Positions 1 to 64,000 of a DNA stretch of 64,000 nucleotides are shown here, one piece after another. A model generated the notes under the pieces. The model saw only the letters and a program-made list of their open reading frames with translations. It was not told the DNA's origin and ran no database searches. Position 1 is the stretch's first letter. Each line of letters opens with the position of its first letter. Both the position numbers and the translations under genes were made by a program. The stretch is from an uncultured Clostridia bacterium (GTDB lineage: Bacteria > Bacillota > Clostridia > Oscillospirales > Acutalibacteraceae), in the NCBI GenBank assembly GCA_944384845.1, contig CALWUZ010000212.1, positions 567 to 64,566 of the forward strand. The letters are read 5' to 3'.

Positions 1-123
1 CGGCGTTCTTGAATCAACATAGCAGGTACTGCCGATTGCCGGGGCTGCACGAAATGTCAAGTTTGTACTGAATACCGCTGTGAAAATCAAAAGCAATGCC
101 ATAAACTTTTTAACAATTTTCAT
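1..123 (-). CDS. 5' end of a secreted-protein gene (first 41 codons; remainder lies left of the window)
   Basis: ATG at 123-121 on the minus strand, with AAGGAG (132-137) 8 nt upstream. Translation MKIVKKFMALLLIFTAVFSTNLTFRAAPAIG... has a basic N-terminus and hydrophobic core, so it looks like a signal peptide. The frame stays open to the window edge. Confidence 0.5.
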   Translation of the reverse strand, partial: MKIVKKFMALLLIFTAVFSTNLTFRAAPAIGSTCYVDSRTP

Positions 124-183
124 TTTCTCTGCTCCTTATAAATTATTTATATATAAACACCTGAACGGTGGAATTTTGGGTAT

Positions 184-220
184 AAAAAAAGCTATCTGCA
201 CTTTTTGAGTGCAAATAGCT
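184..220 (-). terminator. Rho-independent terminator downstream of the CAP/SCP lipoprotein gene
   Basis: 12-bp stem (190-201 agctatctgcac / 209-220 gtgcaaatagct, one mismatch), 7-nt loop. On the minus strand it is followed by a T-run (A-run 184-190 on plus), about 20 nt after the stop at 241. Confidence 0.55.
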
Positions 221-240
221 TGATTTAATTATATTAAATT

Positions 241-1152
241 TTATCCGTAATTTTCCGCCGATGAGTTAATACTGCAATAAATCATTCCGTTACACAAAGT
301 AATGCCGATACCGTCATAAAACATAGAACTGCTCATTAAGGAACTCCAATGGCTTTGGCTGTCTTTAAATGAATTAACTATTGATTCTGCTATTTCCGAC
401 TTAGGCCTAACAGCGGTCCCGCCGTAATAGCAGTTCTCTGTACCTCCATAATCGTAATAATATTCGTCTATGGGAGTAACAGTTCCGGTATCAGGGTCAT
501 ATATGCTGCTTTGCTCTTTCTTTCCGTACTTTAACACCGTAGAAACATACTGAGCACCCGACCATTCGTTACCGTACTCATCAATCCACTTATGGCTGAA
601 CTGGGTAACAAGCTGTTCTGACCTTAAAACTGCAACCTTATTTAATCCTGATAGCATTTCTCTTGTATGAACTCCGGCAGCTTTGCGCTCCTCGTTCAGA
701 ATTTCAAAAACTCTGTTTGCTATCCATTCTTCATCAGTGACGTCCGCAATTCGGTTATTGTCTTCAAGCTCTTTAGCCGCCTGATTACCGCTTACATTTT
801 CAGAGTTGTTTTTAGCTATGTTGTTATCCGTTTTTAATCCCTGCTGATTTTGAGCCTCAGCGGTATTATCCATTGCGTCCTCTGTCGGTTCGGTATTCTT
901 TTTCAACCCCTCTTCCGCCGGGGCAGCTTCAAAATCCTGAGCGGCCGTTGCGTCAAGCTCCGAAGAGCTTTTTTCATCTGAATCGTCTTCGGCTTCCTTT
1001 ATACCCGAAACATTACTCTCACTCGTAAAGAGCGCGGCGTCTAAAGCTGTATTTACGGTTTCTGAATTACAGCCTGTCATAATAAGAAATAAAAATAATA
1101 AAGCAATATATTTCTGTTTCACTCTTGTCACTTTTCCTTTCCGTCTGATCAT
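241..1152 (-). CDS. Lipoprotein with acidic low-complexity linker and C-terminal CAP/SCP (YkwD-like) domain
   Basis: Internal ATG at 1152 gives MIRRKGKVTRVKQKYIALLFLFLIMTGC with lipobox L-I-M-T-G-C. A D/E/N-rich linker follows. The C-terminal part (EWIANRVFEILNEERKAAGV...LNKVAVLRSEQL...SHW) fits the CAP/SCP-PR1 pattern from memory. The TTG start at 1212 in the ORF track is less likely. Confidence 0.65.
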   Translation of the reverse strand: MIRRKGKVTRVKQKYIALLFLFLIMTGCNSETVNTALDAALFTSESNVSGIKEAEDDSDEKSSSELDATAAQDFEAAPAEEGLKKNTEPTEDAMDNTAEAQNQQGLKTDNNIAKNNSENVSGNQAAKELEDNNRIADVTDEEWIANRVFEILNEERKAAGVHTREMLSGLNKVAVLRSEQLVTQFSHKWIDEYGNEWSGAQYVSTVLKYGKKEQSSIYDPDTGTVTPIDEYYYDYGGTENCYYGGTAVRPKSEIAESIVNSFKDSQSHWSSLMSSSMFYDGIGITLCNGMIYCSINSSAENYG

Positions 1153-1434
1153 AATCTGATTAAATATCACTCTGATTTTACCCCGAATAAACGGTATAAA
1201 ATTTACGCGCAAAGCTCAAAAATGAGTATTGCTCAGAAAACGAAATAGGATTACGGACTGTTTTTGACTGCTGAAAACCTTTATTTACGCGGGTTTGGAG
1301 CTATGATCCTATAAGAACATCTGCTCCAGTCGGGAGCCTCGACACGCAGACGCGTAGTTGAGGTTCTTCTTTTTTGCATTTTTTCTCTCGTATTTAAGCA
1401 ACATCTTTATTGCTGCCTGTTGACAGTCTCAAAA

Positions 1435-1463
1435 ACGCTTGAGCAAAAAGCTCAAGCGTTTTT
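1435..1463. terminator. Perfect 10-bp hairpin flanked by an A-run and a T-run (bidirectional terminator-like)
   Basis: acgcttgagc (1435-1444), loop aaaaa, gctcaagcgt (1450-1459), followed by tttt (1460-1463) and preceded by aaaa (1431-1434). It lies in a 600-bp non-coding stretch. Confidence 0.5.
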
Positions 1464-1554
1464 ATATCCTCTTTTTCACCTTTTTTTCTAGCACCTCTAC
1501 TATGAAATTGCGCGGATTATTCCCTTAGCAACAGCTTTTTCTGCCGAAATCTTA

Positions 1555-1662
1555 AGCAAAACCAACACTATCCCATTTAAGTCCCATCTCCTTGCTGCGC
1601 CTGAGTTGATAATAAGCGTACAGCGGCTCGTCTTTTACCCCCTCAAGAAAGTTTTCCGTTTG
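1555..1662 (-). pseudogene. Possible short remnant of a tyrosine recombinase/integrase (36 codons)
   Basis: My hand translation of the minus strand gives QTENFLEGVKDEPLYAYYQLRRSKEMGLKWDSVGFA-stop. The ...RRS.E..GLKW.DV.F stretch resembles the conserved (T)GLRRSE(LL)GLKW(S)DVDF segment of phage-type integrases. It has no start codon or RBS and is flanked by stops. Confidence 0.25.
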
Positions 1663-1814
1663 TTAAATAGGCACAGAACAGCAGCTGCAATTATTTCAAA
1701 ATTGAGATGCCCGTATTTCCAGCACGCAAGCATCTTGGCTGCCAAGTTAGTTATATGCCAGAGGATACAGGTATCGCCTTGGTTGCATAAAAAGGCAAAA
1801 ATAATCTAATATTT

Positions 1815-3659
1815 TCATAAATTAGATGCCGAAACTATACCGCTCCAGTTTGCAGACAAAACAGCTTTTTCCGTATGACTGTCAAAAGGAAGTCTCTCCT
1901 GTTCAAGCTCAGGTAACGAAAAAGCCTCTCCGTTGAGATATGCCTCTATTCTCTCCTTGGCAGTCATCAGCCTTCTTATCAGACCTCCGAAGCGTATATC
2001 CATTACTTCAAAACCAAATATTTTGTTTTCTTTATTCCACTGCTTTTCAAACAAATCACGGAATTTTCCGACATTTAATATTACTTTGGGTATTATCGTT
2101 TCGGCAATTTTTTTAAGCTGAATATCATCTTTGAGGTCATAAGCGTTTTTAATTTTTACTCCCAGCTCCGCTTTATCTGCCAAAATATCACACAATGCCG
2201 CCGTTGTTTCAAATATATAAGCATATTCCTCAGAAAGGCGGGCGCATTCCTTAAGCTTTTCGGCACATTTTAAATAATATGTGTTATAACCGTCCTTCAC
2301 ATAATAATCGTAAAGACCCATAAGTATGTCTTGATAAAAAAGATATTTTGGCGGATTTTCAGCCATAATTTCTTCCTGCAATCCGTCCGGACGGTTGAGA
2401 TCGTCCAAACAAAAGAAGTCCTCAAAAATACCACCCGTGCAGGTCTTAAAACGATTTGCAAGTTCATCGTCATTTACCGAATCATTAAATCCATATTCAG
2501 CGTAAAGCTGAACCGTCGGCCAGCACGAAAAATAACTCTGCTCATTACCGTTATCTCCCCAAAGTGTAACAAAAACTTCTTTAATGCCGTTTTCAATACA
2601 TTTACTTAACGCCATTTGTGAAATTTTAAGACTGTAACGCAAATTCGGAGCAAAATTATGCCATCTCCTCGCGCCTCCTGCAAAAATAACATTATTGAAT
2701 ATTTCTTTATGTTTTTTTATAAATTCATCATAACGTTCAGGTGTTTTAGAATAATAATCCCAGTAAATTGAATCAACACAATCCGGTATATTAATCGGAA
2801 ATATATCTCGTAAGGATAAATCAGAGTCCGTATACCCTGAACACCCTGCATTGCGCAGCGGCATATCTCCCCAAATCATCGGACGGAAACCGTACTTATC
2901 GCATATATTGCTAACCATATTTAGGTGCCTTGAAAAAAGTGTTTGCTGTTCGGCAGCTCCATGCTTATCAAAATATTTTCCCCGTCCCATAAAGTGTGCT
3001 TCGTCCATACCTATATGTATTCTCTTGCTGCGAAACGCCCTTCGGCAGGCTTTTACCATATTTTCAATAAAAATATATGTATTTTCCTCATCAATCAAAA
3101 GTATACCGGGCAAATCGGTAATAGTCCCGTATGTGTTAGAATATTTCGTCACATTACCTAAATGTCCCAGAGTTTGGATGCAGGGAACCAATTCTACACC
3201 AAACGCGAAAGCATAATCATCAAGTTCTTTGAGTTCAGCTTCGGTATATCTGCCGCGGAAATAGCCGAAATAAGGATTTTCCGATACTTCATATGTGTCC
3301 TCAGTGTAAAGCATAAGAGTATTAAGTCCCATTAAGGCTAATTGCCGTATAATCTTTTTTACCGTTTCACAATTGGCAACAGCATTTCTGGAGCAATCAA
3401 GCATAATCCCGTTCATTGTAAAATTTGACTTTTGAATTAAAGTAAAACTCTCTTCTTCCGCTCTTTCCTTTAAAAGACCTAAAGCTCTGAATAAATATGC
3501 CTTCTCTGAAAAGCATATTACAACACTGCTGCCTCTTTTTGTGATTTTAAGCCCTCCGAGAGCATCATCATATTTAAATTCAAAAATAAAGCCGTAATCG
3601 TTTAGCTTTAAATATTCCTGTATTTCGCCGAGCGCCGCTTTTGCTATTAATGTTTCCAT
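1815..3659 (-). CDS. GH20-family beta-N-acetylhexosaminidase-like protein, no signal peptide (cytoplasmic)
   Basis: GH20-type motifs GIMLDCSRN (R-G-x-MLD-x-SR pattern) and IHIGMDEA (H-x-G-x-D-E catalytic pair). I chose the ATG at 3659 (METLIAKAAL...) because the longer track ORF would overlap the upstream gene. This is the last gene of the minus-strand train. Confidence 0.7.
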   Translation of the reverse strand: METLIAKAALGEIQEYLKLNDYGFIFEFKYDDALGGLKITKRGSSVVICFSEKAYLFRALGLLKERAEEESFTLIQKSNFTMNGIMLDCSRNAVANCETVKKIIRQLALMGLNTLMLYTEDTYEVSENPYFGYFRGRYTEAELKELDDYAFAFGVELVPCIQTLGHLGNVTKYSNTYGTITDLPGILLIDEENTYIFIENMVKACRRAFRSKRIHIGMDEAHFMGRGKYFDKHGAAEQQTLFSRHLNMVSNICDKYGFRPMIWGDMPLRNAGCSGYTDSDLSLRDIFPINIPDCVDSIYWDYYSKTPERYDEFIKKHKEIFNNVIFAGGARRWHNFAPNLRYSLKISQMALSKCIENGIKEVFVTLWGDNGNEQSYFSCWPTVQLYAEYGFNDSVNDDELANRFKTCTGGIFEDFFCLDDLNRPDGLQEEIMAENPPKYLFYQDILMGLYDYYVKDGYNTYYLKCAEKLKECARLSEEYAYIFETTAALCDILADKAELGVKIKNAYDLKDDIQLKKIAETIIPKVILNVGKFRDLFEKQWNKENKIFGFEVMDIRFGGLIRRLMTAKERIEAYLNGEAFSLPELEQERLPFDSHTEKAVLSANWSGIVSASNL

Positions 3660-3675
3660 AAATCTCGCCTCAGTA

Positions 3676-6210
3676 TTAATTATTTTCTCTGTAATATCCC
3701 ACAGCGGGAACTGTAAAACCGTCTGAAATATAATCGGAATCACCGTAATTCACATAGATAACAGCACCGTTTTCATATTTGACGCGTACAACCTCGTCAG
3801 TCAGATAAACATGCTCGGTAATTGCCCTGTTGTTGAGACCGTTTAACGCTTCCCGTATCATTTTATAATTTAGTTGTATATCTTCTTTCAAATAGTCATA
3901 ATTAGTATTATAAATATAAGAATAATCAGTTTCAAAAAGTCTGTCAAAGGCATTCGCCGTCAGTATGTAATGCAGTCCGCTTCCGGTTTCAATAAGCTTA
4001 AGTACCGTTCTCTGAATATTGCCTGAACTGTTTACACATTCGGTGACATAATCTACATATCCGTGAAGCACAATCTGTACAAAAGGAATATCTCTGTAAT
4101 ATGCGTTGATCTCCGAAGAGTATGCCGGAAGGTTATTTATCAGATCCATATAAGGCAGTGCGTAGAGATTGCCGGCATCGCCCAATACCGGTATGTCTTC
4201 TTTAGCAATAGAATTGAGAATACCGGTTATTTCATTTAATGAGTAGCTTCTTCCGAAAAAATCACCGTCTGAATAATCGCCGTAAAGCATAGACGTAAGA
4301 CCCGAAACACCGATTCCGCTCTCAGACAATTCTTCATTTGAAATATAGGACTTATAAAGCTTACTGTAAGACTTAGGTGATACAAGACTGAACTTTGATT
4401 CTGTGTAGCTGTTTGTCTGAGCATCTGGCAGCATCAGCTTTACTATGGAATTATTTATGTTTCTCACTGCCTGCGAGGTTATGGAAAAACCATCACCGAA
4501 AAAGTTTTCGGTTACGGTAAAATTAATATCTAAATATGATTTTATATTATTTTCTTTTAATGTCCCAAGGAGTGTCCTGTAAGCTTTTTCTCCTCCGGCT
4601 GCTTCGCTGAAATTCAAAGCGCCCAGCTTTTGTCGGTTAATGCCCTTTTTATTCCAGCCGGTAAGCAATACGCTGATATTTTCTCCCCCGGCAAGCTTAC
4701 ACAACTCTTCGGAAATTTTTCCTGCCTCATTGAAGGTGGTAACTGCGTATTCACGGTTGACAGGTATAAAGCCCAAAGCTGTTGTATCATAATTAATAAC
4801 ATTTACAAACTCTGCCAACAGCAAAGCTTCCTCTCCATGAACTTTTTTGCTCAGAACCCCCTCTTCAATAAGGCGGTTTCTGTAATACACCGCCATCTCA
4901 GAATAAGCGCTGCTCTCCTGCAAATCACTGAAAAGCACATACTCTGCACAGAATATTTCATCCGCCACGTCTGCGGCAAACAGCTGAACCGGGTTTGAAG
5001 AGCTCATGGCATAGCTGTAAGTATCAATAAGATTAAAAGAGGGTGAAACAGCAGACGCAGCCGCATTTCGGTCAACACTTATTTCCGCCTGCTGATTTCC
5101 TGCTCCTAAAATGCAAAGATAGCCTCCGTAATTTTTGTACTGTCCGAATACCGGCAATGTACATTGCTCCGACATCTCCTCAAGACGTTCGGTTAAAGAA
5201 GCATTGCTGCCGTAAACAGGAAGACGCAGCTCAAGCTCATCCTCCTCATTTCCGGCTTTTATCAAGGCTCCGCATCCCGACGGGATAACAAAATATCCTT
5301 CGTCCTGACCCGCAATGCTGTCAAAATAAGGCAAAATATTAATTTCAGTCAACGGATAATCGCTGTAATATTGACAGTCCGCAGAGTTCACCTGCGCCTT
5401 AAAGCCATTATCTGTCAGAGTATAGCTTACCGAGACCCTGAAAGTCTGCGGATTTTCCCTTTCGGTTGTTGTATTCCCGTTGTCAAGGTTTCTGTCCTCT
5501 GATGTATATCCTGCGCTTCTGAATATTTCATCAGTACGTTTTTTCATAAGATTGGTAGACATATTGGTGAGAATGTAAAGATCTTCATTTCTGAGTCTTG
5601 GATATGTATTCAAAAGATACGTGCGTTCCTCGTCTTCATACTCATTCAATACATACAATCTGTATCTGCGCAATATATATTCTGCGTCTTCCTCATTCAT
5701 TCGGGCAAGAAATTTTTCCAATCTCTCTCTGGAAATAACATCAGGATAAACATAATCTGCCGACATTTCTCCGAAGCCGTATTCAACTTTTACTCCGTCC
5801 TTCAAAGTGAAAACCCTTACCTGGTTTTTATCAACGCTGCTTTCACTGCTGTAAAGAGTTACCTTAGTGGAATTATCGCTGAAATAACTGATAATCAATG
5901 CCGACGAGTACTTACTGTTTCCTGTATTATTGTCCGGTACGGATTTCCACACCCTTCCGGTGGGCTTATGTAAAATAATCGGATTTGCCTGTCCGTCCAG
6001 CAATAAAGAAAAATTTTCATTTTCCGCAGCTATATAACTGTCACTGCCTATAACAAGCTCCGTAATGTCTGTATCTGCCTGTGTGAAAGCAATATCCCCG
6101 CTGCTCATTCCGTAATTTACCGCCTCATCTCCGGAAAGAATAAAGGTCAAACCTGTAAACCCCAAGACAACTGCCAGAACGGTACACCAAGCTATTATTT
6201 TTCTTTTCAT
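3676..6210 (-). CDS. Exported ~840-aa protein of unknown function, N-terminal membrane anchor/signal (DUF5696-like); cassette copy A
   Basis: GGAGGG RBS at 6216-6221. N-terminus MKRKIIAWCTVLAVVLGFTGLTFIL is hydrophobic. It is a clear paralog of ORF 46694-49198, with shared blocks such as LPV(F/Y)G, (L/V)(L/R)L(T/S)GW, (I/V)PF(V/L)..VL(H/K)GYV(D/N)Y and G(S/A)GL(H/Y)(Y/F)ILTA. The DUF5696 label is from memory of database annotations of genes next to YIP1-family genes. Confidence 0.6.
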   Translation of the reverse strand: MKRKIIAWCTVLAVVLGFTGLTFILSGDEAVNYGMSSGDIAFTQADTDITELVIGSDSYIAAENENFSLLLDGQANPIILHKPTGRVWKSVPDNNTGNSKYSSALIISYFSDNSTKVTLYSSESSVDKNQVRVFTLKDGVKVEYGFGEMSADYVYPDVISRERLEKFLARMNEEDAEYILRRYRLYVLNEYEDEERTYLLNTYPRLRNEDLYILTNMSTNLMKKRTDEIFRSAGYTSEDRNLDNGNTTTERENPQTFRVSVSYTLTDNGFKAQVNSADCQYYSDYPLTEINILPYFDSIAGQDEGYFVIPSGCGALIKAGNEEDELELRLPVYGSNASLTERLEEMSEQCTLPVFGQYKNYGGYLCILGAGNQQAEISVDRNAAASAVSPSFNLIDTYSYAMSSSNPVQLFAADVADEIFCAEYVLFSDLQESSAYSEMAVYYRNRLIEEGVLSKKVHGEEALLLAEFVNVINYDTTALGFIPVNREYAVTTFNEAGKISEELCKLAGGENISVLLTGWNKKGINRQKLGALNFSEAAGGEKAYRTLLGTLKENNIKSYLDINFTVTENFFGDGFSITSQAVRNINNSIVKLMLPDAQTNSYTESKFSLVSPKSYSKLYKSYISNEELSESGIGVSGLTSMLYGDYSDGDFFGRSYSLNEITGILNSIAKEDIPVLGDAGNLYALPYMDLINNLPAYSSEINAYYRDIPFVQIVLHGYVDYVTECVNSSGNIQRTVLKLIETGSGLHYILTANAFDRLFETDYSYIYNTNYDYLKEDIQLNYKMIREALNGLNNRAITEHVYLTDEVVRVKYENGAVIYVNYGDSDYISDGFTVPAVGYYRENN

Positions 6211-6227
6211 TTGATACCCTCCTTTTC

Positions 6228-8339
6228 TTAAAGTCTTAGGGTTATTTCTTCAATCAGCAATCCTATAAAGTCTGTCATTTGCTGAACAATCGTGATGCAA
6301 AGCAAAAACAAAAAAACTATAATGCCGATTGCAACTATAATAGCTATGATTGTGGCCAATGTTCTTAACGCCAAATACTGATGTACAACCAGTGTGCCGA
6401 CAAACAGCAAGAAGCCTATCCAGATATAAAAAATCATTCTGATTATGGTATATAGCGCTGCTTCGTCAAGTGAAAGACAATTACTGAGAATTATAAGAAG
6501 CGGAGTGCCTATTATAAACGGAGTAAGCGCATAACAGGAATACATATAAATATATTTGAACGTGCCCGAACCGTTCATAAGCGATGTTACCGACCAATTC
6601 GCAGCACACCACAGTCCAAAAGGCAAAAGAACAGTTAGAACGCCCTGTATCATTATATTAAAGCCCGCATCATTACTTCCTGCAAAAAGATAGCCTGTGG
6701 AAAACGTGCTTATAAGGTTAAGAAGAGTCACCGTTACAAGAATCGCCGTAGCAGACGAGAGCCTGCCTTTGCCCTCGAACTGCATATCCCAAAATCCATC
6801 AAACGGATGGCGCATTATGTAAAAACCGTATTTTATTCCTTCCCACAACGGCTTTTTCTTTTTAAATCCTTTGTTAAGTCTTTTACTATATATTTTTTTA
6901 GCGATAATCAGTACCAAAGCTGTAATAACAATCACACAAATAACAATTCCTGTTATTTCAGTCCCTATTATCTGCCTGTATTCTTTCAGGGCCTTTGAAT
7001 AGTTTTCAGTATCATCAGCCATTTTGAACCAATTCATAGCTTCGATATAGTTGCCGCTGCGAAGCTCGTTTTTACCCAGACCGACAAACGCAAGATTATT
7101 GCCGGAATGCATTTCAAGAAGATTTCTCCAGCACTGGCTTGAAGAAGTATAATCACCCGAAATCTGAGCGTCTATCGCCTTATTGATCAGCATTGTATAT
7201 TCTGTAGGACTGAATATTTTTACAGCTGCGTTACCGTAATCTGAAACCACAATGTTGTCTCTCCACCAACAAACAGCAGTCGGTTTCAGGAACTCATCCT
7301 TTTTATTTCCTAAATTTCCGAAAATATAAAGTAATTCTCCGGATTTATCATATGTAAACACTCTGCCTCTTGTACTGTCAAGAACACAATAAATACCGTT
7401 TTCCTTTACATCCACATCAATAAATCTTGATGCGTTTCCAGAATCTGCTATCCAGGAAACGGTTTCAATAAGATCACCTGCAGGCGGCATGCTGCCGGTA
7501 CGTTTGAGAACGTCAATATTTTTAGGATTAAGTCTTCGCACCGGAGCAAGCGTATTGTCGCTTCCGCCGCTCTTAATGTAACTCAGCATTTCAGAATCAG
7601 TATTTGTAGCAACAGTTGTATAAATAAATCCCTCTGAGTCGATGTCCAAAGCACTGTATTCGGTAGGAACAAACAAAAGCATTCGCGATAACTGCGCTTT
7701 AGTGGAAATTGACCGCCAAAAAAGCTCCGAAAGACTTGGTACAACCGGCACCGAACCGAAAAAGCCCAGAAAATTGCCTTCCATATCCATTTGATAGATA
7801 CCGTTTGTTTCATTATTTACAATTATATACAGACGCTCCGCATCGTCTACCACCAATTTATGCGGAAAAAACTCCACCGTAGAAAGCGTCTTTTCCGCAG
7901 GCGGAGCTCCTGTTTCATTAATATATTCTCCGCTGGCGTCAAGCTTTACTATTCTTTTGTTTCCTGTATCCGCAACATAAATAAAACCATCATCGCTTAT
8001 AAAAAAGCCTTCAGGCATATTAAATCCCAGGCTTTCCCCCAAAACGGAAACAAGCTTATATTCTTTATCTACAACAAAAATTTTACCCTGGGTTTTCTCA
8101 AGAATATACAGCATATCCCCATACACATTTATATCCGCAATATCATTTAAACTTTCGATTCCAAGAGATTGACTATCAACAGAAGCAATCATTTCATAAG
8201 AAGCAGGAGCCATTATCGGCTCTTGTTGATTATTATATGTGTAATTTTTATCAAAGGAAATGCTTGCCGCAGACGCATTTAAAACAGCTACGGCAGCAAT
8301 GACGCTGACAGAGGTAAACAGCTTTATGATTTTTTTCAT
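6228..8339 (-). CDS. Signal peptide + NHL-repeat beta-propeller + single TM + C-terminal Yip1-type 5-TM domain; cassette copy A
   Basis: Signal peptide ...VLNASAAS. NHL-type repeats, e.g. FNMPEGFFISDDGFIYVADTGNKRIVKLDASGEY. TM at aa 461-481, then basic loop KKIYSKRLNKGFKKKK, then HPFDGFWDMQFEGKG and five hydrophobic spans (Yip1 pattern). The GGAGG RBS overlaps the stop of the upstream permease. Confidence 0.75.
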   Translation of the reverse strand: MKKIIKLFTSVSVIAAVAVLNASAASISFDKNYTYNNQQEPIMAPASYEMIASVDSQSLGIESLNDIADINVYGDMLYILEKTQGKIFVVDKEYKLVSVLGESLGFNMPEGFFISDDGFIYVADTGNKRIVKLDASGEYINETGAPPAEKTLSTVEFFPHKLVVDDAERLYIIVNNETNGIYQMDMEGNFLGFFGSVPVVPSLSELFWRSISTKAQLSRMLLFVPTEYSALDIDSEGFIYTTVATNTDSEMLSYIKSGGSDNTLAPVRRLNPKNIDVLKRTGSMPPAGDLIETVSWIADSGNASRFIDVDVKENGIYCVLDSTRGRVFTYDKSGELLYIFGNLGNKKDEFLKPTAVCWWRDNIVVSDYGNAAVKIFSPTEYTMLINKAIDAQISGDYTSSSQCWRNLLEMHSGNNLAFVGLGKNELRSGNYIEAMNWFKMADDTENYSKALKEYRQIIGTEITGIVICVIVITALVLIIAKKIYSKRLNKGFKKKKPLWEGIKYGFYIMRHPFDGFWDMQFEGKGRLSSATAILVTVTLLNLISTFSTGYLFAGSNDAGFNIMIQGVLTVLLPFGLWCAANWSVTSLMNGSGTFKYIYMYSCYALTPFIIGTPLLIILSNCLSLDEAALYTIIRMIFYIWIGFLLFVGTLVVHQYLALRTLATIIAIIVAIGIIVFLFLLCITIVQQMTDFIGLLIEEITLRL

Positions 8340-8354
8340 ACCGACCTGTACCTC

Positions 8355-9212
8355 CTAATCCTTAATGCCCGAAGAGGACATTGTCTGCATTACATTTGAC
8401 TGTGAAAAAAGAAATACAGTAATCGGGGGCAGTATCATAATAAGTGAAACTGCCGCCGAAACACCGGTTCTTGCAATACCGCCGGACACTATATTTGACA
8501 GGGCCGTCGGAAGAGTCTTAAGATTTTCATCAAAAATAAACACGCCGCCTGTGGTCCCCCATATTCCCTGAAATGAAAATATAAGCAGCGTAAGCCATGC
8601 GGGCTTGACCATAGGCATTACTATCTGCATAAAAATACGGTTTTCTCCCGCCCCGTCTAAAGCTGCCGCTTCAAGCAAAGTATCCGGAACCATCTGATCC
8701 ATAAACTGTTTCATCAGAAAAAGCCCTATCGATGAAGGCAGCAGCGGCAGTATAATTGCCCAAAGAGTATTTATAAGGTGGAGTTTGGTCATAATTATAT
8801 AGTTCGGAATAGCTGTGACAACAGAAGAAAAAAGCAATGACAATACAACTAACTGAAATAATAAATTTCTTCCTTTAAAGTTCTTTTTTGAAAGTATGTA
8901 CGCCGCCATTGATGAAATAATAATATTCCCCGCCGTACCTATAACAGTTATAAATACGGAATTCAGCACATAGCGCGAAAAAGGAAGCCAGGAATCTCCC
9001 AAAAGCGATGACAAATTAATAAAATTATCAAAAGTGGGATTCTGCGGAAACAACTTAGGAGGAAATATAAACAGCTCGCTTAAAGGCTTAAATGCGTTTG
9101 AAAAAATAAATACCATAGGAAGAACCATAAACAGAGCTATTAAAAGCAAAAACAGAAATACTACAATATTACCGGCAACACTTCTGTATGACTTAGAGCC
9201 GATTTTACTCAT
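8355..9212 (-). CDS. Carbohydrate ABC transporter permease (MalG/LplC-type); cassette copy A
   Basis: Six hydrophobic spans and the EAA-loop motif LLEAAALDGAGENRIFMQIVMP. By eye it is about half identical to ORF 51290-52159. Confidence 0.85.
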   Translation of the reverse strand: MSKIGSKSYRSVAGNIVVFLFLLLIALFMVLPMVFIFSNAFKPLSELFIFPPKLFPQNPTFDNFINLSSLLGDSWLPFSRYVLNSVFITVIGTAGNIIISSMAAYILSKKNFKGRNLLFQLVVLSLLFSSVVTAIPNYIIMTKLHLINTLWAIILPLLPSSIGLFLMKQFMDQMVPDTLLEAAALDGAGENRIFMQIVMPMVKPAWLTLLIFSFQGIWGTTGGVFIFDENLKTLPTALSNIVSGGIARTGVSAAVSLIMILPPITVFLFSQSNVMQTMSSSGIKD

Positions 9213-9229
9213 TTCTTAAATTATCCTCC

Positions 9230-10123
9230 TTATGTTCCCACATTTTTAAGCAAACGCTTTATCATTTGATTGCAAAGCAGCATCGCCGCAAAAAGAATTG
9301 TAGCTACCGCGCAGGCATCTCCGAACTCGAATTTAATATCGGCAAAATCGGTCATATGATTTACAAGCGTATGCACTGCATAATCAGTACTGGGATTTCC
9401 GCATAAAGCCGCACCTACAGCGCCCACGGTAAACGCCCCTGTTATTGACATCACCGAGCCAAACAGCAGCTGCGGTTTCATCTGCGGTATCGTTATATAC
9501 CATAACTCCTGCCAGCGATTACGCACGCCGTCAATAGCTCCCGCTTCATAAAGCGACTGATCAACACCCTGTAAGCCTGCAACGAAGGATAAAAACTGTG
9601 TTCCCATACTGGTCCACATCGTAACTATTATTACGGCAGTCATCATATATTCGGTATCGGTAAGAAACTGTATCGGCGAACTGATAATACCGGTATTAAG
9701 AAGAAAAGCGTTTATATAGCCGAGCTGATCGCCGCTGAAGAGAAGCTGCCATATCATGTATGCATTGCCCGATATCGACGGTGCATAAATCAAAAATACC
9801 ATTGCCGTGCGAAGTCCGCGGTTAAGCTCATTAAGTACCCATGCGAGCATAAGAGCGCCTATATAGCTGAACGGACCGACCACCAAAGCCATCGTGACGG
9901 TATTTACGACTGCCTGTGTAAAAATTTCATCGTTAAAAAATAAATCGCTATAATTTTCAAACCCCACAAACTGCGGCGACTGCAGAAGATTATAATCCGT
10001 AAAGCTTAAAAACATCGCCATTAATACGGGTAAAATTACAAATAAAGCGAACAGAGAAAAAAACGGCAGCAGATAAATAATACAAATTTTATTTTTCCTC
10101 AGATTTTTTGAAATTCTATTCAT
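9230..10123 (-). CDS. Carbohydrate ABC transporter permease (MalF/LplB-type); cassette copy A
   Basis: Polytopic, with EAA loop LYEAGAIDGVRNRWQELWYITIPQM. Its ATG (10121-10123) shares one base with the TGA (10123-10125) of the upstream SBP gene. Confidence 0.85.
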   Translation of the reverse strand: MNRISKNLRKNKICIIYLLPFFSLFALFVILPVLMAMFLSFTDYNLLQSPQFVGFENYSDLFFNDEIFTQAVVNTVTMALVVGPFSYIGALMLAWVLNELNRGLRTAMVFLIYAPSISGNAYMIWQLLFSGDQLGYINAFLLNTGIISSPIQFLTDTEYMMTAVIIVTMWTSMGTQFLSFVAGLQGVDQSLYEAGAIDGVRNRWQELWYITIPQMKPQLLFGSVMSITGAFTVGAVGAALCGNPSTDYAVHTLVNHMTDFADIKFEFGDACAVATILFAAMLLCNQMIKRLLKNVGT

Positions 10124-12930
10124 CAGCTATCTGTCTCCAATCCGAATTCCCTTCGTTTCTTGGTAAGCTCTGCATTTATTGTCTGTGTATATTCATTTAC
10201 GGTCTCCCGAACATCGGCATCCTCATTGATAATTTTACGGAAAATATTGTTTATATGACGATTAAGAAAATAACCGCCGGGGACCTGTTCGATAGACATA
10301 GCATTTTCCCGCTGAACATTAAGCGTGCTAAGCGCCGCCGCAGACCAGGAGAGTCTGCCGAAAGCCTCTATATTGGCAGTTGCATATCTTCCGGGAATAC
10401 CCTGCTTATTCTCAATTGCCGCAGCATAGGCGTACTGAGCATCCGCGCCGGTAAACCATTTTACAAAGCTCCATGCCTGTTCCGGATTTTCGGTGGTATT
10501 CATTATCATTGCAGCAGTAGTAGTGCTCAGGGAAATATGTCTCACGCTTCCGTCCTCACGCCTTGTTCCCGGAACCGGATACATACTCCACAGTCCGCTT
10601 ATTTCAGGCGCCGACACCTCAAGTGTGTTAAATGTACTGAAATCCGCGATTCCTATCGGCATATCACCGCTTCGGAAGCGGTTAACAAAATTATAAGACA
10701 TAAGCAGTGAATAGTCAGAATATAGCTCTGTCCATTTTGTAAACGCTTCTATTGCCTCCTCCGTATTAATATCAACCGATCTTCCGTTATCCTTATAGAT
10801 GTTGCTTTGATTTTGAAACAGCAGTAACGCAAAACCATTGACCGTACCGCTGTCCGGATAGGCAAATTCCATATTATTCTGTTGCAAAACCGTAAGGCAG
10901 TTATATACGTCTTCCCAAGTTTCCGGAACTTCAAGTCCGATTTCGGTCAAGATATCATCTCTCACAAACATTACGTCGCATACCTGAGTGAGAGGTATAC
11001 CATATACGCCGCCGTCATACGTATACGGAATCATAGCCTGCGGATAAAATCTTGCGGCGACCTCGCTGTAATCCGGAAATTCCGAAAGGTCAAGAAGCGC
11101 TCCGCGGGCGGCAAAGTTCATAGGCATCCCCTCGTCGGCAAACAAGTATACATCCGGCTCTATACCGGCAACAGTTGCCTGCAAAATTCCTCCTGAAACC
11201 AATTTAAGGCTGACGCCTATATTACTTTCCGGAGTAAAATCATTGTCTGTCAGTTCTTTTATTATCTGATACTGGTCCCTGCCCAGAGTCAGCCAAACCT
11301 CTATCGCCTCACCGTCTCCGTAAACACTGCCTATCATTCCGTAATCCTCGGCAAATGATTTAAAGAAAAGCTGCGTTCCAAATAAAATGTTTTTAAAAAA
11401 GCCGGCTTCCTCTTTTACTGTATCAGCGTTTTTGGGCAGCACCTGAATGCAGTCAACGGTGAGCGGCTGCGAGGTACAGCTTTGAATCCAGTCGCTTAGT
11501 CCGGTCAGGTTACTGTTGAAAGTACTCAGATACTGCGGCAATGTTTCGGGGTACTCCAAAAACTCATTTAACTGTCTGATTATTTCATCAAGCTTTGCAG
11601 TTCCCTCACCGCTGCCGCCGTTTTGTATAAGAAGCCAATCGAAAAGCTCCTGCAAAACTTGTTTCTGCTCTTTAAAAATTTCTAATACATCAGGAAGATT
11701 TTTTTCTATCTGATAATCCCTGTATTTATCAGGAGTAGCACCTGTCACCATAATAATTCTGCGGTATGCCTCGTTAAGTCTGAATAAGGATTTCTGTGCA
11801 ACATTAAGCGCTTTCGCCTGCTCTCCAAGAGTCACCTCAAGCGTAATAGTATGATCGCCTTCCTCTAAAAAATAGAGATACGGATTTCCGTCCGCATCTG
11901 CAAGGCGAATCACCTGCCATCCGCTGCCGTACGGAAATTTAACTGATTCCATTTCACTGAAAGGCACTTCGCCGTCAATTAAAAGCCTGCGGTAGCTTGA
12001 AAGTCCGCTTGTAAAATTGTTTTTGAATCTGAACGCCAATGTATAATAACCGCTTTTTTCAGCGTGGAATTTCCACGAAACAGATTGTCCTTCAGCACTC
12101 CATCCGGAGCCGCCTAAACTGTTCCAAACCTGCAGGCCTTCAAAAACAGGATTGGTTATAGCTGAAGTTCGGTCGCAAAGCTCCGTAATCGAAGCGTTGG
12201 TGCGTATATATGGCTTTTCGGCCTCAATGGTAATAGCTTCAGCGTTATTTTCCGAACCTTCTGTATAATTTTTGCTTATCTCATTATAAGAAGCTTTCGG
12301 TTTATAGCAATAAAGCATTACCGATTTGAGTTCTATGCTCCCCTTTGCAGCGGTAATAGTTATATTATTTTCACCCTCGGCAAAATAAAAGCACAGCGGC
12401 TCTGTATGCAAACCCGAATTATCAGTAAGTACGGCTGACTGCCATTCATCGCTTTCATTCAGAGAAACAGTATACTCATTGCCGCGTTTGTCCTTTTCGG
12501 TATCTGCAGAAAGCCATGAACGCTTTAAAGTAAACTCCGCCGCCTCTCTGAAAGGACGCTCCCCGTTAATATCTATAGAGCAGGTACCGTCCCCGTCATT
12601 ATCTGACACTATCTTATATATCATTTTAACAGATGCCAGGCACTCATTTATATTTACGGCAAACGTAAAACTATCACCTTCGCTGATGACAACATTTTGC
12701 TCCGCAGTTATATCATCGCTTATATAAGCAACATCCTTATATCTTTCTATATAAGCGTCATATTCTACAGCAGAAGACGTACCTGCCATACGCTCGATTG
12801 CATCATTCAAATCCGGAAAAGCATCATAAGCTTCTTTATTTTTCTGAAAAACAGCAAAAACGGTTATTGCTATAACTGCAGCCAATACGGCGGCTGTCAC
12901 CGCTATAATTCTCTTTTTGTAATTAGCCAT
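10123..12930 (-). CDS. Giant (935 aa) membrane-anchored extracellular solute-binding protein with two N-terminal beta-sandwich (CBM-like) domains; cassette copy A
   Basis: GGAGG RBS and N-terminal TM IIAVTAAVLAAVIAITVFAVF. Two ~150-aa beta-rich segments (e.g. ITIEAEKPY...GWSAEGQSVSWKFHAEKSGYYTLAFRF...GDHTITLEV). The C-terminal ~420 aa has a family-1 SBP pattern (EVWLTLGRDQYQ..., ...GIPLTQ..., ...PVPG...). Paralog of 53200-55992. Confidence 0.75.
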   Translation of the reverse strand: MANYKKRIIAVTAAVLAAVIAITVFAVFQKNKEAYDAFPDLNDAIERMAGTSSAVEYDAYIERYKDVAYISDDITAEQNVVISEGDSFTFAVNINECLASVKMIYKIVSDNDGDGTCSIDINGERPFREAAEFTLKRSWLSADTEKDKRGNEYTVSLNESDEWQSAVLTDNSGLHTEPLCFYFAEGENNITITAAKGSIELKSVMLYCYKPKASYNEISKNYTEGSENNAEAITIEAEKPYIRTNASITELCDRTSAITNPVFEGLQVWNSLGGSGWSAEGQSVSWKFHAEKSGYYTLAFRFKNNFTSGLSSYRRLLIDGEVPFSEMESVKFPYGSGWQVIRLADADGNPYLYFLEEGDHTITLEVTLGEQAKALNVAQKSLFRLNEAYRRIIMVTGATPDKYRDYQIEKNLPDVLEIFKEQKQVLQELFDWLLIQNGGSGEGTAKLDEIIRQLNEFLEYPETLPQYLSTFNSNLTGLSDWIQSCTSQPLTVDCIQVLPKNADTVKEEAGFFKNILFGTQLFFKSFAEDYGMIGSVYGDGEAIEVWLTLGRDQYQIIKELTDNDFTPESNIGVSLKLVSGGILQATVAGIEPDVYLFADEGMPMNFAARGALLDLSEFPDYSEVAARFYPQAMIPYTYDGGVYGIPLTQVCDVMFVRDDILTEIGLEVPETWEDVYNCLTVLQQNNMEFAYPDSGTVNGFALLLFQNQSNIYKDNGRSVDINTEEAIEAFTKWTELYSDYSLLMSYNFVNRFRSGDMPIGIADFSTFNTLEVSAPEISGLWSMYPVPGTRREDGSVRHISLSTTTAAMIMNTTENPEQAWSFVKWFTGADAQYAYAAAIENKQGIPGRYATANIEAFGRLSWSAAALSTLNVQRENAMSIEQVPGGYFLNRHINNIFRKIINEDADVRETVNEYTQTINAELTKKRREFGLETDS

Positions 12931-12939
12931 ACTTCCTCC

Positions 12940-13836
12940 TTATCCCACAAGTCCTGTCGTTTCTATGCTTTCAACAAGAAAACGTTTTGTAAACATAAAA
13001 AGAAGGAGCAAAGGCAGTATATACATTACAACACTTGTGTTTTTAAGAATCGCCCGGTAATAATAATCATTTTTGAGGTCTGTCAATTCAAACTGCATAT
13101 CTATAGTCGAAAGCTTTGTCCAGATAAACTCCGTATTAGGAAAAAATATTTCGGAATATGTAGGGTCTGTCCATTTCCATACAAATGCGAACATAAAGCA
13201 TGTAAAGAATACCGCCACCGCTCCCGGCAGCATTATTTTTGCGAAAACCTTAAACGTACCTGCTCCGTCGACCGCCGCAGCTTCCTCAAGCTCTTTCGGA
13301 TATCCTTTGAAAGACTGCCGCATAATATATATGATAAGTCCGTCCTTTAAACCCACTGCGGTAGCTGACAGTAAAAACATAGGAAGCGGGGTGGTAAGCA
13401 AATTCCAGTCAAACGGTCCGTAGCTTTGAAACTGAAAATACAGCGGAGCGAAATATATGCTGTACGGTACAAGCAGCGTAAGAATCACACAGCCGAACAA
13501 CAAATTACGAAAAGGAAATTTAAAACGCGCAAAGCCGTAGGCAACAAGAAGGCAGGATATCATTTCTATTAAACAAAGCGAAATATTAAGAGCAAGCGAT
13601 ATACCGATTGTTTTCCAATAATCAAGAAATATTGAAGCATCAACATAATTTTGAAGCGTAGGACTTTTCGGGATAAAACGTACAGCAGTATCATATATAT
13701 CTGAGCTTTGCATAAAGGATATAAGCAAGGTAATTATTAAAGGATAAATAATAATAAAGCTCAGACCGACCAATATCAAATAACGGAAAAAACCGCCTAA
13801 TATCCATATTGTTTTCTTTTTTGTTTCTAATTTCAT
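12940..13836 (-). CDS. Carbohydrate ABC transporter permease (MalG-type)
   Basis: Polytopic, with EAA loop LEEAAAVDGAGTFKVFAKIMLP. Paralog of 44840-45778. Confidence 0.85.
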   Translation of the reverse strand: MKLETKKKTIWILGGFFRYLILVGLSFIIIYPLIITLLISFMQSSDIYDTAVRFIPKSPTLQNYVDASIFLDYWKTIGISLALNISLCLIEMISCLLVAYGFARFKFPFRNLLFGCVILTLLVPYSIYFAPLYFQFQSYGPFDWNLLTTPLPMFLLSATAVGLKDGLIIYIMRQSFKGYPKELEEAAAVDGAGTFKVFAKIMLPGAVAVFFTCFMFAFVWKWTDPTYSEIFFPNTEFIWTKLSTIDMQFELTDLKNDYYYRAILKNTSVVMYILPLLLLFMFTKRFLVESIETTGLVG

Positions 13837-13849
13837 CTGTATTCCCTCT

Positions 13850-14764
13850 TTAGTTGTAATGCTTCATCAGTTGTTTTATTAATAATACGAAAAAGCATAA
13901 AACAGCAATTATTATAAAAAAGTATGTCCAAGCAAGAGATGCGGCATATCCGAACTGAAAGCTGGAAAAGTTATAGTCAGTGATAGTTTGCATAACGGGA
14001 TTTACATTATTGGAAAAAGCGTCTATCACAGTGTAAACAACATTTACAAGCGTTTGCGGCAGCACCATCGGAAAAGTTATTTTCCAAAAGCTTTCCCAGG
14101 CGGTTGCCCCCTCGATTTGCGAAGCCTCATAAAGAGACCTCGGTATTGCTTTTAAAGCAATTAAAAAAACAAGTATCTGTATCCCGGAAGAATTTATAAC
14201 CTCTAATATATTTGTAATAGCATATATTATGTACTCTATAAAACCGTTTGGCAGACCCATTCGCATGAAGAGGTCACCAACCAGTGAAGCATTGAAAAGA
14301 GAAGTGTCCTCGCCTGTCGCGGAAGCGGCATTAATTATTGTCCGCCGGATTATATCGTCGCTGATCAAATTCGGCATAATACCTGCGGAAACAATAACAG
14401 GAATAAAAAAAATAATCTGAAATACCGGCTGTCCCGGAAATTTACCGTTTAAAAAAACAGCCACAAGCATGCTGAAAATAAGAATTATAGGAACATTGAC
14501 CGTCATACTTGAAAGCGAATCCAGCAAAAGCTTACGGAAATCAGTATCAACCGTAAAAGCACGCTTATAATTTTCAATTCCCATAAATTCAAGCGAGACT
14601 TTTCCGTCAAATTTTAAATCATTGAAGCTGTAAATAAAAGACTGCATCATAGGGAAGAAAATAAATGCAAAAAAGCCGATTATGAAGGGCAGCACAAAAA
14701 TAAGACCCTTCAGTTCCCTTTTTCTTACAAGCCGACTTTGTTTCCAAAAATCAAAAAAATTCAT
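13850..14764 (-). CDS. Carbohydrate ABC transporter permease (MalF-type)
   Basis: Polytopic, with EAA loop LYEASQIEGATAWESFWKITFPM. Paralog of 45796-46689. Confidence 0.85.
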   Translation of the reverse strand: MNFFDFWKQSRLVRKRELKGLIFVLPFIIGFFAFIFFPMMQSFIYSFNDLKFDGKVSLEFMGIENYKRAFTVDTDFRKLLLDSLSSMTVNVPIILIFSMLVAVFLNGKFPGQPVFQIIFFIPVIVSAGIMPNLISDDIIRRTIINAASATGEDTSLFNASLVGDLFMRMGLPNGFIEYIIYAITNILEVINSSGIQILVFLIALKAIPRSLYEASQIEGATAWESFWKITFPMVLPQTLVNVVYTVIDAFSNNVNPVMQTITDYNFSSFQFGYAASLAWTYFFIIIAVLCFFVLLIKQLMKHYN

Positions 14765-14787
14765 TCATTTCTTCCTTTCCGTCATAT

Positions 14788-14815
14788 CTTCCCGCCGAAT
14801 TTTATCGGCGGGAAG
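14788..14815 (-). promoter_or_regulatory. Intercistronic 11-bp perfect stem-loop between the GH16 gene and the permease genes
   Basis: cttcccgccga (14788-14798), loop atttta, tcggcgggaag (14805-14815). No T-run follows on the coding (minus) strand. It sits between the stop at 14825 and the RBS/start at 14764. Confidence 0.5.
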
Positions 14816-14824
14816 ATTAAACAA

Positions 14825-15868
14825 TCACTTCTTAAGCGCGTGAACCTTTACCCAATCTGTTCTGAATTCCATCGGGAAGTCCTGCATTAAGGTCCTGCCT
14901 ACCCAGCTCTTGTCACCTTTATCCTCTTTTTTGGGGTTCATATGCATACAGGCCTGTAAAAGAACTACCATGTCCCCGCCGCGCTCTTTTCCTGCTCCTA
15001 TTATTCCGTCACCTTTATACACATGGGTAAGTCTGCCGTCATAATACCAATAAAGTGCATCCGGTTCCCACACCAAAGAAACGGTATGGTAACCCTCTCT
15101 TATGCTATGCATAGGAATTTCGCCTTTTCCCCGCTGAATATGATAGCTTCCCCAACCATGATAATGAAAGGTTGCAGTGCCGAAATCACCGAAAGCAGGA
15201 GAATACTCAATTATATCTATTTCACCGGCATGGTCCTTGCCGAACGAAGCATCGGATTCCGGATTACGGTTAAACATAATTTTTTCCGGCGTCAATACAT
15301 TCGAGCACAGCCAGAAAGCGCAGTTGCAGGCGCAGGGCGAATTTTTATATCCGGGAAATTTCATATGTGCCGAGAAGCAGCCGTATGTCTGCTGAAATGA
15401 TTTCGCAGTAGTAACTACATGACGAGGCTCATCAACCGTCATTCTAAGCACCATATCTCCGTTGTCTACAAAGCCTCCCTTATAGCTCCTGTATTCCCAG
15501 CCTTCTTCACCACCGCTCCACTTGTTATGATCAAAAGCTTCAAAATCATCGAAAAAAGACGGCTCGTTTCCGAAAGCTGTATTGAATTTTAAAGTATAGC
15601 TGTCATATCCGTCCCGTGATTTATCCATATAGTCATTAAGCTCAGCATGAACAGTTACCTCTCTGCCCTCCTGACGGACAAAGTAAGGAACTATTACCTC
15701 ATTGCCGTTAATTTTTATATCGCTGTCATCGGTATAAAGATAGAATAGCGGGTTACCGCAGTTTTCGATTACTCTTCCGCCGTACTCACAAAAAAATTCA
15801 TAAACAGCATCCATATCTGCCACTCCGGGATGCATTTCCTTAAGTCTGAGTCTGAAATTTTCTCCCAT
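14825..15868 (-). CDS. GH16-family glycoside hydrolase, no signal peptide (cytoplasmic)
   Basis: GH16 catalytic motif GEIDIIEY (E-x-D-x-x-E). N-terminal Ig-like segment HPGVADMDAVYEFF...VIVPYFVRQEGREVTV is shared with the two other GH16 paralogs. ATG at 15868 with an AGGTGA RBS is preferred over the GTG at 15877. Confidence 0.8.
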   Translation of the reverse strand: MGENFRLRLKEMHPGVADMDAVYEFFCEYGGRVIENCGNPLFYLYTDDSDIKINGNEVIVPYFVRQEGREVTVHAELNDYMDKSRDGYDSYTLKFNTAFGNEPSFFDDFEAFDHNKWSGGEEGWEYRSYKGGFVDNGDMVLRMTVDEPRHVVTTAKSFQQTYGCFSAHMKFPGYKNSPCACNCAFWLCSNVLTPEKIMFNRNPESDASFGKDHAGEIDIIEYSPAFGDFGTATFHYHGWGSYHIQRGKGEIPMHSIREGYHTVSLVWEPDALYWYYDGRLTHVYKGDGIIGAGKERGGDMVVLLQACMHMNPKKEDKGDKSWVGRTLMQDFPMEFRTDWVKVHALKK

Positions 15869-15889
15869 TAATATCACCTTTTAAAATAA

Positions 15890-17128
15890 CTATTCTTTTT
15901 CGAGTCCGTAAACCCTTACATAATCCACACGGGATTCATTAGGAAATTCATCCGGATTATAAGGACCGCCCCAATCACTGTCCTCTTCTGTATTTGTATG
16001 CTGCAGCAGAATCTGCATAGGTCCTGCATTTGGTCCTACTCCTTCGCCTGTGTAGGTCCAAATCAAATCTTCGTCAATATACCAATATATGGCTGTGCTG
16101 GTCCATACACAGGAATAAATATGGTATTCACCCCGAAGTGTTTGTTCAACCAAAGGCTCGCTGCCTTCGCTGGCATGATAGTCAGACCAGCCGTTCCAAT
16201 GAAGCGTACAGGAAGTTTTATGATCGCCCCAGGTCGGAAAATATTCCACTATATCGATTTCGCCGCCGCTTTGCGAAGGACGCTGCGGATTTTTAAGATA
16301 CGTCACGCCTTCCTCTGTGCAAAGCCAAAATGCAACGTTTGAAAGTCCGCTTGAAGGCATTTTAATCCTTGCGGAAAAAGAACCGTAAGCCTGATTAAAC
16401 GTACCGGTAGTAGAAAGCTCTATGCTTTTTGTACCATGATCGGCGTACATTACAAGCTCGCCGTCCTCACAGTAAAGTTCCTCTATCGGCATCCTGTTAT
16501 CATACCACTCGTCTGACCAGACAGAAGCGTCAAGCGTATCAAAGTTATCAAGAAATGTCGGCTGTTCGGTAAACTGAACGTCAAAATCAAAAGTAAAGCT
16601 GCCGGTACGGTTTGGATGTTCTCTGTTATACATAGAAACCGTCACCGTTTTACCCGAGGAACGTACCGAATACGGTATTGTAACTGTATTGCCGTCTATT
16701 TTAACATTGCTGTTATCACAGGAAAGAACCATATTTTCTTTGTCAAGTGAAATATTTCTTCTGTCCATAGCTATCATTTGGTACTTGGCGTCAAGCTCTG
16801 CAACACCGGGATGCTCAACCTCGGGCCGGAAAATATAATAATTTTTGCCTATATCCGCAGCAGTAATTTTATCCAGGACAGTTTCTGTGGCACCGGAGCC
16901 TGATTCACTTGGATCAAAAACATAATCATTTTCATTGGTATTATTTTGAGAGCTGTTATCCTCAGCATTATCCGACGAGGTTTCCTCTTCGGACGAAGGT
17001 TCTCTCTGAATATATACTATTTTTTTCTTTCCGTTTGACTCGGTCTTTTTCTCTTCACCGCAAGCGCAAAGTGTTACCATAAGCAAAGCTAAAAATATGG
17101 CTGAAAACCTCTTTAATTTCTTTTCCAT
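15890..17128 (-). CDS. GH16-family glycoside hydrolase, lipoprotein
   Basis: Lipobox LMVTLCAC, S/E/N-rich linker, the same HPGVAELDAKY Ig-like segment, and catalytic motif GGEIDIVEY. Confidence 0.8.
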   Translation of the reverse strand: MEKKLKRFSAIFLALLMVTLCACGEEKKTESNGKKKIVYIQREPSSEEETSSDNAEDNSSQNNTNENDYVFDPSESGSGATETVLDKITAADIGKNYYIFRPEVEHPGVAELDAKYQMIAMDRRNISLDKENMVLSCDNSNVKIDGNTVTIPYSVRSSGKTVTVSMYNREHPNRTGSFTFDFDVQFTEQPTFLDNFDTLDASVWSDEWYDNRMPIEELYCEDGELVMYADHGTKSIELSTTGTFNQAYGSFSARIKMPSSGLSNVAFWLCTEEGVTYLKNPQRPSQSGGEIDIVEYFPTWGDHKTSCTLHWNGWSDYHASEGSEPLVEQTLRGEYHIYSCVWTSTAIYWYIDEDLIWTYTGEGVGPNAGPMQILLQHTNTEEDSDWGGPYNPDEFPNESRVDYVRVYGLEKE

Positions 17129-17154
17129 TTTTTCAACTCCTTTAAAAACGAAGT

Positions 17155-18648
17155 TTATTTCCAGAAATCCTCTATCTGAGCATTAATCTGCTGACTGATA
17201 CTTGAAAGAGCGGACGCTGCGGTAGTCTCGCCGTAAGCTACTTTCTTTATATTTTCTGTAACGGTACCCATATAATAGCCGTAGTCAAAAACATATTTTC
17301 CGGTCTGAAGATTGGTAAGATACTTTTCAATTGTAGCTTTGACGCTGGGATCAGGCATAGTGTCATAAAGAGTAGCACTGACATTAAGCACACTTTCATT
17401 TCTGTATTCGCCCAAAATATCCCAGAACAGGGCGACATCGTTGGGATTCTCCACGCCTTTTGGAATAGATACTGAAGTCACAAGACTTTCAACCAGGTCG
17501 TTGCTGCTGTCGGGACCGTGAGGAAACAGGCACATACCTATTTCAAAGTCTGCATTGTTACAAACCGTTCCGAACTCAAAGTAATCTATTACGGTCATTG
17601 CAGCCTTTCCCGAATAGAAAACCTGACGGCCGGAATCCCAGCCGGAAACTGAGCTGTCATACAAATATCCTTTATTTGAAACCCAGCTTGCAAGCTGATT
17701 AAGCGCGTTTGTAGCCTTGGAATTGTCAAGGGAATATGTAAAATTAGCTGTATCTCCCTGACGTGTAAGCACTTTTGCACCGTTTGCCCAAAGCATCTGT
17801 CTGCCGAACTGTTCTATAGAATACATCGGTACAAGACCATACCGCGTGATATTATTCCCCTCTACAGCCGCCGCCTTGCTCATAATTTCGGTAAGCTTTG
17901 CCCAGGTAAGCTTACCGTTTTTCTGAAGGGTATAAAGATCCTCCCAGTTATTCCTTTCAAACATAGTTTTGTTATACATCAAAACGCTTCTGATCTGCGA
18001 GCTGCGGGAAATGGCGTAAACATGACCGTCAAGCGTATTCTCCGCCGTACATGCCTTATCCCAGCAATCGTCGGAAAGATCAAAATTAGAAAGCGTGTCA
18101 AGAGCGATAAGATAACCCTTTCTTGCGAGATTGAGCGGCGGCTGTTCCGCTTTTGTAACAAAAAGATCGGCTATTGGCGCACCCGAAAGAATAGAAGTAT
18201 AAAGCGCTTTATAATCGCTCATTTTGCGCTCAACAAATTTACAGTTGAGCATTTGCTCTACTTCTCTTATAATTTTACCGTTCTCACTGTTGCGGTCTGT
18301 CGGATCCCAATATGCAATATAGGTTATTGTCCTGCCCTTTAAATCCTTTATTCTGCCCGGGTCTATTTCATTTGTCTGACCGGTAGTAGTCGAACCGATA
18401 TTTACCGTATCTGAATTTCCGCTCTGACCGCTGCCGCCGGAACTTCCGCCGGAGCCGCCGGAACTCCCGCCCGAACCGCTGTTTGAAGCTCCGTCACCAG
18501 TGTTGTCCGTCGGTGCATCTATATATACATATTCAATATCTTCACTGCTTGAAGATGCGGTATCAGAATTGCTTCTGCAGCCCGAAAACACAGCTGAAAG
18601 TGACAGAGCAAGACACAAACAAATAACTTTGTTTAATTTTTTGTTCAT
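17155..18648 (-). CDS. ABC transporter solute-binding lipoprotein (carbohydrate family)
   Basis: Lipobox AVFSGC, Gly/Ser linker, ~420-aa SBP-like body. Paralog of 43281-44786. The GGAGGAA RBS overlaps the upstream stop. Confidence 0.8.
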   Translation of the reverse strand: MNKKLNKVICLCLALSLSAVFSGCRSNSDTASSSSEDIEYVYIDAPTDNTGDGASNSGSGGSSGGSGGSSGGSGQSGNSDTVNIGSTTTGQTNEIDPGRIKDLKGRTITYIAYWDPTDRNSENGKIIREVEQMLNCKFVERKMSDYKALYTSILSGAPIADLFVTKAEQPPLNLARKGYLIALDTLSNFDLSDDCWDKACTAENTLDGHVYAISRSSQIRSVLMYNKTMFERNNWEDLYTLQKNGKLTWAKLTEIMSKAAAVEGNNITRYGLVPMYSIEQFGRQMLWANGAKVLTRQGDTANFTYSLDNSKATNALNQLASWVSNKGYLYDSSVSGWDSGRQVFYSGKAAMTVIDYFEFGTVCNNADFEIGMCLFPHGPDSSNDLVESLVTSVSIPKGVENPNDVALFWDILGEYRNESVLNVSATLYDTMPDPSVKATIEKYLTNLQTGKYVFDYGYYMGTVTENIKKVAYGETTAASALSSISQQINAQIEDFWK

Positions 18649-18650
18649 TG

Positions 18651-21242
18651 TTAATTCCTCCTATTTATCCTTTTCCGGTTTGCAAGAACTACAAGGACTC
18701 CGAAGCCTGACAGTATTGCCATGAATATATACGTCATCGGCATACTGTCATCACCGGTATCCGGTAGGCTGTTTCCGCTGTCGGCAACGGAATCCTGACC
18801 GCTTTTCTCCTCAGTAAGCTGTCTTATATTAAACTGTGTCAATAAGTAACCCCGCCGGTAAACAACCATACTCATATCTTCGGTCAATACCGTTTCATCG
18901 TCCTCAATAAACTTGCCGTTATAAAAATCAACATTAGTTTCATCGGTATCAAATGTGAGCGCCGCCAATATTTCCCATATCATAGTATTTTCAGGTATAT
19001 AAAGCGTCAGATTTTCCTTGTCAAGCTTCGCGTTGATGATGCTGCTGTCAAGCTCAAGGGGCAAATCTCTTTCCGGCTCGGGTTCGGGCTCTACAATGGG
19101 TTCGGGATCGGGAACATCGGCAAGATTTGAATAAAATCTGAACGACGAGATAAGAAAATAATCACAGAACAAAGAGGTTTGCGTACCTTTGATGGTTACA
19201 CGCAGAATCTGATCCATATTAAGCCCCGCATCAGCAAAATATGTAAACGGTATTCTTACCTGCATATATCCGTCGGGACGTGCCTTTGATTTATCGTATT
19301 TTACCTTAAATGTAGCAAAAGTACGGTTCGCATGCCCTGCGGCCTCTACCGAGAACGGTACCTCTATCCCGTCCGTATCGCAGTAAATATAAAATTCGAG
19401 ATATCCGGTATCTATGTATTCTGCAGCGTCAATTCTATCGCCGTAAAATGTTGTAAAATACAGCTGCCCCATTCTATCCTCCTGCGGGATAAGTATATAC
19501 GGCGCCATATTTTGGAATGAATAATACCATGCCAAGTCCCAGGTAACTGTCGAAATCCAGTCTTCACACCAGGGATCAAGAGTACCCTCTGTATCCCCTA
19601 TAACTCCAAGGAGGGTATTAGTCTCGCTTTTCGTATATCCGCTCATATCGAATATCTGCGACCATGCCTCGTCTACCGTTCCGTCAATCTCCTTGTTGAA
19701 AACAAAAGTTTCACCTACATAAATGGTGTCACCTATCTCACGATTATCAATATATACCCGGAAAAAAACAAAATTCGCCGTTTGGGCAGCAGCAATAGCC
19801 TTGAAAGGAATTTTCACAAGCGTGAACTCTTCGGTATCGGGAATTGTAACCTCGTAGATTTTGCCTTCGCTTATACCGATTTTAACAGTTCTGTCCTCTG
19901 ATTCGGTAACAAGCTTTATGCTTGTGTAAAAGTACGCGGTATCATAATATCTTTCAAGGGTAACATTTACATTTTTGCTGCCGTAAATATTTATTGTACC
20001 GGCGTTATTCGTAATATCAAATTTATATGCCGACTCGTCGCCTCCGTCTGCAAGAGACCAGGAATACGGTCTTGAGGCAGGTCCGTTGTACCACGGATCG
20101 GTTGCCAAAGTCGCCGGATGACATTTCCACAGGAAAGCAAGCTCTCTTTCCTCTTCATAATTTATCTTTGCCGTAACTTTAACGTCCCCCGCCGGCATAT
20201 TGAACTGATACTCGCTGTTTCTTGTGACAACATCTGCGGTAATAACCGTTCCGTCACCGGTGGTTGCGGTAACCGCTTCAATATTATAATTCATTGCCGG
20301 TCTTACCTTTACGGTTACGGAATCTGAAGAATTAATATCTTCCGAGCCCTCAGCCAATGTACGTGAAAGAGCAATATCGCAGTTTTCGGGATAATCAACC
20401 TTCAGCCTATAGGCTCCGGAATAGCTTTTGCCGCTTAATGAAGTAAATTTATCATATGAAGTCAGAAGACTGCAATAATCCTTTCTTCCGGGACTGCCGT
20501 TTACATATATTCCCTGTGTGAAATTAGCTATATCGGCAATTCCGCTGACGGAGTTTAAAGCCATATTTATCTTATTTTTGTCTCCGTTTTTCAAAACAAG
20601 AATCAAATTTTTAATTTCAACCGTTTGTGTGCCGTTAAAGCCGCCGGAAGCACTTGATAAATTATAAGTAATGAAACCGGAATACCATGACGTGTCAAAG
20701 GACGGCGCGCTTATTTTTGTAAGCGGATATTCCGTCCAGTTTTCAGCGTCACTGACATTTACACTTGCCAATTCGGCAATCTTCGGGTCGTAAGCCTGCG
20801 CGGCGCTGATATTAAGCGTAGCATCCTCCGGTAAATCCTCGGCGGCAGTAACTCTGTATTCAAAGCTTATATAAAGATACGGCGCGATCGCATTAAGCAC
20901 GTTCCGGCTGTTTATCCAGCCAAAGCCGGAGGTCTTATCGTTAATCGAGCCTTTAGCCGCGGCATAATTTTCTCCGCCGTTTCCGGTTTCGGAAAATTCC
21001 GAGCCGAAATAAGCTCCGGCGTCATCGCATTTCTTGTAAACATTGTACTTTGCTTCCCCGTAACCACTCGTAAACAGGGCGTCAACCTTGCCTTCATTAT
21101 CAGACAAAACATTATCCGGATTCAGTTCCCAGATAATATTGTCCGTTCCTGTCGCCGCCTCAGTAAACGAGGATATAGGGAGTGCTGAAAATACGATTAC
21201 CGCCGCCGTAAAAGCCGCAGCCAATCCTTTTATTCTTTTCAT
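18651..21242 (-). CDS. Sortase-anchored (LPXTG) multi-module cell-surface protein, function unknown
   Basis: Signal peptide ...SSFTEAAT. One copy of the unassigned ~200-aa module (GFGWINSRNVLNAIAPYLYISFEYRV ... WYSGFITYNLSSASGGFNGTQTVEIKNL). PEPEPE linker. C-terminal LPDTG + hydrophobic span + RKRINRRN. Confidence 0.75.
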   Translation of the reverse strand: MKRIKGLAAAFTAAVIVFSALPISSFTEAATGTDNIIWELNPDNVLSDNEGKVDALFTSGYGEAKYNVYKKCDDAGAYFGSEFSETGNGGENYAAAKGSINDKTSGFGWINSRNVLNAIAPYLYISFEYRVTAAEDLPEDATLNISAAQAYDPKIAELASVNVSDAENWTEYPLTKISAPSFDTSWYSGFITYNLSSASGGFNGTQTVEIKNLILVLKNGDKNKINMALNSVSGIADIANFTQGIYVNGSPGRKDYCSLLTSYDKFTSLSGKSYSGAYRLKVDYPENCDIALSRTLAEGSEDINSSDSVTVKVRPAMNYNIEAVTATTGDGTVITADVVTRNSEYQFNMPAGDVKVTAKINYEEERELAFLWKCHPATLATDPWYNGPASRPYSWSLADGGDESAYKFDITNNAGTINIYGSKNVNVTLERYYDTAYFYTSIKLVTESEDRTVKIGISEGKIYEVTIPDTEEFTLVKIPFKAIAAAQTANFVFFRVYIDNREIGDTIYVGETFVFNKEIDGTVDEAWSQIFDMSGYTKSETNTLLGVIGDTEGTLDPWCEDWISTVTWDLAWYYSFQNMAPYILIPQEDRMGQLYFTTFYGDRIDAAEYIDTGYLEFYIYCDTDGIEVPFSVEAAGHANRTFATFKVKYDKSKARPDGYMQVRIPFTYFADAGLNMDQILRVTIKGTQTSLFCDYFLISSFRFYSNLADVPDPEPIVEPEPEPERDLPLELDSSIINAKLDKENLTLYIPENTMIWEILAALTFDTDETNVDFYNGKFIEDDETVLTEDMSMVVYRRGYLLTQFNIRQLTEEKSGQDSVADSGNSLPDTGDDSMPMTYIFMAILSGFGVLVVLANRKRINRRN
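18753..18767 (-). other. LPDTG sortase recognition motif
   Basis: Reverse complement of 18753-18767 is CTA CCG GAT ACC GGT = L-P-D-T-G. It is followed by 25 largely hydrophobic residues and a basic tail. Confidence 0.75.
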
Positions 21243-21262
21243 AATTTCCTCCTTTTATATCT

Positions 21263-23848
21263 CTATTCAGATAAACCATATACCCTGAGCCAATCGGTTT
21301 TCATCGAATCCGGGAAATCATCTGCGTTGAAGTCACCTCCCCAACTGCTGTCCTCGCTATTACCGTGAAGGCTTAAAATAATCTGCATTCCATCACTGTG
21401 ATCAGAAATTCCCTCTCCGTTATAAATCCAATAAAGCTTGCCGTCAAGATAAAAATATATTGCATCCTTCATCCAGACCGCCGAATAAATATGGTAATCA
21501 TTTCCTAAGTCCGTTCCTGCGTTCAACTGGTCGTTTCCGCTGTAGCGATGATGACCTGCAGCCGAACCGTACCAATGAACCGTAGCCGACCATTTTGCCC
21601 CTCCGGTCCAAGTCGGAAAATACTCAACGATGTCTATTTCTCCTCCCGAAATACTCGGATTCAGAGGATTCCTTCTGTAGATTTTGCCTGTATTTGAATA
21701 AAGCCAGAAGGCTCCGTTCACAAGCGCTTTTTCCGGCATTTTTATTCTTGCCGAGAAGCTGCCGTATGCCTGTTCAAATTTATTTTTGGTTGAAAGTCCC
21801 ACCGTCTGACCTATCTGTGATGTATAAATCAGGCTTCCGTCTTCGATTTTATATTCTCCGTCTCCATAGAAAACCGACCAAATATCGGTATTAAGCGTAT
21901 TAAAATCGTCCTCTAAAGTAGGCTCTTCAGTATATTTTACAAATTCAAAATCATATCTCCCGAAAACGGCGGCGTCGGTCCTGCTCGTAACCGTCACGGT
22001 AAGCGTTTCATCCGAGGCTCGAACCGAATAGGGTACGGTTAAGGTATAGCCGTCCACCGCTACAGCGGTACTGTCCGTTGCGACAATCACATCTTCAGGT
22101 GAAATCTGCGCTCCGTTTGCATCTGTAACCTCAAGCTCATAATAAGCGTCCATTTCCGCAACGCCGGGATGATTCACAGCAACGGAAACCTTAATCGGAT
22201 CATTTTCATAAGGGGAAATCTCCCTGTTTAGAATAGTCTTCTCCGCTGCGGCTAATTCCAGACCTGTTACTTTATCGTCACCGTTAATATCAAGGCGTTT
22301 TATTATAATGTCTGAAAGCCATTGCTTGCCGGAAGTATGCTTTTTTATTCTTATAATGTCAAGAACATCCGCCTTACCGTCATCATTTGCATCATGCGCC
22401 GTGTTGGGGAGGCTGTTAATAAGAATATTACAGTAGCTGTAGCTTCCGCTTTCGTCACGGTCTTTTACTACGTTAAGTGAAAAGTTCTCTAACCCCGAAA
22501 TACCGCTGACCGAGCTGAGTGAGTCGTTTATAGCAAGACGGTCGCAGTCGCGAAGCTCGATTCGGATATTTCTCAAATCCACCGTCTGGCTTCCCGAAAA
22601 TCCTCCTGAATAGCTGTATATATTGAATGTAAAAAAGCCGCTGTACCAGGAGCCGGTAAATTTTCCGTTGATCGGAGAGAGCGTATATTCAGTCCATTCC
22701 GACGCCGCTCCTTTTACCGAGCCGAAGCTGCAAACCTTGCCATACGCCGTAGCGCCTCCGAAATAGATATATGCGTCGTCAGGAAGTTCCTCCGTGCTTG
22801 TGAACCGATACTCAAAGCTTATGTACATATACGGCGCCAAAGCGTTTAACAAAGCCCGGCTCTCAAGCCACCCGTAGCCCTCTGAATTAAAATCAAGTCC
22901 GCTTTTTAATACCGCATTGCACTCATTGCCGCCCTTCCCGTTCACATTCATTACTGTGCGGTAATAGCTGCCTTCAGAGCCGTTTACTGCAACGGTGTCA
23001 TACATGGCGGGGAGATAGCCGTTCAGAACATATCCCGTAACATTTTGACCGTTCTGTGCACCAAGCCTTTCTGGTGATGCATACCATATTGAATTATGAC
23101 TGGTAAATTTCGGGTCGGATTGAACAATATCGTCAAATTTCCAGAGGCTTCCGGCTTCTTCAAGCGCGGAATTTATTGAAGCTTCATCATCAGAATTTAA
23201 TGAAACGCGGAAATTACGCAAATCTATCAGATATATTCCGTTAAGTCCTCCCGAATAACTGTAAATGTTCAGCCCTAAAAAACCGGAATACCAGTTGTTA
23301 AAATCATTCCCGTTTAAATCAGCACTATATGATTTCCATTCAGAAGCATTTGCCATACCTACAGAGCAAAGCGCTGTGGCAGCACCGTTATAGGAATGAG
23401 CCGCTTTCAGATAAATTCTTCCGTCGGGCGGCACGCTCCCCTGCAATACGTTTACCCTGTATTCAAAGCTGACATTCATAAAAGGTTTTATTGCTTTTAA
23501 TACAGTTATATCCTCAAGCCAGCCGTAGCCTCTCATATTATTGTCAAGCCCTGAAATCAAAACCGTGTTGAAATCGTCGCCCCCGCGTCCGGTCACCGTC
23601 ATTTCGGTGCGGTAATAGCTTCCGGAGTCGTTCTTTTTAACTACATCAAATCTGGGGCTGTAAACAGCTTCGGCAGCCATAGGCGCTTTAACGCTCTCTC
23701 CGGGCTCGGCCGACAAATTATCCGGATCCGCCCGCCATATCGTATAGCAAATATTGTTTTCCGATGCCGCGCCGACAGTATGAGCAGCCGGCAGCATACT
23801 AAAAATCAAGACAAAGCTCAAGCATATCGTCAAAAAGCGCATTTTCAT
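21263..23848 (-). CDS. Secreted protein: 2x unassigned ~200-aa module + internal dockerin + Ig-like segment + C-terminal GH16 catalytic domain
   Basis: Signal peptide. Module copies at aa ~32-232 and ~252-452 (GYGWLE...FEYR / WYSGF...YSYSGG). Dockerin at aa 486-541. HPGVAEMDAYY segment. GGEIDIVEY at aa 735-743. Confidence 0.8.
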   Translation of the reverse strand: MKMRFLTICLSFVLIFSMLPAAHTVGAASENNICYTIWRADPDNLSAEPGESVKAPMAAEAVYSPRFDVVKKNDSGSYYRTEMTVTGRGGDDFNTVLISGLDNNMRGYGWLEDITVLKAIKPFMNVSFEYRVNVLQGSVPPDGRIYLKAAHSYNGAATALCSVGMANASEWKSYSADLNGNDFNNWYSGFLGLNIYSYSGGLNGIYLIDLRNFRVSLNSDDEASINSALEEAGSLWKFDDIVQSDPKFTSHNSIWYASPERLGAQNGQNVTGYVLNGYLPAMYDTVAVNGSEGSYYRTVMNVNGKGGNECNAVLKSGLDFNSEGYGWLESRALLNALAPYMYISFEYRFTSTEELPDDAYIYFGGATAYGKVCSFGSVKGAASEWTEYTLSPINGKFTGSWYSGFFTFNIYSYSGGFSGSQTVDLRNIRIELRDCDRLAINDSLSSVSGISGLENFSLNVVKDRDESGSYSYCNILINSLPNTAHDANDDGKADVLDIIRIKKHTSGKQWLSDIIIKRLDINGDDKVTGLELAAAEKTILNREISPYENDPIKVSVAVNHPGVAEMDAYYELEVTDANGAQISPEDVIVATDSTAVAVDGYTLTVPYSVRASDETLTVTVTSRTDAAVFGRYDFEFVKYTEEPTLEDDFNTLNTDIWSVFYGDGEYKIEDGSLIYTSQIGQTVGLSTKNKFEQAYGSFSARIKMPEKALVNGAFWLYSNTGKIYRRNPLNPSISGGEIDIVEYFPTWTGGAKWSATVHWYGSAAGHHRYSGNDQLNAGTDLGNDYHIYSAVWMKDAIYFYLDGKLYWIYNGEGISDHSDGMQIILSLHGNSEDSSWGGDFNADDFPDSMKTDWLRVYGLSE
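22226..22393 (-). other. Dockerin module (two Ca-binding-loop repeats), internal position
   Basis: DANDDGKADVLDIIRIKK ... DINGDDKVTGLELAAAEKTIL fits the duplicated D-x-N/D-x-D-G-x-x-x-x-x-D dockerin pattern. Confidence 0.7.
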
Positions 23849-23946
23849 TTACTTTTCCTCTTCTTAATTTCAGATTCCGGCGTTTTGAAATATTTCATTC
23901 CGCAGCTTCTAATCAACAAAACCGTTGTTATAAGAAAAAATAACCG

Positions 23947-23987
23947 GCGAGGAATCTCGTAGGTCAATCTTTGCTGAGATTCCCCGC
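23947..23987 (-). terminator. Possible terminator between the first and second surface-protein genes
   Basis: 12-bp stem with one mismatch (23976-23987 gagattccccgc / 23947-23958 gcgaggaatctc), 17-nt loop. A T-run on the minus strand begins ~7 nt after the stem (A-run 23935-23940 on plus). The geometry is not ideal. Confidence 0.35.
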
Positions 23988-24017
23988 TTTCTCTGAAACA
24001 TATACTATTATTTATAA

Positions 24018-25715
24018 TTATTTGCTAAGCAAAGCTTTTTTCATTAACACAATGTCAGCGGCGTCCAAAAAGCCGTCGTCATTTGCGTCCGCCCGCTTAA
24101 TCATCATATCCGGCAAATATATCAGCCACGAATCATACTTCTTAACACGAATCAAGTCCTTAACCGTAACTGAGCCGTCATCATCAACATCAAACTCAGC
24201 ACCCGATGCCGCCGATACTAACAATGAATAATAATCTTTAATGCCGTTTACATCGTTTTCAAGCTCCACACCCTTGGTAAAGCCCTCAATATCGTCTATA
24301 CCTTCAATCATAGATAGATCCTTGTTGAGATAAACCCTGTCAGCAGCCTTCAGCTCAAATCTTAAATCTCTTATATCAATTCTTTGTGTTCCGCTGAATG
24401 ACTGCTGCCACACATAAAGATTCAGCGCTATATCTGTATTGTACCAACGATTATTCTGTGTATTCAAAAGCTTAAGCTCGTACACGTTCCACTGCCCCGA
24501 CTGTGTAATTGAAGCACCCGCCTGCCAGCAGCGATTATAACCGTTAATGCCGTTTACATAAAGATAGGGCGTTCCGGACGGAATATTACCGTTAAAACGG
24601 TACTGAAAACCCAAATATATGTACTTTGATACCGCCTCAACAACATCCGCATTGTCAAGCCAGCCAAAGCCGGGAGTTTCTGATGATATTCCGGACTTGA
24701 AAATAGTGCTTGCCTCATCGCCGCCGGAGCCTGTAACTGTCATAGTTGTGCGGTAGTATACACCGTCTGCATCGCAGCACTTAACCGTTCTGTAATCCGT
24801 TTTATACGCAAGCTCCGAATCTGACGGCTTATCAGCAGTAACGTCGTTTCCGTTGGAGGCTTCCGCCCTGTCCGGATTTGCATACCAGACAACACTTGTA
24901 TCGGTACTGTTTTTATCAGGATTTTTAAGATCTTCATACGCTTCGTTCACGAGATAAGGCGCAATCAGCTTGTCAAATGTAAATTCAGTGCCCTCAAGCG
25001 CAGCATTTATAGCGTCACGGCTGCTTTCCTTAACAGTAAGCTTTATATTTCGCAGCTCGGTCACCACGGTAACGTCTCCGAGAGCTTTTCCGGTGTCGTT
25101 CCATCCCAATTCAGCTTTAAATGACAGAAAGCCGTTATAAAAATTTTTTATTGAATCAGGTGTTGCGGCAGCAGTTTTCCAGACGCCAAACTCAGTTACC
25201 GCCGCCCAAAGCCACTGAGAAGCAATGCCGTATTCCATTGCGCCGCTTATATAAAGATCAATCCGATTTACCGCAGCGCCGGTTTGGGTAATACGGTAAT
25301 CGACACTGACATCTATTAACCCTGCCAGCGCATTTAAAACAGCCGCATTTCCTATCCAGCTCATAGTCCACTCTGTGCCGAGATAATTTGTGCCTTTTTT
25401 ATTATTATCCACTCCGCTCTTTGCATTGGAGGCTCCTCCGTACAGACTGTTTCCTTCCTTATAGTTTTGTGTAAAGGAATAGTACCAGTCCCCGTCTTCA
25501 AGTCCTGAATAAACAGTCTGGCGACTGGCAGGCAAGCCTAAAGATGACAAAGCTGTAACATCCGTACCGGGCTCACCGTAAACCGAAGGATCAGCCATAA
25601 AAACAGTATAGACCTTATCGCTGTCCTCCGCCGAAACAAATTCTGATAGCGGAAAACATCCGATCAGCATTATAATACTTAACGCTACAGACAGAGTTGT
25701 TTTCATTTTTTTCAC
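24018..25715 (-). CDS. Secreted protein: 2x unassigned ~200-aa module + C-terminal dockerin
   Basis: Signal peptide. A diverged module copy at aa ~35-245 and a clearer one at aa ~275-470 (PGFGWLDNADVVEAVSKYIYLGFQYRF ... WYNTDIALNLYVWQQSFSGTQRIDIRDL). C-terminal dockerin DVDDDGSVTVKDLIRVKK...DANDDGFLDAADIVLMKKALL (24021-24194). The start could be the GTG at 25715 or the ATG at 25706. Confidence 0.75.
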   Translation of the reverse strand: MKKMKTTLSVALSIIMLIGCFPLSEFVSAEDSDKVYTVFMADPSVYGEPGTDVTALSSLGLPASRQTVYSGLEDGDWYYSFTQNYKEGNSLYGGASNAKSGVDNNKKGTNYLGTEWTMSWIGNAAVLNALAGLIDVSVDYRITQTGAAVNRIDLYISGAMEYGIASQWLWAAVTEFGVWKTAAATPDSIKNFYNGFLSFKAELGWNDTGKALGDVTVVTELRNIKLTVKESSRDAINAALEGTEFTFDKLIAPYLVNEAYEDLKNPDKNSTDTSVVWYANPDRAEASNGNDVTADKPSDSELAYKTDYRTVKCCDADGVYYRTTMTVTGSGGDEASTIFKSGISSETPGFGWLDNADVVEAVSKYIYLGFQYRFNGNIPSGTPYLYVNGINGYNRCWQAGASITQSGQWNVYELKLLNTQNNRWYNTDIALNLYVWQQSFSGTQRIDIRDLRFELKAADRVYLNKDLSMIEGIDDIEGFTKGVELENDVNGIKDYYSLLVSAASGAEFDVDDDGSVTVKDLIRVKKYDSWLIYLPDMMIKRADANDDGFLDAADIVLMKKALLSK

Positions 25716-25809
25716 TTTATATCTTTCCCTTCTTGAATTATTATAAACCGGCTTCAGAAAAAAGAGTTTTCCTCCTTTCGTTTATTTATGCATAAAAATT
25801 TATACTCTG

Positions 25810-25838
25810 TTGACAAATCAATAAGTTCAGCCTATAAT
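25810..25838 (+). promoter_or_regulatory. Consensus sigma-A-type promoter facing the AraC regulator gene
   Basis: TTGACA (25810-25815), 17-nt spacer, TATAAT (25833-25838): a perfect match to both hexamers, ~200 nt upstream of the ATG at 26047. Confidence 0.6.
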
Positions 25839-25915
25839 TAGAATATTGAAAAATAATGATTTTTTGCCGCGCCATTGGTTATTATAACTATTAAAATTTT
25901 CTTTCCTTGTTAATT

Positions 25916-25944
25916 ATTATATTATTTTGTCTATCATATTACAA
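25916..25944 (-). promoter_or_regulatory. Candidate sigma-A-type promoter for the minus-strand GH16 gene train
   Basis: On the minus strand: TTGTAA (25944-25939), 17-nt spacer, TATAAT (25921-25916). The context is AT-rich, so a chance match is possible. Confidence 0.4.
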
Positions 25945-26046
25945 TAGATAAAGCCCGGCAAAATATGGACTATCGCGCATTTTTTAGAAACTATTTCCTT
26001 TGGTATTTTTATTATTTATTAAAACAAGAAAGGAGCAGGGCATTAA

Positions 26047-26880
26047 ATGGCTCTTTACAGCTACGCTTATTCCTACAGCCACGATGAATGTGAATTTGTC
26101 ACGAAAAAATATTTTCAAATAAACAACTGCGGTGCATTAAAAACAGACAAATTTATGACATCGATCCGTCCGCCGCGGAACGATTACATGCTTATATATC
26201 ATTATGCCGGAAAAGGCTGGACAGAGATTAACGGTAAGCAGCTGAATACATATCCCGGTGATGTAGTATACCTCAAACCCGGCGCACCTCTGCATTTTGC
26301 CCTTGAACAAAATGCAATGCATTTTTGGATTCACTTCACCGGCAGTGCAGTAGATGATATGTTCAAAGAGTGCGGCATTGCGGAAACAGGAAAATATTCA
26401 ACTGTTGCCTCCAATGATTTATGGGAAATATTAACTGACATATATATACATCAATCTATTCCGAGCACCTCTATGCAGCTTCAGGCCAAAAGCTTTTTCT
26501 TTCAATTTTTAAGTTTATTAGCAGAATTTCTAACTCCGGATCAAACGGGAAACAACGTCATCCGAGAAAAGAAGATATATCCTGCACTTAAAGAAATGCA
26601 AATTAACTTTGACAAGAATCATAAGATTGAATACTACGCCAATCTGTGTGATATAAGCCTTTCAAGCTTTCAACACATTTTCACTAAAATTACGGGAATT
26701 ACACCGCAAAAATATCTCACTACCATAAGAATGGAAACAGCTAAAAAAATGCTAAGCTCAGGTAATATTTCAATTAAAGACATTGCAGCGCGCGTTGGCT
26801 ATGAGGATCAGCTTTATTTTAGCCGCATCTTCAAAAAAACAGTAGGAGTTTCTCCAAGTGAATACTCAAAAAACAAATAA
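26047..26880 (+). CDS. AraC-family transcriptional regulator (cupin-like sensor + HTH)
   Basis: AAGGAG RBS. The C-terminal ~100 aa shows the AraC HTH pattern (...YYANLCDISLSSFQHIFTKITGITPQKYLTTIRMETAKKML...IKDIAARVGYEDQLYFSRIFKKTVGVSPSEY). Divergent to train 1. Confidence 0.85.
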   Translation: MALYSYAYSYSHDECEFVTKKYFQINNCGALKTDKFMTSIRPPRNDYMLIYHYAGKGWTEINGKQLNTYPGDVVYLKPGAPLHFALEQNAMHFWIHFTGSAVDDMFKECGIAETGKYSTVASNDLWEILTDIYIHQSIPSTSMQLQAKSFFFQFLSLLAEFLTPDQTGNNVIREKKIYPALKEMQINFDKNHKIEYYANLCDISLSSFQHIFTKITGITPQKYLTTIRMETAKKMLSSGNISIKDIAARVGYEDQLYFSRIFKKTVGVSPSEYSKNK

Positions 26881-26980
26881 ACCTTATCAATAATTGCCTG
26901 TTTACCGAAAACAAGCGTTTGCTCCTACAGCATTTTTACAGGCAGCAGTTTTCGTTCAAATAATAATATGATTATAGCAG

Positions 26981-27020
26981 TTAGGCGCTAAGGTCACTTT
27001 CGGTAGACCTTAGCGCCTAA
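26981..27020. repeat. Perfect 15-bp inverted repeat (stem-loop) in the intergenic region
   Basis: ttaggcgctaaggtc (26981-26995), 10-nt loop, gaccttagcgcctaa (27006-27020). No adjacent T-run on either strand. It lies ~100 nt after the AraC stop. Confidence 0.6.
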
Positions 27021-27346
27021 AATATCAATCAAATAAATATTGACCGAACCTTTCTCTGACATCCGACTGAAGACAGCTCCTTTTTATTGTTATATTAAAA
27101 CAAATAAAGTTTAAGCTTTAATATGTCCCGAAAGCAAAAACTCGGCTGCCGAAAATGACAGATTAATTATTACTGCTCTGGCATACATCTACGGCGACTG
27201 CATTAAAAATGTCTTGTATCTCAAATATTTTTTCGGTAAGCAGCCGGAGAAACGCCTGTATACTTTTTAAATTAACGGCTGAAAAATAACGAATCCTCAA
27301 ATCCGACCGCCGCCGGCACTTTTGATTAAATGCTTTGGAGCGTTTT

Positions 27347-28423
27347 TTAAAATTTAATCGATTTGCCTGTTGAAATGCTTTCATAAACCGCATTCATTGC
27401 TTCAATGGTCCTTCTATGCCATCTGAGATTAATGAGCGGAGTCTTATTATTTCTGATATTATCAACAAATTCGTCTATCATTCCAATCCATTCGTCAAAA
27501 TAAGTATATTGAACGGTATATCTGTTTTTGGGAAGACCGCTATGATAAACATTCGGACCGAAGCAATCAGCCATTATTGTACCTTTTTCGCCGTTCAGAG
27601 TAATATTAACCTCCATACGCTTCGGGAAAACTTCCCATCCCGGTCCCGGAATTTTAAGCCGCTCTTCCATTTTGGACCAAGAGGGGTCTAACGAAAAAAC
27701 CGTACCGTCTTTCATCTTTCCGATAACGGAAAGCATGTCTTCTTCCTCAATATCAGGTCGGATATTAGGAGCGGCCTCAGCATAAACTATGTCAAAATCA
27801 CTGCCGGTTATATGTCGGACCATATCAAAAATATGCGGATGGTCACAAAGAGCGCCTCCACGGAAACGGCTGTCTCCTTGCTTCAGCGGAACGCGCTTTC
27901 CATAACTTTTTTCAGGCACTCCCTGCCACGGAAAAGCCCAAACAGGGGAAAGAGTAATATTAGTAGCGTTAAATGACCTTATTTTGCCTATTTCTCCGCT
28001 GCTGACCAGTCGTTTAAGTCTTGCAATAACAGGATTATAATGCATTTCAAGCTCTATCTGGCATACAACATTGTTTTTTTCGGTAATATCTATCATTTTA
28101 TCATATTCTGACATATCAAATGTCGGAATTTTCATTGAAAGAATATGTATACCCCGTTCTGCACAAAGCTTCATCTGACGAAAATGCTCACTGTTTTCGC
28201 TTGCAAGAACCACTGCTTCTATTTCAGGATGTGCGTTAAGCATTTCCATTTCACTATCATAGCAGGGAATGCCGCTGATGCTGTCCAAAAATATTTTTTT
28301 TACCTCATTGTTGGCAGTTGAAACAGCTACCCAATCAAGCTTCGGATTATCAATCAGCGTTTGGTAATATTTTCTCGTATGACCGTGAGTCATACTCATC
28401 ATAGCAATTTTTAACGGTTTCAT
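27347..28423 (-). CDS. Gfo/Idh/MocA-like oxidoreductase with atypical cofactor motifs
   Basis: Overall family pattern (IEAVVLASENSEHFRQMKLCAERGIHILSMKIP; C-terminal alpha/beta domain). However the N-terminal G-x-G-x-x-G loop is replaced by IAMMSMTHGH, and the usual E-K-P reads M-K-I-P. Confidence 0.6.
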   Translation of the reverse strand: MKPLKIAMMSMTHGHTRKYYQTLIDNPKLDWVAVSTANNEVKKIFLDSISGIPCYDSEMEMLNAHPEIEAVVLASENSEHFRQMKLCAERGIHILSMKIPTFDMSEYDKMIDITEKNNVVCQIELEMHYNPVIARLKRLVSSGEIGKIRSFNATNITLSPVWAFPWQGVPEKSYGKRVPLKQGDSRFRGGALCDHPHIFDMVRHITGSDFDIVYAEAAPNIRPDIEEEDMLSVIGKMKDGTVFSLDPSWSKMEERLKIPGPGWEVFPKRMEVNITLNGEKGTIMADCFGPNVYHSGLPKNRYTVQYTYFDEWIGMIDEFVDNIRNNKTPLINLRWHRRTIEAMNAVYESISTGKSIKF

Positions 28424-29118
28424 ACTGCAATAGACTCCTTTTTACCGCTGTATGCAGATTTTTTGGATTTTTCCACAAGCGCACAAAGCCTTTTATCAGT
28501 TGCGATAAGATCGTCAAAATTTTTGTTTTTAGCGGCTGCGAAGGCTGCTCTTACAACAGCCGTTTCCTTTTCGGAAAGACCGAAAAGCTCAAAATCGGTA
28601 TCTGTAAATTTTTGATTTTCCTCTCCGAAAACATAAATTGAATCCGGTTTTAACTGTGCGTCAACAACAATATCGCAGGCAATACCGCTCCGTGAAATTA
28701 CTTCATGCTTATCCTTAGGGGGCTCCCGTTTTTTAAGAGTCGCTGCAATTTCAACCGTACAGACAACGCCGTCATCAGCGACAGCAACAGTGTTCAATAC
28801 ATTTTCGTTTTCCATAGCCATAACCGATTTAATGCTTTTTCCTAAAATAAACTCGCATAAATCAAGCTCTCTGTAAAGTATTTCGTAAATATCTGAGGTT
28901 TTTTCTGCAATTTCCATAGCCCGCATTGCGCTTATTCCGTCAAGAGTACCTTCCTGTACAATCTTTTTAAGTTCAATAAATCTCCGCTCGCTTCTGTGTG
29001 GAAAAATAGGCAATTCTCTGCCGTCAATTATAACCGTTTTCTTGTCTTTTAAAACGGCATTTACTTGTATTGAATATTTTTTCAGAAGAAAATCCAGCTT
29101 TTTCTGCAATATTTCCAT
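28420..29118 (-). CDS. Hypothetical protein (232 aa)
   Basis: AGGTGA RBS, 4-nt overlap with the downstream gene, no signal peptide. I recognise no motif. Confidence 0.55.
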   Translation of the reverse strand: MEILQKKLDFLLKKYSIQVNAVLKDKKTVIIDGRELPIFPHRSERRFIELKKIVQEGTLDGISAMRAMEIAEKTSDIYEILYRELDLCEFILGKSIKSVMAMENENVLNTVAVADDGVVCTVEIAATLKKREPPKDKHEVISRSGIACDIVVDAQLKPDSIYVFGEENQKFTDTDFELFGLSEKETAVVRAAFAAAKNKNFDDLIATDKRLCALVEKSKKSAYSGKKESIAV

Positions 29119-29133
29119 AATTTCACCTGTTCT

Positions 29134-29883
29134 TTACAGCATTTTAATTCTTGACCTGTATTTTTCCAAATACGCAGCATTCTTTTTATCTCCACCGGGT
29201 GTGTTGGCGCTTGACCATACCGGAGGAATTATTCCCATCTCAACGCACTGATTAACCGTTTCGATTTCAAGCAGATGCGCAATATAAAAATCAACTATAT
29301 TTGATGTCGGAGCAACAGGCGTTTCCATACCGGGAACATATGTAACCGCATCTCCTACGGGGTTAAAGTCATCAATACAAACATCGGCATAATCAAAAAG
29401 ATTTGTTTTGCTGGGATGACGTATAAAATGATCGGCAGGCATTTCATTCTGCCAGTATGAACTTGAAACCGCGATTATCTTTACGCCGTTGCCTTTTGCC
29501 TCCATAGCGGCATCTATCGTTGCCGGGTTAATTCCAATATTATGAAATATAATTAAAACATCATCTTTTTTTAAATCATAATATTTTAGTATGGCACTGC
29601 CGTAATTGACCGTTCTCTCAAGTTCAAGATATTTAAGCGCTTGGTTAAAAACCGAAAGACCGGTTTCCATTATCGGATTAATGCAGGCAAGTCCGCCGGC
29701 TCTGAAAAACATTTCGCCCACCGGAAGGGTGGTATGACCGCCTCCGCCGTATACACTGATAAGCCGGTCATTTGCTATGGCATCAGCCATAAGCGAAGCG
29801 GCTTTTTTTATGTTTTCCTCCTGCGTTGCATTTATTTTTTCAAAATTTTCAATTATTGACCTGAAATAACCGAAATCATTCAT
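29134..29883 (-). CDS. SIS (sugar isomerase) domain protein, UPF0309-like
   Basis: N-terminal helix then ISVYGGGGHTTLPVGEMFFRAGGL and a Rossmann-like core with DVLIIFHNIGINP. This pattern matches SIS-domain proteins from memory. GGAGG RBS. Confidence 0.6.
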   Translation of the reverse strand: MNDFGYFRSIIENFEKINATQEENIKKAASLMADAIANDRLISVYGGGGHTTLPVGEMFFRAGGLACINPIMETGLSVFNQALKYLELERTVNYGSAILKYYDLKKDDVLIIFHNIGINPATIDAAMEAKGNGVKIIAVSSSYWQNEMPADHFIRHPSKTNLFDYADVCIDDFNPVGDAVTYVPGMETPVAPTSNIVDFYIAHLLEIETVNQCVEMGIIPPVWSSANTPGGDKKNAAYLEKYRSRIKML

Positions 29884-29886
29884 GCC

Positions 29887-30924
29887 TCAGTCCTCCTTTT
29901 TTAATACCCGTCTGAAATTTCTGCCTATATTCTCCCAAAGCTCAAGCGCATCTCCCGCAGCAACGCTTGTTCCATAACCGCCTCTGTATGTCCAAGCCGC
30001 CAAACGGTCAATTCCTGACTTCTCATACATATCTACAATCTTATCGATTTGTGCGAAATTCTCCGGACGCTTATTGTAACCCATCAGCCAGCGCTCTGAC
30101 TGCTTGCCGTATTTTTTTGCCACCGCAACTGTTCTTTCGGTAATCTCTTTGAAAAAACTTTCAGGCAGCGACCAATTAATAATTGTAGTTGAAAAAACAT
30201 CAAAATACGGACAGGCCGCAACCATTTCCCAATTATCATAACCGCGGAGCTCTGTTACATAATAGGAATTCAGCGTCGCGTGAACGCAGCAGGTGATTTC
30301 AAGCTCATGGTTAATCTCTTTTAATGCTTTTGAAGTCTCCGAAAGTGTGAATAAAGCTTCGCGCCAGCGAAACTGCTTAACGTCGTCATTCATAAATTTC
30401 GGCATTTCATAACCGTAATACTGCTCAAATTTTTTCATACATTCCGGACAGCGGCAAGACCAGTCGTCACCCGCACCGCCCGTAATGGAGGCGTACGATT
30501 TTGGATATGCGTAATGCGGTTCATCCCAGAAAAACCCATCCACCTCGGTTTCGCGGGCAAGTTTCACACAAAGCCGCTTGAAATAATCGCGGAAAGAATT
30601 AGTATTAAAACATGCGGCATTAAGCACTTCTCCGGTATAGGCTGACACTTGACGGTGATAAATATTATTTTGAAGGAACAGGCTAACCGGTTCCCCTCCG
30701 AAAAATTTACCTATACCCCACAGATCAGCAATAACCCTAAGCCCCAAATTATGCGCCGCTTTAATAATATTGTTAATATTCGGAAACCAAAAATCCATAT
30801 CAAATTCCGTAATCGCAAGTATGACTGTATCGCAGCCATGCTCTTTTATTTCCTTGAAATCTTCTAATGCGTGCTCGACATAGTTCAAGCCGTAATAACT
30901 TACAGCCGTATGCCTGATTGACAT
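29887..30924 (-). CDS. Hypothetical protein, possibly a TIM-barrel glycoside-hydrolase-like fold
   Basis: GGAGGT RBS. Alternating beta/alpha pattern, with DGFFWDEPHY resembling the acid/base (N/D)EP strand of clan GH-A enzymes. No signal peptide. The fold call is inference only. Confidence 0.35.
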   Translation of the reverse strand: MSIRHTAVSYYGLNYVEHALEDFKEIKEHGCDTVILAITEFDMDFWFPNINNIIKAAHNLGLRVIADLWGIGKFFGGEPVSLFLQNNIYHRQVSAYTGEVLNAACFNTNSFRDYFKRLCVKLARETEVDGFFWDEPHYAYPKSYASITGGAGDDWSCRCPECMKKFEQYYGYEMPKFMNDDVKQFRWREALFTLSETSKALKEINHELEITCCVHATLNSYYVTELRGYDNWEMVAACPYFDVFSTTIINWSLPESFFKEITERTVAVAKKYGKQSERWLMGYNKRPENFAQIDKIVDMYEKSGIDRLAAWTYRGGYGTSVAAGDALELWENIGRNFRRVLKKED

Positions 30925-30957
30925 ATTTTTACCTCCGCCAACTTATATAACATTAAA

Positions 30958-32370
30958 TTAGGTGTTTACTCCGATTTGATATTTCGCCCAGCCGGATTTT
31001 GCATAATCGCCGTCCGTGAAATATACTTTTCTTGAAAGCTCAGCTGTCTTTATTCCGCACTGTGCGTCAAAAAATTTATCATGGAAGCATTTGCCGAGCT
31101 TCTCACCCCATGACTCAAGCGCAGTAGCCGTTAAATAAGGTGTTCCTGACGACAGCGTGTGCCAGGTAGTATGCATTATACCGTAAAGTCCATAATTCCT
31201 TGCAGTGGATACCGAGCTTTCAATAACCTCTCTGCCGCAATCCCAGGGACATATAAGCACATCAAAGCCGGCATTTTTAAAAACGAGCGAAGTTTCAATC
31301 GGATAAAAGTTACTCCAATACTGCCAGTCGCCTATTATAACTCGCTTATCTAAGCCATCAAGCAATTTTTTTTCGGTTTCCTCATCCGGACAAAAGGTAA
31401 CATAATTATTTTTTGAATTGAAATCCTTGTGCCGGCTAATAAGCATATCCCCCCATACAATCGGTCTTCTACCGTTTGCCGCCAAGTCCTCGGTAATTTC
31501 ATTTATATAGTCCGTAAACGGCTTAATGTCATCCTTGGTCATTTCAATATACGGCTCATCGCAGCCTATGTGGAAATATTCGGAATCGCCGCAAAGCGCT
31601 ATAAGTTCCTCACGAATGTTTTTCAGTAATTGGCGAACCTTTGGTTTTTTAATATTCCAGCGCCAGCCGTCGTCAGAAAAATACGACTGAAGCGAGGGAT
31701 TCTGGTCAAGCACGACATGCTTTCCGTGCATTACTCTTCCGGCACTGGCGTGTCCCCAGTGATTGAACATAGGAATTACTTCAAGTCCCATATCCCTTGC
31801 TTCTTTAATAACCGGAGCAACCTGTTCTTTTAAAAATCCATGCTTCCAGCTCAGATGTTCCAATGCGTCATATTTGAGCATACCCCAGAACTCCAAAATG
31901 ACATGAGAGTATTTAAGCGCCGCACATAATCTGATAAATTTATGTAATTCCCACAGCTCTGTTTCCGGAAAAACACAAAAATGAGCCATTCGATTTTCTA
32001 TAATCGGGTTTTCGCTGATTATACAGCAGGACAGATATATATCATTATTATCCGATACCATTATTCTGTCCATAAGAGCAAAAAGCCCGGTTTTTAATCC
32101 CTTTTCATCATTCGCGGATATGCAGACTCCCGTCTCGGTGACGCTTATAGAATAAAGTGATTTTTTCGCCGAAGGAATTTTTGTATTGCCTATCATAAAA
32201 AACATTTCATTTGTATTTTGAATTTGAAGTGACGAGCAGCGATAAGAAAATCCGTGCCACAATTCTATAAATATTTCCTTATTCAGACAGCTATTTGCTA
32301 ATGCAGTTATATTCCTGCCCAATAAAAAAACACCTTTGCTATCCGTATTTTTATTACAGTTAAATACCAT
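30958..32370 (-). CDS. GH20-like hydrolase, cytoplasmic
   Basis: EVIPMFNHWGHA and YFHIGCDEPY (H-x-G-x-D-E) fit a GH20 catalytic barrel. ATG at 32370 with an AAGGAG RBS is preferred over the longer track ORF. Confidence 0.55.
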   Translation of the reverse strand: MVFNCNKNTDSKGVFLLGRNITALANSCLNKEIFIELWHGFSYRCSSLQIQNTNEMFFMIGNTKIPSAKKSLYSISVTETGVCISANDEKGLKTGLFALMDRIMVSDNNDIYLSCCIISENPIIENRMAHFCVFPETELWELHKFIRLCAALKYSHVILEFWGMLKYDALEHLSWKHGFLKEQVAPVIKEARDMGLEVIPMFNHWGHASAGRVMHGKHVVLDQNPSLQSYFSDDGWRWNIKKPKVRQLLKNIREELIALCGDSEYFHIGCDEPYIEMTKDDIKPFTDYINEITEDLAANGRRPIVWGDMLISRHKDFNSKNNYVTFCPDEETEKKLLDGLDKRVIIGDWQYWSNFYPIETSLVFKNAGFDVLICPWDCGREVIESSVSTARNYGLYGIMHTTWHTLSSGTPYLTATALESWGEKLGKCFHDKFFDAQCGIKTAELSRKVYFTDGDYAKSGWAKYQIGVNT

Positions 32371-32509
32371 ATTTGGTTCACTCCTTTGCAGATATTTAAA
32401 CATATGTACATCCAATTTACAATACAATTTCCATAATGATTTTTATAATTTTCAAAACAATTCTTGACATGCTCAGGAATTAAATATATTATAATTAAAG
32501 GTGCTATAT

Positions 32510-33271
32510 ATGTTTTTAAACACAAATAAAATCTCTGTCGAAATTTTATCATCCCACGAACTCAAATGGAAGAAGAGAGACGCTGTTTCTGATTTCAGAC
32601 CGTTTCATGCGCTCTCCTTTCGGATACTCGGGGATGCAAGGTTTATACATAAGGACGATATCTGTACCGCAAAAAGCGGAGATATCGTCTTTGTTCCGAA
32701 TTTATATCAATATAGTCTGCATACAGGAGATGAATATCTTTTTGTAATACATTTCACTTCAAATCAAAGTTTACCCAATAAAATTAAAACCTTTTCTCCT
32801 GATAACCCTGCTTATTACGAAATGCGGTTTAAAGAGTTCTACAGCAGCTGGAAAAGAAAGCAAACCGGATACGAATATGAATGCAAATCTATTTTTTTCA
32901 GAATTCTTATGCATATAGAAAGAGATATTGAATATCAAAAGTTCCGCGAAAAGCCGGATAAATTGTCTGAAGCTGTGGATTATATACATGAACACTTTAC
33001 AGACAGCGAGCTTTCTGTTCATCATCTGGCAAATTTATGCGGTATGAGCGATACATATTTCAGAAAATTATTTTTAAGCCGCTTTGCCGTTACGCCCCAT
33101 ATTTTTATCAATAATTTAAAGCTTCAATATGCAATGGAGCTTTTGAAATCAAAATACTACACCGTTTCGGAAACGGCTGCCAAATGCGGTTTTGAAAATA
33201 TATATTATTTCAGCTCATTTATAAAAAAAAGAACCGGAAAATCTCCTTCCGAATTAATGAAGAATAATTAA
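32510..33271 (+). CDS. AraC-family transcriptional regulator
   Basis: Cupin-like N-terminus and C-terminal AraC HTH (VDYIHEHFTDSELSVHHLANLCGMSDTYFRKLF...ETAAKCGFENIYYFSSFIKKRTGKSPSE). Divergent to the GH20-like cluster. Confidence 0.85.
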   Translation: MFLNTNKISVEILSSHELKWKKRDAVSDFRPFHALSFRILGDARFIHKDDICTAKSGDIVFVPNLYQYSLHTGDEYLFVIHFTSNQSLPNKIKTFSPDNPAYYEMRFKEFYSSWKRKQTGYEYECKSIFFRILMHIERDIEYQKFREKPDKLSEAVDYIHEHFTDSELSVHHLANLCGMSDTYFRKLFLSRFAVTPHIFINNLKLQYAMELLKSKYYTVSETAAKCGFENIYYFSSFIKKRTGKSPSELMKNN

Positions 33272-33325
33272 GAATTTTCTTTAATATTTTATGCAACGGC
33301 TATTTAAAAGAATTTTTTCTTACAC

Positions 33326-33365
33326 AAAAATGTCCTTGACAGAAATACACTCTCTGTCAAGGACA
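33326..33365 (-). terminator. Rho-independent terminator after the dockerin mini-protein gene
   Basis: Perfect 12-bp stem tgtccttgacag (33331-33342) / ctgtcaaggaca (33354-33365). On the minus strand it is followed by TTTTT (A-run 33326-33330 on plus). Confidence 0.6.
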
Positions 33366-33488
33366 AATAATATAAACACTATACGCAGCGCCGCCCCGAT
33401 TCACGGTACGCCTATGCGCTTAACGGGATATCAACACAGCTCAGGCAAATGACGTATGACGGCAGCATCGCAGAATACTTTGTGAAAA

Positions 33489-33794
33489 TCAATTATAAAT
33501 CAAAAGAAGAGTAAGCATCGCCAAATCGTCTGAAGTAATTGTATCCGAGTCTGTTTTTCCAATTGCCTGCATATTTATTTCCGTATCTAACCCTGCGGCA
33601 GCTTTTTTGATTCTTACAACGTCCCTAATGTCAAGCCGGCCGTCAGAATTTACATCACCAAAAATCAAATCGGCGTAATAATGATCGGAAACAATATTAT
33701 CGCCGTATTCCATTGCTCCTGCAAAAATCGATAAGGATGTTAAAAAAAACACCATAGTTACCGAAACAACCATAATTTTAATTGCTTTTTTCAT
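33489..33794 (-). CDS. Secreted 101-aa protein consisting essentially of signal peptide + one dockerin
   Basis: Signal peptide MKKAIKIMVVSVTMVFFLTSLSIFAGA. Then GDVNSDGRLDIRDVVRIKKAAAG and a second loop KTDSDTITSDDLAMLTLLL. Confidence 0.65.
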   Translation of the reverse strand: MKKAIKIMVVSVTMVFFLTSLSIFAGAMEYGDNIVSDHYYADLIFGDVNSDGRLDIRDVVRIKKAAAGLDTEINMQAIGKTDSDTITSDDLAMLTLLLIYN

Positions 33795-33912
33795 TACTGT
33801 TCAAACCTTTCTGCGGAAAATTCTTTAAAATGTTTACGCAATAAATTTTATTTTAAATAATCGGATAATCATTCTGTCTGAAAATGCAATTAAAAGAAAA
33901 ATGATACATTTT

Positions 33913-36900
33913 TTATCTGAAGTTCAAGCCTGCCGCAGCAAAATCCTTCATATTATCATCTGCATCAAATATCCCGAAGCCTACATTATACTCCCACACG
34001 CACCAGCCTACTCCGGATTCATTGCATAATGATGTGAAATAATCAAGATATTCTGTAACGTCACTTTCATCAAACCCATCGTCCGGCGAACTGTTCAGCC
34101 CGCCCATATATACTCCAAATTCCGAAATCCATACGGGAATATTGCCGTGCGCGGCAGAAAAATCACTCGCATCCCTTATTCCGGCTTCTATTTCGGCGGG
34201 AGATCCGGATATTTGAAAATCTGCTCCCACCGGATATCCCATTCCCTGATGCGTAAAGCTCATTGCACCGTAGTTATGAAGCGAAACAATAAGATTTGAG
34301 GTATCCTCAGGTAAAACAATGCTGTCAGCCGCGTAGGTTCCCCCATACGGACAGGCGGTAAGCGCGATAATGCGGTCGGAATCAATCGCGCGTATTTTAG
34401 CAACCGCGGTGTTCTGCAATTCGTTAAGCTTTTCCGAAGACATCAAATCAGGACCTTCGCCTGCCGGAGTAGGCTCATTGATAAGCTCAAAGATTACAGA
34501 ATCGGGATAATTCTTATAACGCTCCGCCACCTGTTCCCAGATGCTGTAAAAAAGATCGGAATTTCCGTTTACATCCTCCATAAGCTCATTAAAGGAATGA
34601 AAATCGAGAACTACGGTTAAACCGTTATTTAAAGCCATAATAACCGCATCATCAACATAACTCATAAAGGTTTCATCAAGAATGCCGCTTTCGTCCGTAA
34701 CATACGCCAGCTTAAGCGGAAGACGGACATGGTCAAAGCCGGCAGAGGCTGCCGAGCTGTAAGTGCTTTCGGAAAGCGATGTTGAGCCCGGTAACTCTTC
34801 AATGCTTTTTTTAAGATTGTCGAAATCTCCGGAGATGTTTATTCCGCACTTTAAACTCGGAGCTTTATTATATGATTCAAATTCGATGTCACTGTAAACG
34901 GCAAATTGAATATCATCGTAAAAATATTCGGTTCCGCCTCCGGAAAGCTCATACTCGACATACGCACAAACCGCAAATTCCGTATTCTGACGTTCCGGTG
35001 CTATCTCGTCAATAATTACATTATATTCAAACGACTGATTGCTGCGGTCATATACAAATCCCTTGCTTTCATTGATAACCACATTATCCACATAGAGCGA
35101 CGCACCGGCAGATTCAATACCTTCAATCGTATAACTGTCCCACATATCGTATTTATCGATAACCTCGGCAGAGGTGACAAGCGCTCCGTAAGTCACCGCC
35201 TTATATTTTTCACCGTAAATATTGATATCACCGTTATATAAAGGAACAGTGTAATCAAATTTTACAGCATTACGCAGCGGTATGGCAGAAATTTGACTGT
35301 AAACTGTCATTAAATCATCTGAAAATTCAGCGTACACACTTACATCCGATGCGGGCATTGCAAAAGTATATGTGCTGCCGCTGTTGGTTTCACGGAAGCC
35401 GTCTCTTGCAACCGGGATTTCATTACCCGAATCATCGGTAACCTTCAGAGTACCCGGAACAAGTCTGTATCCGGCGTCCGGAGCAACGGTAAAGACCGCC
35501 GTTTCATCCGGGAAGACCATTCCGCTGTCCTGAATAATTATACCGCCGTTTGTCACGCTGCTGTCAGCGCTTACTATATTTCCTCCGTAAAGCAGCTTTA
35601 CATTTAAAATTTCAAGCGTATCGCCCGCAGAGGCTCCCTCCGGCACCCACACGTATATTTCAAGCTGCCTTATTCTGCTGTTTTCCTCCGCGCTCGGATA
35701 GCTCGGTGCAGGTTTGTACCAGTTATGTACGCCGTAATCCGAATTATTATATAAGTTGCTTCTGTAATTCAGCGCCTTTGTCACCGTCTCACCCGGCTTA
35801 ACCACCACGGAATTCGGATCTTCGTTCCAGCGCCATACATTATCCTCGCCGTTATTATCTGTATCTCCTCTGAGCATTACACCGAGGGTCGCCTGCACCG
35901 AAGAATTGTTTTCAGCAGTCAGCATAATTCCGTTAGCGTTAAGCATTTGCTCCGGAGATAGCGGAAATACCGTTTTATATCCCTGCCATCTTGCGTTTCC
36001 GGTCAACGGACCGTTGCGCGAACCGTCCAGCGAATAAGTTATTCCATCGTCTGTCACAACCGGCTGTTCATCGTCCTCATATCCGTTGTCGAGAACTGTT
36101 TCTGTGTTTTCCAGTGAAAGGGATGCCTCTCGGTCAAACTCATTATTATACTTTTCATAACGGAAATCATCGAAATAAAAGACCGAGCCTTCCGCGGCCT
36201 GCGGCAGGCGGAAATCGATTTCCGTAACGGTATTTTTTATATCGGAGATTGAATATCCGTTGCTTTCACTGTGGTACCATTGGTTATTCGGATTGTAGGT
36301 TCCGACATCATCGAACCAAATAGTATATTTTATATAATCTCCCACCGGACTGACCGTAAACAGCTTTTGAGCTATCGGAGTGCCGTCCGATTTTATCCAG
36401 CAGCGAAGAGTGGCGCTCACATTGCCCGGATTATATACATAAAAGCTTACACCGTCATACCTGCGTATTTCAGAATTGAGCTGAAGATTGAAATTGCCGT
36501 CATACATGCTGCTGGGACGGGTATGTGAAATCATATATCTGCCCTGCGCGGCAAAAACCCCTTCTGTAGCTTCGGAATCTATCAGCACGGCGCTGTGTTT
36601 CACATTTGTAAGTGTTCCGTTTTCAAAATCGGCTATAACCGCGCTTTTTTCAAGCAATTCGTCATAATCGGCATCCGCTTTTTCAAGCTCGCCGGCAGTT
36701 CCCTTTACTACTATGCCGATCGACTCAATCAGAAGATATGCGCTTGTTATATCGGCCGCATACGGCACGGTCACCGCCAGAACAATGTCGGAAATACCGG
36801 ATTTGTCCTCCTCTGTCCACTTAACGCTGTTATAGTTTCCGTAATAATCCAAAAACTGCCACTCGGACACCTTTCCCATATCCGCAATGTTTTTGGTTAT

Positions 36901-37428
36901 AGTGTCCTTTCCGAGATTCTTCACACGAATAGTTTTGTCGCTGTCCTTTGCATAGTTCGTTCCGTCGGTAAAGCTCAAAAGATAATTCAGATTATTATTG
37001 CCCCAGCTTCCGTCAGACGCCACAGAGCAATTATCCCATTCCATCACCACCGAATCAATATACCGACGGTACGGCGCGGGAACAGACAATGTAAAAGCAT
37101 AGTTCTGAACCTTACTTATTGTTCTGTCATCGTTAGAGGCTGTCTGCTCGTTAAACCAAAGCTTTAGTCCCTTGCTGCCGTCTTCAAGCCCTACTACCTC
37201 GCGCTTTCCGCCGTAATCATCTGATGAATGCCATTTCATATTGACCGGCAAATCGTTGGGACTGTCCTTTGAAAGAATATAACCGTCTTCAAAATCGCTG
37301 AAATCAAGAAGAGGTATTGTTTTTGTGACCTCTTCGTCCGATGCGGCTGCCGGCGCCGGCATAAACGCCGACGCTGCCAACAGAAAAGTGCTTAGAAAAA
37401 CTGCAAGTGATTTTATACATTTTTTCAT
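33913..37428 (-). CDS. Secreted 1171-aa multi-module protein with C-terminal GH5 catalytic domain
   Basis: Signal peptide ...PAPAAAS. N-terminal modules are shared with ORF 40829-43270 (e.g. ...VFYFDDFRYE). The C-terminal ~325 aa (33916-34890) has GH5 motifs FDHVRLP, FELINEP (acid/base) and WISEFG (nucleophile). Confidence 0.8.
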   Translation of the reverse strand: MKKCIKSLAVFLSTFLLAASAFMPAPAAASDEEVTKTIPLLDFSDFEDGYILSKDSPNDLPVNMKWHSSDDYGGKREVVGLEDGSKGLKLWFNEQTASNDDRTISKVQNYAFTLSVPAPYRRYIDSVVMEWDNCSVASDGSWGNNNLNYLLSFTDGTNYAKDSDKTIRVKNLGKDTITKNIADMGKVSEWQFLDYYGNYNSVKWTEEDKSGISDIVLAVTVPYAADITSAYLLIESIGIVVKGTAGELEKADADYDELLEKSAVIADFENGTLTNVKHSAVLIDSEATEGVFAAQGRYMISHTRPSSMYDGNFNLQLNSEIRRYDGVSFYVYNPGNVSATLRCWIKSDGTPIAQKLFTVSPVGDYIKYTIWFDDVGTYNPNNQWYHSESNGYSISDIKNTVTEIDFRLPQAAEGSVFYFDDFRYEKYNNEFDREASLSLENTETVLDNGYEDDEQPVVTDDGITYSLDGSRNGPLTGNARWQGYKTVFPLSPEQMLNANGIMLTAENNSSVQATLGVMLRGDTDNNGEDNVWRWNEDPNSVVVKPGETVTKALNYRSNLYNNSDYGVHNWYKPAPSYPSAEENSRIRQLEIYVWVPEGASAGDTLEILNVKLLYGGNIVSADSSVTNGGIIIQDSGMVFPDETAVFTVAPDAGYRLVPGTLKVTDDSGNEIPVARDGFRETNSGSTYTFAMPASDVSVYAEFSDDLMTVYSQISAIPLRNAVKFDYTVPLYNGDINIYGEKYKAVTYGALVTSAEVIDKYDMWDSYTIEGIESAGASLYVDNVVINESKGFVYDRSNQSFEYNVIIDEIAPERQNTEFAVCAYVEYELSGGGTEYFYDDIQFAVYSDIEFESYNKAPSLKCGINISGDFDNLKKSIEELPGSTSLSESTYSSAASAGFDHVRLPLKLAYVTDESGILDETFMSYVDDAVIMALNNGLTVVLDFHSFNELMEDVNGNSDLFYSIWEQVAERYKNYPDSVIFELINEPTPAGEGPDLMSSEKLNELQNTAVAKIRAIDSDRIIALTACPYGGTYAADSIVLPEDTSNLIVSLHNYGAMSFTHQGMGYPVGADFQISGSPAEIEAGIRDASDFSAAHGNIPVWISEFGVYMGGLNSSPDDGFDESDVTEYLDYFTSLCNESGVGWCVWEYNVGFGIFDADDNMKDFAAAGLNFR

Positions 37429-38378
37429 AAAACTACACCCTCCGATATATTATTTAATACTGCGCTTATATTATAGGTTTGTTTATAAATAAGTGCATCC
37501 AAAACCGGCTTTATCCATTTATCTGTCTTTATATCATAACATCTAAAGCCGTAGCAAAATTCCCAGTACGCCCATCCAAATCCACGTTCCTCGCAAAGCT
37601 TCACCATAAAAGCCGTCCATTCGGCACGCATATTTAAATCCGCCACGCACATAACGCCGAATTCGCCTAAATGAACATACCTTCCGTAAAAATCCGACCA
37701 CCGTTTTGCCATGTCAAAACGGTATTCAAGAAGCCTTCTCTCCTTATCACTGCCCCATACAACGCCGGTCGGCCAGTCTCCGGACATCCAGTCGGCTCCC
37801 TGATGAGTAAATTTCATCGGTGTGTATTCATGCAGCGTTACAAAAATATTTTTATCGTCCGCAGGAAGCTCAAGGTGCATAAGATTTTCAATTGTATTGC
37901 AATGTGCGCTTGCCGCGGCAATCCATCGCGTCGGATTGCTCTTTCTGATTTCTTTGATTGCTTCATTCTGAATTTCATTAAGCAAAACATAATCATACTT
38001 ATTGTCCGGCTCGTTCATCACCTCAAAAATCACTCGCTCATCCATATCCTTCATATAATCCGCCAGCTCGCTCCAGAATTTTAAGAAAGCGTTTTTATTT
38101 CCGAGAGGATTTTCGTTCATGCCGGCAAAGGGATGAATATCAACCATAACATAAAATCCGCTGTCAAGCGCCATCTGGGTAATATCGCGCATTTCCTTGT
38201 AAAAGGAGGTCTCCGGCCGGCACGCCGGATTGTCAGGATTTACCGTAAACGGCAGCCGTACATGATCAAAACCCGCTTTTTTCAAAATATCCATATACCT
38301 GCGGGCTTCTGCTTTTCTTTCGTCTGTCCACGGCTTCAAATCAATATTCATTCCGCGCTTTAATTTTGTTATATCCAT
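37425..38378 (-). CDS. GH5-family glycoside hydrolase, no signal peptide (cytoplasmic)
   Basis: FDHVRLPF, FEVMNEP, YTPMKFTHQGADW, HLGEFG. 4-nt overlap with the downstream gene. Confidence 0.8.
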   Translation of the reverse strand: MDITKLKRGMNIDLKPWTDERKAEARRYMDILKKAGFDHVRLPFTVNPDNPACRPETSFYKEMRDITQMALDSGFYVMVDIHPFAGMNENPLGNKNAFLKFWSELADYMKDMDERVIFEVMNEPDNKYDYVLLNEIQNEAIKEIRKSNPTRWIAAASAHCNTIENLMHLELPADDKNIFVTLHEYTPMKFTHQGADWMSGDWPTGVVWGSDKERRLLEYRFDMAKRWSDFYGRYVHLGEFGVMCVADLNMRAEWTAFMVKLCEERGFGWAYWEFCYGFRCYDIKTDKWIKPVLDALIYKQTYNISAVLNNISEGVVL

Positions 38379-38390
38379 TTCCTTTACCCC

Positions 38391-39611
38391 TTAATGAAGA
38401 TTATTTATAATAAAATCTTTCCACTGTCCGGTGTTCATATCATACGCTCCGTATCCCGCATTGAACTCCCAATAGGAATAAGAAAGATTCTTCTCTTTGC
38501 AAGCCGACGAAAAAAAGCTGTCATACTCCGCCACATCGTTTTGATCTGCTATCCCGAGATATACGCCCCATTCACTAATCCATACGTTTCTGCCGGTGCG
38601 TTCCTCATAAATACGGCACTGTTCAAGCGCGGATTCGACCGATTTTTTAATTTCATCGCTCATATGAACCTTTTCGCTGTAAGGGTTCCCTGCCAGCCAG
38701 TTGGCGCCCTGATGCGTAAAATTCATGGTATTGTAATTATGTATTGATATTATCAGATTTTCGTCATTAGGAGGAACCTGCGTATTCCAGAGATTCCATG
38801 TGCCGTTGTTCTCGTTTGTCGCAAGCGCGATTGTACGCGTAGGATTTGTACGTCGTATACGCCTTACAGCCTCAAGCTGAAGCTCATTTAGCTGCCCGTT
38901 GCTTATCGGTTTGTTCGGCTCATTGATAAGCTCGAACATAAGCTCTTCGGGATAGCTCTGATACCGCTCCGCAAGCTGTTCCCAGATTTTATAAAAGCAC
39001 TCCTTATTACCTTCAAAATCAGAAGCCAGCCTTCCTGCCCAGCCGTGAAAATCGATTACCGCTATAAGCCCTGCGTCAAGCGCGTTATTTACCGAAAGAT
39101 CGACTGCGCGCAGAAACTCGGTATCGATATAATATTCGGGCGCTTCTCCGATATGGTGAGCAAAATTCACCGGAATGCGGACATGGTCAAAGCCGGCGTC
39201 GGCGATTGTCTCATAGTAGCTAATGTCAAATATCCAAGAGCTGTAATTTACTTCTCCCGCAGCTTCAAGCGGACCTGAAATATTTATACCCCGCCGCATT
39301 CTGTCGGATATATGCTCTTTCGCTTCCGCGGTATTATCCTCGTCAGGCTCACTGCCTGTCTCAGCGTCGCTGACATTCTGAGGCCTCTGAGAACTTGGAG
39401 CGTTATTTGCGGACGATATATTATCTTCCTTTTCTGAAACAGTTTCGGATTGAATGCTGCTGCCGGTATTTTCGGAAACCCCGGCACTGTCGGATATGGT
39501 TACGCCGGGGTCCGGGGTCTCCTTTTTTGACTCAGTCTGCGTTTTGCCGCCGCAGGCGGAAAAAACCGTCAGTTGGATAAGAGCAAGCACAAGGGCAATC
39601 ATTTTTTTCAT
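38391..39611 (-). CDS. GH5-family glycoside hydrolase, lipoprotein
   Basis: Lipobox LTVFSAC, S/E-rich linker, FDHVRIPV, FELINEP, FTHQGANW, WISEWG. Confidence 0.8.
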   Translation of the reverse strand: MKKMIALVLALIQLTVFSACGGKTQTESKKETPDPGVTISDSAGVSENTGSSIQSETVSEKEDNISSANNAPSSQRPQNVSDAETGSEPDEDNTAEAKEHISDRMRRGINISGPLEAAGEVNYSSWIFDISYYETIADAGFDHVRIPVNFAHHIGEAPEYYIDTEFLRAVDLSVNNALDAGLIAVIDFHGWAGRLASDFEGNKECFYKIWEQLAERYQSYPEELMFELINEPNKPISNGQLNELQLEAVRRIRRTNPTRTIALATNENNGTWNLWNTQVPPNDENLIISIHNYNTMNFTHQGANWLAGNPYSEKVHMSDEIKKSVESALEQCRIYEERTGRNVWISEWGVYLGIADQNDVAEYDSFFSSACKEKNLSYSYWEFNAGYGAYDMNTGQWKDFIINNLH

Positions 39612-40828
39612 TTTGTTCCCCTCCTCCTTTTACTGCGCCTTACAAGTATGACCGCAGTCACGGCTCCGCCAGCTGCCAGCACTGATCCGGTGGCTATCAG
39701 AACTATCTGCCAAGCCTGAAGTCCGGAAGTGGATTTTTTCTTTCTGCGCACAATTTCCTCTATTATCTGCCGCTTAATTACTCTCTGCGGCTCGCCCGAA
39801 TCGCCGTTTTCCTGCTCTGCGCCGTTCGTCTGCTGAGTGTAAATATTATCAGTATTTACGACAAAGGAATTGCCGCCGCTATTTTCTATTGCTTCTTCGG
39901 GTTCCTCTGCGCCTCCCTTTACAACAGCAAAAGTTCCTGTCATAAATGTATTCAGTGAAATATAACCGTCCTCAACAACGTAACGCTCCTTTATAAAAGA
40001 ACCGTCGAAATAAACGCGGTATAAAAATATTTCGCTGAAATCCAGCGCCGGGTCAACCTTGAAGCTCAGCCATATTTTTCCGTTAGGCTCTATGACGTCT
40101 CCCGCAGCTGAATAAAAGGTGATTGTTTTAAAAGCCAGCGGCTGTGCTTCCGCGCCGAAATCAATACCCCAGCTCTTTACGGCTGACAGCGGATCCTCTG
40201 ACTCTATTACGGTAACTGTACTCATATCAAGAGCATCGTTATAGGCGTCCACAGCCACATCCTTATCCTCGTAATGATAGCCCGAATAGATTACGGCGCT
40301 GCCTACTTCTTTACTCCAAACCGACAGTCCGCTCAGCATTATTTCTCCGACCGACTGACCGTCGTGTGATACAGGCAGCACGGATATCGAACGTATATCC
40401 GAATAATCGAAAACAGCGTCAGGATTATTTTCCAAAAACCCGCTGTATATATCGGCAAAAGACAGCTGATATACACCATAAGAGCCATCCTCAGGCGGCT
40501 CGGTTTCTACAGATACCGGAAGACTGTTTCCTGTGCTGTCGGTAAGCGTCAGTTCGACCAAAAGCGGTTTATCCGACTTCAGATAAAAGCCTAAAGTCGC
40601 AGTATCAATAAACGGAGTTAAATCGCTGCAGTAATTCGTAAAGACATTTTCAAAAACCGCAGGAGATACTTCAGCCGAAGCGTCTGTCTCAAGCCTCCAG
40701 GCAGTTGTAAACAGCTTATAATTGGGATCGTTTCTGTTTATCTTGGTCTCCTGCGCCGTAATATAACCGCCGCCGGGCTTAAAGCGGTTGGCTTTTACTA
40801 TCTGGCGTGTCTGCGTTTCATAATTTTG
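39608..40828 (-). CDS. C-terminal, membrane-anchored continuation of the upstream surface-protein frame (separated from it only by TAG 40829-40831)
   Basis: The track ORF begins at TTG 40561, but the 89 codons upstream (40562-40828) are open, in frame with ORF 40829-43270, lack any ATG/GTG/TTG and read like protein (…GFYLKSDKPLLVELTLTDSTGNSLPV). The C-terminus has a TM span (IVLIATGSVLAAGGAVTAVILV) plus RRSKRRRGTK. Confidence 0.55.
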   Translation of the reverse strand, partial: QNYETQTRQIVKANRFKPGGGYITAQETKINRNDPNYKLFTTAWRLETDASAEVSPAVFENVFTNYCSDLTPFIDTATLGFYLKSDKPLLVELTLTDSTGNSLPVSVETEPPEDGSYGVYQLSFADIYSGFLENNPDAVFDYSDIRSISVLPVSHDGQSVGEIMLSGLSVWSKEVGSAVIYSGYHYEDKDVAVDAYNDALDMSTVTVIESEDPLSAVKSWGIDFGAEAQPLAFKTITFYSAAGDVIEPNGKIWLSFKVDPALDFSEIFLYRVYFDGSFIKERYVVEDGYISLNTFMTGTFAVVKGGAEEPEEAIENSGGNSFVVNTDNIYTQQTNGAEQENGDSGEPQRVIKRQIIEEIVRRKKKSTSGLQAWQIVLIATGSVLAAGGAVTAVILVRRSKRRRGTK

Positions 40829-40837
40829 CTAATTTTG
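40820..40837 (-). repeat. Imperfect 9-bp tandem duplication containing the in-frame TAG
   Basis: The minus strand reads CAAAATTAG CAAAATTAT (Q-N-stop Q-N-Y). The two 9-mers differ only at the last base (G vs T). Confidence 0.9.
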
Positions 40838-43270
40838 CGGAACATCGCTGTAATAGACGTCTATATAATTTATCTGAACATTCCATCCCTCATTGCCCTC
40901 ACAGGTCGGAGCGGTTATGTATATCATAATCGTGTTAATCATACCGAGCTGCTCTTCGTCCCATCTTGCCGCCGTACCGCTCCATCCCAGAATTGCGGAC
41001 TGAGATGTCAAAAGCCTCATCTCTTTAAACTGCTGCCTGACCTCAACAGTTTGACCGACGTCCGGAAATTTAGTCGTGTCTTCATCTTTCTTTCCGTAAT
41101 AGCCTCCGCCGCCGATCGCAATGCTGTGATATATGTTTTCAGCATTACTCCAGCTATTGTCACAGGAAACTGCGTTATTGGTCAATCCGACCCGCAGCTC
41201 GACAGCGCCGGTCATCACGCTTTCCGGCAGGGAAAGCTTAAGCAAAAAATACTTGCGCCCGCTTATCCGATTTGAGGTAGAAAAATCGGTGGCGGCATCA
41301 AAGTTTATCTGATATGCCTTTGAATTATCCGCGTTTTGAACAACGCCCGAGCTGCCTTTGTAAGTTCCTTCGATTTCAACGTTTTCAGGCAGCTGACCGC
41401 CCGGCTCGCAATCTTCAAAGTCGAGCATTCTAACAAGCATTTTATCTCTGTCGTCCGTTACAATAAGCTCAAACGAGTCAAATAAAACGCCGCCGCTGCC
41501 TTTATATACATTTGGTATTCTGATACGCAGATAAGCAATGTCGCTGATTTCATCCTCCGTCATAACGCTGCCCATGGTTGTGCCGCCCCAGAATTCATCT
41601 CCGGTTTTAAGACCGATGTCATCAAAGAAAATGCGTACTCTCGTATAACCTTCCTTTCCGGGGTCTATTGTTGTAATATACTGATATTTTACGCTTCCGG
41701 AGGACTGCACCATAAAGCAGCGCAGCTGCGCGCCTGCAGCAGCGTCAAGATTTTTAGCATAAAACTGTATTCCTGCGCTTTCCGATACGCGTTCGTCCAA
41801 ATTGATTCGAATAGACGCGCTATAATCGTTGCCGCTGTCTTTGCCTCCCTTAAACAGAAGCGCGTTAGGACTGCTCACTGAGTCAGAAGAAATTTCAAAG
41901 CTGCCGGCGCCGGCGTCTGTCTTAAAAGTATTAAGGGATAAAAGCCGATCAAGGTCATCATATTCATCAAAAGAAACAAGGTAGGGATCGACCGCATCTA
42001 TTGCCTCAAGAACGCTGCGGTCGCCCTTTAAGGTGACGCTTATATCCCCTATGCTCACACTCCAGCCCTCGGTGCCGTCACAAGTCGGTATAGTAATGTA
42101 TATAAGTAATTTCGTTGCCTCTGCCATATGACGGTAGGTCCATTTATCAGCCGAGGAGCTGCTTTTTCCCAAAAACGCGGATCTTGCAACTCTTAACATT
42201 CCGACGGTATTTTCCGAAATAACGCCCTCGGCGTCATACTCAAGCTCATTGGCGCCTGTAACTGTTTTTCCGTATTTTGTACCGTCGGTAATGCCGATTA
42301 GGTAATACATTCTTTCCCTTACGTTTGCAGGCGGGCTTTTATCGCTCTTTATCTCAACGTTTACGGCGTCAAGATATTTAGCATATTTTTTCGGAATATC
42401 TACAGAAAGCGCAATATATTTAGGTCTGCCGGATACGGTGGAGGCGGTTGAGCTGCCAACCGCTTTGTCAAACGCCACGTTATACATTTTTGAGCCGTCA
42501 GAGCTTTCTGTAATTGAGACTGTCCCGTCATATACTTTTGCGTCGTCCAACACCGTAAAGCCGTCAGGCGCCGTAAATTCGGTACCTGTTTGACATTCAT
42601 CAAAGGTCACCAGCGTTTTTTCAAGCGTTGTAATATCTTCCGCCTCTTCCTCCGTTATGTAACGAAAATCATCAAAATAAACGCCGGCGTGTTCACTGCC
42701 GATAGACGGAATACGTATCATAAGCCTATCAAGCGTTAAAATTTCATCATAGGGAATAGCTGCTCCCTCAGATGAGCTTCCGTTAAAGTAATCTCCGGTA
42801 CGCAGCCCTATATTACTGAAATCAATGGTTACGGTGTGCCAGCTGCCGTCAGCCGCGGCAGATACGATATACTGATAATTCCCGTTCGCCGAATCTAAAA
42901 AGCATCTGATGGAAGCGGACTTCTCCGCGTCACGGTTGAGTACCTTAAACGTAATGCCGTAAGCCTCTGAGATTCCGCTGTCAAATTTTACCGAGATATA
43001 GGTATCATAATCCATCTGAACCGTACTCTTTGGCAAATAGCAGAGTGAATTTTTTCCGTCTGAAACATACCGGGCATCGGTATTAACCGAAATATTTCCG
43101 GAATATCCTATAACGTCCTGAGCTGACAGTTCATTCGCCGTATCGGCCTCTTCAAATGATGTAATAACCTTGTAACCGGCGGCAGCCGTCCTTCCCGCAA
43201 GCGGAAAAAACGGTCCGGCGGCTATTGCCGCGCACAACACAAAAAGAAGATATTTTTTAAATTTTTTCAT
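40829..43270 (-). CDS. Secreted 813-aa multi-module surface protein, function unknown (N-terminal part of the interrupted 1220-codon frame)
   Basis: Signal peptide MKKFKKYLLFVLCAAIAAGPFFPLAG. Two module types alternate, each present twice (type A ends ...VYFDDFRYI / ...VLFDSFELI; type B ends ...IYITIPTCDGTEGWSV / ...IYITAPTCEGNEGWNV). Confidence 0.75.
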   Translation of the reverse strand: MKKFKKYLLFVLCAAIAAGPFFPLAGRTAAAGYKVITSFEEADTANELSAQDVIGYSGNISVNTDARYVSDGKNSLCYLPKSTVQMDYDTYISVKFDSGISEAYGITFKVLNRDAEKSASIRCFLDSANGNYQYIVSAAADGSWHTVTIDFSNIGLRTGDYFNGSSSEGAAIPYDEILTLDRLMIRIPSIGSEHAGVYFDDFRYITEEEAEDITTLEKTLVTFDECQTGTEFTAPDGFTVLDDAKVYDGTVSITESSDGSKMYNVAFDKAVGSSTASTVSGRPKYIALSVDIPKKYAKYLDAVNVEIKSDKSPPANVRERMYYLIGITDGTKYGKTVTGANELEYDAEGVISENTVGMLRVARSAFLGKSSSSADKWTYRHMAEATKLLIYITIPTCDGTEGWSVSIGDISVTLKGDRSVLEAIDAVDPYLVSFDEYDDLDRLLSLNTFKTDAGAGSFEISSDSVSSPNALLFKGGKDSGNDYSASIRINLDERVSESAGIQFYAKNLDAAAGAQLRCFMVQSSGSVKYQYITTIDPGKEGYTRVRIFFDDIGLKTGDEFWGGTTMGSVMTEDEISDIAYLRIRIPNVYKGSGGVLFDSFELIVTDDRDKMLVRMLDFEDCEPGGQLPENVEIEGTYKGSSGVVQNADNSKAYQINFDAATDFSTSNRISGRKYFLLKLSLPESVMTGAVELRVGLTNNAVSCDNSWSNAENIYHSIAIGGGGYYGKKDEDTTKFPDVGQTVEVRQQFKEMRLLTSQSAILGWSGTAARWDEEQLGMINTIMIYITAPTCEGNEGWNVQINYIDVYYSDVPQN

Positions 43271-43280
43271 AGGCGTCTCC

Positions 43281-44786
43281 CTATTTTATCGAACCGGTAT
43301 ACTTAATATCCTTTGTCCTGTCGTTTACATTTGTTTGGAAAGTGTTTTGATATGTGTCCACAAAAGTTCCCGGCGTCATTATGCCTTCAAAAAGCTGTCC
43401 GATAGCCGCGGCATACGACGTTGTATTATTGCCTAACTCAACTTTTGTAGTGCCGTCCCACACCTGTTTGACAGTTCCGTCATGCAAGGTTTTAAACATA
43501 TTGTAAGCTTCTTTATCTTTAAAAAATCTTATCCATTCATCTCTGAACTGATCGTCTCTGCTGTAACCGTCCGGCATTTTATAAAGCTCGTCAAGCAAAA
43601 GCAGAAGATCGGAAGTCATATTGGCATAAGCGGAAGGTACCACATAGCTGTATTCGTCAGTAAGCATTGAAACATATTCTTTGGCGTTCGGGCCCATCGG
43701 AATATACGCTATTCCCCACTCATCCTTCAAAGAGGTGTAGGCACGGCTGATGCCGTCGTGACCAGTAAAATACATTGCTATTTTCTTTGCCGCAAAATCC
43801 TGAGCAAGCTGTGTCCAGGTCATTTGCCCGTAATTAAAGGAAGCCACTTTATTTACATTTACCCAATCATAAATTTGCTGCAAAGCCGCGCGCGTACCCT
43901 CTGAGGAAAGCTGTACCTTATATTTTCCGTCGGAGCCGGGTATACAGATATTACTGTTGTTGCTCAGCGCAAGCGCTGCTGCCGAAGAGGTCTCAAGTCC
44001 AATACCGTATTGCGTCACCTCACCGGAAGAACTGCGGACAGTCAGCTTTTCAGCTATTTCGGTCATTTTGTCCCAGGTCCATTGCTTCTTTGAAATCAGG
44101 TCATATATATCGTAGCCCGCCCTGTCGGTCATTGTCTTATTAAAAATGATAACCGCTGGTACGCGGGCAAATCCATACCCCGCTGTATATTGCTTTCCGT
44201 TAATATTGTTAAGCTGAACATTAAATTTGTTGAATATATCAGAGGTCATATCAATTCCGGTTTTTTTCATAGCGGAATTAAAGTCCGCAATATAACCGTT
44301 GGAGGCGTAATTATAAACCGTAGCCGAACTTATCTGATAAAGCTGTCCCTCCGGTTTTACGCCCGCCAGAACTTCCTGTGCGAGGGTAGTGTTCCATTTC
44401 TTTTCAACAATTTTTACGTTAAATTCTTTTTCGACGCGGTCTACATTGTCATTCCAATTATCCCACGCGGTATACTGACCGCTGGGATATGCTCCCCATT
44501 CTCTCAGGATTGTTATCGTTTTACCGCCGAAATCAAGCTTTTGTTTCGCTTCAGAGGTGGTCTTATTGTCCGAATCCGAGCCGGCGGAAGTGTTTTGACT
44601 GCCGGCTTGCCCGTTCCCGTTTGAAGAGCTGCCGCTGCTTCCGTCGCCGCCCACTATTTCCTCTGTTTCAATCACACGCTGTATAACAGAATAATCTGAG
44701 CTGTCGTCGCCGCTGCTCTGGCAGCCCGAAAAGCATATGACAATAATACCGGAAATTATAAAGCTTATGATACGTTTGAAATTCAA
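43281..44786 (-). CDS. ABC transporter solute-binding lipoprotein (carbohydrate family)
   Basis: TTG start with AAGGAG 9 nt upstream. Lipobox VICFSGC, Gly/Ser linker. Paralog of 17155-18648. Confidence 0.8.
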   Translation of the reverse strand: MNFKRIISFIISGIIVICFSGCQSSGDDSSDYSVIQRVIETEEIVGGDGSSGSSSNGNGQAGSQNTSAGSDSDNKTTSEAKQKLDFGGKTITILREWGAYPSGQYTAWDNWNDNVDRVEKEFNVKIVEKKWNTTLAQEVLAGVKPEGQLYQISSATVYNYASNGYIADFNSAMKKTGIDMTSDIFNKFNVQLNNINGKQYTAGYGFARVPAVIIFNKTMTDRAGYDIYDLISKKQWTWDKMTEIAEKLTVRSSSGEVTQYGIGLETSSAAALALSNNSNICIPGSDGKYKVQLSSEGTRAALQQIYDWVNVNKVASFNYGQMTWTQLAQDFAAKKIAMYFTGHDGISRAYTSLKDEWGIAYIPMGPNAKEYVSMLTDEYSYVVPSAYANMTSDLLLLLDELYKMPDGYSRDDQFRDEWIRFFKDKEAYNMFKTLHDGTVKQVWDGTTKVELGNNTTSYAAAIGQLFEGIMTPGTFVDTYQNTFQTNVNDRTKDIKYTGSIK

Positions 44787-44839
44787 GTTTATGCACTCCT
44801 TTATTTAAATATATTTTATATTACCGTCCAACCCGGACA

Positions 44840-45778
44840 TCAGCCTACAAGACCGCTGCGCTCGACGCTTTGAACAAAAAAGCGCTGCGTAAAAAGGTAA
44901 AGCACCAGCAGAGGAACTATCAAAAAAAGTATGCCCGCGTATGCTATCAGGTTGCGGGTGACCTCATCAGCCGCTCCGCCCGAATGAAGACCGTTCAGAG
45001 AGGCCGCTAAATTTGACAGCATTTCCGTATCGCCCATAAAAATAGGAACAAAATCAGAGTCAAGCCAGGTCCATACAAAAGCAAACAAAAATACAGTAAT
45101 CATCATTGTCAGCGAGCCGGGTACCATTATCCGAATAAACGCGCCGACAGGACCGGCGCCGTCAATATAGGCCGCTTCCTCAAGTGCCGGAGGCATTGTT
45201 CGGAAATACTGACGCATTATCAGGATATAGAGCCCGCACCTGAAGCCGCTGGCGGTAACTGCCAAAAAGATTGACGGAAGCTGCGTATTGATAAAAGAAA
45301 TTCCCTGACCGTTATTTAAAAGCGGAATCAATCCGAAGAGTCTGAAATTCCGGAAAAAGGTATAAAGCGGAATTTGAAGTATAACAGGCGGAAGAACCAG
45401 TCCCACAACAGCAAGTATCAAAAGCGGTTTATTAAGAAAGAACTTGAATCTTGCCAGCCCGTAGCCTGCCATAGTACAGCTGACGGTCTGTAAAAAAGCT
45501 ACGGTAAATACAAATTGAAAAGAATAAAGATAGGAATTTCCGATGTCAAGAAGCTCTGCCGCCTTTTTAATATTATCAAGCGTAAAATGCTTGGGTATAT
45601 ATGAAACCGATAGATCATAAACATCCTCAGAGGTCATAAACATCGATGTGATTTGGGTAAAAAAAGGATATATTACAACAAAGGCAAGCAAAATAAAGAG
45701 TATTGCCCGCGCGGCGTTTATAAGTATACCGACTGTATGTTTTCTTAAAAAAGCAGAAGCGTTCAACATTTTTTTCAT
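44840..45778 (-). CDS. Carbohydrate ABC transporter permease (MalG-type)
   Basis: Polytopic, with EAA loop LEEAAYIDGAGPVGAFIRIMVP. Confidence 0.85.
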   Translation of the reverse strand: MKKMLNASAFLRKHTVGILINAARAILFILLAFVVIYPFFTQITSMFMTSEDVYDLSVSYIPKHFTLDNIKKAAELLDIGNSYLYSFQFVFTVAFLQTVSCTMAGYGLARFKFFLNKPLLILAVVGLVLPPVILQIPLYTFFRNFRLFGLIPLLNNGQGISFINTQLPSIFLAVTASGFRCGLYILIMRQYFRTMPPALEEAAYIDGAGPVGAFIRIMVPGSLTMMITVFLFAFVWTWLDSDFVPIFMGDTEMLSNLAASLNGLHSGGAADEVTRNLIAYAGILFLIVPLLVLYLFTQRFFVQSVERSGLVG

Positions 45779-45795
45779 GCTCTGTCACCTCTTTT

Positions 45796-46689
45796 CTAAT
45801 CAGAATAAGAAACATACCGGTTTATAATTAAATAAACAAATGCGACTATTAAAATAACAATCAGCAAATATGCCCAGGCCATTGCGCTGCCGATTCCGAA
45901 ATCAAGGTTTGTAAAGCATTCTTCCTTCACTCTTGAAATAAGAGAGTTTGAAACGCTGGTAAACGAATCTATGATGCAGTAAATCGCCGAAACCAGTATC
46001 ATCGGGCTTACAATCGGCAGGCTTATTTTCCAAAACACTTCCCAACCTGTAGCCCCCTCTACATATGAGGCCTCATAGACCGATTTAGGCACCGACTGAA
46101 GCCCTGCCAGCATAATAATTATCGGTATAACAGACATTGCAAGAATATTATCAATGTTATCTACGGAGGAAGTAAGCAAATTGGTTAAGCCCTCGCTGAT
46201 GTTAAGCTGTTCAAGAAAGCCGGCAAATACTCCGGAAAACACAGCTGTATTTGCAGAGCCTTTCTGCTCTATATTGTCTCTTACAGCGTCGCTGTTTAAA
46301 ATCTGCATAACAATATTTGAATTCATTATCAAAGGAAGAAACAATATTGTTCTTGCAGCGCCTCTGCCCTTGAAATCACTGTTTAAAACGCTTGCCAGAA
46401 AAAAACTGAAAATGATTACAACCGGTACATTCAGCGCCGTATCCTTCAATGTGGAGACAAGAGTTCTGTTAAACGAAGCGTCAACCGTAAAAATCCATTT
46501 ATAGTTTTCTATGCCGACAAATGATATATCGTAACCTGCCGACGTGGCCTTGACATCGCCGAAACTGTAAACCAATGACAGTATTATGGGATAAACTATC
46601 GCGACAAGAGCGCCGAGAATAAACGGCGCTGTAAACAGATAGCCGTATTTCCGGCGCCTCGCCTGAAGCGAGGCTCTTTCTTTTTTCAC
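45796..46689 (-). CDS. Carbohydrate ABC transporter permease (MalF-type)
   Basis: GTG start with an AAGGGGTGA RBS. EAA loop VYEASYVEGATGWEVFWKISLP. Confidence 0.85.
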   Translation of the reverse strand: MKKERASLQARRRKYGYLFTAPFILGALVAIVYPIILSLVYSFGDVKATSAGYDISFVGIENYKWIFTVDASFNRTLVSTLKDTALNVPVVIIFSFFLASVLNSDFKGRGAARTILFLPLIMNSNIVMQILNSDAVRDNIEQKGSANTAVFSGVFAGFLEQLNISEGLTNLLTSSVDNIDNILAMSVIPIIIMLAGLQSVPKSVYEASYVEGATGWEVFWKISLPIVSPMILVSAIYCIIDSFTSVSNSLISRVKEECFTNLDFGIGSAMAWAYLLIVILIVAFVYLIINRYVSYSD

Positions 46690-46693
46690 ACTG

Positions 46694-49198
46694 TCACCCC
46701 TTTACAACAAGATAATCTCCTGCTGCTATCGTTATTTCTTCAATAATAGCCGGATTTTCTCCGAAATTAACAAAAACCTTAGCGCCGTTTTCAAAAACAG
46801 TTTCGCTTACTTCTCTTTCAATCCATCGAAAACCGCTTATCCGCTGGTCCGCAACACACGCAAAATCGTCACAGTATTGTTTTACGCTGTCGGCAATGGT
46901 ATTCTCCCACACATTGAATCCGGTGGAATAGAAGCTGTCATAGTCGCTTTTTATAACCTTTTCCGAATTTTCGGCGGTCAGTATAAAATAAAGTCCAGCA
47001 CCTGTCTGTGCAGAATTTAAAACTGCCCTTTGAATATCTCCCGACAGATTTACCGGTTTGCCTGAATAATTCACATAGCCTTTAAGCACCATCATCAGGA
47101 AAGGAACGGAATAATCAGTACAGTCATAGCCGTTTGAATCAAGAGGCAAATTCACGGCGCTCTTTATATACGGAAGAACATAAGCGTTTGCGCCGTTAGT
47201 CATAAGATCAGCTTTTCCCGAAAGCTTTTTTACTATATCGATAATTTCATTTTTCGCCTCGCACGCATCCACCGGTGAGTTCTCATTATAATCGGCATTC
47301 AGATCCGAACCGATATTCCGCAGTGAAAGTGAGCTCAGCTGATTCGACTCCGCATATTCTAAATAAGCATTTGCTTCTTTCCTCAAAGCGCCGGAATTAT
47401 TGACAATGCGTGTCACCTGAAATTGTTTTTGTACAAAAGACGCAGGATCAAAAGTAAATACCGTACCTACCGCCTTATTTATCATTCTTATTGCTGAAGA
47501 ATTGCCTGCAGACGCCGTGTACTGTATATCGGCATCGGGATAAAACGCAATATTGCTATCTTTAAAGCTTTCGGTTAATTCGTTGAAACCCTTGCTTCCT
47601 CCAAGCTTGCCTTCAGGTCTTAGTCCGGTAATCGAGCTGTGCGACAATCCTCCGCCAAACCATCCGCTCAGCCGTACATTTATATTGCTTATGCCTTTCT
47701 CCGTAATACATTTTGAAAGGTTATAAACCTGTTCAAAATCAGTCATTGCTATTGATTCGGTATACTGAACACCGAGCTTTTGTCCCTGCTTGCCTATCAT
47801 GCCGATAAATTCTATATTAAGCGGAACGGCTTCAGTTTTTTCTTTATCCTCAAAAATACGCTGCCGATAGAGCTCTGCCATCGCGTTATAATCCGAGTTT
47901 CCTTCCTGAAGAAAAGAATACCTTACAGAAAGGTCTCCGGAATAACGCCGCTTCTGCACCACAGTAGAAGCTTCTTTCCTTCCCGACGCAAGAACAGAGG
48001 TATATGTTTCTCTGAAATTAAAGTTAACGCCCGCATAAGGAACATCGGAGAAATCGCCCGGATAAGCTATTACCTCTGCAATACTGTCGCCTCCGGTTAT
48101 TTCCGCGAACATCGCCGCCCCGGAACGGTGCACCCCGTATACCGGAAGAGAGGCGTTCATAAAATTTGAGGTTTTCTCTCCGTTTGCAAGAGAATATCCG
48201 GTTCCGTATACCCGCACCTGATATTGATGACCGTTGCTCTTATTGTTATAAAAGTTCATTACCGAACCGCTTCCGTCCGGAAGAAGAAAATAACCGCTTT
48301 CTTCAGAAGCCGGCGACCCGAAATATTTCATAAGTGTCAGGTCAATGAGCGGAAAATCGGAATACATTTCAATTTTATCGTTCGGGATACTGACGATAAG
48401 GTCACTGCCGTCGAGAATGTATTCGACCGTAATATTAAATCCGGGTTCCGTAACCGTCGAATCATCGCCGTTAAAGCTTGATTTGTCTTGCTCATACATT
48501 TCCGGAGTATATCCGGCTAAGGTTAGTATTTCAGAAAATTCACTTCTGACATTATAGGATGTAAGCACCGAGTCATTTATTACATACATCGCCTTTTCTT
48601 TCAAAATCGGATACCGTTTGGTATAACCGCTTTCATCATCAGACGAATTTTCCTTTTTAGGATCATAAAAATAATAATAGTTCTGAAATTTCATCAAATC
48701 AAATTCATCGTCAAGATTCGAGCAAAGCTCTTCATAGCGTTCAGCCGAAATCACTTCAGGAATCAATATTTGCTCCGTAAAATTTCCTATGCTGTAATGA
48801 ACACTTAAAATGCTGTCTTCGCTTTCAACTCTGTACTGACCGTTCGCAACAGAATTTTGGAATGAATCGTATTTGCCTATCGTACCTGTAGACTCAAGAT
48901 AAGACAGTTCTATAACCGCTCTTGATGATTCATTTTTGCTCTCGCCGTTTGAAGAATTCCAAACGGAGCCGTCCTTTTTATTGACAACACGTATTTCTGT
49001 CGTGTCGGGATTCATATATAAATACAAATCATCATTTTCAAGATAAAGTTCGTAATCTTCCGATCCTATATCATTCCCGGCAGTGTTCTGACCGCATATG
49101 CTTGCCTGATTGATATTTTCTGATATTTCAGCGCCGCAGCCTGATAAAAAAACCGCCGCGCAAACAACAGAAGCCGTAATACAAACAGCCTTTTTCAT
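46694..49198 (-). CDS. Exported ~834-aa lipoprotein of unknown function (DUF5696-like); cassette copy B
   Basis: ATG at 49198 with a GGAGGG RBS gives MKKAVCITASVVCAAVFLSGC (lipobox). The longer track ORF would overlap the upstream gene. Paralog of 3676-6210. Confidence 0.6.
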   Translation of the reverse strand: MKKAVCITASVVCAAVFLSGCGAEISENINQASICGQNTAGNDIGSEDYELYLENDDLYLYMNPDTTEIRVVNKKDGSVWNSSNGESKNESSRAVIELSYLESTGTIGKYDSFQNSVANGQYRVESEDSILSVHYSIGNFTEQILIPEVISAERYEELCSNLDDEFDLMKFQNYYYFYDPKKENSSDDESGYTKRYPILKEKAMYVINDSVLTSYNVRSEFSEILTLAGYTPEMYEQDKSSFNGDDSTVTEPGFNITVEYILDGSDLIVSIPNDKIEMYSDFPLIDLTLMKYFGSPASEESGYFLLPDGSGSVMNFYNNKSNGHQYQVRVYGTGYSLANGEKTSNFMNASLPVYGVHRSGAAMFAEITGGDSIAEVIAYPGDFSDVPYAGVNFNFRETYTSVLASGRKEASTVVQKRRYSGDLSVRYSFLQEGNSDYNAMAELYRQRIFEDKEKTEAVPLNIEFIGMIGKQGQKLGVQYTESIAMTDFEQVYNLSKCITEKGISNINVRLSGWFGGGLSHSSITGLRPEGKLGGSKGFNELTESFKDSNIAFYPDADIQYTASAGNSSAIRMINKAVGTVFTFDPASFVQKQFQVTRIVNNSGALRKEANAYLEYAESNQLSSLSLRNIGSDLNADYNENSPVDACEAKNEIIDIVKKLSGKADLMTNGANAYVLPYIKSAVNLPLDSNGYDCTDYSVPFLMMVLKGYVNYSGKPVNLSGDIQRAVLNSAQTGAGLYFILTAENSEKVIKSDYDSFYSTGFNVWENTIADSVKQYCDDFACVADQRISGFRWIEREVSETVFENGAKVFVNFGENPAIIEEITIAAGDYLVVKG

Positions 49199-49209
49199 TT
49201 TTGCCCTCC

Positions 49210-51273
49210 TTATACGCGCAAGGTCACTTCGTTTACAAGGTCTTTTATAAAGGCAACAAGCTGTTGACACAGCGCAAATGCCAGCATACCGATAAAAACT
49301 ATCAAAAGAATGACGACCGCAATTACAATAATAACCAAAAAGGTTTTGCTAAGGGTATAATTATGCGTCTGCATAAGTCCTAAAATTATCAGCGCCGCGC
49401 TCCATATAAGCGCAAAAGCCGCCAGAATAAAATAAAAATCCCCTTCATCTATAAGCAGAACATTGCTTAAAAGCACGGCTATTATGTTTATGACAACATA
49501 CGGCCGTAAAGCATAGCAGGTAGCCACAAATATATCCGCAAATTTACCCTCACCGTTCATCAGAGAAGTAACAGACCACTGTGCGATGCACCATATCATT
49601 ACAGCCGCCGCCACAAAGACAATATTGCCGAGCATATTATAACTGTCAATATCGGTATAGTTGAATATAAATCCGGTGAAGAGACTTTTTGATACAAACA
49701 CTGCCGCGGCTGCCGCAAACCAAAAAGCAGCCATTTTCACCGAACCGCGCTTTTCACGCTTTAAATCCCAGAATCCGTCCAAAGGATGAAAGCATACATA
49801 AGATGAAAAATTGATTTTGCGCAGCAGAGAATTTTTGTCTGCCGCAGCAAGTCTTTTACGGTAAAGTCTTAAAAGCACCGCTGTGCCGGCACACAAAATC
49901 ACAGCGCCCGACAAAATAACAACCACATTGCTCTCAATCCATTCGCGCCTGACATATGAATACGCATTTGAATATTCCTCACGCGCCCCTGCCCGTTTAT
50001 AATAATTCATAGCAAGGCTCATATCCCGGTTTTTGTAAGCCGCGTCGCCCAGTCCGCACATTGCAAGAGTACAGTTCACGTTGCGCTCAATAACTTCATT
50101 CCAAAGCTCTGACTCCCGCTCAAAATCTATATCGGCTTTAGCCTCGGCTATTTCACTGAAAAGTCTGCCGTAATCACTGAGCGTAAAAACGCACACGGCA
50201 TTCTTACCGGTATCGCATATGTAAAACCTTCCGTCACTGTATGCCATCGCAGCGGCAACAGACATGCTTCCGCCGTATGTTCCGGGTCCCGAAAATGCGT
50301 AAAGCATCTCACTTTCATTATTGTAAACAAATACACGTGAGCGCTTCCGATCCAGTATGGCATAATTTCCGCCTTCCATTTCGCACAGATCCACTATTGC
50401 GGATGCACCGGTATATGTAATTCCGCCGCTTGTATTATCGCCGAAAAATTCGTTTTCATCATTAAGCACATCTGTTCCGTTGGCATTTAGCTTCCGCACC
50501 GCCTTTATATCCTTAGAGGTAGACTCGTTCGTGACATAAATAAAGCCTTCCCCGTCAATACAGAGATTTGAATATTCGGTAGGAACAACCGACTGAGTGC
50601 GCTCCTGCTGTTCCTTTGTTGAGAATTTGCGCCATATCTGCTCTGCAATAGAAAGATTTACCTTAGGCGCACCCACAGATTTTAAATATACGTTATTTTC
50701 GTCGAACTGCATCAGTCCCATATTATAGCCATCGGAAATCACAAAAATTCGTCCGTATGAATCTGCCGCAAGCTTTACAGGCTTGAAAGTAAAATCTTCG
50801 GGCAGCGACTCATCCTCCGGCGCAGTTATTTCCAGCAGAAATTCTCCTTCAAGAGATAGCTTTACAATCCTTGAGTTGCCTGTATCCGCAATGTACAGTG
50901 CGTCATTTGCGACACATATACCTGACGGTTCCAAAAAGGTTTCAAGCTTTCCCGCGCGCTCAAATGAATCTATTGCTTCGGCGGACCTGAACTCAGGATC
51001 TGTCACTACAATACGATTGTTTTTTGTATCGGCTATATAAATTCTGTCTCCGCTGATAAAAATATCGCTCGGCGAAGAAAAATTACCGATTGCAAATTCA
51101 CTTCCGTAAAAAGTTCCGGAAGGAAGCGCACCCTCAGGAGACGGCGCCGTTTCACCCTCGGCATTGTAACTGTAGCTGTAAAAAACAGCCGCATCAGCCG
51201 AAATGCCGAATAAAGACAACAGCAGAAGCATCAAAGCTGCCGAACGTCTGATCTTTTTTAGAAAACCAAGCAT
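49210..51273 (-). CDS. Signal peptide + NHL-repeat propeller + TM + C-terminal Yip1-type domain; cassette copy B
   Basis: NHL repeats (FSSPSDIFISGDRIYIADTKNNRIVVTD; FLEPSGICVANDALYIADTGNSRIVKLS). TM VVVILSGAVILCAGTAVLL. Then HPLDGFWDLKREKRG and five hydrophobic spans. The C-terminus ...QQLVAFIKDLVNEVTLRV parallels copy A. Confidence 0.75.
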   Translation of the reverse strand: MLGFLKKIRRSAALMLLLLSLFGISADAAVFYSYSYNAEGETAPSPEGALPSGTFYGSEFAIGNFSSPSDIFISGDRIYIADTKNNRIVVTDPEFRSAEAIDSFERAGKLETFLEPSGICVANDALYIADTGNSRIVKLSLEGEFLLEITAPEDESLPEDFTFKPVKLAADSYGRIFVISDGYNMGLMQFDENNVYLKSVGAPKVNLSIAEQIWRKFSTKEQQERTQSVVPTEYSNLCIDGEGFIYVTNESTSKDIKAVRKLNANGTDVLNDENEFFGDNTSGGITYTGASAIVDLCEMEGGNYAILDRKRSRVFVYNNESEMLYAFSGPGTYGGSMSVAAAMAYSDGRFYICDTGKNAVCVFTLSDYGRLFSEIAEAKADIDFERESELWNEVIERNVNCTLAMCGLGDAAYKNRDMSLAMNYYKRAGAREEYSNAYSYVRREWIESNVVVILSGAVILCAGTAVLLRLYRKRLAAADKNSLLRKINFSSYVCFHPLDGFWDLKREKRGSVKMAAFWFAAAAAVFVSKSLFTGFIFNYTDIDSYNMLGNIVFVAAAVMIWCIAQWSVTSLMNGEGKFADIFVATCYALRPYVVINIIAVLLSNVLLIDEGDFYFILAAFALIWSAALIILGLMQTHNYTLSKTFLVIIVIAVVILLIVFIGMLAFALCQQLVAFIKDLVNEVTLRV

Positions 51274-51289
51274 TGCCCTTCCCCCGACA

Positions 51290-52159
51290 TTATTCTTTGA
51301 TGCCAGACGACATCATAGTTTCCATTACATTACTTTGTGTTATGATAAATATTATAATTGGCACAATCATCATAAGCATTGATATAGCCGCGCTTTCACC
51401 GGTTCTTGAAATACCTGCCGATACCGCCTGCGACATCGCGTAAGGAAGAGTTTTTAGCTGTTCGCTGTAAATCGTTCCGCTTGCCGTTGTACCCCAGAGG
51501 CTTTGAAAAGAAAAAATTATAAGCGTAAGCCATGCGGATTTTACCGAAGGCATTACAATAGTCCAGAAAATTCGCTGCTCCCCCGCACCGTCAACGCGCG
51601 CCGCTTCAAGTATTGTATCGGGCACGTTGACCATAAACTGCTTCATAAGAAAAACATTAAAAGACGAGCCGAATGTAGGCAAAAAAATTGACCAATATGT
51701 GTCAATAACTCCTATTCTTGACATAATCAGATAATTAGGAATGGCCGTAACCGCCGTTGTAAACATCATAGCTGTAACAACCATATTAAACATAAAGTTT
51801 TTTCCCTTGAACTTTTTCTTTTCAAGCACGTAACCCGCCGCCGAGGCGACAAATATCGAGCCGGCAGTGCCCACAACAGTTATAAGAATTGTATTTGACA
51901 CATAACGGGTAAAAGGAACCATCGTCTCGCTGAACAAAGCTGAAATTCCCTTAAAATTATTTAAAGTAGGGTTACGTACAAAAAAGCGAGGCGGGAATAC
52001 GAAAAGCTCGTCAAGCGGTTTAAACGCGTTGCTTATCACATAAACCATCGGCAATATCATAACCGAAGCAAGCAAACATAAAAACACAAAATTTGCTGTC
52101 CGGCCAGCAAAGGATCTCCCCGCGCGCGGTTTAATTACCCGCAGTTTTATATGCTTCAT
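51290..52159 (-). CDS. Carbohydrate ABC transporter permease (MalG/LplC-type); cassette copy B
   Basis: EAA loop ILEAARVDGAGEQRIFWTIVMP. The C-terminal QSNVMETMMSSGIKE matches the copy A tail QSNVMQTMSSSGIKD. Confidence 0.85.
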   Translation of the reverse strand: MKHIKLRVIKPRAGRSFAGRTANFVFLCLLASVMILPMVYVISNAFKPLDELFVFPPRFFVRNPTLNNFKGISALFSETMVPFTRYVSNTILITVVGTAGSIFVASAAGYVLEKKKFKGKNFMFNMVVTAMMFTTAVTAIPNYLIMSRIGVIDTYWSIFLPTFGSSFNVFLMKQFMVNVPDTILEAARVDGAGEQRIFWTIVMPSVKSAWLTLIIFSFQSLWGTTASGTIYSEQLKTLPYAMSQAVSAGISRTGESAAISMLMMIVPIIIFIITQSNVMETMMSSGIKE

Positions 52160-52180
52160 CTGCTCTGCACCCTAATCTTT

Positions 52181-53092
52181 CTATTTTCCTACTCCCGAAA
52201 TTACGGACTGAACCAGCTTATTCGTACCGACCATAACTATAAAAAGAATTGTCGCAATCGCGCTGGCGTAGCCCATTTCAAATTTAGTGCTGCCGTAGTC
52301 GTTAAGATGGTTTATTATTGTGTGCGCGGCATAATCCGTGCTCGGAAAACCGCACAGCGCGGTTGTTACATCTCCGACGCCGAACGACGAGGTAATGCTC
52401 ATTACCGCTCCGAACATCAGCTGCGGCTTCATCGACGGAAGCGTAACATACCAAAGCTCCTGCCATCGGTTGCGTATCCCCTCAATATATCCGACCTCAT
52501 AATATGTGCGGTCAATATTTCTCAGCCCGGCAACAAATGAAAGAAATCCCGCTCCGAGACTCATCCAGATAACAACCGCAATAACAAGCGGCAGCATATA
52601 CTTTGGATCGGTAAACCACTGTATCGGCTGATCTATAATATTGAGATACATCAGCAGTGAATTGGCATAACCGTGAGCATCACCGCTGAACATTATCTGC
52701 CATATCATATAAACTCCGCCCGAAATTGACGGAGCGTAAAAAAACAGCACCATTACCGGTCTTATTTTCGGGTTAAGATCATTAATGAACCAGGCTATAA
52801 AAAGCGAGGCAAAATATCCGACAGGTCCTGTGATGACCGCGATAATAAACGTATTTTTTACAGCCATCAAAAATTCATCGTCACCGAACAGCAAATCAAG
52901 ATAATTCTGAAAAAAAACAATTTTGGGCATTTGGAAAACATTATAATCCGTAAAAGAAAGAATCATTGAAATAAGGACCGGAAGAATTGTAAATACGAAA
53001 AAAAGTATGATAAACGGCGCAAGATAGCACACAGAAAAAATACGGTCTTTAGTGCGCCATCCGGCATTAGAATATTTTTTGAATAATTTCAT
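52181..53092 (-). CDS. Carbohydrate ABC transporter permease (MalF/LplB-type); cassette copy B
   Basis: ATG at 53092 with a GGAG RBS. EAA loop YYEVGYIEGIRNRWQELWYVTLPSM. Paralog of 9230-10123. Confidence 0.85.
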   Translation of the reverse strand: MKLFKKYSNAGWRTKDRIFSVCYLAPFIILFFVFTILPVLISMILSFTDYNVFQMPKIVFFQNYLDLLFGDDEFLMAVKNTFIIAVITGPVGYFASLFIAWFINDLNPKIRPVMVLFFYAPSISGGVYMIWQIMFSGDAHGYANSLLMYLNIIDQPIQWFTDPKYMLPLVIAVVIWMSLGAGFLSFVAGLRNIDRTYYEVGYIEGIRNRWQELWYVTLPSMKPQLMFGAVMSITSSFGVGDVTTALCGFPSTDYAAHTIINHLNDYGSTKFEMGYASAIATILFIVMVGTNKLVQSVISGVGK

Positions 53093-53199
53093 AAATAATC
53101 TCCATTCTGCCGCTGAAAAAAGCAGCATAAACAGGTACGGAAAAACATATAAAGCGCAATTTATAATAAAAATTTATATTATTGCTAATCCGGAGCTTT

Positions 53200-55992
53200 T
53201 TATTCTCTTGTTTCAAGCCCGAATTCCAGGCGCTTTTTGGTAAGCTCGCTGTTGATTTCATATGTATATTCATACATAGCGTCAGTCGGGGACATTCCGT
53301 GGTAGACTACGTTTCTGAAAGCGTTATCCAAATTTCTTGAAAGATAATATCCTCCCGGTACCGGCTCTACTGCCGAGAGCTGGCGCTTCTGCTCAATAAT
53401 CACGTCTTTCTGGTCAGAGGTCCAGTTACTGTTTTCAAAAGCTTCCTTATTTGCGGAATTATAGCGCGAGGACTTGCCGAGAATACTTTCTATTTCATCC
53501 GCAAAAGAAATCTGGGCTTCAGCTCCCGTCCACCATTTCAAAAATTCCCATGCCTCAGCAGGATATTTCGTATCTGCAAGTATCATTGCGGCGCCTACTG
53601 CTGCAAGTGACGTTCTGTCAACCGTACCGTCTTCCCTTTCCATACCGGGTACGGGCGCCATACTCCAAAGCCCGTTAATTTCCGGAGCCGCAACCTGTAT
53701 GTTATTAAACATACCATAGTTAGCTATTCCTATAGGCATTTCACCGCTCCGGAAACGGTTAAGAAAATCAAACGAAATCGGAAAACCGTAGTTTACAAAT
53801 AGATTTGTAAATTTTGTAAATACGGAAATAGCCTTAACGGTGTCGAGAAGGCTGTATTTGCCTCCCTCGGCATATATTTCACCGCCCGACTGTTTTAACA
53901 TCATCAGATATGTATTGGAATCCGAAGGAACGCCTATCTGCATATTATTGTTTGCGAGCACTGTGGAAATTTCTATAAGCTCATCCCACGTTTGCGGCAC
54001 TTTTATTCCTAATTCTTCAAAAATATCGGTGCGGTAAAACATCATATTAAAGCTTACCGTTTCAGGTAATCCGTACAAATTCCCGAGATACCGCATAGTA
54101 ATAAGCGAAGCTTCGTCAAATCTTGCAGCAACCTCCTCCGCATCGTCAAATTCGGAAAGAGGATATGCCGCTCCGCGCATTGCAAAATTAAATACATCCG
54201 GGCTTGATTGTACAACAAGATCCGGTCCTATTCCCGCAACAGTTGCCGGAAGCAAGGAGTTAGTGACATTTTTAACAGAAACTGATATACCGCTTTGCGG
54301 CGTGAAGGACTTCGCCGCAAGGTCTCTGACAATCTGAGCCTGCTCCCTGCCGGCGCTTACCCATACCGTAAGAGTTTTTTTCTCACCGGCTGTCTTCGAC
54401 CCGATAAGCTCATAATCCGTAACATAAGACGCAAGGTACTCCTTTACGGAAAACAGAAGCTGCTTGAAAAAACCCGTTCCCGCCTTTGGAAGCTTCTCTT
54501 TGTCATTCCCGAAAGTAAAGCTGTCAATTTCAAGGGGCTGCTCTCCCGCGTCTGAAATCCAGGTGCTTAAGGAGCCTATATTCGTTTTAAAATAAGAAAA
54601 CTCTTTCGGTATTTCGTCCGGATTAGAATACATATTGTTAAGCTGTCTTATAAAACTGCGTATAAGAGCCGCTCCGGAATTACCCCTTCCGCAGTATTCC
54701 TCAATATAATCTGCGCAGACCTCAAGCCGCTCGGCATAGGTTTTCAATGCTGCTATCTGCTCCGGATGCAACACATCAAGCCTGTAATCACGAAACAAGT
54801 CCGGCGATGAGCCGAGTACGGTCAAAAACTCCCGATAAATGAGATTAAAGCCGTCAATACAATCCAAAAGCACTCGCAGCACTCTGTCCATTTTTCCGTA
54901 AGTATTCTGAAGCTTGATCTGATTCCTGCCCTCTGTAAAATAGAAGAGGAAATCAGTCTCACCGCCTAAGGTTGCCGCCTGCCATGAGCTGTCATAGCCG
55001 AATGAAAGCTCTGCCGCTTCTTTAAAAGGTATGTTGTTGTTAATATACAGCACTCTTGCCGACGACTGTCCGGGAGCCGTGTTCTGACGAAAACGCAGGC
55101 TTATCCTGTAAAGCCCCGATTTCTTTATATCCACCTCCCAGACAAAATACTGACCTGCACTGCTCCAGCGGCTGCCTCCGACAGTATTAAGCCTTATTTT
55201 GCCCGCCTTGGAGGGACTTGTCGCTGCAGAGGTACGATCCGCAACGGGGAAAAGAGTTGTCGAGGATTTCAATTCATAATCTTCCGCTTCGAGAACCAAG
55301 GTTTCAGCACCTTCTGAAATCCCTTCGCTTTTATAAAGCTCAAGCTGTTCGGAATAACTCCGCACATTCCCCGCCGGCTGTAAAATTATACTTTCAACTT
55401 CAGCCGTTCCGCCCAGCGCTGTCAGCGTCAGTGTATTTACTCCTTTATTCAAATTCACCGAAAGCGGTTCGCTGTAGCTGTAAGTATAATCATATGCATA
55501 ATTTGTTGCGGGCTTTGTGCTTACCGCATGCTCCGGACGTATTTCATTGCCGTATATATCAAGTTCCGGCTTACTCAGGTCATAATACTCACATTCAAGA
55601 ACAAACGAAGACAGCTCAATATACTGTGTTTCACCGTTTACAAGCAGTCCGAACTCGGCCTGCTCACGATTGCCTGAGGTGTTCACATAAGTGAACTTAA
55701 GATAATATCTGCCGTCCTGAGGCGATAAAACCTCCCAGTCGGTGCGAGGCAAGCCGTCGCTTCCCTTGTATTGAGAAAGATTTACCGCGTTCAATTCCGG
55801 ACCTTCGGCAGGCGGATATGCTTTATGGTCCAGAAAATAAGCGTAACTGTCCGGAGAGGCACTGACCCGCTCTATTTCATAAAGTTCTTCAGATATATTC
55901 TGAGCAGTATATGAATCGGCAGCGGCGGTCTGCATAATTACCGCCGACGCAATAATACAAAAACTCATAAAAAAAGATATGAACTTACACAT
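53200..55992 (-). CDS. Giant (930 aa) secreted solute-binding protein with two N-terminal beta-sandwich (CBM-like) domains; cassette copy B
   Basis: GGGAGG RBS and signal peptide ...IMQTAAAD. It is colinear with 10123-12930 (e.g. LEAEDYELKSS...RWSSAGQYFVWEVDIKKSGLYRISLRF; the C-terminal SBP body ends ...ELTKKRLEFGLETRE vs ...ELTKKRREFGLETDS). Confidence 0.75.
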   Translation of the reverse strand: MCKFISFFMSFCIIASAVIMQTAAADSYTAQNISEELYEIERVSASPDSYAYFLDHKAYPPAEGPELNAVNLSQYKGSDGLPRTDWEVLSPQDGRYYLKFTYVNTSGNREQAEFGLLVNGETQYIELSSFVLECEYYDLSKPELDIYGNEIRPEHAVSTKPATNYAYDYTYSYSEPLSVNLNKGVNTLTLTALGGTAEVESIILQPAGNVRSYSEQLELYKSEGISEGAETLVLEAEDYELKSSTTLFPVADRTSAATSPSKAGKIRLNTVGGSRWSSAGQYFVWEVDIKKSGLYRISLRFRQNTAPGQSSARVLYINNNIPFKEAAELSFGYDSSWQAATLGGETDFLFYFTEGRNQIKLQNTYGKMDRVLRVLLDCIDGFNLIYREFLTVLGSSPDLFRDYRLDVLHPEQIAALKTYAERLEVCADYIEEYCGRGNSGAALIRSFIRQLNNMYSNPDEIPKEFSYFKTNIGSLSTWISDAGEQPLEIDSFTFGNDKEKLPKAGTGFFKQLLFSVKEYLASYVTDYELIGSKTAGEKKTLTVWVSAGREQAQIVRDLAAKSFTPQSGISVSVKNVTNSLLPATVAGIGPDLVVQSSPDVFNFAMRGAAYPLSEFDDAEEVAARFDEASLITMRYLGNLYGLPETVSFNMMFYRTDIFEELGIKVPQTWDELIEISTVLANNNMQIGVPSDSNTYLMMLKQSGGEIYAEGGKYSLLDTVKAISVFTKFTNLFVNYGFPISFDFLNRFRSGEMPIGIANYGMFNNIQVAAPEINGLWSMAPVPGMEREDGTVDRTSLAAVGAAMILADTKYPAEAWEFLKWWTGAEAQISFADEIESILGKSSRYNSANKEAFENSNWTSDQKDVIIEQKRQLSAVEPVPGGYYLSRNLDNAFRNVVYHGMSPTDAMYEYTYEINSELTKKRLEFGLETRE

Positions 55993-56266
55993 ATCCGTCC
56001 TCCCGCATTATTGCTTTTTATACATATATTCTTAACTTTTTGCGGTTATTATTATATCATTTCAGTCGCTGTATAAATCGTATATTTGTATAAGATTTTG
56101 GTAAAATACAACTTTTATTAATTTTTCTTTCATTTTTATACATTTTAAAAAATCCATGACTTCAACAAAACTCAGCAATGTTTTTTTCGTGTATTAGGAC
56201 AATAATATAGAATTTTTTATGCAATTAAGGCAAAATACAGAAAAAATTTAAAGTATAAAACTCATA

Positions 56267-56295
56267 TTGTCTTTTTTACTGCACCGTGATATAAT
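56267..56295 (+). promoter_or_regulatory. Candidate extended -10 promoter for the 450-aa AraC-type regulator
   Basis: TTGTCT (56267-56272), 17-nt spacer, TG-a-TATAAT (56287-56295), ~55 nt upstream of the TTG start at 56350. Confidence 0.45.
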
Positions 56296-56349
56296 CAATG
56301 CGGTAAAGCCTTATTTGAAAGCGAAAGGCAAAACGGAGGTTAAAACACC

Positions 56350-57702
56350 TTGAAAACTCTTTTTAATTTTGACAATGTTCCCGATATATATCTTAAAATA
56401 TACAGTGCCCAAATAATCACTTTGACAGACAGAACTGTTTTTACGCCTCGCAAGCATCATCATTTTATAATTTTACTTTCCGGAAATTTATCATTCGAGA
56501 TTTTATATAATGAAGCGTTTTCCTCTAAGCATACCTGCCACAACAGCTATTTGATTTCACTTGAAAATACTTACGATTATTGCTTATCCGCAATTTCTCA
56601 GCAATGCCGGCTTATTTATCTTGAGCTTGACTTTTTTGCGGCTTCGTACGGTAAAGACCCCGACAAATCAAATCTTCCGGAATTTGAATGCAGGTTTGTA
56701 CCGTTTACGGCAATGCTCGGTCAAAACCCTCTTTCATATTACACAGACCGTTTTCCTACCATTGTATCGGATATTCTTCTTATTGAATCCCTGATTGAAC
56801 AGAACGCCTGTACATCAGATATACTGCGCAAAGCACTTGAAAAGATTTTCCTGATGTTTTTAAGCGTTCATCATTCTATAATTAAAAATACGATGAGCTC
56901 CCTTTCCGCTGTCGCCCTGACCAATATATTTAAAATTACTTCCCACCCTTTCAGTCTTTCTTTGAGCGATATTTCCATTTGGTCTGACAATCCCAAGGTA
57001 AATCACGGCGCAGTTCTGCTGATGAAAAACTCTTCGCTGCATAAATATATTGAGCTGCCGCAAAAATCAGATTGCTACAAATACAGCTATATTGATAAAG
57101 ACAGTAAAATGCCGGGCGGATACTGCAATTTTATTCTTTTAGACAAAGAAAATTTCAAGCTGTGGTGTTTCCCGCAGACAAACACCATTTCACTTGAAGA
57201 ATATAAGGAAAAAGCAACCATTACAATGCGCATCAAATGCAGCCAACCCTGCCAGCTGTATCTGCTGATATACTCAATACCCAGTTATCTGAGCTTTTCA
57301 TACACACTGGATATTTCTAAAACGGACACATGGTGCGATATTTCAATACCGGTCATCAGCAACAGCCATTCCAAAACGCTTCCTGCCTTCACAACTAACG
57401 CAATAAATTATATACAAAAGCATTTTGCAGAAAAAATAACCGTAAAAGATATAGCAGAGCATCTTCATATACATCCTTCATATCTCTCCTATATATTTAA
57501 AAAAAGTACAGGGCAGTCAGTTAACAAATATATCAATTTTTACCGCATAACCCTTGCAAAGCAACTGCTTGACAACACTAACGACAGCATTACTTCCATT
57601 GCACTGAAAACCGGTTTTTACGACAGCCAGCATTTTTTAAAAACATTTAAGAAGATTTCAGACATGACACCAAGCGAATACAGAAATCAACGGTCCGACT
57701 GA
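56350..57702 (+). CDS. AraC-family regulator with an enlarged (~340 aa) N-terminal region
   Basis: TTG start with GGAGG ~10 nt upstream. C-terminal AraC HTH (INYIQKHFAEKITVKDIAEHLHIHPSYLSYIFKK...ALKTGFYDSQHFLKTFKKISDMTPSEY). A cupin-like start (HHHFIILLSGNLSFEI) is followed by ~230 aa that I cannot assign. Confidence 0.8.
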   Translation: MKTLFNFDNVPDIYLKIYSAQIITLTDRTVFTPRKHHHFIILLSGNLSFEILYNEAFSSKHTCHNSYLISLENTYDYCLSAISQQCRLIYLELDFFAASYGKDPDKSNLPEFECRFVPFTAMLGQNPLSYYTDRFPTIVSDILLIESLIEQNACTSDILRKALEKIFLMFLSVHHSIIKNTMSSLSAVALTNIFKITSHPFSLSLSDISIWSDNPKVNHGAVLLMKNSSLHKYIELPQKSDCYKYSYIDKDSKMPGGYCNFILLDKENFKLWCFPQTNTISLEEYKEKATITMRIKCSQPCQLYLLIYSIPSYLSFSYTLDISKTDTWCDISIPVISNSHSKTLPAFTTNAINYIQKHFAEKITVKDIAEHLHIHPSYLSYIFKKSTGQSVNKYINFYRITLAKQLLDNTNDSITSIALKTGFYDSQHFLKTFKKISDMTPSEYRNQRSD

Positions 57703-57891
57703 CCGCAGGATTTATTTTGCATACGGCTAAGCTCCGAATATAAACGGAACAGAAAATGGAAATTAGTCGAGGTAAAAAGTGCAGACGGCGAACATATTGA
57801 AATAACGCTTTAAGCAAAATATCCGCCTTTACGTCTTAAAACGCCGAAAACAGGCATAATAATATAAACAAACCGAAAAGCAGAGGCAAAT

Positions 57892-58410
57892 ATGAAACTC
57901 ATTTTAAGTGACAGACCCCTTAAGCTCAGCGCCGCAGAAGCAGACGGCGTAAAATATTTTGATTTGTCGGAGCTGAAAATAGCCGGCTGCACCGGCTGCT
58001 TCGGCTGCTGGACAAAAACGCCCGGACGCTGCGTTATCCGCGACGATGCCGTAAACGTATATCCCGCTATAGCCGAAAGCAGCTGCGTGCTTTACATCAG
58101 CCGGATAAAATACGGCGGATACGATACGGTTATGAAAACCCTGCTTGAGCGCGCAATTCCCATTCAGACGGCGTTTATACGCCTGCTTGACGGCGAAACG
58201 CACCACTATCAGCGCGCGGTCGCTCCCAAAAAAGCGCACGTCATCGCTTACGGTGATAATATATGCGCTGATGAAAAAGCGGTTTTCAGCCGTCTGGTCG
58301 CACGCAACGCTAAAAATATGAATTTTGAAAGCTATAGGATAATATTCACAGAGGAAAGCGGAATTGAATCCGCAGCGGAGGAAGTGCTGAAAAAATGGCG
58401 GAAATACTGA
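57892..58410 (+). CDS. Flavodoxin-fold protein with compact C-x2-C-x2-C-x7-C motif
   Basis: IAGCTGCFGCWTKTPGRCV resembles the iron-sulfur flavoprotein-type cysteine cluster. The N-terminal loop reads LSDRP instead of the usual G/A-S-P-R. Confidence 0.55.
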   Translation: MKLILSDRPLKLSAAEADGVKYFDLSELKIAGCTGCFGCWTKTPGRCVIRDDAVNVYPAIAESSCVLYISRIKYGGYDTVMKTLLERAIPIQTAFIRLLDGETHHYQRAVAPKKAHVIAYGDNICADEKAVFSRLVARNAKNMNFESYRIIFTEESGIESAAEEVLKKWRKY

Positions 58411-59003
58411 TATTTAACGCAAGCCCCAGGGCACCGAGGTCAAATTCAAGGCTCTATGCCGAGATTTTCACTAAGGTCTGCCGGATTAAAACCGAATACT
58501 TTAACATCACAAAAACCAACCATATAGAACTCTGCGGCAAGGTAAACGGTTTTTCGGATCTTCTGTTCGTTTTTCCGCTTTATGCCGACGGCATACCGGC
58601 AACGCTGCTTAACTTTCTTAAATCGCTTGAGACAAATCCTCCCGGCGAAAAACCGGTAATTTCGGTTTTGGTGAACTGCGGCTTTCTTGAGCCCTCACAG
58701 AATGACACGGCGGTGGAAATGATCCGTCTTTTCTGCCGTCAAAACGGATACCGATTCGGCTCGGCACTTGAAATAGGCGGCGGCGAAGCTCTGCCGGCGA
58801 CACCGTTCATGCGTCTGACCGCACGGAAAATTAAAAAGCTTGCCGAATGTATCACCGCCGGAAAGCACCGCATATTGCATACAACAATGCCGCTGCCGAA
58901 AAGGCTTTTTGTAAAAGCGTCGGTATCTTACTGGGTAAATTACGGCAAAAAATCCGGCATTTCCGAGGAGGAAATGCGCACCCTCCGCATAGAGGGAAAA
59001 TAA
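58395..59003 (+). CDS. Flavodoxin-like / NAD(P)H-dependent FMN reductase-like protein
   Basis: N-terminal ILIFNASPRAPRSNS (phosphate-binding loop pattern) and LFVFPLYADGIP. Overlaps the upstream gene by 16 nt. Confidence 0.55.
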   Translation: MAEILIFNASPRAPRSNSRLYAEIFTKVCRIKTEYFNITKTNHIELCGKVNGFSDLLFVFPLYADGIPATLLNFLKSLETNPPGEKPVISVLVNCGFLEPSQNDTAVEMIRLFCRQNGYRFGSALEIGGGEALPATPFMRLTARKIKKLAECITAGKHRILHTTMPLPKRLFVKASVSYWVNYGKKSGISEEEMRTLRIEGK

Positions 59004-59092
59004 CCCCTCTGCAAGAGGATACCGTCTTGTAAACAGCGGAAGGATATGATATTATCAGACTGCCGGCAGGCTTGCTTTAGGGGGAATAAAAT

Positions 59093-60463
59093 ATGCGGAT
59101 AGTAAGAAGAGCTTTAAACTGTATTCTGACTGTTTTGTGCGCCAATGCGGCGGCGCTGTGCGTTCTGATATGGAACGGCTCCGCTTTTTTTCCCGCTGCG
59201 GCGGGAATTTTGCTTATTATATTTTTTATTGCTATGCTGTGCCGTCCGCAGCGTAAACAGACGTCACCAAAAGGGCTTCAAATATTATCGGACGGGTATG
59301 AGCTGCTGCTTGTTTTTCTTATCAGCGTAACGGTAACTGCCGTGTTTCAGCTTTACTTTACATATACAGAGCTGGGTATGATGCTTCCGTGGAACGGAGC
59401 AGATTCGGCGGTAATCCTTGGGCTGCTCGCGTGCTCAATCGCTGCGGCGGTGATTTTTGAGGCTCTGGTTTTCTGGTGCGGCATAATCAGGCTATATATC
59501 ACTTCGGTACAGCTCGGCATAAAGCATCGCGTGCTCGGTATCCTTTTCGGCTGGATACCGGTGCTTAATATTTATTATCTTATAAAAATAATGCGCACAG
59601 TCAAAAGGGAAATCGATACCGAAAGCGAAAAAATCTGCCTGAACGCGGTACGCAAAGAAAATTTTGACTGTGCTACGCGCTATCCTATTTTACTGGTGCA
59701 CGGCGTTTTTTTCAGAGACTGCCGTTATTTTAACTACTGGGGCAGAATAAGCGCCGAGCTGAAGCGGAACGGCGCCGAAATATATTACGGCAATCAGCAA
59801 TCGGCAGCGTCGGTGGAGGAATGCGGCAGGGAGCTCGCCGATCGTATTTCGGAAATAATAAAGGAAACGGGATGTAAAAAGGTAAATATAATCGCTCACT
59901 CAAAGGGCGGTCTTGACAGCCGTGCGGCGATATCTCATTTTGGAGCGGCGCCCTTTGCCGCAAGCCTTACAACCGTCAACACTCCCCATCGCGGCTGTAT
60001 TTTTGCTGACTATCTGCTTGAAAAAATACCCGAAAAAATCAAGCTGAGCGTTTCCCGAACCTATAACGCCGCGCTCAGAAGGCTCGGAGATAAAAATCCG
60101 GATTTTCTTGCCGCAGTCTCGGATCTTACCGCCTCGGTCTGCGCGGAGCGGAACAAGGATACGCCCGACGCAGCCGGTGTGTTTTATCAAAGCGTTATGT
60201 CCTGCTGCAAAAAAGCGAGGAGCGGTAAATTTCCTCTTAATCTAAGCTATCCGCTCGTACAGCACTTCGACGGAGAAAACGACGGTCTTGTCTCGGTCGA
60301 TTCCGCCGAATGGGGTGAGAAATTTACTCTTATAAGACCTTCCGGCAAAAGAGGAGTTTCTCACGGCGATATGATAGATCTTAACAGAGAAAATATACCC
60401 GGTTTTGACGTGCGGGAATTTTACGTATCGCTGGTCAGGGACCTTAAAGACCGCGGTTTTTAA
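59093..60463 (+). CDS. Membrane-anchored alpha/beta-hydrolase (lipase/esterase-like)
   Basis: The N-terminal ~170 aa has 4-5 hydrophobic spans. The C-terminal domain has ILLVHGVFF (oxyanion region) and IIAHSKGGLD (G/A-x-S-x-G nucleophile elbow). Confidence 0.65.
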   Translation: MRIVRRALNCILTVLCANAAALCVLIWNGSAFFPAAAGILLIIFFIAMLCRPQRKQTSPKGLQILSDGYELLLVFLISVTVTAVFQLYFTYTELGMMLPWNGADSAVILGLLACSIAAAVIFEALVFWCGIIRLYITSVQLGIKHRVLGILFGWIPVLNIYYLIKIMRTVKREIDTESEKICLNAVRKENFDCATRYPILLVHGVFFRDCRYFNYWGRISAELKRNGAEIYYGNQQSAASVEECGRELADRISEIIKETGCKKVNIIAHSKGGLDSRAAISHFGAAPFAASLTTVNTPHRGCIFADYLLEKIPEKIKLSVSRTYNAALRRLGDKNPDFLAAVSDLTASVCAERNKDTPDAAGVFYQSVMSCCKKARSGKFPLNLSYPLVQHFDGENDGLVSVDSAEWGEKFTLIRPSGKRGVSHGDMIDLNRENIPGFDVREFYVSLVRDLKDRGF

Positions 60464-60530
60464 ACGCCTGCCCGCATAGCTATACAAAACCGCCGCTTAT
60501 GATACTCCGCGGTTTTGAAACGGGAATATA

Positions 60531-60558
60531 TTGACAATTTTTTTCTTTATATTATAAT
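60531..60558 (+). promoter_or_regulatory. Sigma-A-type promoter upstream of the ABC exporter pair
   Basis: TTGACA (60531-60536), 16-nt spacer, TATAAT (60553-60558), ~100 nt upstream of the start at 60658. Confidence 0.55.
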
Positions 60559-60657
60559 TGATAGTGCCGCAGTTCTGATCTTTTTCCCGTAATAAAGACG
60601 GTTTTGCGGTATTCTTTTATGTTATTAAATTTTTCCGGGGCAAAGGGAGGATAAAAA

Positions 60658-62409
60658 TTGCACAACCTTAAACGTCTGCTGAAATATCTGGGACCGTATC
60701 GGAAAGACCTGATTATCGGCGCGCTGATGGTGATGATAGAAACCGGCTTTGAGCTGGTTATCCCGATACTTATGGCGGACCTTATAGACACAGGCGTAAA
60801 AAATCACGATATGACATATATACTTCATAAGGGCGTGCAGATGGGAATATGCGCACTGCTGGCGCTGGTTACCGGTCTTTTGTACGCAAGGTTTGCCGCG
60901 CGGGCGGCATACGGCTGGGGCGCGCGTATAAGAGAGGCGCAGTATGAAAGGGTTCAGGATTACGCCTTTTCAAATTTAGACCGCTTTGAAACCTCCTCGC
61001 TTATAACCCGCATGACCACCGACGTCACCGTTCTGCAAAACGCCGTCAGCGGCGGCTTCCGCCCGATGGTGCGCGGACCGTTCATGCTGATTCTGGGCAT
61101 CGCTCTGTCCTTTGTGATGAATCCGGCGCTTGCGCTGATTTTTCTGTTCTGCGCTCCGGTTCTGGGGGCAGTGCTTTTCTTTATCGTGCGCAAAACCGCG
61201 CCGATGTACGGCAGGCTGCAAGGAGCGGTCGACCGTCTCAACGGCACCGTGCAGGAGGGACTTGCCGCGATAAGGGCGGTAAAAGCGTTCGTGCGCGGTG
61301 AATATGAGGAGGAAAAATTCGATAAGGTAAACCGCGAGCTTACCGACGCCGGCCGCAGAACCTTCCGCTACTCGGTGCTGAACCTGCCCGCGTTTCAGTT
61401 TATTCTTTACGCGGCGGTCATATTTATTATGTGGTTCGGCGGAGGCATGATTATCGATTCCGCGCTTGAGGTGGGGGATCTTACAGGCTTTTTAAGCTAT
61501 GTTTTTCAGATTATGAACTCTATGATGATGATTTCAAACGTTTTTCTGCTGCTGACCCGCTCCCTTGCCAGCGCCGGGCGCATTTCGGAGGTGCTGGATG
61601 AGGAAATCGCCCTTTCCCCGCCCGAAAGCGGGATAAAGGAGATTTCAGACGGCAGCATATCCTTTAAAAATGTTTCCTTCAAATATAACTCATCGGCGGA
61701 GGAATACGCCCTGTCTGACGTTACGCTTGATATTAAGGCGGGTCAGACCGTGGGGATTCTCGGCGGCACCGGCTCCGCCAAAAGCTCGCTTGTGCAGCTT
61801 ATTCCCCGGCTTTACGACGTTACCGAAGGCTCTGTTGAGGTCGGCGGCGTCGATGTGCGGAAATACGACCTTGCCGCTTTGCGCGACGCCGTCGGAATAG
61901 TGCTTCAGAAGAATGTGCTCTTTTCGGGCACGGTCAGGGAAAACCTGCTTTGGGGCAATCCAGCGGCTGACGACGATACGCTGTGGGAGGTCTGCCGCGC
62001 GGTCTGCGCCGACGAGTTTTTAAAGCGTATGCCGGGCGGGCTGGACACCGCTCTCGGTCAGGGAGGGGTAAATCTCTCGGGAGGTCAGAAGCAGCGGCTC
62101 TGCATTGCAAGAGCGCTTCTCAAGCGCCCGAAGATCCTGATTTTTGACGATTCCACCAGCGCGGTTGACACCGCGACCGAGCGGGAAATCCGCAAATCAC
62201 TGGCGGCGCTGAGCGGAGTCACCAAAATCATCATCGCCCAAAGAATTGCCTCGGTAATTGAGACCGACCGGATCGTAATAATGGAGGACGGCAGGGTTCA
62301 CGCCGCCGGAACCCACGCGCAGTTGCTTGAAAGCGATCCCATCTATCAGGAAATTTACGACTCTCAGATGAAAAGGGGGGATTCCGATGGCGGGTCAGCC
62401 GAGCTCTAA
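60658..62409 (+). CDS. ABC exporter, fused permease/ATP-binding protein (multidrug/lipid-type)
   Basis: TTG start after GGGAGG. Six-TM N-terminal domain. Walker A GGTGSAKSS, signature LSGGQKQRL, Walker B ILIFDDSTSAVD. Confidence 0.85.
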   Translation: MHNLKRLLKYLGPYRKDLIIGALMVMIETGFELVIPILMADLIDTGVKNHDMTYILHKGVQMGICALLALVTGLLYARFAARAAYGWGARIREAQYERVQDYAFSNLDRFETSSLITRMTTDVTVLQNAVSGGFRPMVRGPFMLILGIALSFVMNPALALIFLFCAPVLGAVLFFIVRKTAPMYGRLQGAVDRLNGTVQEGLAAIRAVKAFVRGEYEEEKFDKVNRELTDAGRRTFRYSVLNLPAFQFILYAAVIFIMWFGGGMIIDSALEVGDLTGFLSYVFQIMNSMMMISNVFLLLTRSLASAGRISEVLDEEIALSPPESGIKEISDGSISFKNVSFKYNSSAEEYALSDVTLDIKAGQTVGILGGTGSAKSSLVQLIPRLYDVTEGSVEVGGVDVRKYDLAALRDAVGIVLQKNVLFSGTVRENLLWGNPAADDDTLWEVCRAVCADEFLKRMPGGLDTALGQGGVNLSGGQKQRLCIARALLKRPKILIFDDSTSAVDTATEREIRKSLAALSGVTKIIIAQRIASVIETDRIVIMEDGRVHAAGTHAQLLESDPIYQEIYDSQMKRGDSDGGSAEL

Positions 62410-64000
62410 CAAGCCTAAAAATCTCCTTCACACCCTGCGGCGCCTTATGTCGTATCTGGGACGTCACCGGACTCTTCTTCTGACCGCGGCGGTTCTGGTC
62501 GCCGTAAGCTCGGCGGCAAGCCTTGCAGGCAACTATATGATACGCCCGGTTGTAAACGACCTTACCTCCGGCAGAGAAGAAAGGCTCATATACGGCGTTG
62601 CTTTAACTGCTCTTATATACCTTTTGGGAGTAATCACCGCCTTCGGCTACACTCAGATAACGGTCAACGCGGCGCAGAAGGTGCTGTTTGACATACGGCG
62701 GGATCTTTTTTCACATATTCAGACCCTTCCCCTGCGCTTTTTTGACAGCCGCCGCCACGGCGACATTATGAGCTATTTTACAAACGACACAGATACCATC
62801 TCGGACGCTCTCAACAACAGCTTCGCTATGGTAATACAAAGCTTTATTCAAATGGCGGGGACGCTTGTTATTCTGTTCATACTCAACTGGCGGCTTTCGC
62901 TTATAGTTACGGTCTGCTATGCCGCTATGTTTCTTTACATCCGCTTCAGCGGAAAGAAAAGCAAGGCATACTACACCCAGCAGCAGGCAAGCCTCGGCGA
63001 GCTTGACGGCTATATTGAGGAAATGGTAAACGGTCAGAAGGTAGTCAAGGTTTTCAATCACGAGGGCGCCAGCCTTGACGCCTTCCGTGCGAAAAACGAA
63101 GATTTGCGGCGCGCCGGAACGGGAGCGCAGGCGTTTGCGGCAACTATGATTCCTGCGGTGGTCAGCATCTCATATGTAAATTATGCGATAGTCGCTGTGC
63201 TCGGCGGAATTATGGCGATGAACGGGAGCACCGATATCGGCAGCCTTGCCAGCTATCTTGTGTTTGTCCGTCAGGCGGCGGCGCCCATAAATCAGTTTAC
63301 ACAGCAGAGCAATTTCCTGCTTTCGGCGCTTGCCGGCGCCGAGAGGGTCTTCGAGGTCATGGATCTGCCGCCCGAAACTGACGAGGGAAAAGTGAGCCTT
63401 GCCGAAAAGCCTGCGGCGGACGGGGCTAGGCAGTGGGTGTGGCAGAAGCCTGACGGTAGCTGTGTTCCTCTGCGCGGCGACGTAAGATTCAAGAGCGTGG
63501 ACTTCGGCTATGACCAAGACCGCCCTATTCTTAAAAACATCAGCCTTTACGCTAAGCCGGGGCAGAAAATCGCGTTTGTCGGCTCAACCGGAGCAGGCAA
63601 AACCACCGTTACAAATCTTATCAACCGTTTTTACGAGGTGCAGGGCGGAAGCGTTGTTTACGACGGCTTTGACGTAAGGGACATAAAAAAGGAGTCCCTT
63701 CGCCGTTCGCTCGGAATCGTGCTTCAGGACACTCATCTGTTCACCGGCACAATAGCCGAAAACATCCGCTTCGGAAAGCTTGACGCCACCTTTGAAGAAA
63801 TCAGAGCCGCCGCGCGTATAGCCAACGCGGATTCCTTTATACGGCGGCTTCCCAAGTGCTATGACACGGTTATAACCTCCGACGGAGCCAGTCTTTCTCA
63901 GGGACAGCGGCAGCTGCTTGCCATAGCGCGCGCCGCCGTCGCGGATCCGCCGGTGCTGATTCTCGACGAAGCGACCTCCTCCATCGATACCCGCACCGAA
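62387..64000 (+). CDS. Second ABC exporter permease/ATP-binding fusion, 3' end beyond the window
   Basis: Not in the ORF track because it has no stop in the window. ATG at 62387 after GGGGGG overlaps the upstream gene. MAGQPSSNKPKNLLHTLRRLMSYLGRH... then a TM domain. Walker A GSTGAGKTT (~63585), LSQGQRQLLA and LILDEATS near the window end. Confidence 0.8.
   Translation, partial: MAGQPSSNKPKNLLHTLRRLMSYLGRHRTLLLTAAVLVAVSSAASLAGNYMIRPVVNDLTSGREERLIYGVALTALIYLLGVITAFGYTQITVNAAQKVLFDIRRDLFSHIQTLPLRFFDSRRHGDIMSYFTNDTDTISDALNNSFAMVIQSFIQMAGTLVILFILNWRLSLIVTVCYAAMFLYIRFSGKKSKAYYTQQQASLGELDGYIEEMVNGQKVVKVFNHEGASLDAFRAKNEDLRRAGTGAQAFAATMIPAVVSISYVNYAIVAVLGGIMAMNGSTDIGSLASYLVFVRQAAAPINQFTQQSNFLLSALAGAERVFEVMDLPPETDEGKVSLAEKPAADGARQWVWQKPDGSCVPLRGDVRFKSVDFGYDQDRPILKNISLYAKPGQKIAFVGSTGAGKTTVTNLINRFYEVQGGSVVYDGFDVRDIKKESLRRSLGIVLQDTHLFTGTIAENIRFGKLDATFEEIRAAARIANADSFIRRLPKCYDTVITSDGASLSQGQRQLLAIARAAVADPPVLILDEATSSIDTRTE

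Follow-up and report, generated by a model that had tools for sequence, protein, structure and literature searches.

A long minus-strand reading frame in a 64,000-nucleotide stretch of DNA from an uncultured Clostridia bacterium, hereafter called the window, is broken by one in-frame stop codon. The question is whether this locus holds two genes or one and, if one, whether the stop codon reflects mutation, error, recoding, or a reversible switch. The locus is a GH5/ABC-transporter glycan-utilization operon of Oscillospirales (Acutalibacteraceae/Ruminococcaceae-like). Our analysis indicates that the interruption is, with high probability, a recent nonsense allele generated by a single 9-bp duplication within one gene. 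The features discussed below are collected in Table 1.

The interrupted frame and its 9-bp duplication

Translation of the full frame gives 1221 codons, a single internal TAG, and a terminal TGA. A Shine-Dalgarno-like GGGAG lies 7 nt 5′ of the ATG of the upstream, 813-aa ORF, the N-terminus of which resembles a Sec signal peptide (MKKFKKYLLFVLCAAIAAGPFFPLAGRTAAA, followed by G). Past the internal TAG, the first in-frame ATG, GTG, or TTG is a TTG at 40561, 89 codons on; it is preceded by GGATAAACCGCTTTTG, in which no Shine-Dalgarno sequence is found. An in-frame ATG at 40337-40339, with GGAG 6 nt upstream, could in principle start a product of 243 aa that would lack a signal peptide. A scan for promoters and terminators around the stop site returned matches at chance level. 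The C-terminus of the large frame reads ...RRKKKSTSGLQAWQIVLIATGSVLAAGGAVTAVILVRRSKRRRGTK and contains no LPXTG motif, which places the protein outside the LPXTG sortase-anchored class. An earlier note on this DNA had described one large frame with a single in-frame TAG followed by 89 start-less codons, and a product with a signal peptide and a C-terminal transmembrane anchor with a basic tail. Retranslation and the sequence of both termini agree with this description.

Table 1. Coordinates of the interrupted gene, the duplication, and the predicted domains (positions in the window)
Feature	Position	Strand	Basis or remark
Whole interrupted gene	39608..43270	-	Translation; 1220 sense codons plus the internal TAG; matches the intact orthologs (1217 aa) with 9 bases inserted
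Upstream ORF, 813 aa + TAG	40829..43270	-	Signal peptide and four predicted jelly-roll beta-sandwich domains
Jelly-roll A1	43177-42653	-	AlphaFold model
Jelly-roll B1	42634-42020	-	AlphaFold model
Jelly-roll A2	41983-41462	-	AlphaFold model
Jelly-roll B2	41437-40850	-	AlphaFold model
Copy 1 of duplicated unit GCAAAATTA	40830..40838	-	Tandem Repeats Finder (TRF); single copy in intact orthologs
Premature TAG	40829..40831	-	Junction of the two copies: TA ends copy 1, G opens copy 2
Copy 2 of duplicated unit GCAAAATTA	40821..40829	-	TRF; single copy in intact orthologs
Fifth jelly-roll, A3	40316..40804	-	P0001 model segment residues 216-378, pLDDT blocks 65-87
Further C-terminal beta-sandwich domain	39917..40279	-	P0001 model segment residues 391-511
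Acidic/polar stalk, ~60 residues	39725-39910	-	Precedes anchor; pLDDT <30
C-terminal transmembrane anchor helix (hydrophobic)	39641..39721	-	Codons 1184-1210, sequence
Basic tail RRSKRRRGTK	39611-39640	-	3′ of anchor helix, sequence
ATGA overlap	39608..39611	-	Large-frame stop overlaps start of next GH5 gene (38391-39611)

The stop codon sits at the junction of a perfect tandem repeat, which Tandem Repeats Finder reports at 40821-40838 with a period of 9, 2.0 copies, and a 100% match. The earlier note had correctly placed the TAG within a 9-bp tandem duplication but had set the register wrongly, reading the units as CAAAATTAG and CAAAATTAT (40837-40820) with one mismatch; the true span is 40838-40821, and both copies are GCAAAATTA. 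A three-codon duplication combined with a TAT-to-TAG change was accordingly rejected: the perfect repeat, one base out of that register, explains the stop codon in one event. Because TAG is spelled across the junction, no extra point mutation is needed. Perfect two-copy repeats of 9 bp number 2 in the window, compared with 0.29 ± 0.53 expected from shuffled sequences, and such a repeat is by itself weakly unusual relative to chance. The 9 bp are identified as an insertion because the orthologs lack exactly these bases. The one-copy contig L001 reads CCGCAAAATTATGAAACG at the site, whereas the window and contigs L002, L003, L004, and L005 read CCGCAAAATTAGCAAAATTATGAAACG. In a comparison with contig L006 across 23.6 kb, the duplication is the sole indel.

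Orthologs and the lineage carrying the allele

The 813-aa and 317-aa ORFs are one gene, not two. Intact conspecific alleles, comprising at least 13 distinct sequences of 1217 aa on ~37 contigs, lack precisely the 9 bp. These alleles (P0001 and P0013-P0024) are 94-98% identical to the window frame, and 96-98% over their full length; P0001, at 96% identity and 100% coverage, has 1217 aa, equal to 1220 minus 3. More distant homologs with 44-48% identity span the site as single ORFs of 1224-1272 aa in nine of the ten cases found; the tenth, P0010, has 1016 aa and covers 71% of the query. A QN[YL]ET motif is conserved at the site in homologs, and no ortholog has the internal TAG, the sequence there being ...PQNYETQ.... 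A scan of GTDB representative genomes returned homologs at 47-49% identity only, in metagenome-assembled genomes (MAGs) of Acutalibacteraceae and Ruminococcaceae. The C-terminal module has just 20 matches among 1.84 billion representative proteins, and its strong matches lie at the C-terminal end of proteins with lengths of 656-2132 aa; the module is not a stand-alone gene. The possibility, raised with the earlier note, that orthologs would prove to be two separate genes is contradicted by these single ORFs, and its view of an anchored, signal-peptide-bearing surface protein from one interrupted gene agrees with the intact orthologs. The locus has the features of a split gene or young pseudogene: uninterrupted close orthologs, a defined lesion, an incomplete downstream part that lacks a start codon and ribosome-binding site of its own, and a lesion shared by four other assemblies.

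What the sequences show is an interrupted frame and an allele passed on within a near-clonal lineage. The four other assemblies that carry the duplication (ENA ERZ24773469, ERZ24773460, and ERZ28615105; Logan ERR4096548) differ from the window by a few SNPs. Contigs with the duplication are 99.92-99.98% identical to the window, compared with 96.2-99.65% for intact loci, and they comprise at least four haplotypes with distinct linked SNPs, although some of the five, for example ERZ28615105 and ERR4096548, may share one biological sample. The presence of the insertion in slightly different haplotypes marks it as a real inherited allele of the lineage rather than an assembly error. Past the stop codon, 17 synonymous and 9 nonsynonymous differences separate the window from the nearest intact allele; this ratio gives no sign of relaxed selection downstream of the stop, and the duplication alleles differ at too few sites for such a comparison. 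The mutation is recent relative to allele divergence, yet old enough for several slightly diverged haplotypes to carry it. Among the options listed in the earlier note, that of a recent nonsense mutation giving an unanchored 813-aa protein is supported, with release being what we infer.

The other explanations fare less well. The contigs are metagenome assemblies, some with ~4x coverage (L002, L004), and in the true genome GCAAAATTA might be present once and the gene intact. However, five contigs assembled separately, which trace to at least three ENA/Logan accessions and differ in their linked SNPs, share the identical 9-bp insertion, and it never occurs in the ~37 contigs of other strains. 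A clean, perfect 9-bp duplication outside a homopolymer is also atypical of short-read error. The assembly or sequencing error that the earlier note had considered is thus effectively refuted and retains almost no probability. Programmed recoding, in which the TAG would be read through by pyrrolysine insertion, a suppressor tRNA, or context to give the full-length anchored protein, is only marginally less improbable. The frame remains open for 406 codons past the TAG with codon-level conservation, and the base 3′ of the TAG is C, a context in which termination is comparatively weak in E. coli. Against this reading, the TAG is missing from every ortholog and homolog, so recoding at this position is not conserved; TAG also terminates six further long ORFs of the window, each with the next gene close behind; and no tRNA genes lie within the window. 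The downstream frame is open because the mutation is young. Reassignment of TAG was rejected on the stop-codon usage of the window, where the 36 long ORFs end in TAA (20), TGA (9), or TAG (7).

A further reading, in which slippage of the two-copy repeat would switch the protein from its anchored form (1217 aa) to a released one (813 aa) and back, is very unlikely. Loss of one copy of the perfect repeat would restore the wild-type sequence exactly, the one- and two-copy states both occur within one species-level cluster, and the downstream part is free of decay. However, one and two are the only copy numbers seen: two copies are present in all five contigs of the duplication lineage, to which this state is confined (99.92-99.98% identity), one copy is present in all intact alleles (~37 contigs), and no three-copy form was encountered. 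A search of JGI metagenome contigs for the flanks separated by a 0-27-base spacer, corresponding to one to four copies, gave no matches of any kind and thus no additional population data. Phase-variable loci typically have units that are short and repeated in long tracts or that are out of frame, and a two-copy 9-mer is expected to slip rarely. With an invariant copy number within the lineage and just two in-frame 9-bp copies instead of a long tract, the site does not resemble a contingency locus. The assemblies are consensus sequences, and a minority of revertant cells may be present in these populations. The polymorphism proposed in the earlier note is therefore upheld as a minority allele of a clonal lineage, with no evidence of switching. 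If the switch were real, it would be an in-frame, junction-stop form of phase variation in a tethered or released multi-CBM glycan-capture protein of a gut commensal. The repeat might also be the 9-bp target-site duplication of a transposable element that was later cleanly excised, rather than a product of replication slippage. This origin is comparably unlikely. A length of 9 bp is common among target duplications of IS elements, and the unit boundaries are unambiguous and lack flanking microhomology (the preceding base is C, whereas the unit ends in A; the following base is T, whereas the unit starts with G). Yet no element or contig break is found at the site in any contig of the cluster, excision of bacterial IS elements normally restores the target or leaves remnants of the element, and small tandem duplications also arise without mobile elements. 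The functional conclusion is the same for a transposon footprint and for slippage.

Predicted architecture and predicted truncated product

The domain plan was examined with two AlphaFold models, one covering residues 32-813 (mean pLDDT of 79.5) and one covering the C-terminal part, modeled as P0001 residues 605-1217 (mean pLDDT of 61.6). The first model contains four beta domains, and its last strand ends 6 residues before the stop codon. In the second model, the stop codon maps to a linker of low pLDDT (segment residues 205-215) that separates B2 from A3. The first half of A3 is encoded within the 89 start-less codons and the second half within the annotated 317-aa ORF, which therefore opens in the middle of this domain. 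Foldseek matches for the four-domain part include CBM11, tandem CBM22, SGBP-B, and reelin/Cry repeat folds. Individual domains match CBM11 (TM scores of 0.58-0.59), CBM30, CBM22, and CBM51, with TM scores ranging from 0.5 to 0.59 and sequence identities of 9-17%. The modeled domains thus appear to adopt the beta-jelly-roll fold of carbohydrate-binding modules, and glycan binding is predicted from this fold-level similarity. Neither Pfam nor NCBIfam assigned a family at threshold to either half or to the intact ortholog, the sole match being a sub-threshold YbbR hit, and the protein falls into no defined CBM sequence family. A self-BLAST search for internal repeats returned nothing at E ≤ 0.01. 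The repeated domain plan is visible in the structure models only.

Together, these data allow us to propose how the allele arose and what it would produce. The intact gene likely encodes a surface protein of ~1217 aa that would consist of a Sec signal peptide, CBM-like jelly-rolls in the order A1-B1-A2-B2-A3, and one further beta domain, joined by a flexible stalk to a C-terminal transmembrane anchor. In the lineage of the window, a single event probably duplicated GCAAAATTA in tandem within the B2-A3 linker. The insertion is in frame, but its junction spells TAG, and translation therefore ends after residue 813. The exported product would be a soluble, untethered four-domain protein, and the last 404 residues, from A3 through the beta domain and stalk to the anchor, would not be made. 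The three GH5 genes downstream would no longer be translationally coupled but would retain ribosome-binding sites of their own; the gene at 38391-39611 has a strong Shine-Dalgarno sequence of its own, AAAGGAGGAGGGG. The neighboring GH5 enzymes resemble TmCel5A and FnCel5A.

Significance and comparison with known systems

The allele is an ordinary strain-lineage loss of the anchor in an uncharacterized protein, carries no recoding signal, and has no bearing on questions of the genetic code. For annotation, the 813-aa and 317-aa calls should be combined into a single gene marked as disrupted, with the lesion defined to the base. The locus offers a clean natural case in which a tandem duplication, although in frame, inactivates a gene solely through a junction stop codon, and a natural unanchored variant of an uncharacterized multi-jelly-roll surface family in GH5 loci of Oscillospirales. 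Strains that carry the duplication and strains that lack it could be compared to reveal how much tethering contributes to glycan capture.

Spontaneous short tandem duplications of the lacI CTGG hotspot class arise in one head-to-tail event and can revert precisely by copy loss. The present lesion is similar in that a short sequence was duplicated head to tail in one event and could likewise revert by losing a copy. However, classical lacI-type cases inactivate by frameshift, whereas this unit, with a length divisible by three, inactivates only through the junction stop codon. At the level of the protein, the locus resembles the surface glycan-binding and multi-CBM proteins of polysaccharide-utilization loci, exemplified by Bacteroides SGBP-B (7kwb) and C. 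thermocellum CBM11 (6r31) and CBM30 (2c24); such proteins are likewise exported, cell-attached jelly-roll arrays beside glycoside hydrolases and a sugar ABC transporter. It differs from them in lacking sequence-family membership, in its Gram-positive-type host, in having a transmembrane rather than a lipoprotein anchor, and in that binding is predicted only. A close parallel for the allele itself is provided by the premature stop codons (PMSCs) of Listeria monocytogenes inlA, in which nonsense alleles specific to certain lineages cut a surface protein short ahead of its anchor, the shortened protein is released, and intact and truncated forms coexist (PMC5131979). In both cases, a signal-peptide-bearing surface protein is truncated before its C-terminal anchor, and release of the product described here would follow the same pattern. 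InlA, a characterized invasin, is anchored through LPXTG and sortase, and most of its PMSCs are point mutations or 1-bp indels. In contrast, the present protein is an uncharacterized CBM-like array anchored by a plain transmembrane helix in a glycan-utilization operon, and its stop codon comes from the junction of an in-frame 9-bp duplication.

One gene, interrupted by a perfect 9-bp duplication

The minus-strand frame encoding the surface protein comprises 1221 codons, ends at a TGA, and contains a single internal TAG when translated. The first in-frame ATG, GTG, or TTG beyond that stop is a TTG 89 codons downstream, and no Shine-Dalgarno sequence was found upstream of it. At its N-terminus, the protein carries a sequence (MKKFKKYLLFVLCAAIAAGPFFPLAGRTAAA, then G) resembling a Sec signal peptide; at its C-terminus, a hydrophobic stretch of 27 residues precedes RRSKRRRGTK, and an LPXTG motif is absent. 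What the earlier note described is accurate, with the exception of the repeat around the stop. An in-frame ATG farther downstream, with GGAG 6 nt upstream, could yield a 243-aa fragment devoid of a signal peptide; we regard it as fortuitous.

The repeat had been read as CAAAATTAG followed by CAAAATTAT, with a mismatch. Tandem Repeats Finder (period 9, 2.0 copies, 100% match) instead identifies a perfect two-copy GCAAAATTA, in which the TAG spans the junction, TA closing copy 1 and G opening copy 2. At this site, the intact locus L001 reads CCGCAAAATTATGAAACG, whereas the window reads CCGCAAAATTAGCAAAATTATGAAACG, and the 9-bp insertion is the sole indel relative to the nearest intact loci (L006–L009) over up to 23.6 kb compared. 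The proposed one-base difference between TAT and TAG is unnecessary, as a single event, a perfect tandem duplication, accounts for the stop without further point mutation. Two perfect two-copy 9-bp repeats are observed in the window, as compared to 0.29 ± 0.53 in shuffled sequences. Such a repeat is mildly unexpected by chance, and the argument therefore rests on ortholog comparison. The second, ATTTACAAA ×2, lies in a gene for a 930-aa solute-binding protein, the frame of which remains open.

Querying with the joined protein yielded ten proteins. P0001 (1217 aa, 96% identity, 100% query coverage) falls short of the joined frame by exactly three residues, eight others (P0002–P0009, 1224–1272 aa) show 44–48% identity at 93–100% coverage, and the tenth (P0010, 1016 aa) covers 71% of the query. 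Comparison of orthologs at the stop codon, as had been suggested, gives ...QN[YL]ET... in all sequences read or aligned, with Q, N, E, and T invariant. The 90%-identity cluster has 24 members. It lists 13 distinct intact 1217-aa alleles on about 37 contigs and includes the 813-aa (3 contigs) and 317-aa (4–5 contigs) pieces of the window.

Coordinates of features in the window and in the protein models
Feature	Position	Strand	Remark
Full-length frame	43270 to 39608	-	
Internal TAG	40829-40831	-	
GCAAAATTA ×2	40838-40821	-	
First TTG after TAG	40561	-	
ATG with GGAG	40337-40339	-	
ATGA overlap	39608-39611	-	
Variable block	40901-41032	-	codons 747-790
C-terminal module	39611-40828	-	406 aa
A1	residues 32-206		beta-sandwich, AlphaFold
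B1	residues 213-417		beta-sandwich, AlphaFold
A2	residues 430-603		beta-sandwich, AlphaFold
B2	residues 612-807		beta-sandwich, AlphaFold
Linker with duplication site	residues 205-215 of P0001 605-1217 model		low confidence
A3, fifth jelly-roll domain	40804-40316	-	AlphaFold
Further beta domain	40279-39917	-	AlphaFold
1171-aa GH5 protein	33913-37428	-	
858-aa ORF	46694-49270	-	834 aa in orthologous loci
489-aa ORF	30958-32427	-	470 aa in orthologous loci
ATTTACAAA ×2	53804-53821	-	
Solute-binding-protein gene	53200-55992	-	930 aa

Inheritance, age, and alternative readings

The identical insertion is found in four other contigs: L002 (ENA ERZ24773469), L003 (ENA ERZ28615105), L004 (ENA ERZ24773460), and L005 (Logan ERR4096548). 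They are 99.92–99.98% identical to the window over 2.5–12.4 kb, versus 96.2–99.65% for intact loci. Because these contigs are near-identical yet a few SNPs apart, with at least four haplotypes, the allele marks a near-clonal lineage in which slight diversification has followed the duplication, which rules out the one-off assembly error listed earlier. Downstream of the stop, the gene differs from its closest intact counterpart (P0016, locus L006) by 17 synonymous and 9 nonsynonymous codons, the pattern left when a functional allele diverges under purifying selection and is broken afterward. Within the duplication lineage, it differs at two or three sites only between contigs, and the break is recent relative to allele divergence. 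Neither comparison shows decay downstream of the stop. Of the options raised in the earlier note, a recent nonsense mutation is thus the one borne out.

The window protein is identical to P0016 across codons 1–746. In the 44 codons that follow (747–790), 10 nonsynonymous and 4 synonymous differences are packed together. The block occurs in two versions that segregate across strains; because other alleles carry one or the other, it is a recombination mosaic, as are the conspecific alleles. It may form a variable surface patch on domain B2.

By default, the duplication would have originated by replication slippage or misalignment. It is also possible that it is the clean excision footprint of an element making 9-bp target duplications, as the unit has unambiguous boundaries and no flanking microhomology; however, an element of this kind is not seen here in any contig. 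The functional conclusion is independent of the origin. The suggested anchored/secreted polymorphism holds insofar as both alleles occur in the species, but rapid switching is disfavored because all members of the lineage have two copies and all other strains one. A reversible switch between tethered and released forms via gain and loss of a 9-bp copy is very improbable, and the repeat does not resemble a phase-variable simple-sequence locus. Nor does the gene resemble a case of programmed recoding. Long ORFs in the window end in TAA (20), TGA (9), or TAG (7, six besides this one), no tRNA gene is present in the window, and no relative has the stop. Pyrrolysine, suppression, and programmed readthrough have no basis here. 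Trace near-cognate readthrough may occur, though not as a designed feature.

Architecture and the missing C-terminal module

Neither half nor the intact ortholog matches a Pfam or NCBIfam family. AlphaFold models residues 32–813 as four beta-sandwich domains (mean pLDDT 79.5), the final strand ending six residues before the stop. The model of P0001 residues 605–1217 (mean pLDDT 61.6; domain blocks 65–87) gives the order B2, linker, A3, beta domain, an acidic/polar, disordered stalk, and a transmembrane helix. Foldseek searches of the PDB return single-domain matches to CBM11 (6r31/6r3m, TM 0.58–0.59) and CBM30 (2c24, 1wmx), further matches to tandem CBM22, CBM51, and Bacteroides SGBP-B (7kwb), and matches to multi-jelly-roll proteins such as reelin repeats and Cry protoxin C-terminal regions. 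Because identities are 9–17%, the CBM-like assignment is one of fold.

The C-terminal module, which contains a jelly-roll domain, a beta domain, the stalk, and the anchor, has 20 matches among 1.84 billion representative proteins (among them P0025–P0043), none of them a normal stand-alone gene. In strong matches, it makes up the C-terminal 400 or so residues of proteins 656–2132 aa in length; the exceptions, P0030 (327 aa) and P0036 (262 aa), match part of it only and look like fragments. It is a rare anchoring module, as yet unnamed, for which neither Pfam nor NCBIfam has a model.

Operon context, consequences, and a known parallel

The interrupted gene sits in a co-directional cluster with two sets of ABC sugar-transporter permeases, two large solute-binding-type lipoproteins, a DUF5696 protein, three GH5 enzymes, a GH20 enzyme, and an AraC-type regulator. 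Among GTDB representative genomes, relatives occur in MAGs of Acutalibacteraceae and Ruminococcaceae, from which the taxon of the window itself is deduced. Two of the three GH5 enzymes are nearest in sequence to Thermotoga maritima Cel5A (3amc) and Fervidobacterium FnCel5A (3nco), which would fit a beta-glucan or (gluco)mannan target. Residues 72–447 of the 1171-aa GH5 protein, an N-terminal domain pair, align with residues 247–600 of the interrupted protein (24% identity, E = 1e-19) and are homologous to its B1–A2 region; an enzyme and a noncatalytic surface protein of the operon therefore bear paralogous CBM-like modules. The other cluster genes have essentially the lengths seen in intact loci, with small differences due to start-codon choice, so the interrupted gene alone is broken. 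The longer 858- and 489-aa ORFs probably reflect start-codon choice only.

The predicted product, 813 aa long and about 782 aa once mature, would be exported with four complete domains and, having no tether, released from the cell; translation would stop short of A3, the beta domain after it, the stalk, and the anchor. Where the gene is intact, translation is probably coupled to that of the next GH5 gene, whose ATG shares bases with the TGA of the full-length frame (ATGA). The premature stop would abolish this coupling and leave 1.2 kb of mRNA untranslated. A severe polar effect is not expected, since a strong Shine-Dalgarno sequence, AAAGGAGGAGGGG, serves the GH5 gene itself.

The feature is real, fully explained, and biologically ordinary: a recent, lineage-restricted nonsense allele in one gene, inherited within the lineage and caused by one perfect 9-bp duplication with a TAG at its junction. 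Its practical value lies in a corrected annotation and in a natural anchorless variant of an uncharacterized surface-protein family. The closest analogue is provided by the premature-stop alleles of Listeria monocytogenes inlA, lineage-specific truncations that cost a surface protein its C-terminal anchor and that occur in the species alongside intact alleles (PMC5131979). Lineage-specific loss of the anchor is common to both. However, the anchor here is a transmembrane helix rather than LPXTG, the protein is a CBM-like array of a glycan-utilization operon, unlike the inlA product, and the lesion, unlike those of inlA, is an in-frame duplication with the stop at its junction.

What the first reader, a model, noticed from the sequence alone, without database searches (positions are those of the whole stretch)
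46694..55992. Second, diverged copy of the same five-gene cassette with identical gene order, embedded in a different enzyme context
The order SBP(930)-permease-permease-NHL/Yip1(687)-DUF5696-like(834) is the same as at 3.7-12.9 kb. By-eye alignment of the MalG-type permeases gives roughly half identical residues over an aligned ~75-aa stretch. Even the idiosyncratic tails are kept (QSNVM.TM.SSGIK(D/E); ...E(I/V)TLR(L/V)). Copy A sits with GH16 enzymes and copy B with GH5 enzymes. This suggests the cassette is a generic accessory or uptake machine re-used for different glycans. The anchor types differ: TM anchor vs cleavable signal on the SBP, and TM anchor vs lipobox on the DUF5696-like protein.
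Basis: seen in the sequence. Interest (0 to 1): 0.7.

Follow-up and report, generated by a model that had tools for sequence, protein, structure and literature searches.

The report
Duplicated glycan-uptake gene module
The window holds two old, diverged copies of a widespread but unstudied gene module: two sugar ABC importers, a giant binding protein, a propeller-Yip1 membrane protein and a glycosidase-like DUF5696 protein, which gut and other bacteria place next to different glycan-cutting enzymes.

Summary
All five protein pairs are homologous over nearly their full length: giant SBP 38% identity, the two permeases 54% and 57%, NHL-Yip1 31%, DUF5696 27%. A second permease pair and a ~500-aa lipoprotein SBP are also paralogous between the two loci, so the real unit has 7-8 genes. 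Copy B has the canonical order, found complete in 24 of 27 testable genome loci and also in Caldicellulosiruptor and Treponema. Copy A carries a rearrangement that its orthologues share.

A and B fall in separate orthologous clades (DUF5696 bootstrap 100 and 89 of 100), and all seven testable families agree. Each clade keeps its own enzyme partners: A with GH16 and GH20, B with GH5. Other lineages sit beside GH13, GH98, GH32, GH18 or an N-glycanase.

DUF5696 is a remote GH129/GH101-like barrel, but no acidic residue is conserved at 95% or more across 137 members. The giant SBP consists of two weakly CBM35-like sandwiches, a helical bundle and a MalE-like domain.

No paper in the searched library mentions DUF5696 or this pairing. 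Uptake is well supported. The roles of the two accessory proteins are inferred.

The parts
53200..55992 (-). Copy B giant solute-binding protein (930 aa). Layout: N-terminal helix, two beta-sandwiches (about 60-206 and 232-364), helical bundle (366-482), MalE-like SBP domain (487-930).
   Evidence: Pfam SBP_bac_1/8 at 560-853. AF2 model with pLDDT 89. Foldseek and phmmer best matches are oligosaccharide SBPs such as 5ysb and 5ci5. Weak CBM35 and Golvesin_C hits fall on the sandwiches.
52181..53128 (-). Copy B permease 1 (MalF-type). 315 aa as the mechanical ORF; called as 303 aa in identical metagenome contigs.
   Evidence: BPD_transp_1. 54% identical to copy A. Variant EAA loop YEVGYIEG. Gene call in L001.
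51290..52159 (-). Copy B permease 2 (MalG-type, 289 aa).
   Evidence: BPD_transp_1. EAA motif EAARVDGAG at residue 185. 57% identical to copy A.
49210..51273 (-). Copy B NHL-propeller/Yip1 membrane protein (687 aa). Layout: signal peptide, NHL repeats, TM at about 450-468, K/R-rich linker, Yip1 multi-TM domain, conserved C-terminal tail.
   Evidence: Pfam NHL 1.6e-20 and Yip1 2e-15. Hydropathy and sequence. 1,399 cluster representatives at E<=1e-30; the 150 best listed are almost all full-length matches.
46694..49198 (-). Copy B DUF5696 lipoprotein (834 aa), a GH129/GH101-like fold.
   Evidence: Pfam DUF5696 2.9e-153. Lipobox LSGC. AF2 pLDDT 89. Foldseek matches 5opq at E 3e-29 and 5wzr at E 4e-22. 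Profile against PDB finds ZgGH129 at E 5e-9.
45796..46689 (-). Copy B second-transporter permease pP (297 aa).
   Evidence: BPD_transp_1. 33% identical to 13850-14764. Follows DUF5696 in 34 of 38 testable loci.
44840..45778 (-). Copy B second-transporter permease pQ (312 aa).
   Evidence: BPD_transp_1. 35% identical to 12940-13836. Present in 33 of 35 testable loci.
43281..44786 (-). Copy B ~500-aa lipoprotein, presumed SBP of the second transporter.
   Evidence: Lipobox FSGC. 24.5% identical to 17155-18648, which hits SBP_bac_1. It has no Pfam or PDB hit of its own.
56350..57702 (+). AraC-family regulator, divergent from operon B.
   Evidence: HTH_AraC and HTH_18. A homologue sits in the same position in L009, L010 and L051.
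33913..39611 (-). Three GH5 genes downstream of copy B: 38391-39611, 37425-38378 and 33913-37428.
   Evidence: Pfam Cellulase at about 1e-38 to 1e-40. The closest solved structures are Thermotoga maritima Cel5A-type endoglucanases.
39608..43270 (-). Large gene of unknown function between the small SBP and the GH5 genes. In the window it is interrupted by an in-frame TAG.
   Evidence: It is an intact 1217-aa gene in L001-L003. A 9-bp tandem duplication at 40830-40838 creates the stop codon at 40829-40831.
10123..12930 (-). Copy A giant SBP (935 aa, hydrophobic N-terminal anchor).
   Evidence: Pfam. 37.6% identical to B.
9230..10123 (-). Copy A permease 1 (297 aa).
8355..9212 (-). Copy A permease 2 (285 aa).
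6228..8339 (-). Copy A NHL-propeller/Yip1 protein (703 aa).
3676..6210 (-). Copy A DUF5696 (844 aa, no lipobox). It carries the clade-specific LPSGxG in place of the family's LPDGSG.
   Evidence: Pfam 2.2e-129. Motif comparison.
12940..14764 (-). Copy A second permease pair: pP 13850-14764 and pQ 12940-13836. Here it lies upstream of the giant SBP, not downstream of DUF5696.
   Evidence: A-clade orthologues L046 and L048 share this placement.
17155..18648 (-). Copy A ~500-aa lipoprotein SBP.
   Evidence: SBP_bac_1 4e-14. Lipobox FSGC.
14825..17128 (-). Two GH16 genes between the small SBP and the second permease pair of copy A. A third GH16 with a dockerin lies at 21263-23848.
   Evidence: Pfam Glyco_hydro_16. 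The closest solved structures are laminarinases.
1815..3743 (-). GH20 hexosaminidase-like gene directly downstream of copy A.
   Evidence: Glyco_hydro_20 plus Glyco_H_20C_C 6e-62. GH20 follows the module in L046 and L048 as well.

Best explanation
The two cassettes are ancient paralogues of one conserved 7-8-gene glycan-uptake module. They are not products of a recent duplication.

The module encodes two CUT1-type ABC importer membrane units (perm1/perm2 and pP/pQ). Each appears to have its own binding protein. One is a giant surface SBP whose N-terminal half carries two weakly CBM35-like beta-sandwiches and a helical bundle. The other is a ~500-aa lipoprotein SBP. Two further surface or membrane proteins always travel with them: an NHL beta-propeller fused to a Yip1 multi-pass domain, and DUF5696, a GH129/GH101-like barrel protein tethered by a lipid or TM anchor. 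No ATPase is encoded in the module, so a shared MsmX/MsmK-type ATPase from elsewhere in the genome is presumed.

The likely mechanism is as follows, and every step of it is inferred.
1. Locus-specific secreted endo-enzymes (GH16 beside copy A, GH5 beside copy B) cut the polymer.
2. The giant SBP captures the oligosaccharides and passes them to perm1/perm2.
3. DUF5696 trims or holds the oligosaccharides at the surface, and the second transporter takes up a second product class.
4. The Yip1 domain of the NHL-Yip1 protein contacts the transporter membrane domains and holds the assembly together. This parallels the Yip1 protein YknW, which modulates assembly of the ABC transporter YknXYZ.

The membrane parts evolve slowly and the extracellular parts fast. 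That pattern lets the same chassis be retuned to different glycans.

What is shown: homology, gene order, clade structure, the varied enzyme partners, and the folds. What is inferred: substrates, physical association, and whether DUF5696 is catalytically active.
For: - Full-length homology of all pairs, plus three additional paralogous pairs.
- The order SBPL-perm1-perm2-NHLYip-DUF5696-pP-pQ is complete in 24 of 27 genome loci with enough flank. Individual genes are present in 87-95% of testable loci.
- The same module occurs in Caldicellulosiruptor owensensis and Treponema phagedenis.
- In all seven testable families, A's nearest relatives are L048 and/or L046 (L048 carries no pP), and B's are L005, L009 and L006-8. 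The small SBP is the exception: only B shows a close relative there.
- DUF5696 clade bootstrap is 100 (A) and 89 (B) of 100.
- A-to-B distances run permeases 0.39-0.45, pP/pQ 0.65-0.67, giant SBP 0.69, NHL-Yip1 0.73, DUF5696 0.80, small SBP 0.84.
- Clade-specific partners: L046 and L048 carry GH16, GH20, GH2 and GH3; L052 carries four GH5 genes.
- Neighbours elsewhere are diverse.
- EAA loops are present in the permeases.
- Folds.
- NHL-Yip1 is split into two genes in nine loci, which links the two halves functionally.
- YknW precedent: PMC4887032.
- Intergenic gaps in copy B are tight, 4-71 nt.
Against: - There is no expression, binding or activity data.
- No ATPase is encoded in the window.
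- Physical association of the accessory proteins with the transporters is untested.
- No acidic residue reaches 95% conservation in 137 DUF5696 proteins. The best candidate, D636, is Asn in 11 and Ser in 4, which weakens the enzyme reading.
- The CBM35 hits on the giant SBP are mostly below Pfam thresholds.
- The small SBP was recognised in only 17 of 32 testable loci.
- DUF5696 also occurs without the module in L038, L039 and L045.
Confidence: 0.6

Rival explanations
1. DUF5696 is not an enzyme. It is a glycosidase-shaped binding or ancillary subunit of the transporter, comparable to the inactive GH13-like ectodomains 4F2hc and rBAT that partner SLC7 transporters. The rest of the module works as in the best explanation.
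For: Every position conserved at 95% or more in 137 members is G, P, Y, A, F, N or L. No Asp or Glu reaches that level. D636 is Asp in 87%, with scattered Asn or Ser even among close relatives. The near-invariant D308 is Ser across almost the whole A clade. The protein keeps company with very different enzyme families, which suits a generic role better than one fixed glycosidase activity.
Against: D636 sits in a hydrophobic-Asp-aromatic context at roughly the position expected for the GH129 nucleophile, and most members retain it. DUF5696 is among the fastest-diverging components, as expected if its specificity tracks the substrate. Alignment error at 22-27% identity can blur catalytic columns. 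The 4F2hc comparison is from memory; its PDB hit was not significant (E 0.47).
Confidence: 0.3
2. The two cassettes arose by a recent segmental duplication within this genome and have simply drifted apart.
For: Same gene order and same strand, about 34-43 kb apart.
Against: B is closer to modules in other species (L009 distance 0.42, L006-8 0.53-0.55, L018 0.63 for the giant SBP) than it is to A (0.69). A has its own orthologues at 39-61% identity in other metagenomes, and they share its rearranged order.
Confidence: 0.03
3. The module is mainly a sensor. The giant SBP and the NHL propeller detect extracellular glycan and signal to the adjacent AraC regulator, and transport is secondary.
For: An AraC gene lies divergently upstream of copy B and of its orthologues. 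The NHL propeller resembles the extracellular domain of the kinase PknD (1rwi).
Against: There is no kinase, receiver or other signalling domain in the module. It holds four canonical importer permeases with EAA loops. AraC neighbours are common in ordinary sugar operons (established knowledge).
Confidence: 0.07

Closest known systems
CUT1-family (MalEFG-type) ABC sugar importers of Gram-positive polysaccharide utilisation loci
   Same: SBP_bac_1/8 binding domain, paired BPD_transp_1 permeases with EAA loops, a neighbouring AraC regulator and neighbouring GH genes, and no ATPase in cis.
   Different: Two transporters are always paired. One SBP is about 930 aa with a ~490-aa extension of sandwiches and helices, and rarely has a lipobox (12 of 117 by a crude test). 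Two extra conserved genes, NHL-Yip1 and DUF5696, sit between the two permease pairs.
GH129 (NagBb, ZgGH129) and GH101 glycoside hydrolases
   Same: The overall fold of the DUF5696 model. Foldseek gives E 3e-29 (TM 0.67 on target) for 5opq and 4e-22 (TM 0.71) for 5wzr, with GH101, GH31 and GH36 next. There is weak but significant profile similarity, E 5e-9 and 6e-6. The GH129 and GH101 catalytic domains are themselves alike (PMC8106489).
   Different: Identity is only 10-14%. Pfam files the protein only under DUF5696. No strictly conserved catalytic carboxylates were found. It is membrane-tethered and embedded in a transporter operon.
YknW of the Bacillus YknWXYZ ABC transporter
   Same: A bacterial Yip1-family membrane protein encoded with an ABC transporter. 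YknW modulates assembly of the YknXYZ complex (PMC4887032).
   Different: YknWXYZ is a MacB-type exporter, and YknW has no NHL propeller. Here the Yip1 domain is fused to, or encoded next to, an extracellular propeller and accompanies importers.
Bacteroidota Sus-like utilisomes (SusCD with a surface glycan-binding protein and a surface GH)
   Same: The functional logic: a conserved uptake chassis with surface binding and glycosidase-like lipoproteins, copied many times per genome and paired with different enzymes. One MAG here has 5 copies. The comparison itself rests on established knowledge.
   Different: There are no homologous components. These systems use ABC importers in a cytoplasmic membrane rather than a TonB-dependent outer-membrane transporter.

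Membership tests
CUT1-type ABC carbohydrate importer | Extracellular family-1 solute-binding domain | tested here: met
   SBP_bac_1 9e-23 and SBP_bac_8 6e-22 in B; 6e-17 and 3e-20 in A. Structural matches to oligosaccharide SBPs.
CUT1-type ABC carbohydrate importer | Two BPD_transp_1 permeases with an EAA coupling loop | tested here: met
   Pfam. The EAAxxDGA motif is present in perm2, pP and pQ of both copies. perm1 has the variant YEAGAIDG / YEVGYIEG.
CUT1-type ABC carbohydrate importer | Cognate ATPase (MalK/MsmX type) | tested here: not met
   None in the window. The only ABC_tran domain belongs to an exporter-type protein at 60658-62409. A shared ATPase encoded elsewhere is usual for Firmicutes CUT1 systems (established knowledge), so this does not exclude membership.
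Pfam DUF5696 (PF18952) | Full-length match above the gathering score | tested here: met
   512 bits (B) and 433 bits (A) against a cutoff of 25.6, covering profile positions 2-612 and 8-612.
GH129 | Sequence membership in the family | tested here: not met
   Pfam reports no family other than DUF5696 at E<=0.01. phmmer of the single protein finds nothing in the PDB. Only a profile reaches ZgGH129 (5e-9) and NagBb (6e-6), through short segments.
GH129 | Fold of N-terminal sandwich, (beta/alpha)8 barrel and C-terminal sandwich | tested here: met
   AF2 pLDDT 89. Foldseek probability 1.00; TM on target 0.67-0.72.
GH129 | Conserved catalytic nucleophile and acid/base carboxylates | tested here: inconclusive
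   The candidate D636 is Asp in 87% of 137 sequences, and no acid reaches 95%. A residue-level structural superposition was not available. A fragment-profile search for the catalytic region found no GH129 hit.
Yip1 family (PF04893) | Multi-pass Yip1 domain above the gathering score | tested here: met
   57.5 bits (B) and 47.1 bits (A) against a cutoff of 28.6. Hydrophobic segments lie at about 514-664.
NHL-repeat beta-propeller | NHL repeats | tested here: met
   Pfam NHL 1.6e-20 (B) and 2.5e-12 (A). PDB matches to TRIM71, PknD and Pizza propellers. The number of blades was not determined.
Gram-positive PUL (at least one glycan-degrading enzyme, a carbohydrate transporter and a regulator in one locus; definition recalled from the literature) | Co-located GH, transporter and regulator | tested here: met
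   B: AraC 56350-57702, the module, and three GH5 genes. A: AraC 26047-26880, three GH16 genes, the module, and GH20.

The most novel reading that the evidence does not exclude
DUF5696 and NHL-Yip1 are dedicated ancillary subunits that assemble two ABC importers and a giant SBP with CBM-like domains into one surface complex, a Gram-positive counterpart of the Bacteroidota utilisome. Under this reading DUF5696 is either a new glycoside hydrolase family related to GH129/GH101 or a catalytically relaxed pseudo-glycosidase. In the pseudo-glycosidase case it would serve the transporter much as 4F2hc serves SLC7 carriers.
Probability: 0.25. Interest if true: 0.85.

Novelty: new variant of a known kind. 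Interest (0 to 1): 0.6.

Why it matters
ABC-importer glycan loci of gut Firmicutes are usually described as an SBP, two permeases and enzymes. This module adds two conserved proteins of unknown role, a second transporter and an unusually large binding protein.

It is very common. NHL-Yip1 alone has 1,399 cluster representatives (50% identity clusters) at E<=1e-30. It occurs several times per genome and reaches from Oscillospirales to Caldicellulosiruptor and Treponema; close homologues of its giant SBP are also found in Paenibacillus. No paper in the searched library names DUF5696 or the pairing.

If the parts form one machine, that would change how glycan capture at the Gram-positive surface is modelled. 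It would also give DUF5696 and bacterial NHL-Yip1 proteins a function. The two copies in one genome, each with a different enzyme set, offer a natural specificity-swap experiment.

Tried and rejected
- **Literature.** Ten full-text searches, including DUF5696, PF18952, Yip1 with ABC/SBP/NHL terms, Caldicellulosiruptor with Yip1 or NHL, and the NCBI product names, found nothing on this module. Only background on GH129/GH101 and YknW turned up.
- **Catalytic residues by sequence.** I tried to map GH129 catalytic residues onto DUF5696. The whole-family profile aligned only three short segments. A fragment profile of residues 596-745 hit no GH129 chain. Foldseek output carries no residue alignment, so the question stays open.
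- **First genome scan.** The 61-sequence alignment had no searchable conserved stretch and the scan failed. A closer alignment worked, but its pattern LPDGSGS[VL]M cannot match A-clade genes, which have LPSGSGA. A-type loci therefore had to be reached through exact-protein look-ups.
- **Promoter and terminator scans.** Promoter-like sites were near shuffle expectation in both scans, as were terminator-like sites in copy A. Terminator-like sites in copy B were somewhat enriched (24 found against 14.2, sd 3.6), but they lie inside coding sequence. None of this was used.
- **Giant SBP fold search.** The C-terminal SBP domain dominated the results, which said nothing about the N-terminal half.
- **Pfam scan of the giant-SBP alignment.** It exceeded the size limit and was replaced by seven N-terminal fragments.
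- **Bootstrap run.** The first run had an invalid distance cap and was redone.
- **Paenibacillus look-up.** The look-up for a Paenibacillus giant SBP found no record.
- **Small SBP of copy B.** It has no Pfam, NCBIfam or PDB sequence hit.
- **Rejected explanations.** Recent in-genome duplication and similarity limited to the permease fold (see the rival explanations).
Full report
**Observation.**
The minus strand carries two runs of genes with the same order.
- Copy B (46694-55992): a 930-aa SBP, two permeases, a 687-aa NHL/Yip1 protein and an 834-aa DUF5696 protein.
- Copy A (3676-12930): the equivalents at 935, 297, 285, 703 and 844 aa.

BLASTP between the copies gives these values:
- SBP: 37.6% identity over 836 residues.
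- Permeases: 54.2% and 56.7%.
- NHL/Yip1: 31.4% over 700 residues (E 3e-100).
- DUF5696: 26.8% over 821 residues (E 2e-69).

Unrelated CUT1 permeases in the same window are only 22-29% identical, so the likeness is not just a shared fold. The quoted C-terminal tails and the anchor differences are in the sequence.

**The unit is larger than five genes.**
The same BLAST shows three more paralogous pairs:
- Permease 13850-14764 with 45796-46689 (33%).
- Permease 12940-13836 with 44840-45778 (35%).
- The ~500-aa lipoproteins 17155-18648 with 43281-44786 (24.5%).

A scan of one genome per species found 41 loci that encode a DUF5696 relative. Among them the order is giant SBP, perm1, perm2, NHL-Yip1, DUF5696, pP, pQ, often followed by the small SBP. 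The seven-gene order is complete in 24 of the 27 loci with enough flanking sequence. Single genes are present in 87-95% of testable loci, and the small SBP is recognisable in 17 of 32.

Copy B has this canonical order. In copy A, pP and pQ lie upstream of the giant SBP, and two GH16 genes separate them from the small SBP. Three loci (L038, L039, L045) have DUF5696 without the module.

**Distribution.**
- Contigs identical to the window come from metagenome assemblies.
- The nearest named relatives are Acutalibacteraceae and Ruminococcaceae MAGs. Lachnospiraceae, Holtiella, Defluviitaleaceae and Epulonipiscium-like genomes also carry the module.
- One MAG has five copies and another has two.
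- The full eight-gene module is present in Caldicellulosiruptor owensensis OL. A seven-gene version in Treponema phagedenis is followed by a PNGase-F-like N-glycanase.
- Giant-SBP homologues at 35-38% identity occur in Paenibacillus, Cohnella, Butyrivibrio and Acholeplasmataceae.
- A search of 1.84 billion cluster representatives with the NHL-Yip1 protein found 1,399 at E<=1e-30. The 150 best listed are almost all full-length matches of about 700 aa.

**Orthology test.**
- A search with copy A's DUF5696 found a separate set of proteins at 39-61% identity. Copy B has its own set at 44-56%.
- In a neighbour-joining tree of 52 DUF5696 proteins, the A clade has bootstrap 100/100 and the B clade 89/100.
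- In all seven testable families, A's nearest relatives come from loci L048 and/or L046 (L048 has no pP), and B's from L005, L009 and L006-8. For the small SBP only copy B shows a close relative. The module is therefore inherited as a block.
- B is closer to modules of other species than to A, which rules out a recent internal duplication.
- A-clade loci share copy A's rearranged order and its partners. L046 has GH16 upstream and GH2, GH20 and GH3 downstream. L048 has GH20 and sialic-acid genes.
- B-clade locus L052 has a large gene of unknown function and four GH5 genes downstream, like the window.
- Seventy co-directional neighbours of other lineages include GH13, GH98, GH32, GH5, GH18 and pectate-lyase-like proteins.
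- A-to-B distance rises from the perm1/perm2 permeases (0.39-0.45) through pP/pQ (0.65-0.67), the giant SBP (0.69) and NHL-Yip1 (0.73) to DUF5696 (0.80) and the small SBP (0.84).

**The parts.**
*Giant SBP.* The model is confident (pLDDT 89). It shows an N-terminal helix, two beta-sandwiches, a bundle of long helices and a MalE-like domain. The last domain matches oligosaccharide SBPs such as the sophoro-oligosaccharide binder 5ysb. The sandwiches give weak CBM35 and Golvesin_C hits, mostly below threshold.

*Permeases.* They carry EAA loops. The window encodes no importer ATPase.

*NHL-Yip1.* It has a signal peptide, NHL repeats, one TM segment, a K/R-rich linker that is probably cytoplasmic, and the Yip1 multi-pass domain. 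Its C-terminal motif, roughly F..D...E(I/L/V)..R, is kept across the family. In nine loci the propeller part and the Yip1 part are separate adjacent genes.

*DUF5696.* The model is confident (pLDDT 89). Its best structural matches are GH129 enzymes, then GH101, GH31 and GH36. A family profile also reaches GH129 by sequence.

*DUF5696 catalytic residues.* In 137 family members no acidic residue is conserved at 95% or more. The best candidate nucleophile, D636, is Asp in 87% and Asn or Ser in 15 sequences. The otherwise near-invariant D308 of the LPDGSG motif is Ser in nearly the whole A clade.

**Mechanism.**
Uptake of oligosaccharides by two ABC importers is well supported by domain content and context. 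Three points are inferred from gene order, divergence rates and neighbours:
- The giant SBP serves perm1/perm2 and the small SBP serves pP/pQ.
- Locus-specific endo-enzymes supply the oligosaccharides.
- The extracellular parts set the specificity.

The role of NHL-Yip1 as an assembly or scaffold subunit rests on its invariable position and on one precedent. YknW is a Yip1-family protein that modulates assembly of the ABC transporter YknXYZ (PMC4887032). Whether DUF5696 is an active glycosidase or a glycosidase-shaped binding subunit cannot be decided here. I put enzyme ahead of non-enzyme, but not by much.

**Substrates.**
The GH16 enzymes of copy A resemble laminarinases. GH20, GH2, GH3 and sialic-acid genes in A-clade loci leave host-type glycans open as well. 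The GH5 enzymes of copy B resemble Thermotoga maritima Cel5A-type endoglucanases.

**Comparison with known systems and novelty.**
The transporters are ordinary CUT1-type importers in a Gram-positive PUL-like setting. Four features are not described in any paper found here:
- The constant pairing of two importers.
- The giant SBP with its N-terminal extension.
- NHL-Yip1.
- DUF5696.

No DUF5696 member has a solved structure in the PDB copy searched. I class the finding as a new variant of a known kind. It is of moderate to high interest because the module is so common and so consistently organised. The two copies in this window give a built-in comparison of specificity.

Noticed in passing
window 40829-40838 (minus strand), within 39608-43270: A 9-bp tandem duplication (GCAAAATTA twice) creates an in-frame TAG. 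It splits a gene that is an intact 1217-aa ORF in near-identical metagenome contigs L001-L003. This may be strain-level pseudogenisation or a sequencing variant.
   Followed up: yes
window 18651-21242, 21263-23848, 24018-25715: Three adjacent secreted proteins share a ~230-aa N-terminal domain that occurs twice per protein (25-39% identity). The first protein has no Pfam hit. Two of them carry dockerins, so the organism probably builds cellulosome-like assemblies.
   Followed up: partly
window 26047-26880, 32501-33271, 56350-57702 (all on the + strand): Three AraC-family regulators each sit divergently upstream of a minus-strand glycan operon. The middle operon (27347-32427) encodes a GH20-like protein, a SIS-domain protein, a Gfo/Idh/MocA oxidoreductase and two proteins with no Pfam hit.
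   Followed up: partly
window 33913-37428 and 40829-43270: The 1171-aa GH5 protein and the interrupted large protein share several ~24% identical segments of unknown domain type. A large Pfam-less protein upstream of GH5 genes is also present in locus L052; sequence similarity to the window protein was seen only for the large downstream proteins of L009, L006/L007 and L016.
   Followed up: partly
L027, L029, L031-L035, L041, L043: NHL-Yip1 is encoded as two adjacent genes: a propeller part of about 490-550 aa and a Yip1 part of about 205-254 aa. In the window and most other loci it is one gene.
   Followed up: partly
L053 (Treponema phagedenis) 731-13171: The module occurs in a spirochaete, followed directly by a PNGase-F-like N-glycanase. 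This suggests horizontal spread and use on host N-glycans.
   Followed up: no
giant SBP family (P0136-P0255): By a crude N-terminus test only 12 of 117 giant SBPs have a lipobox, whereas 7 of 9 small SBPs do. How a mostly lipid-anchor-free SBP stays at a Gram-positive surface is unexplained.
   Followed up: partly
window 3676-3743: The mechanical GH20 ORF (GTG start at 3743) overlaps the end of copy A's DUF5696 gene by 68 nt. The true GH20 start is probably further downstream.
   Followed up: no
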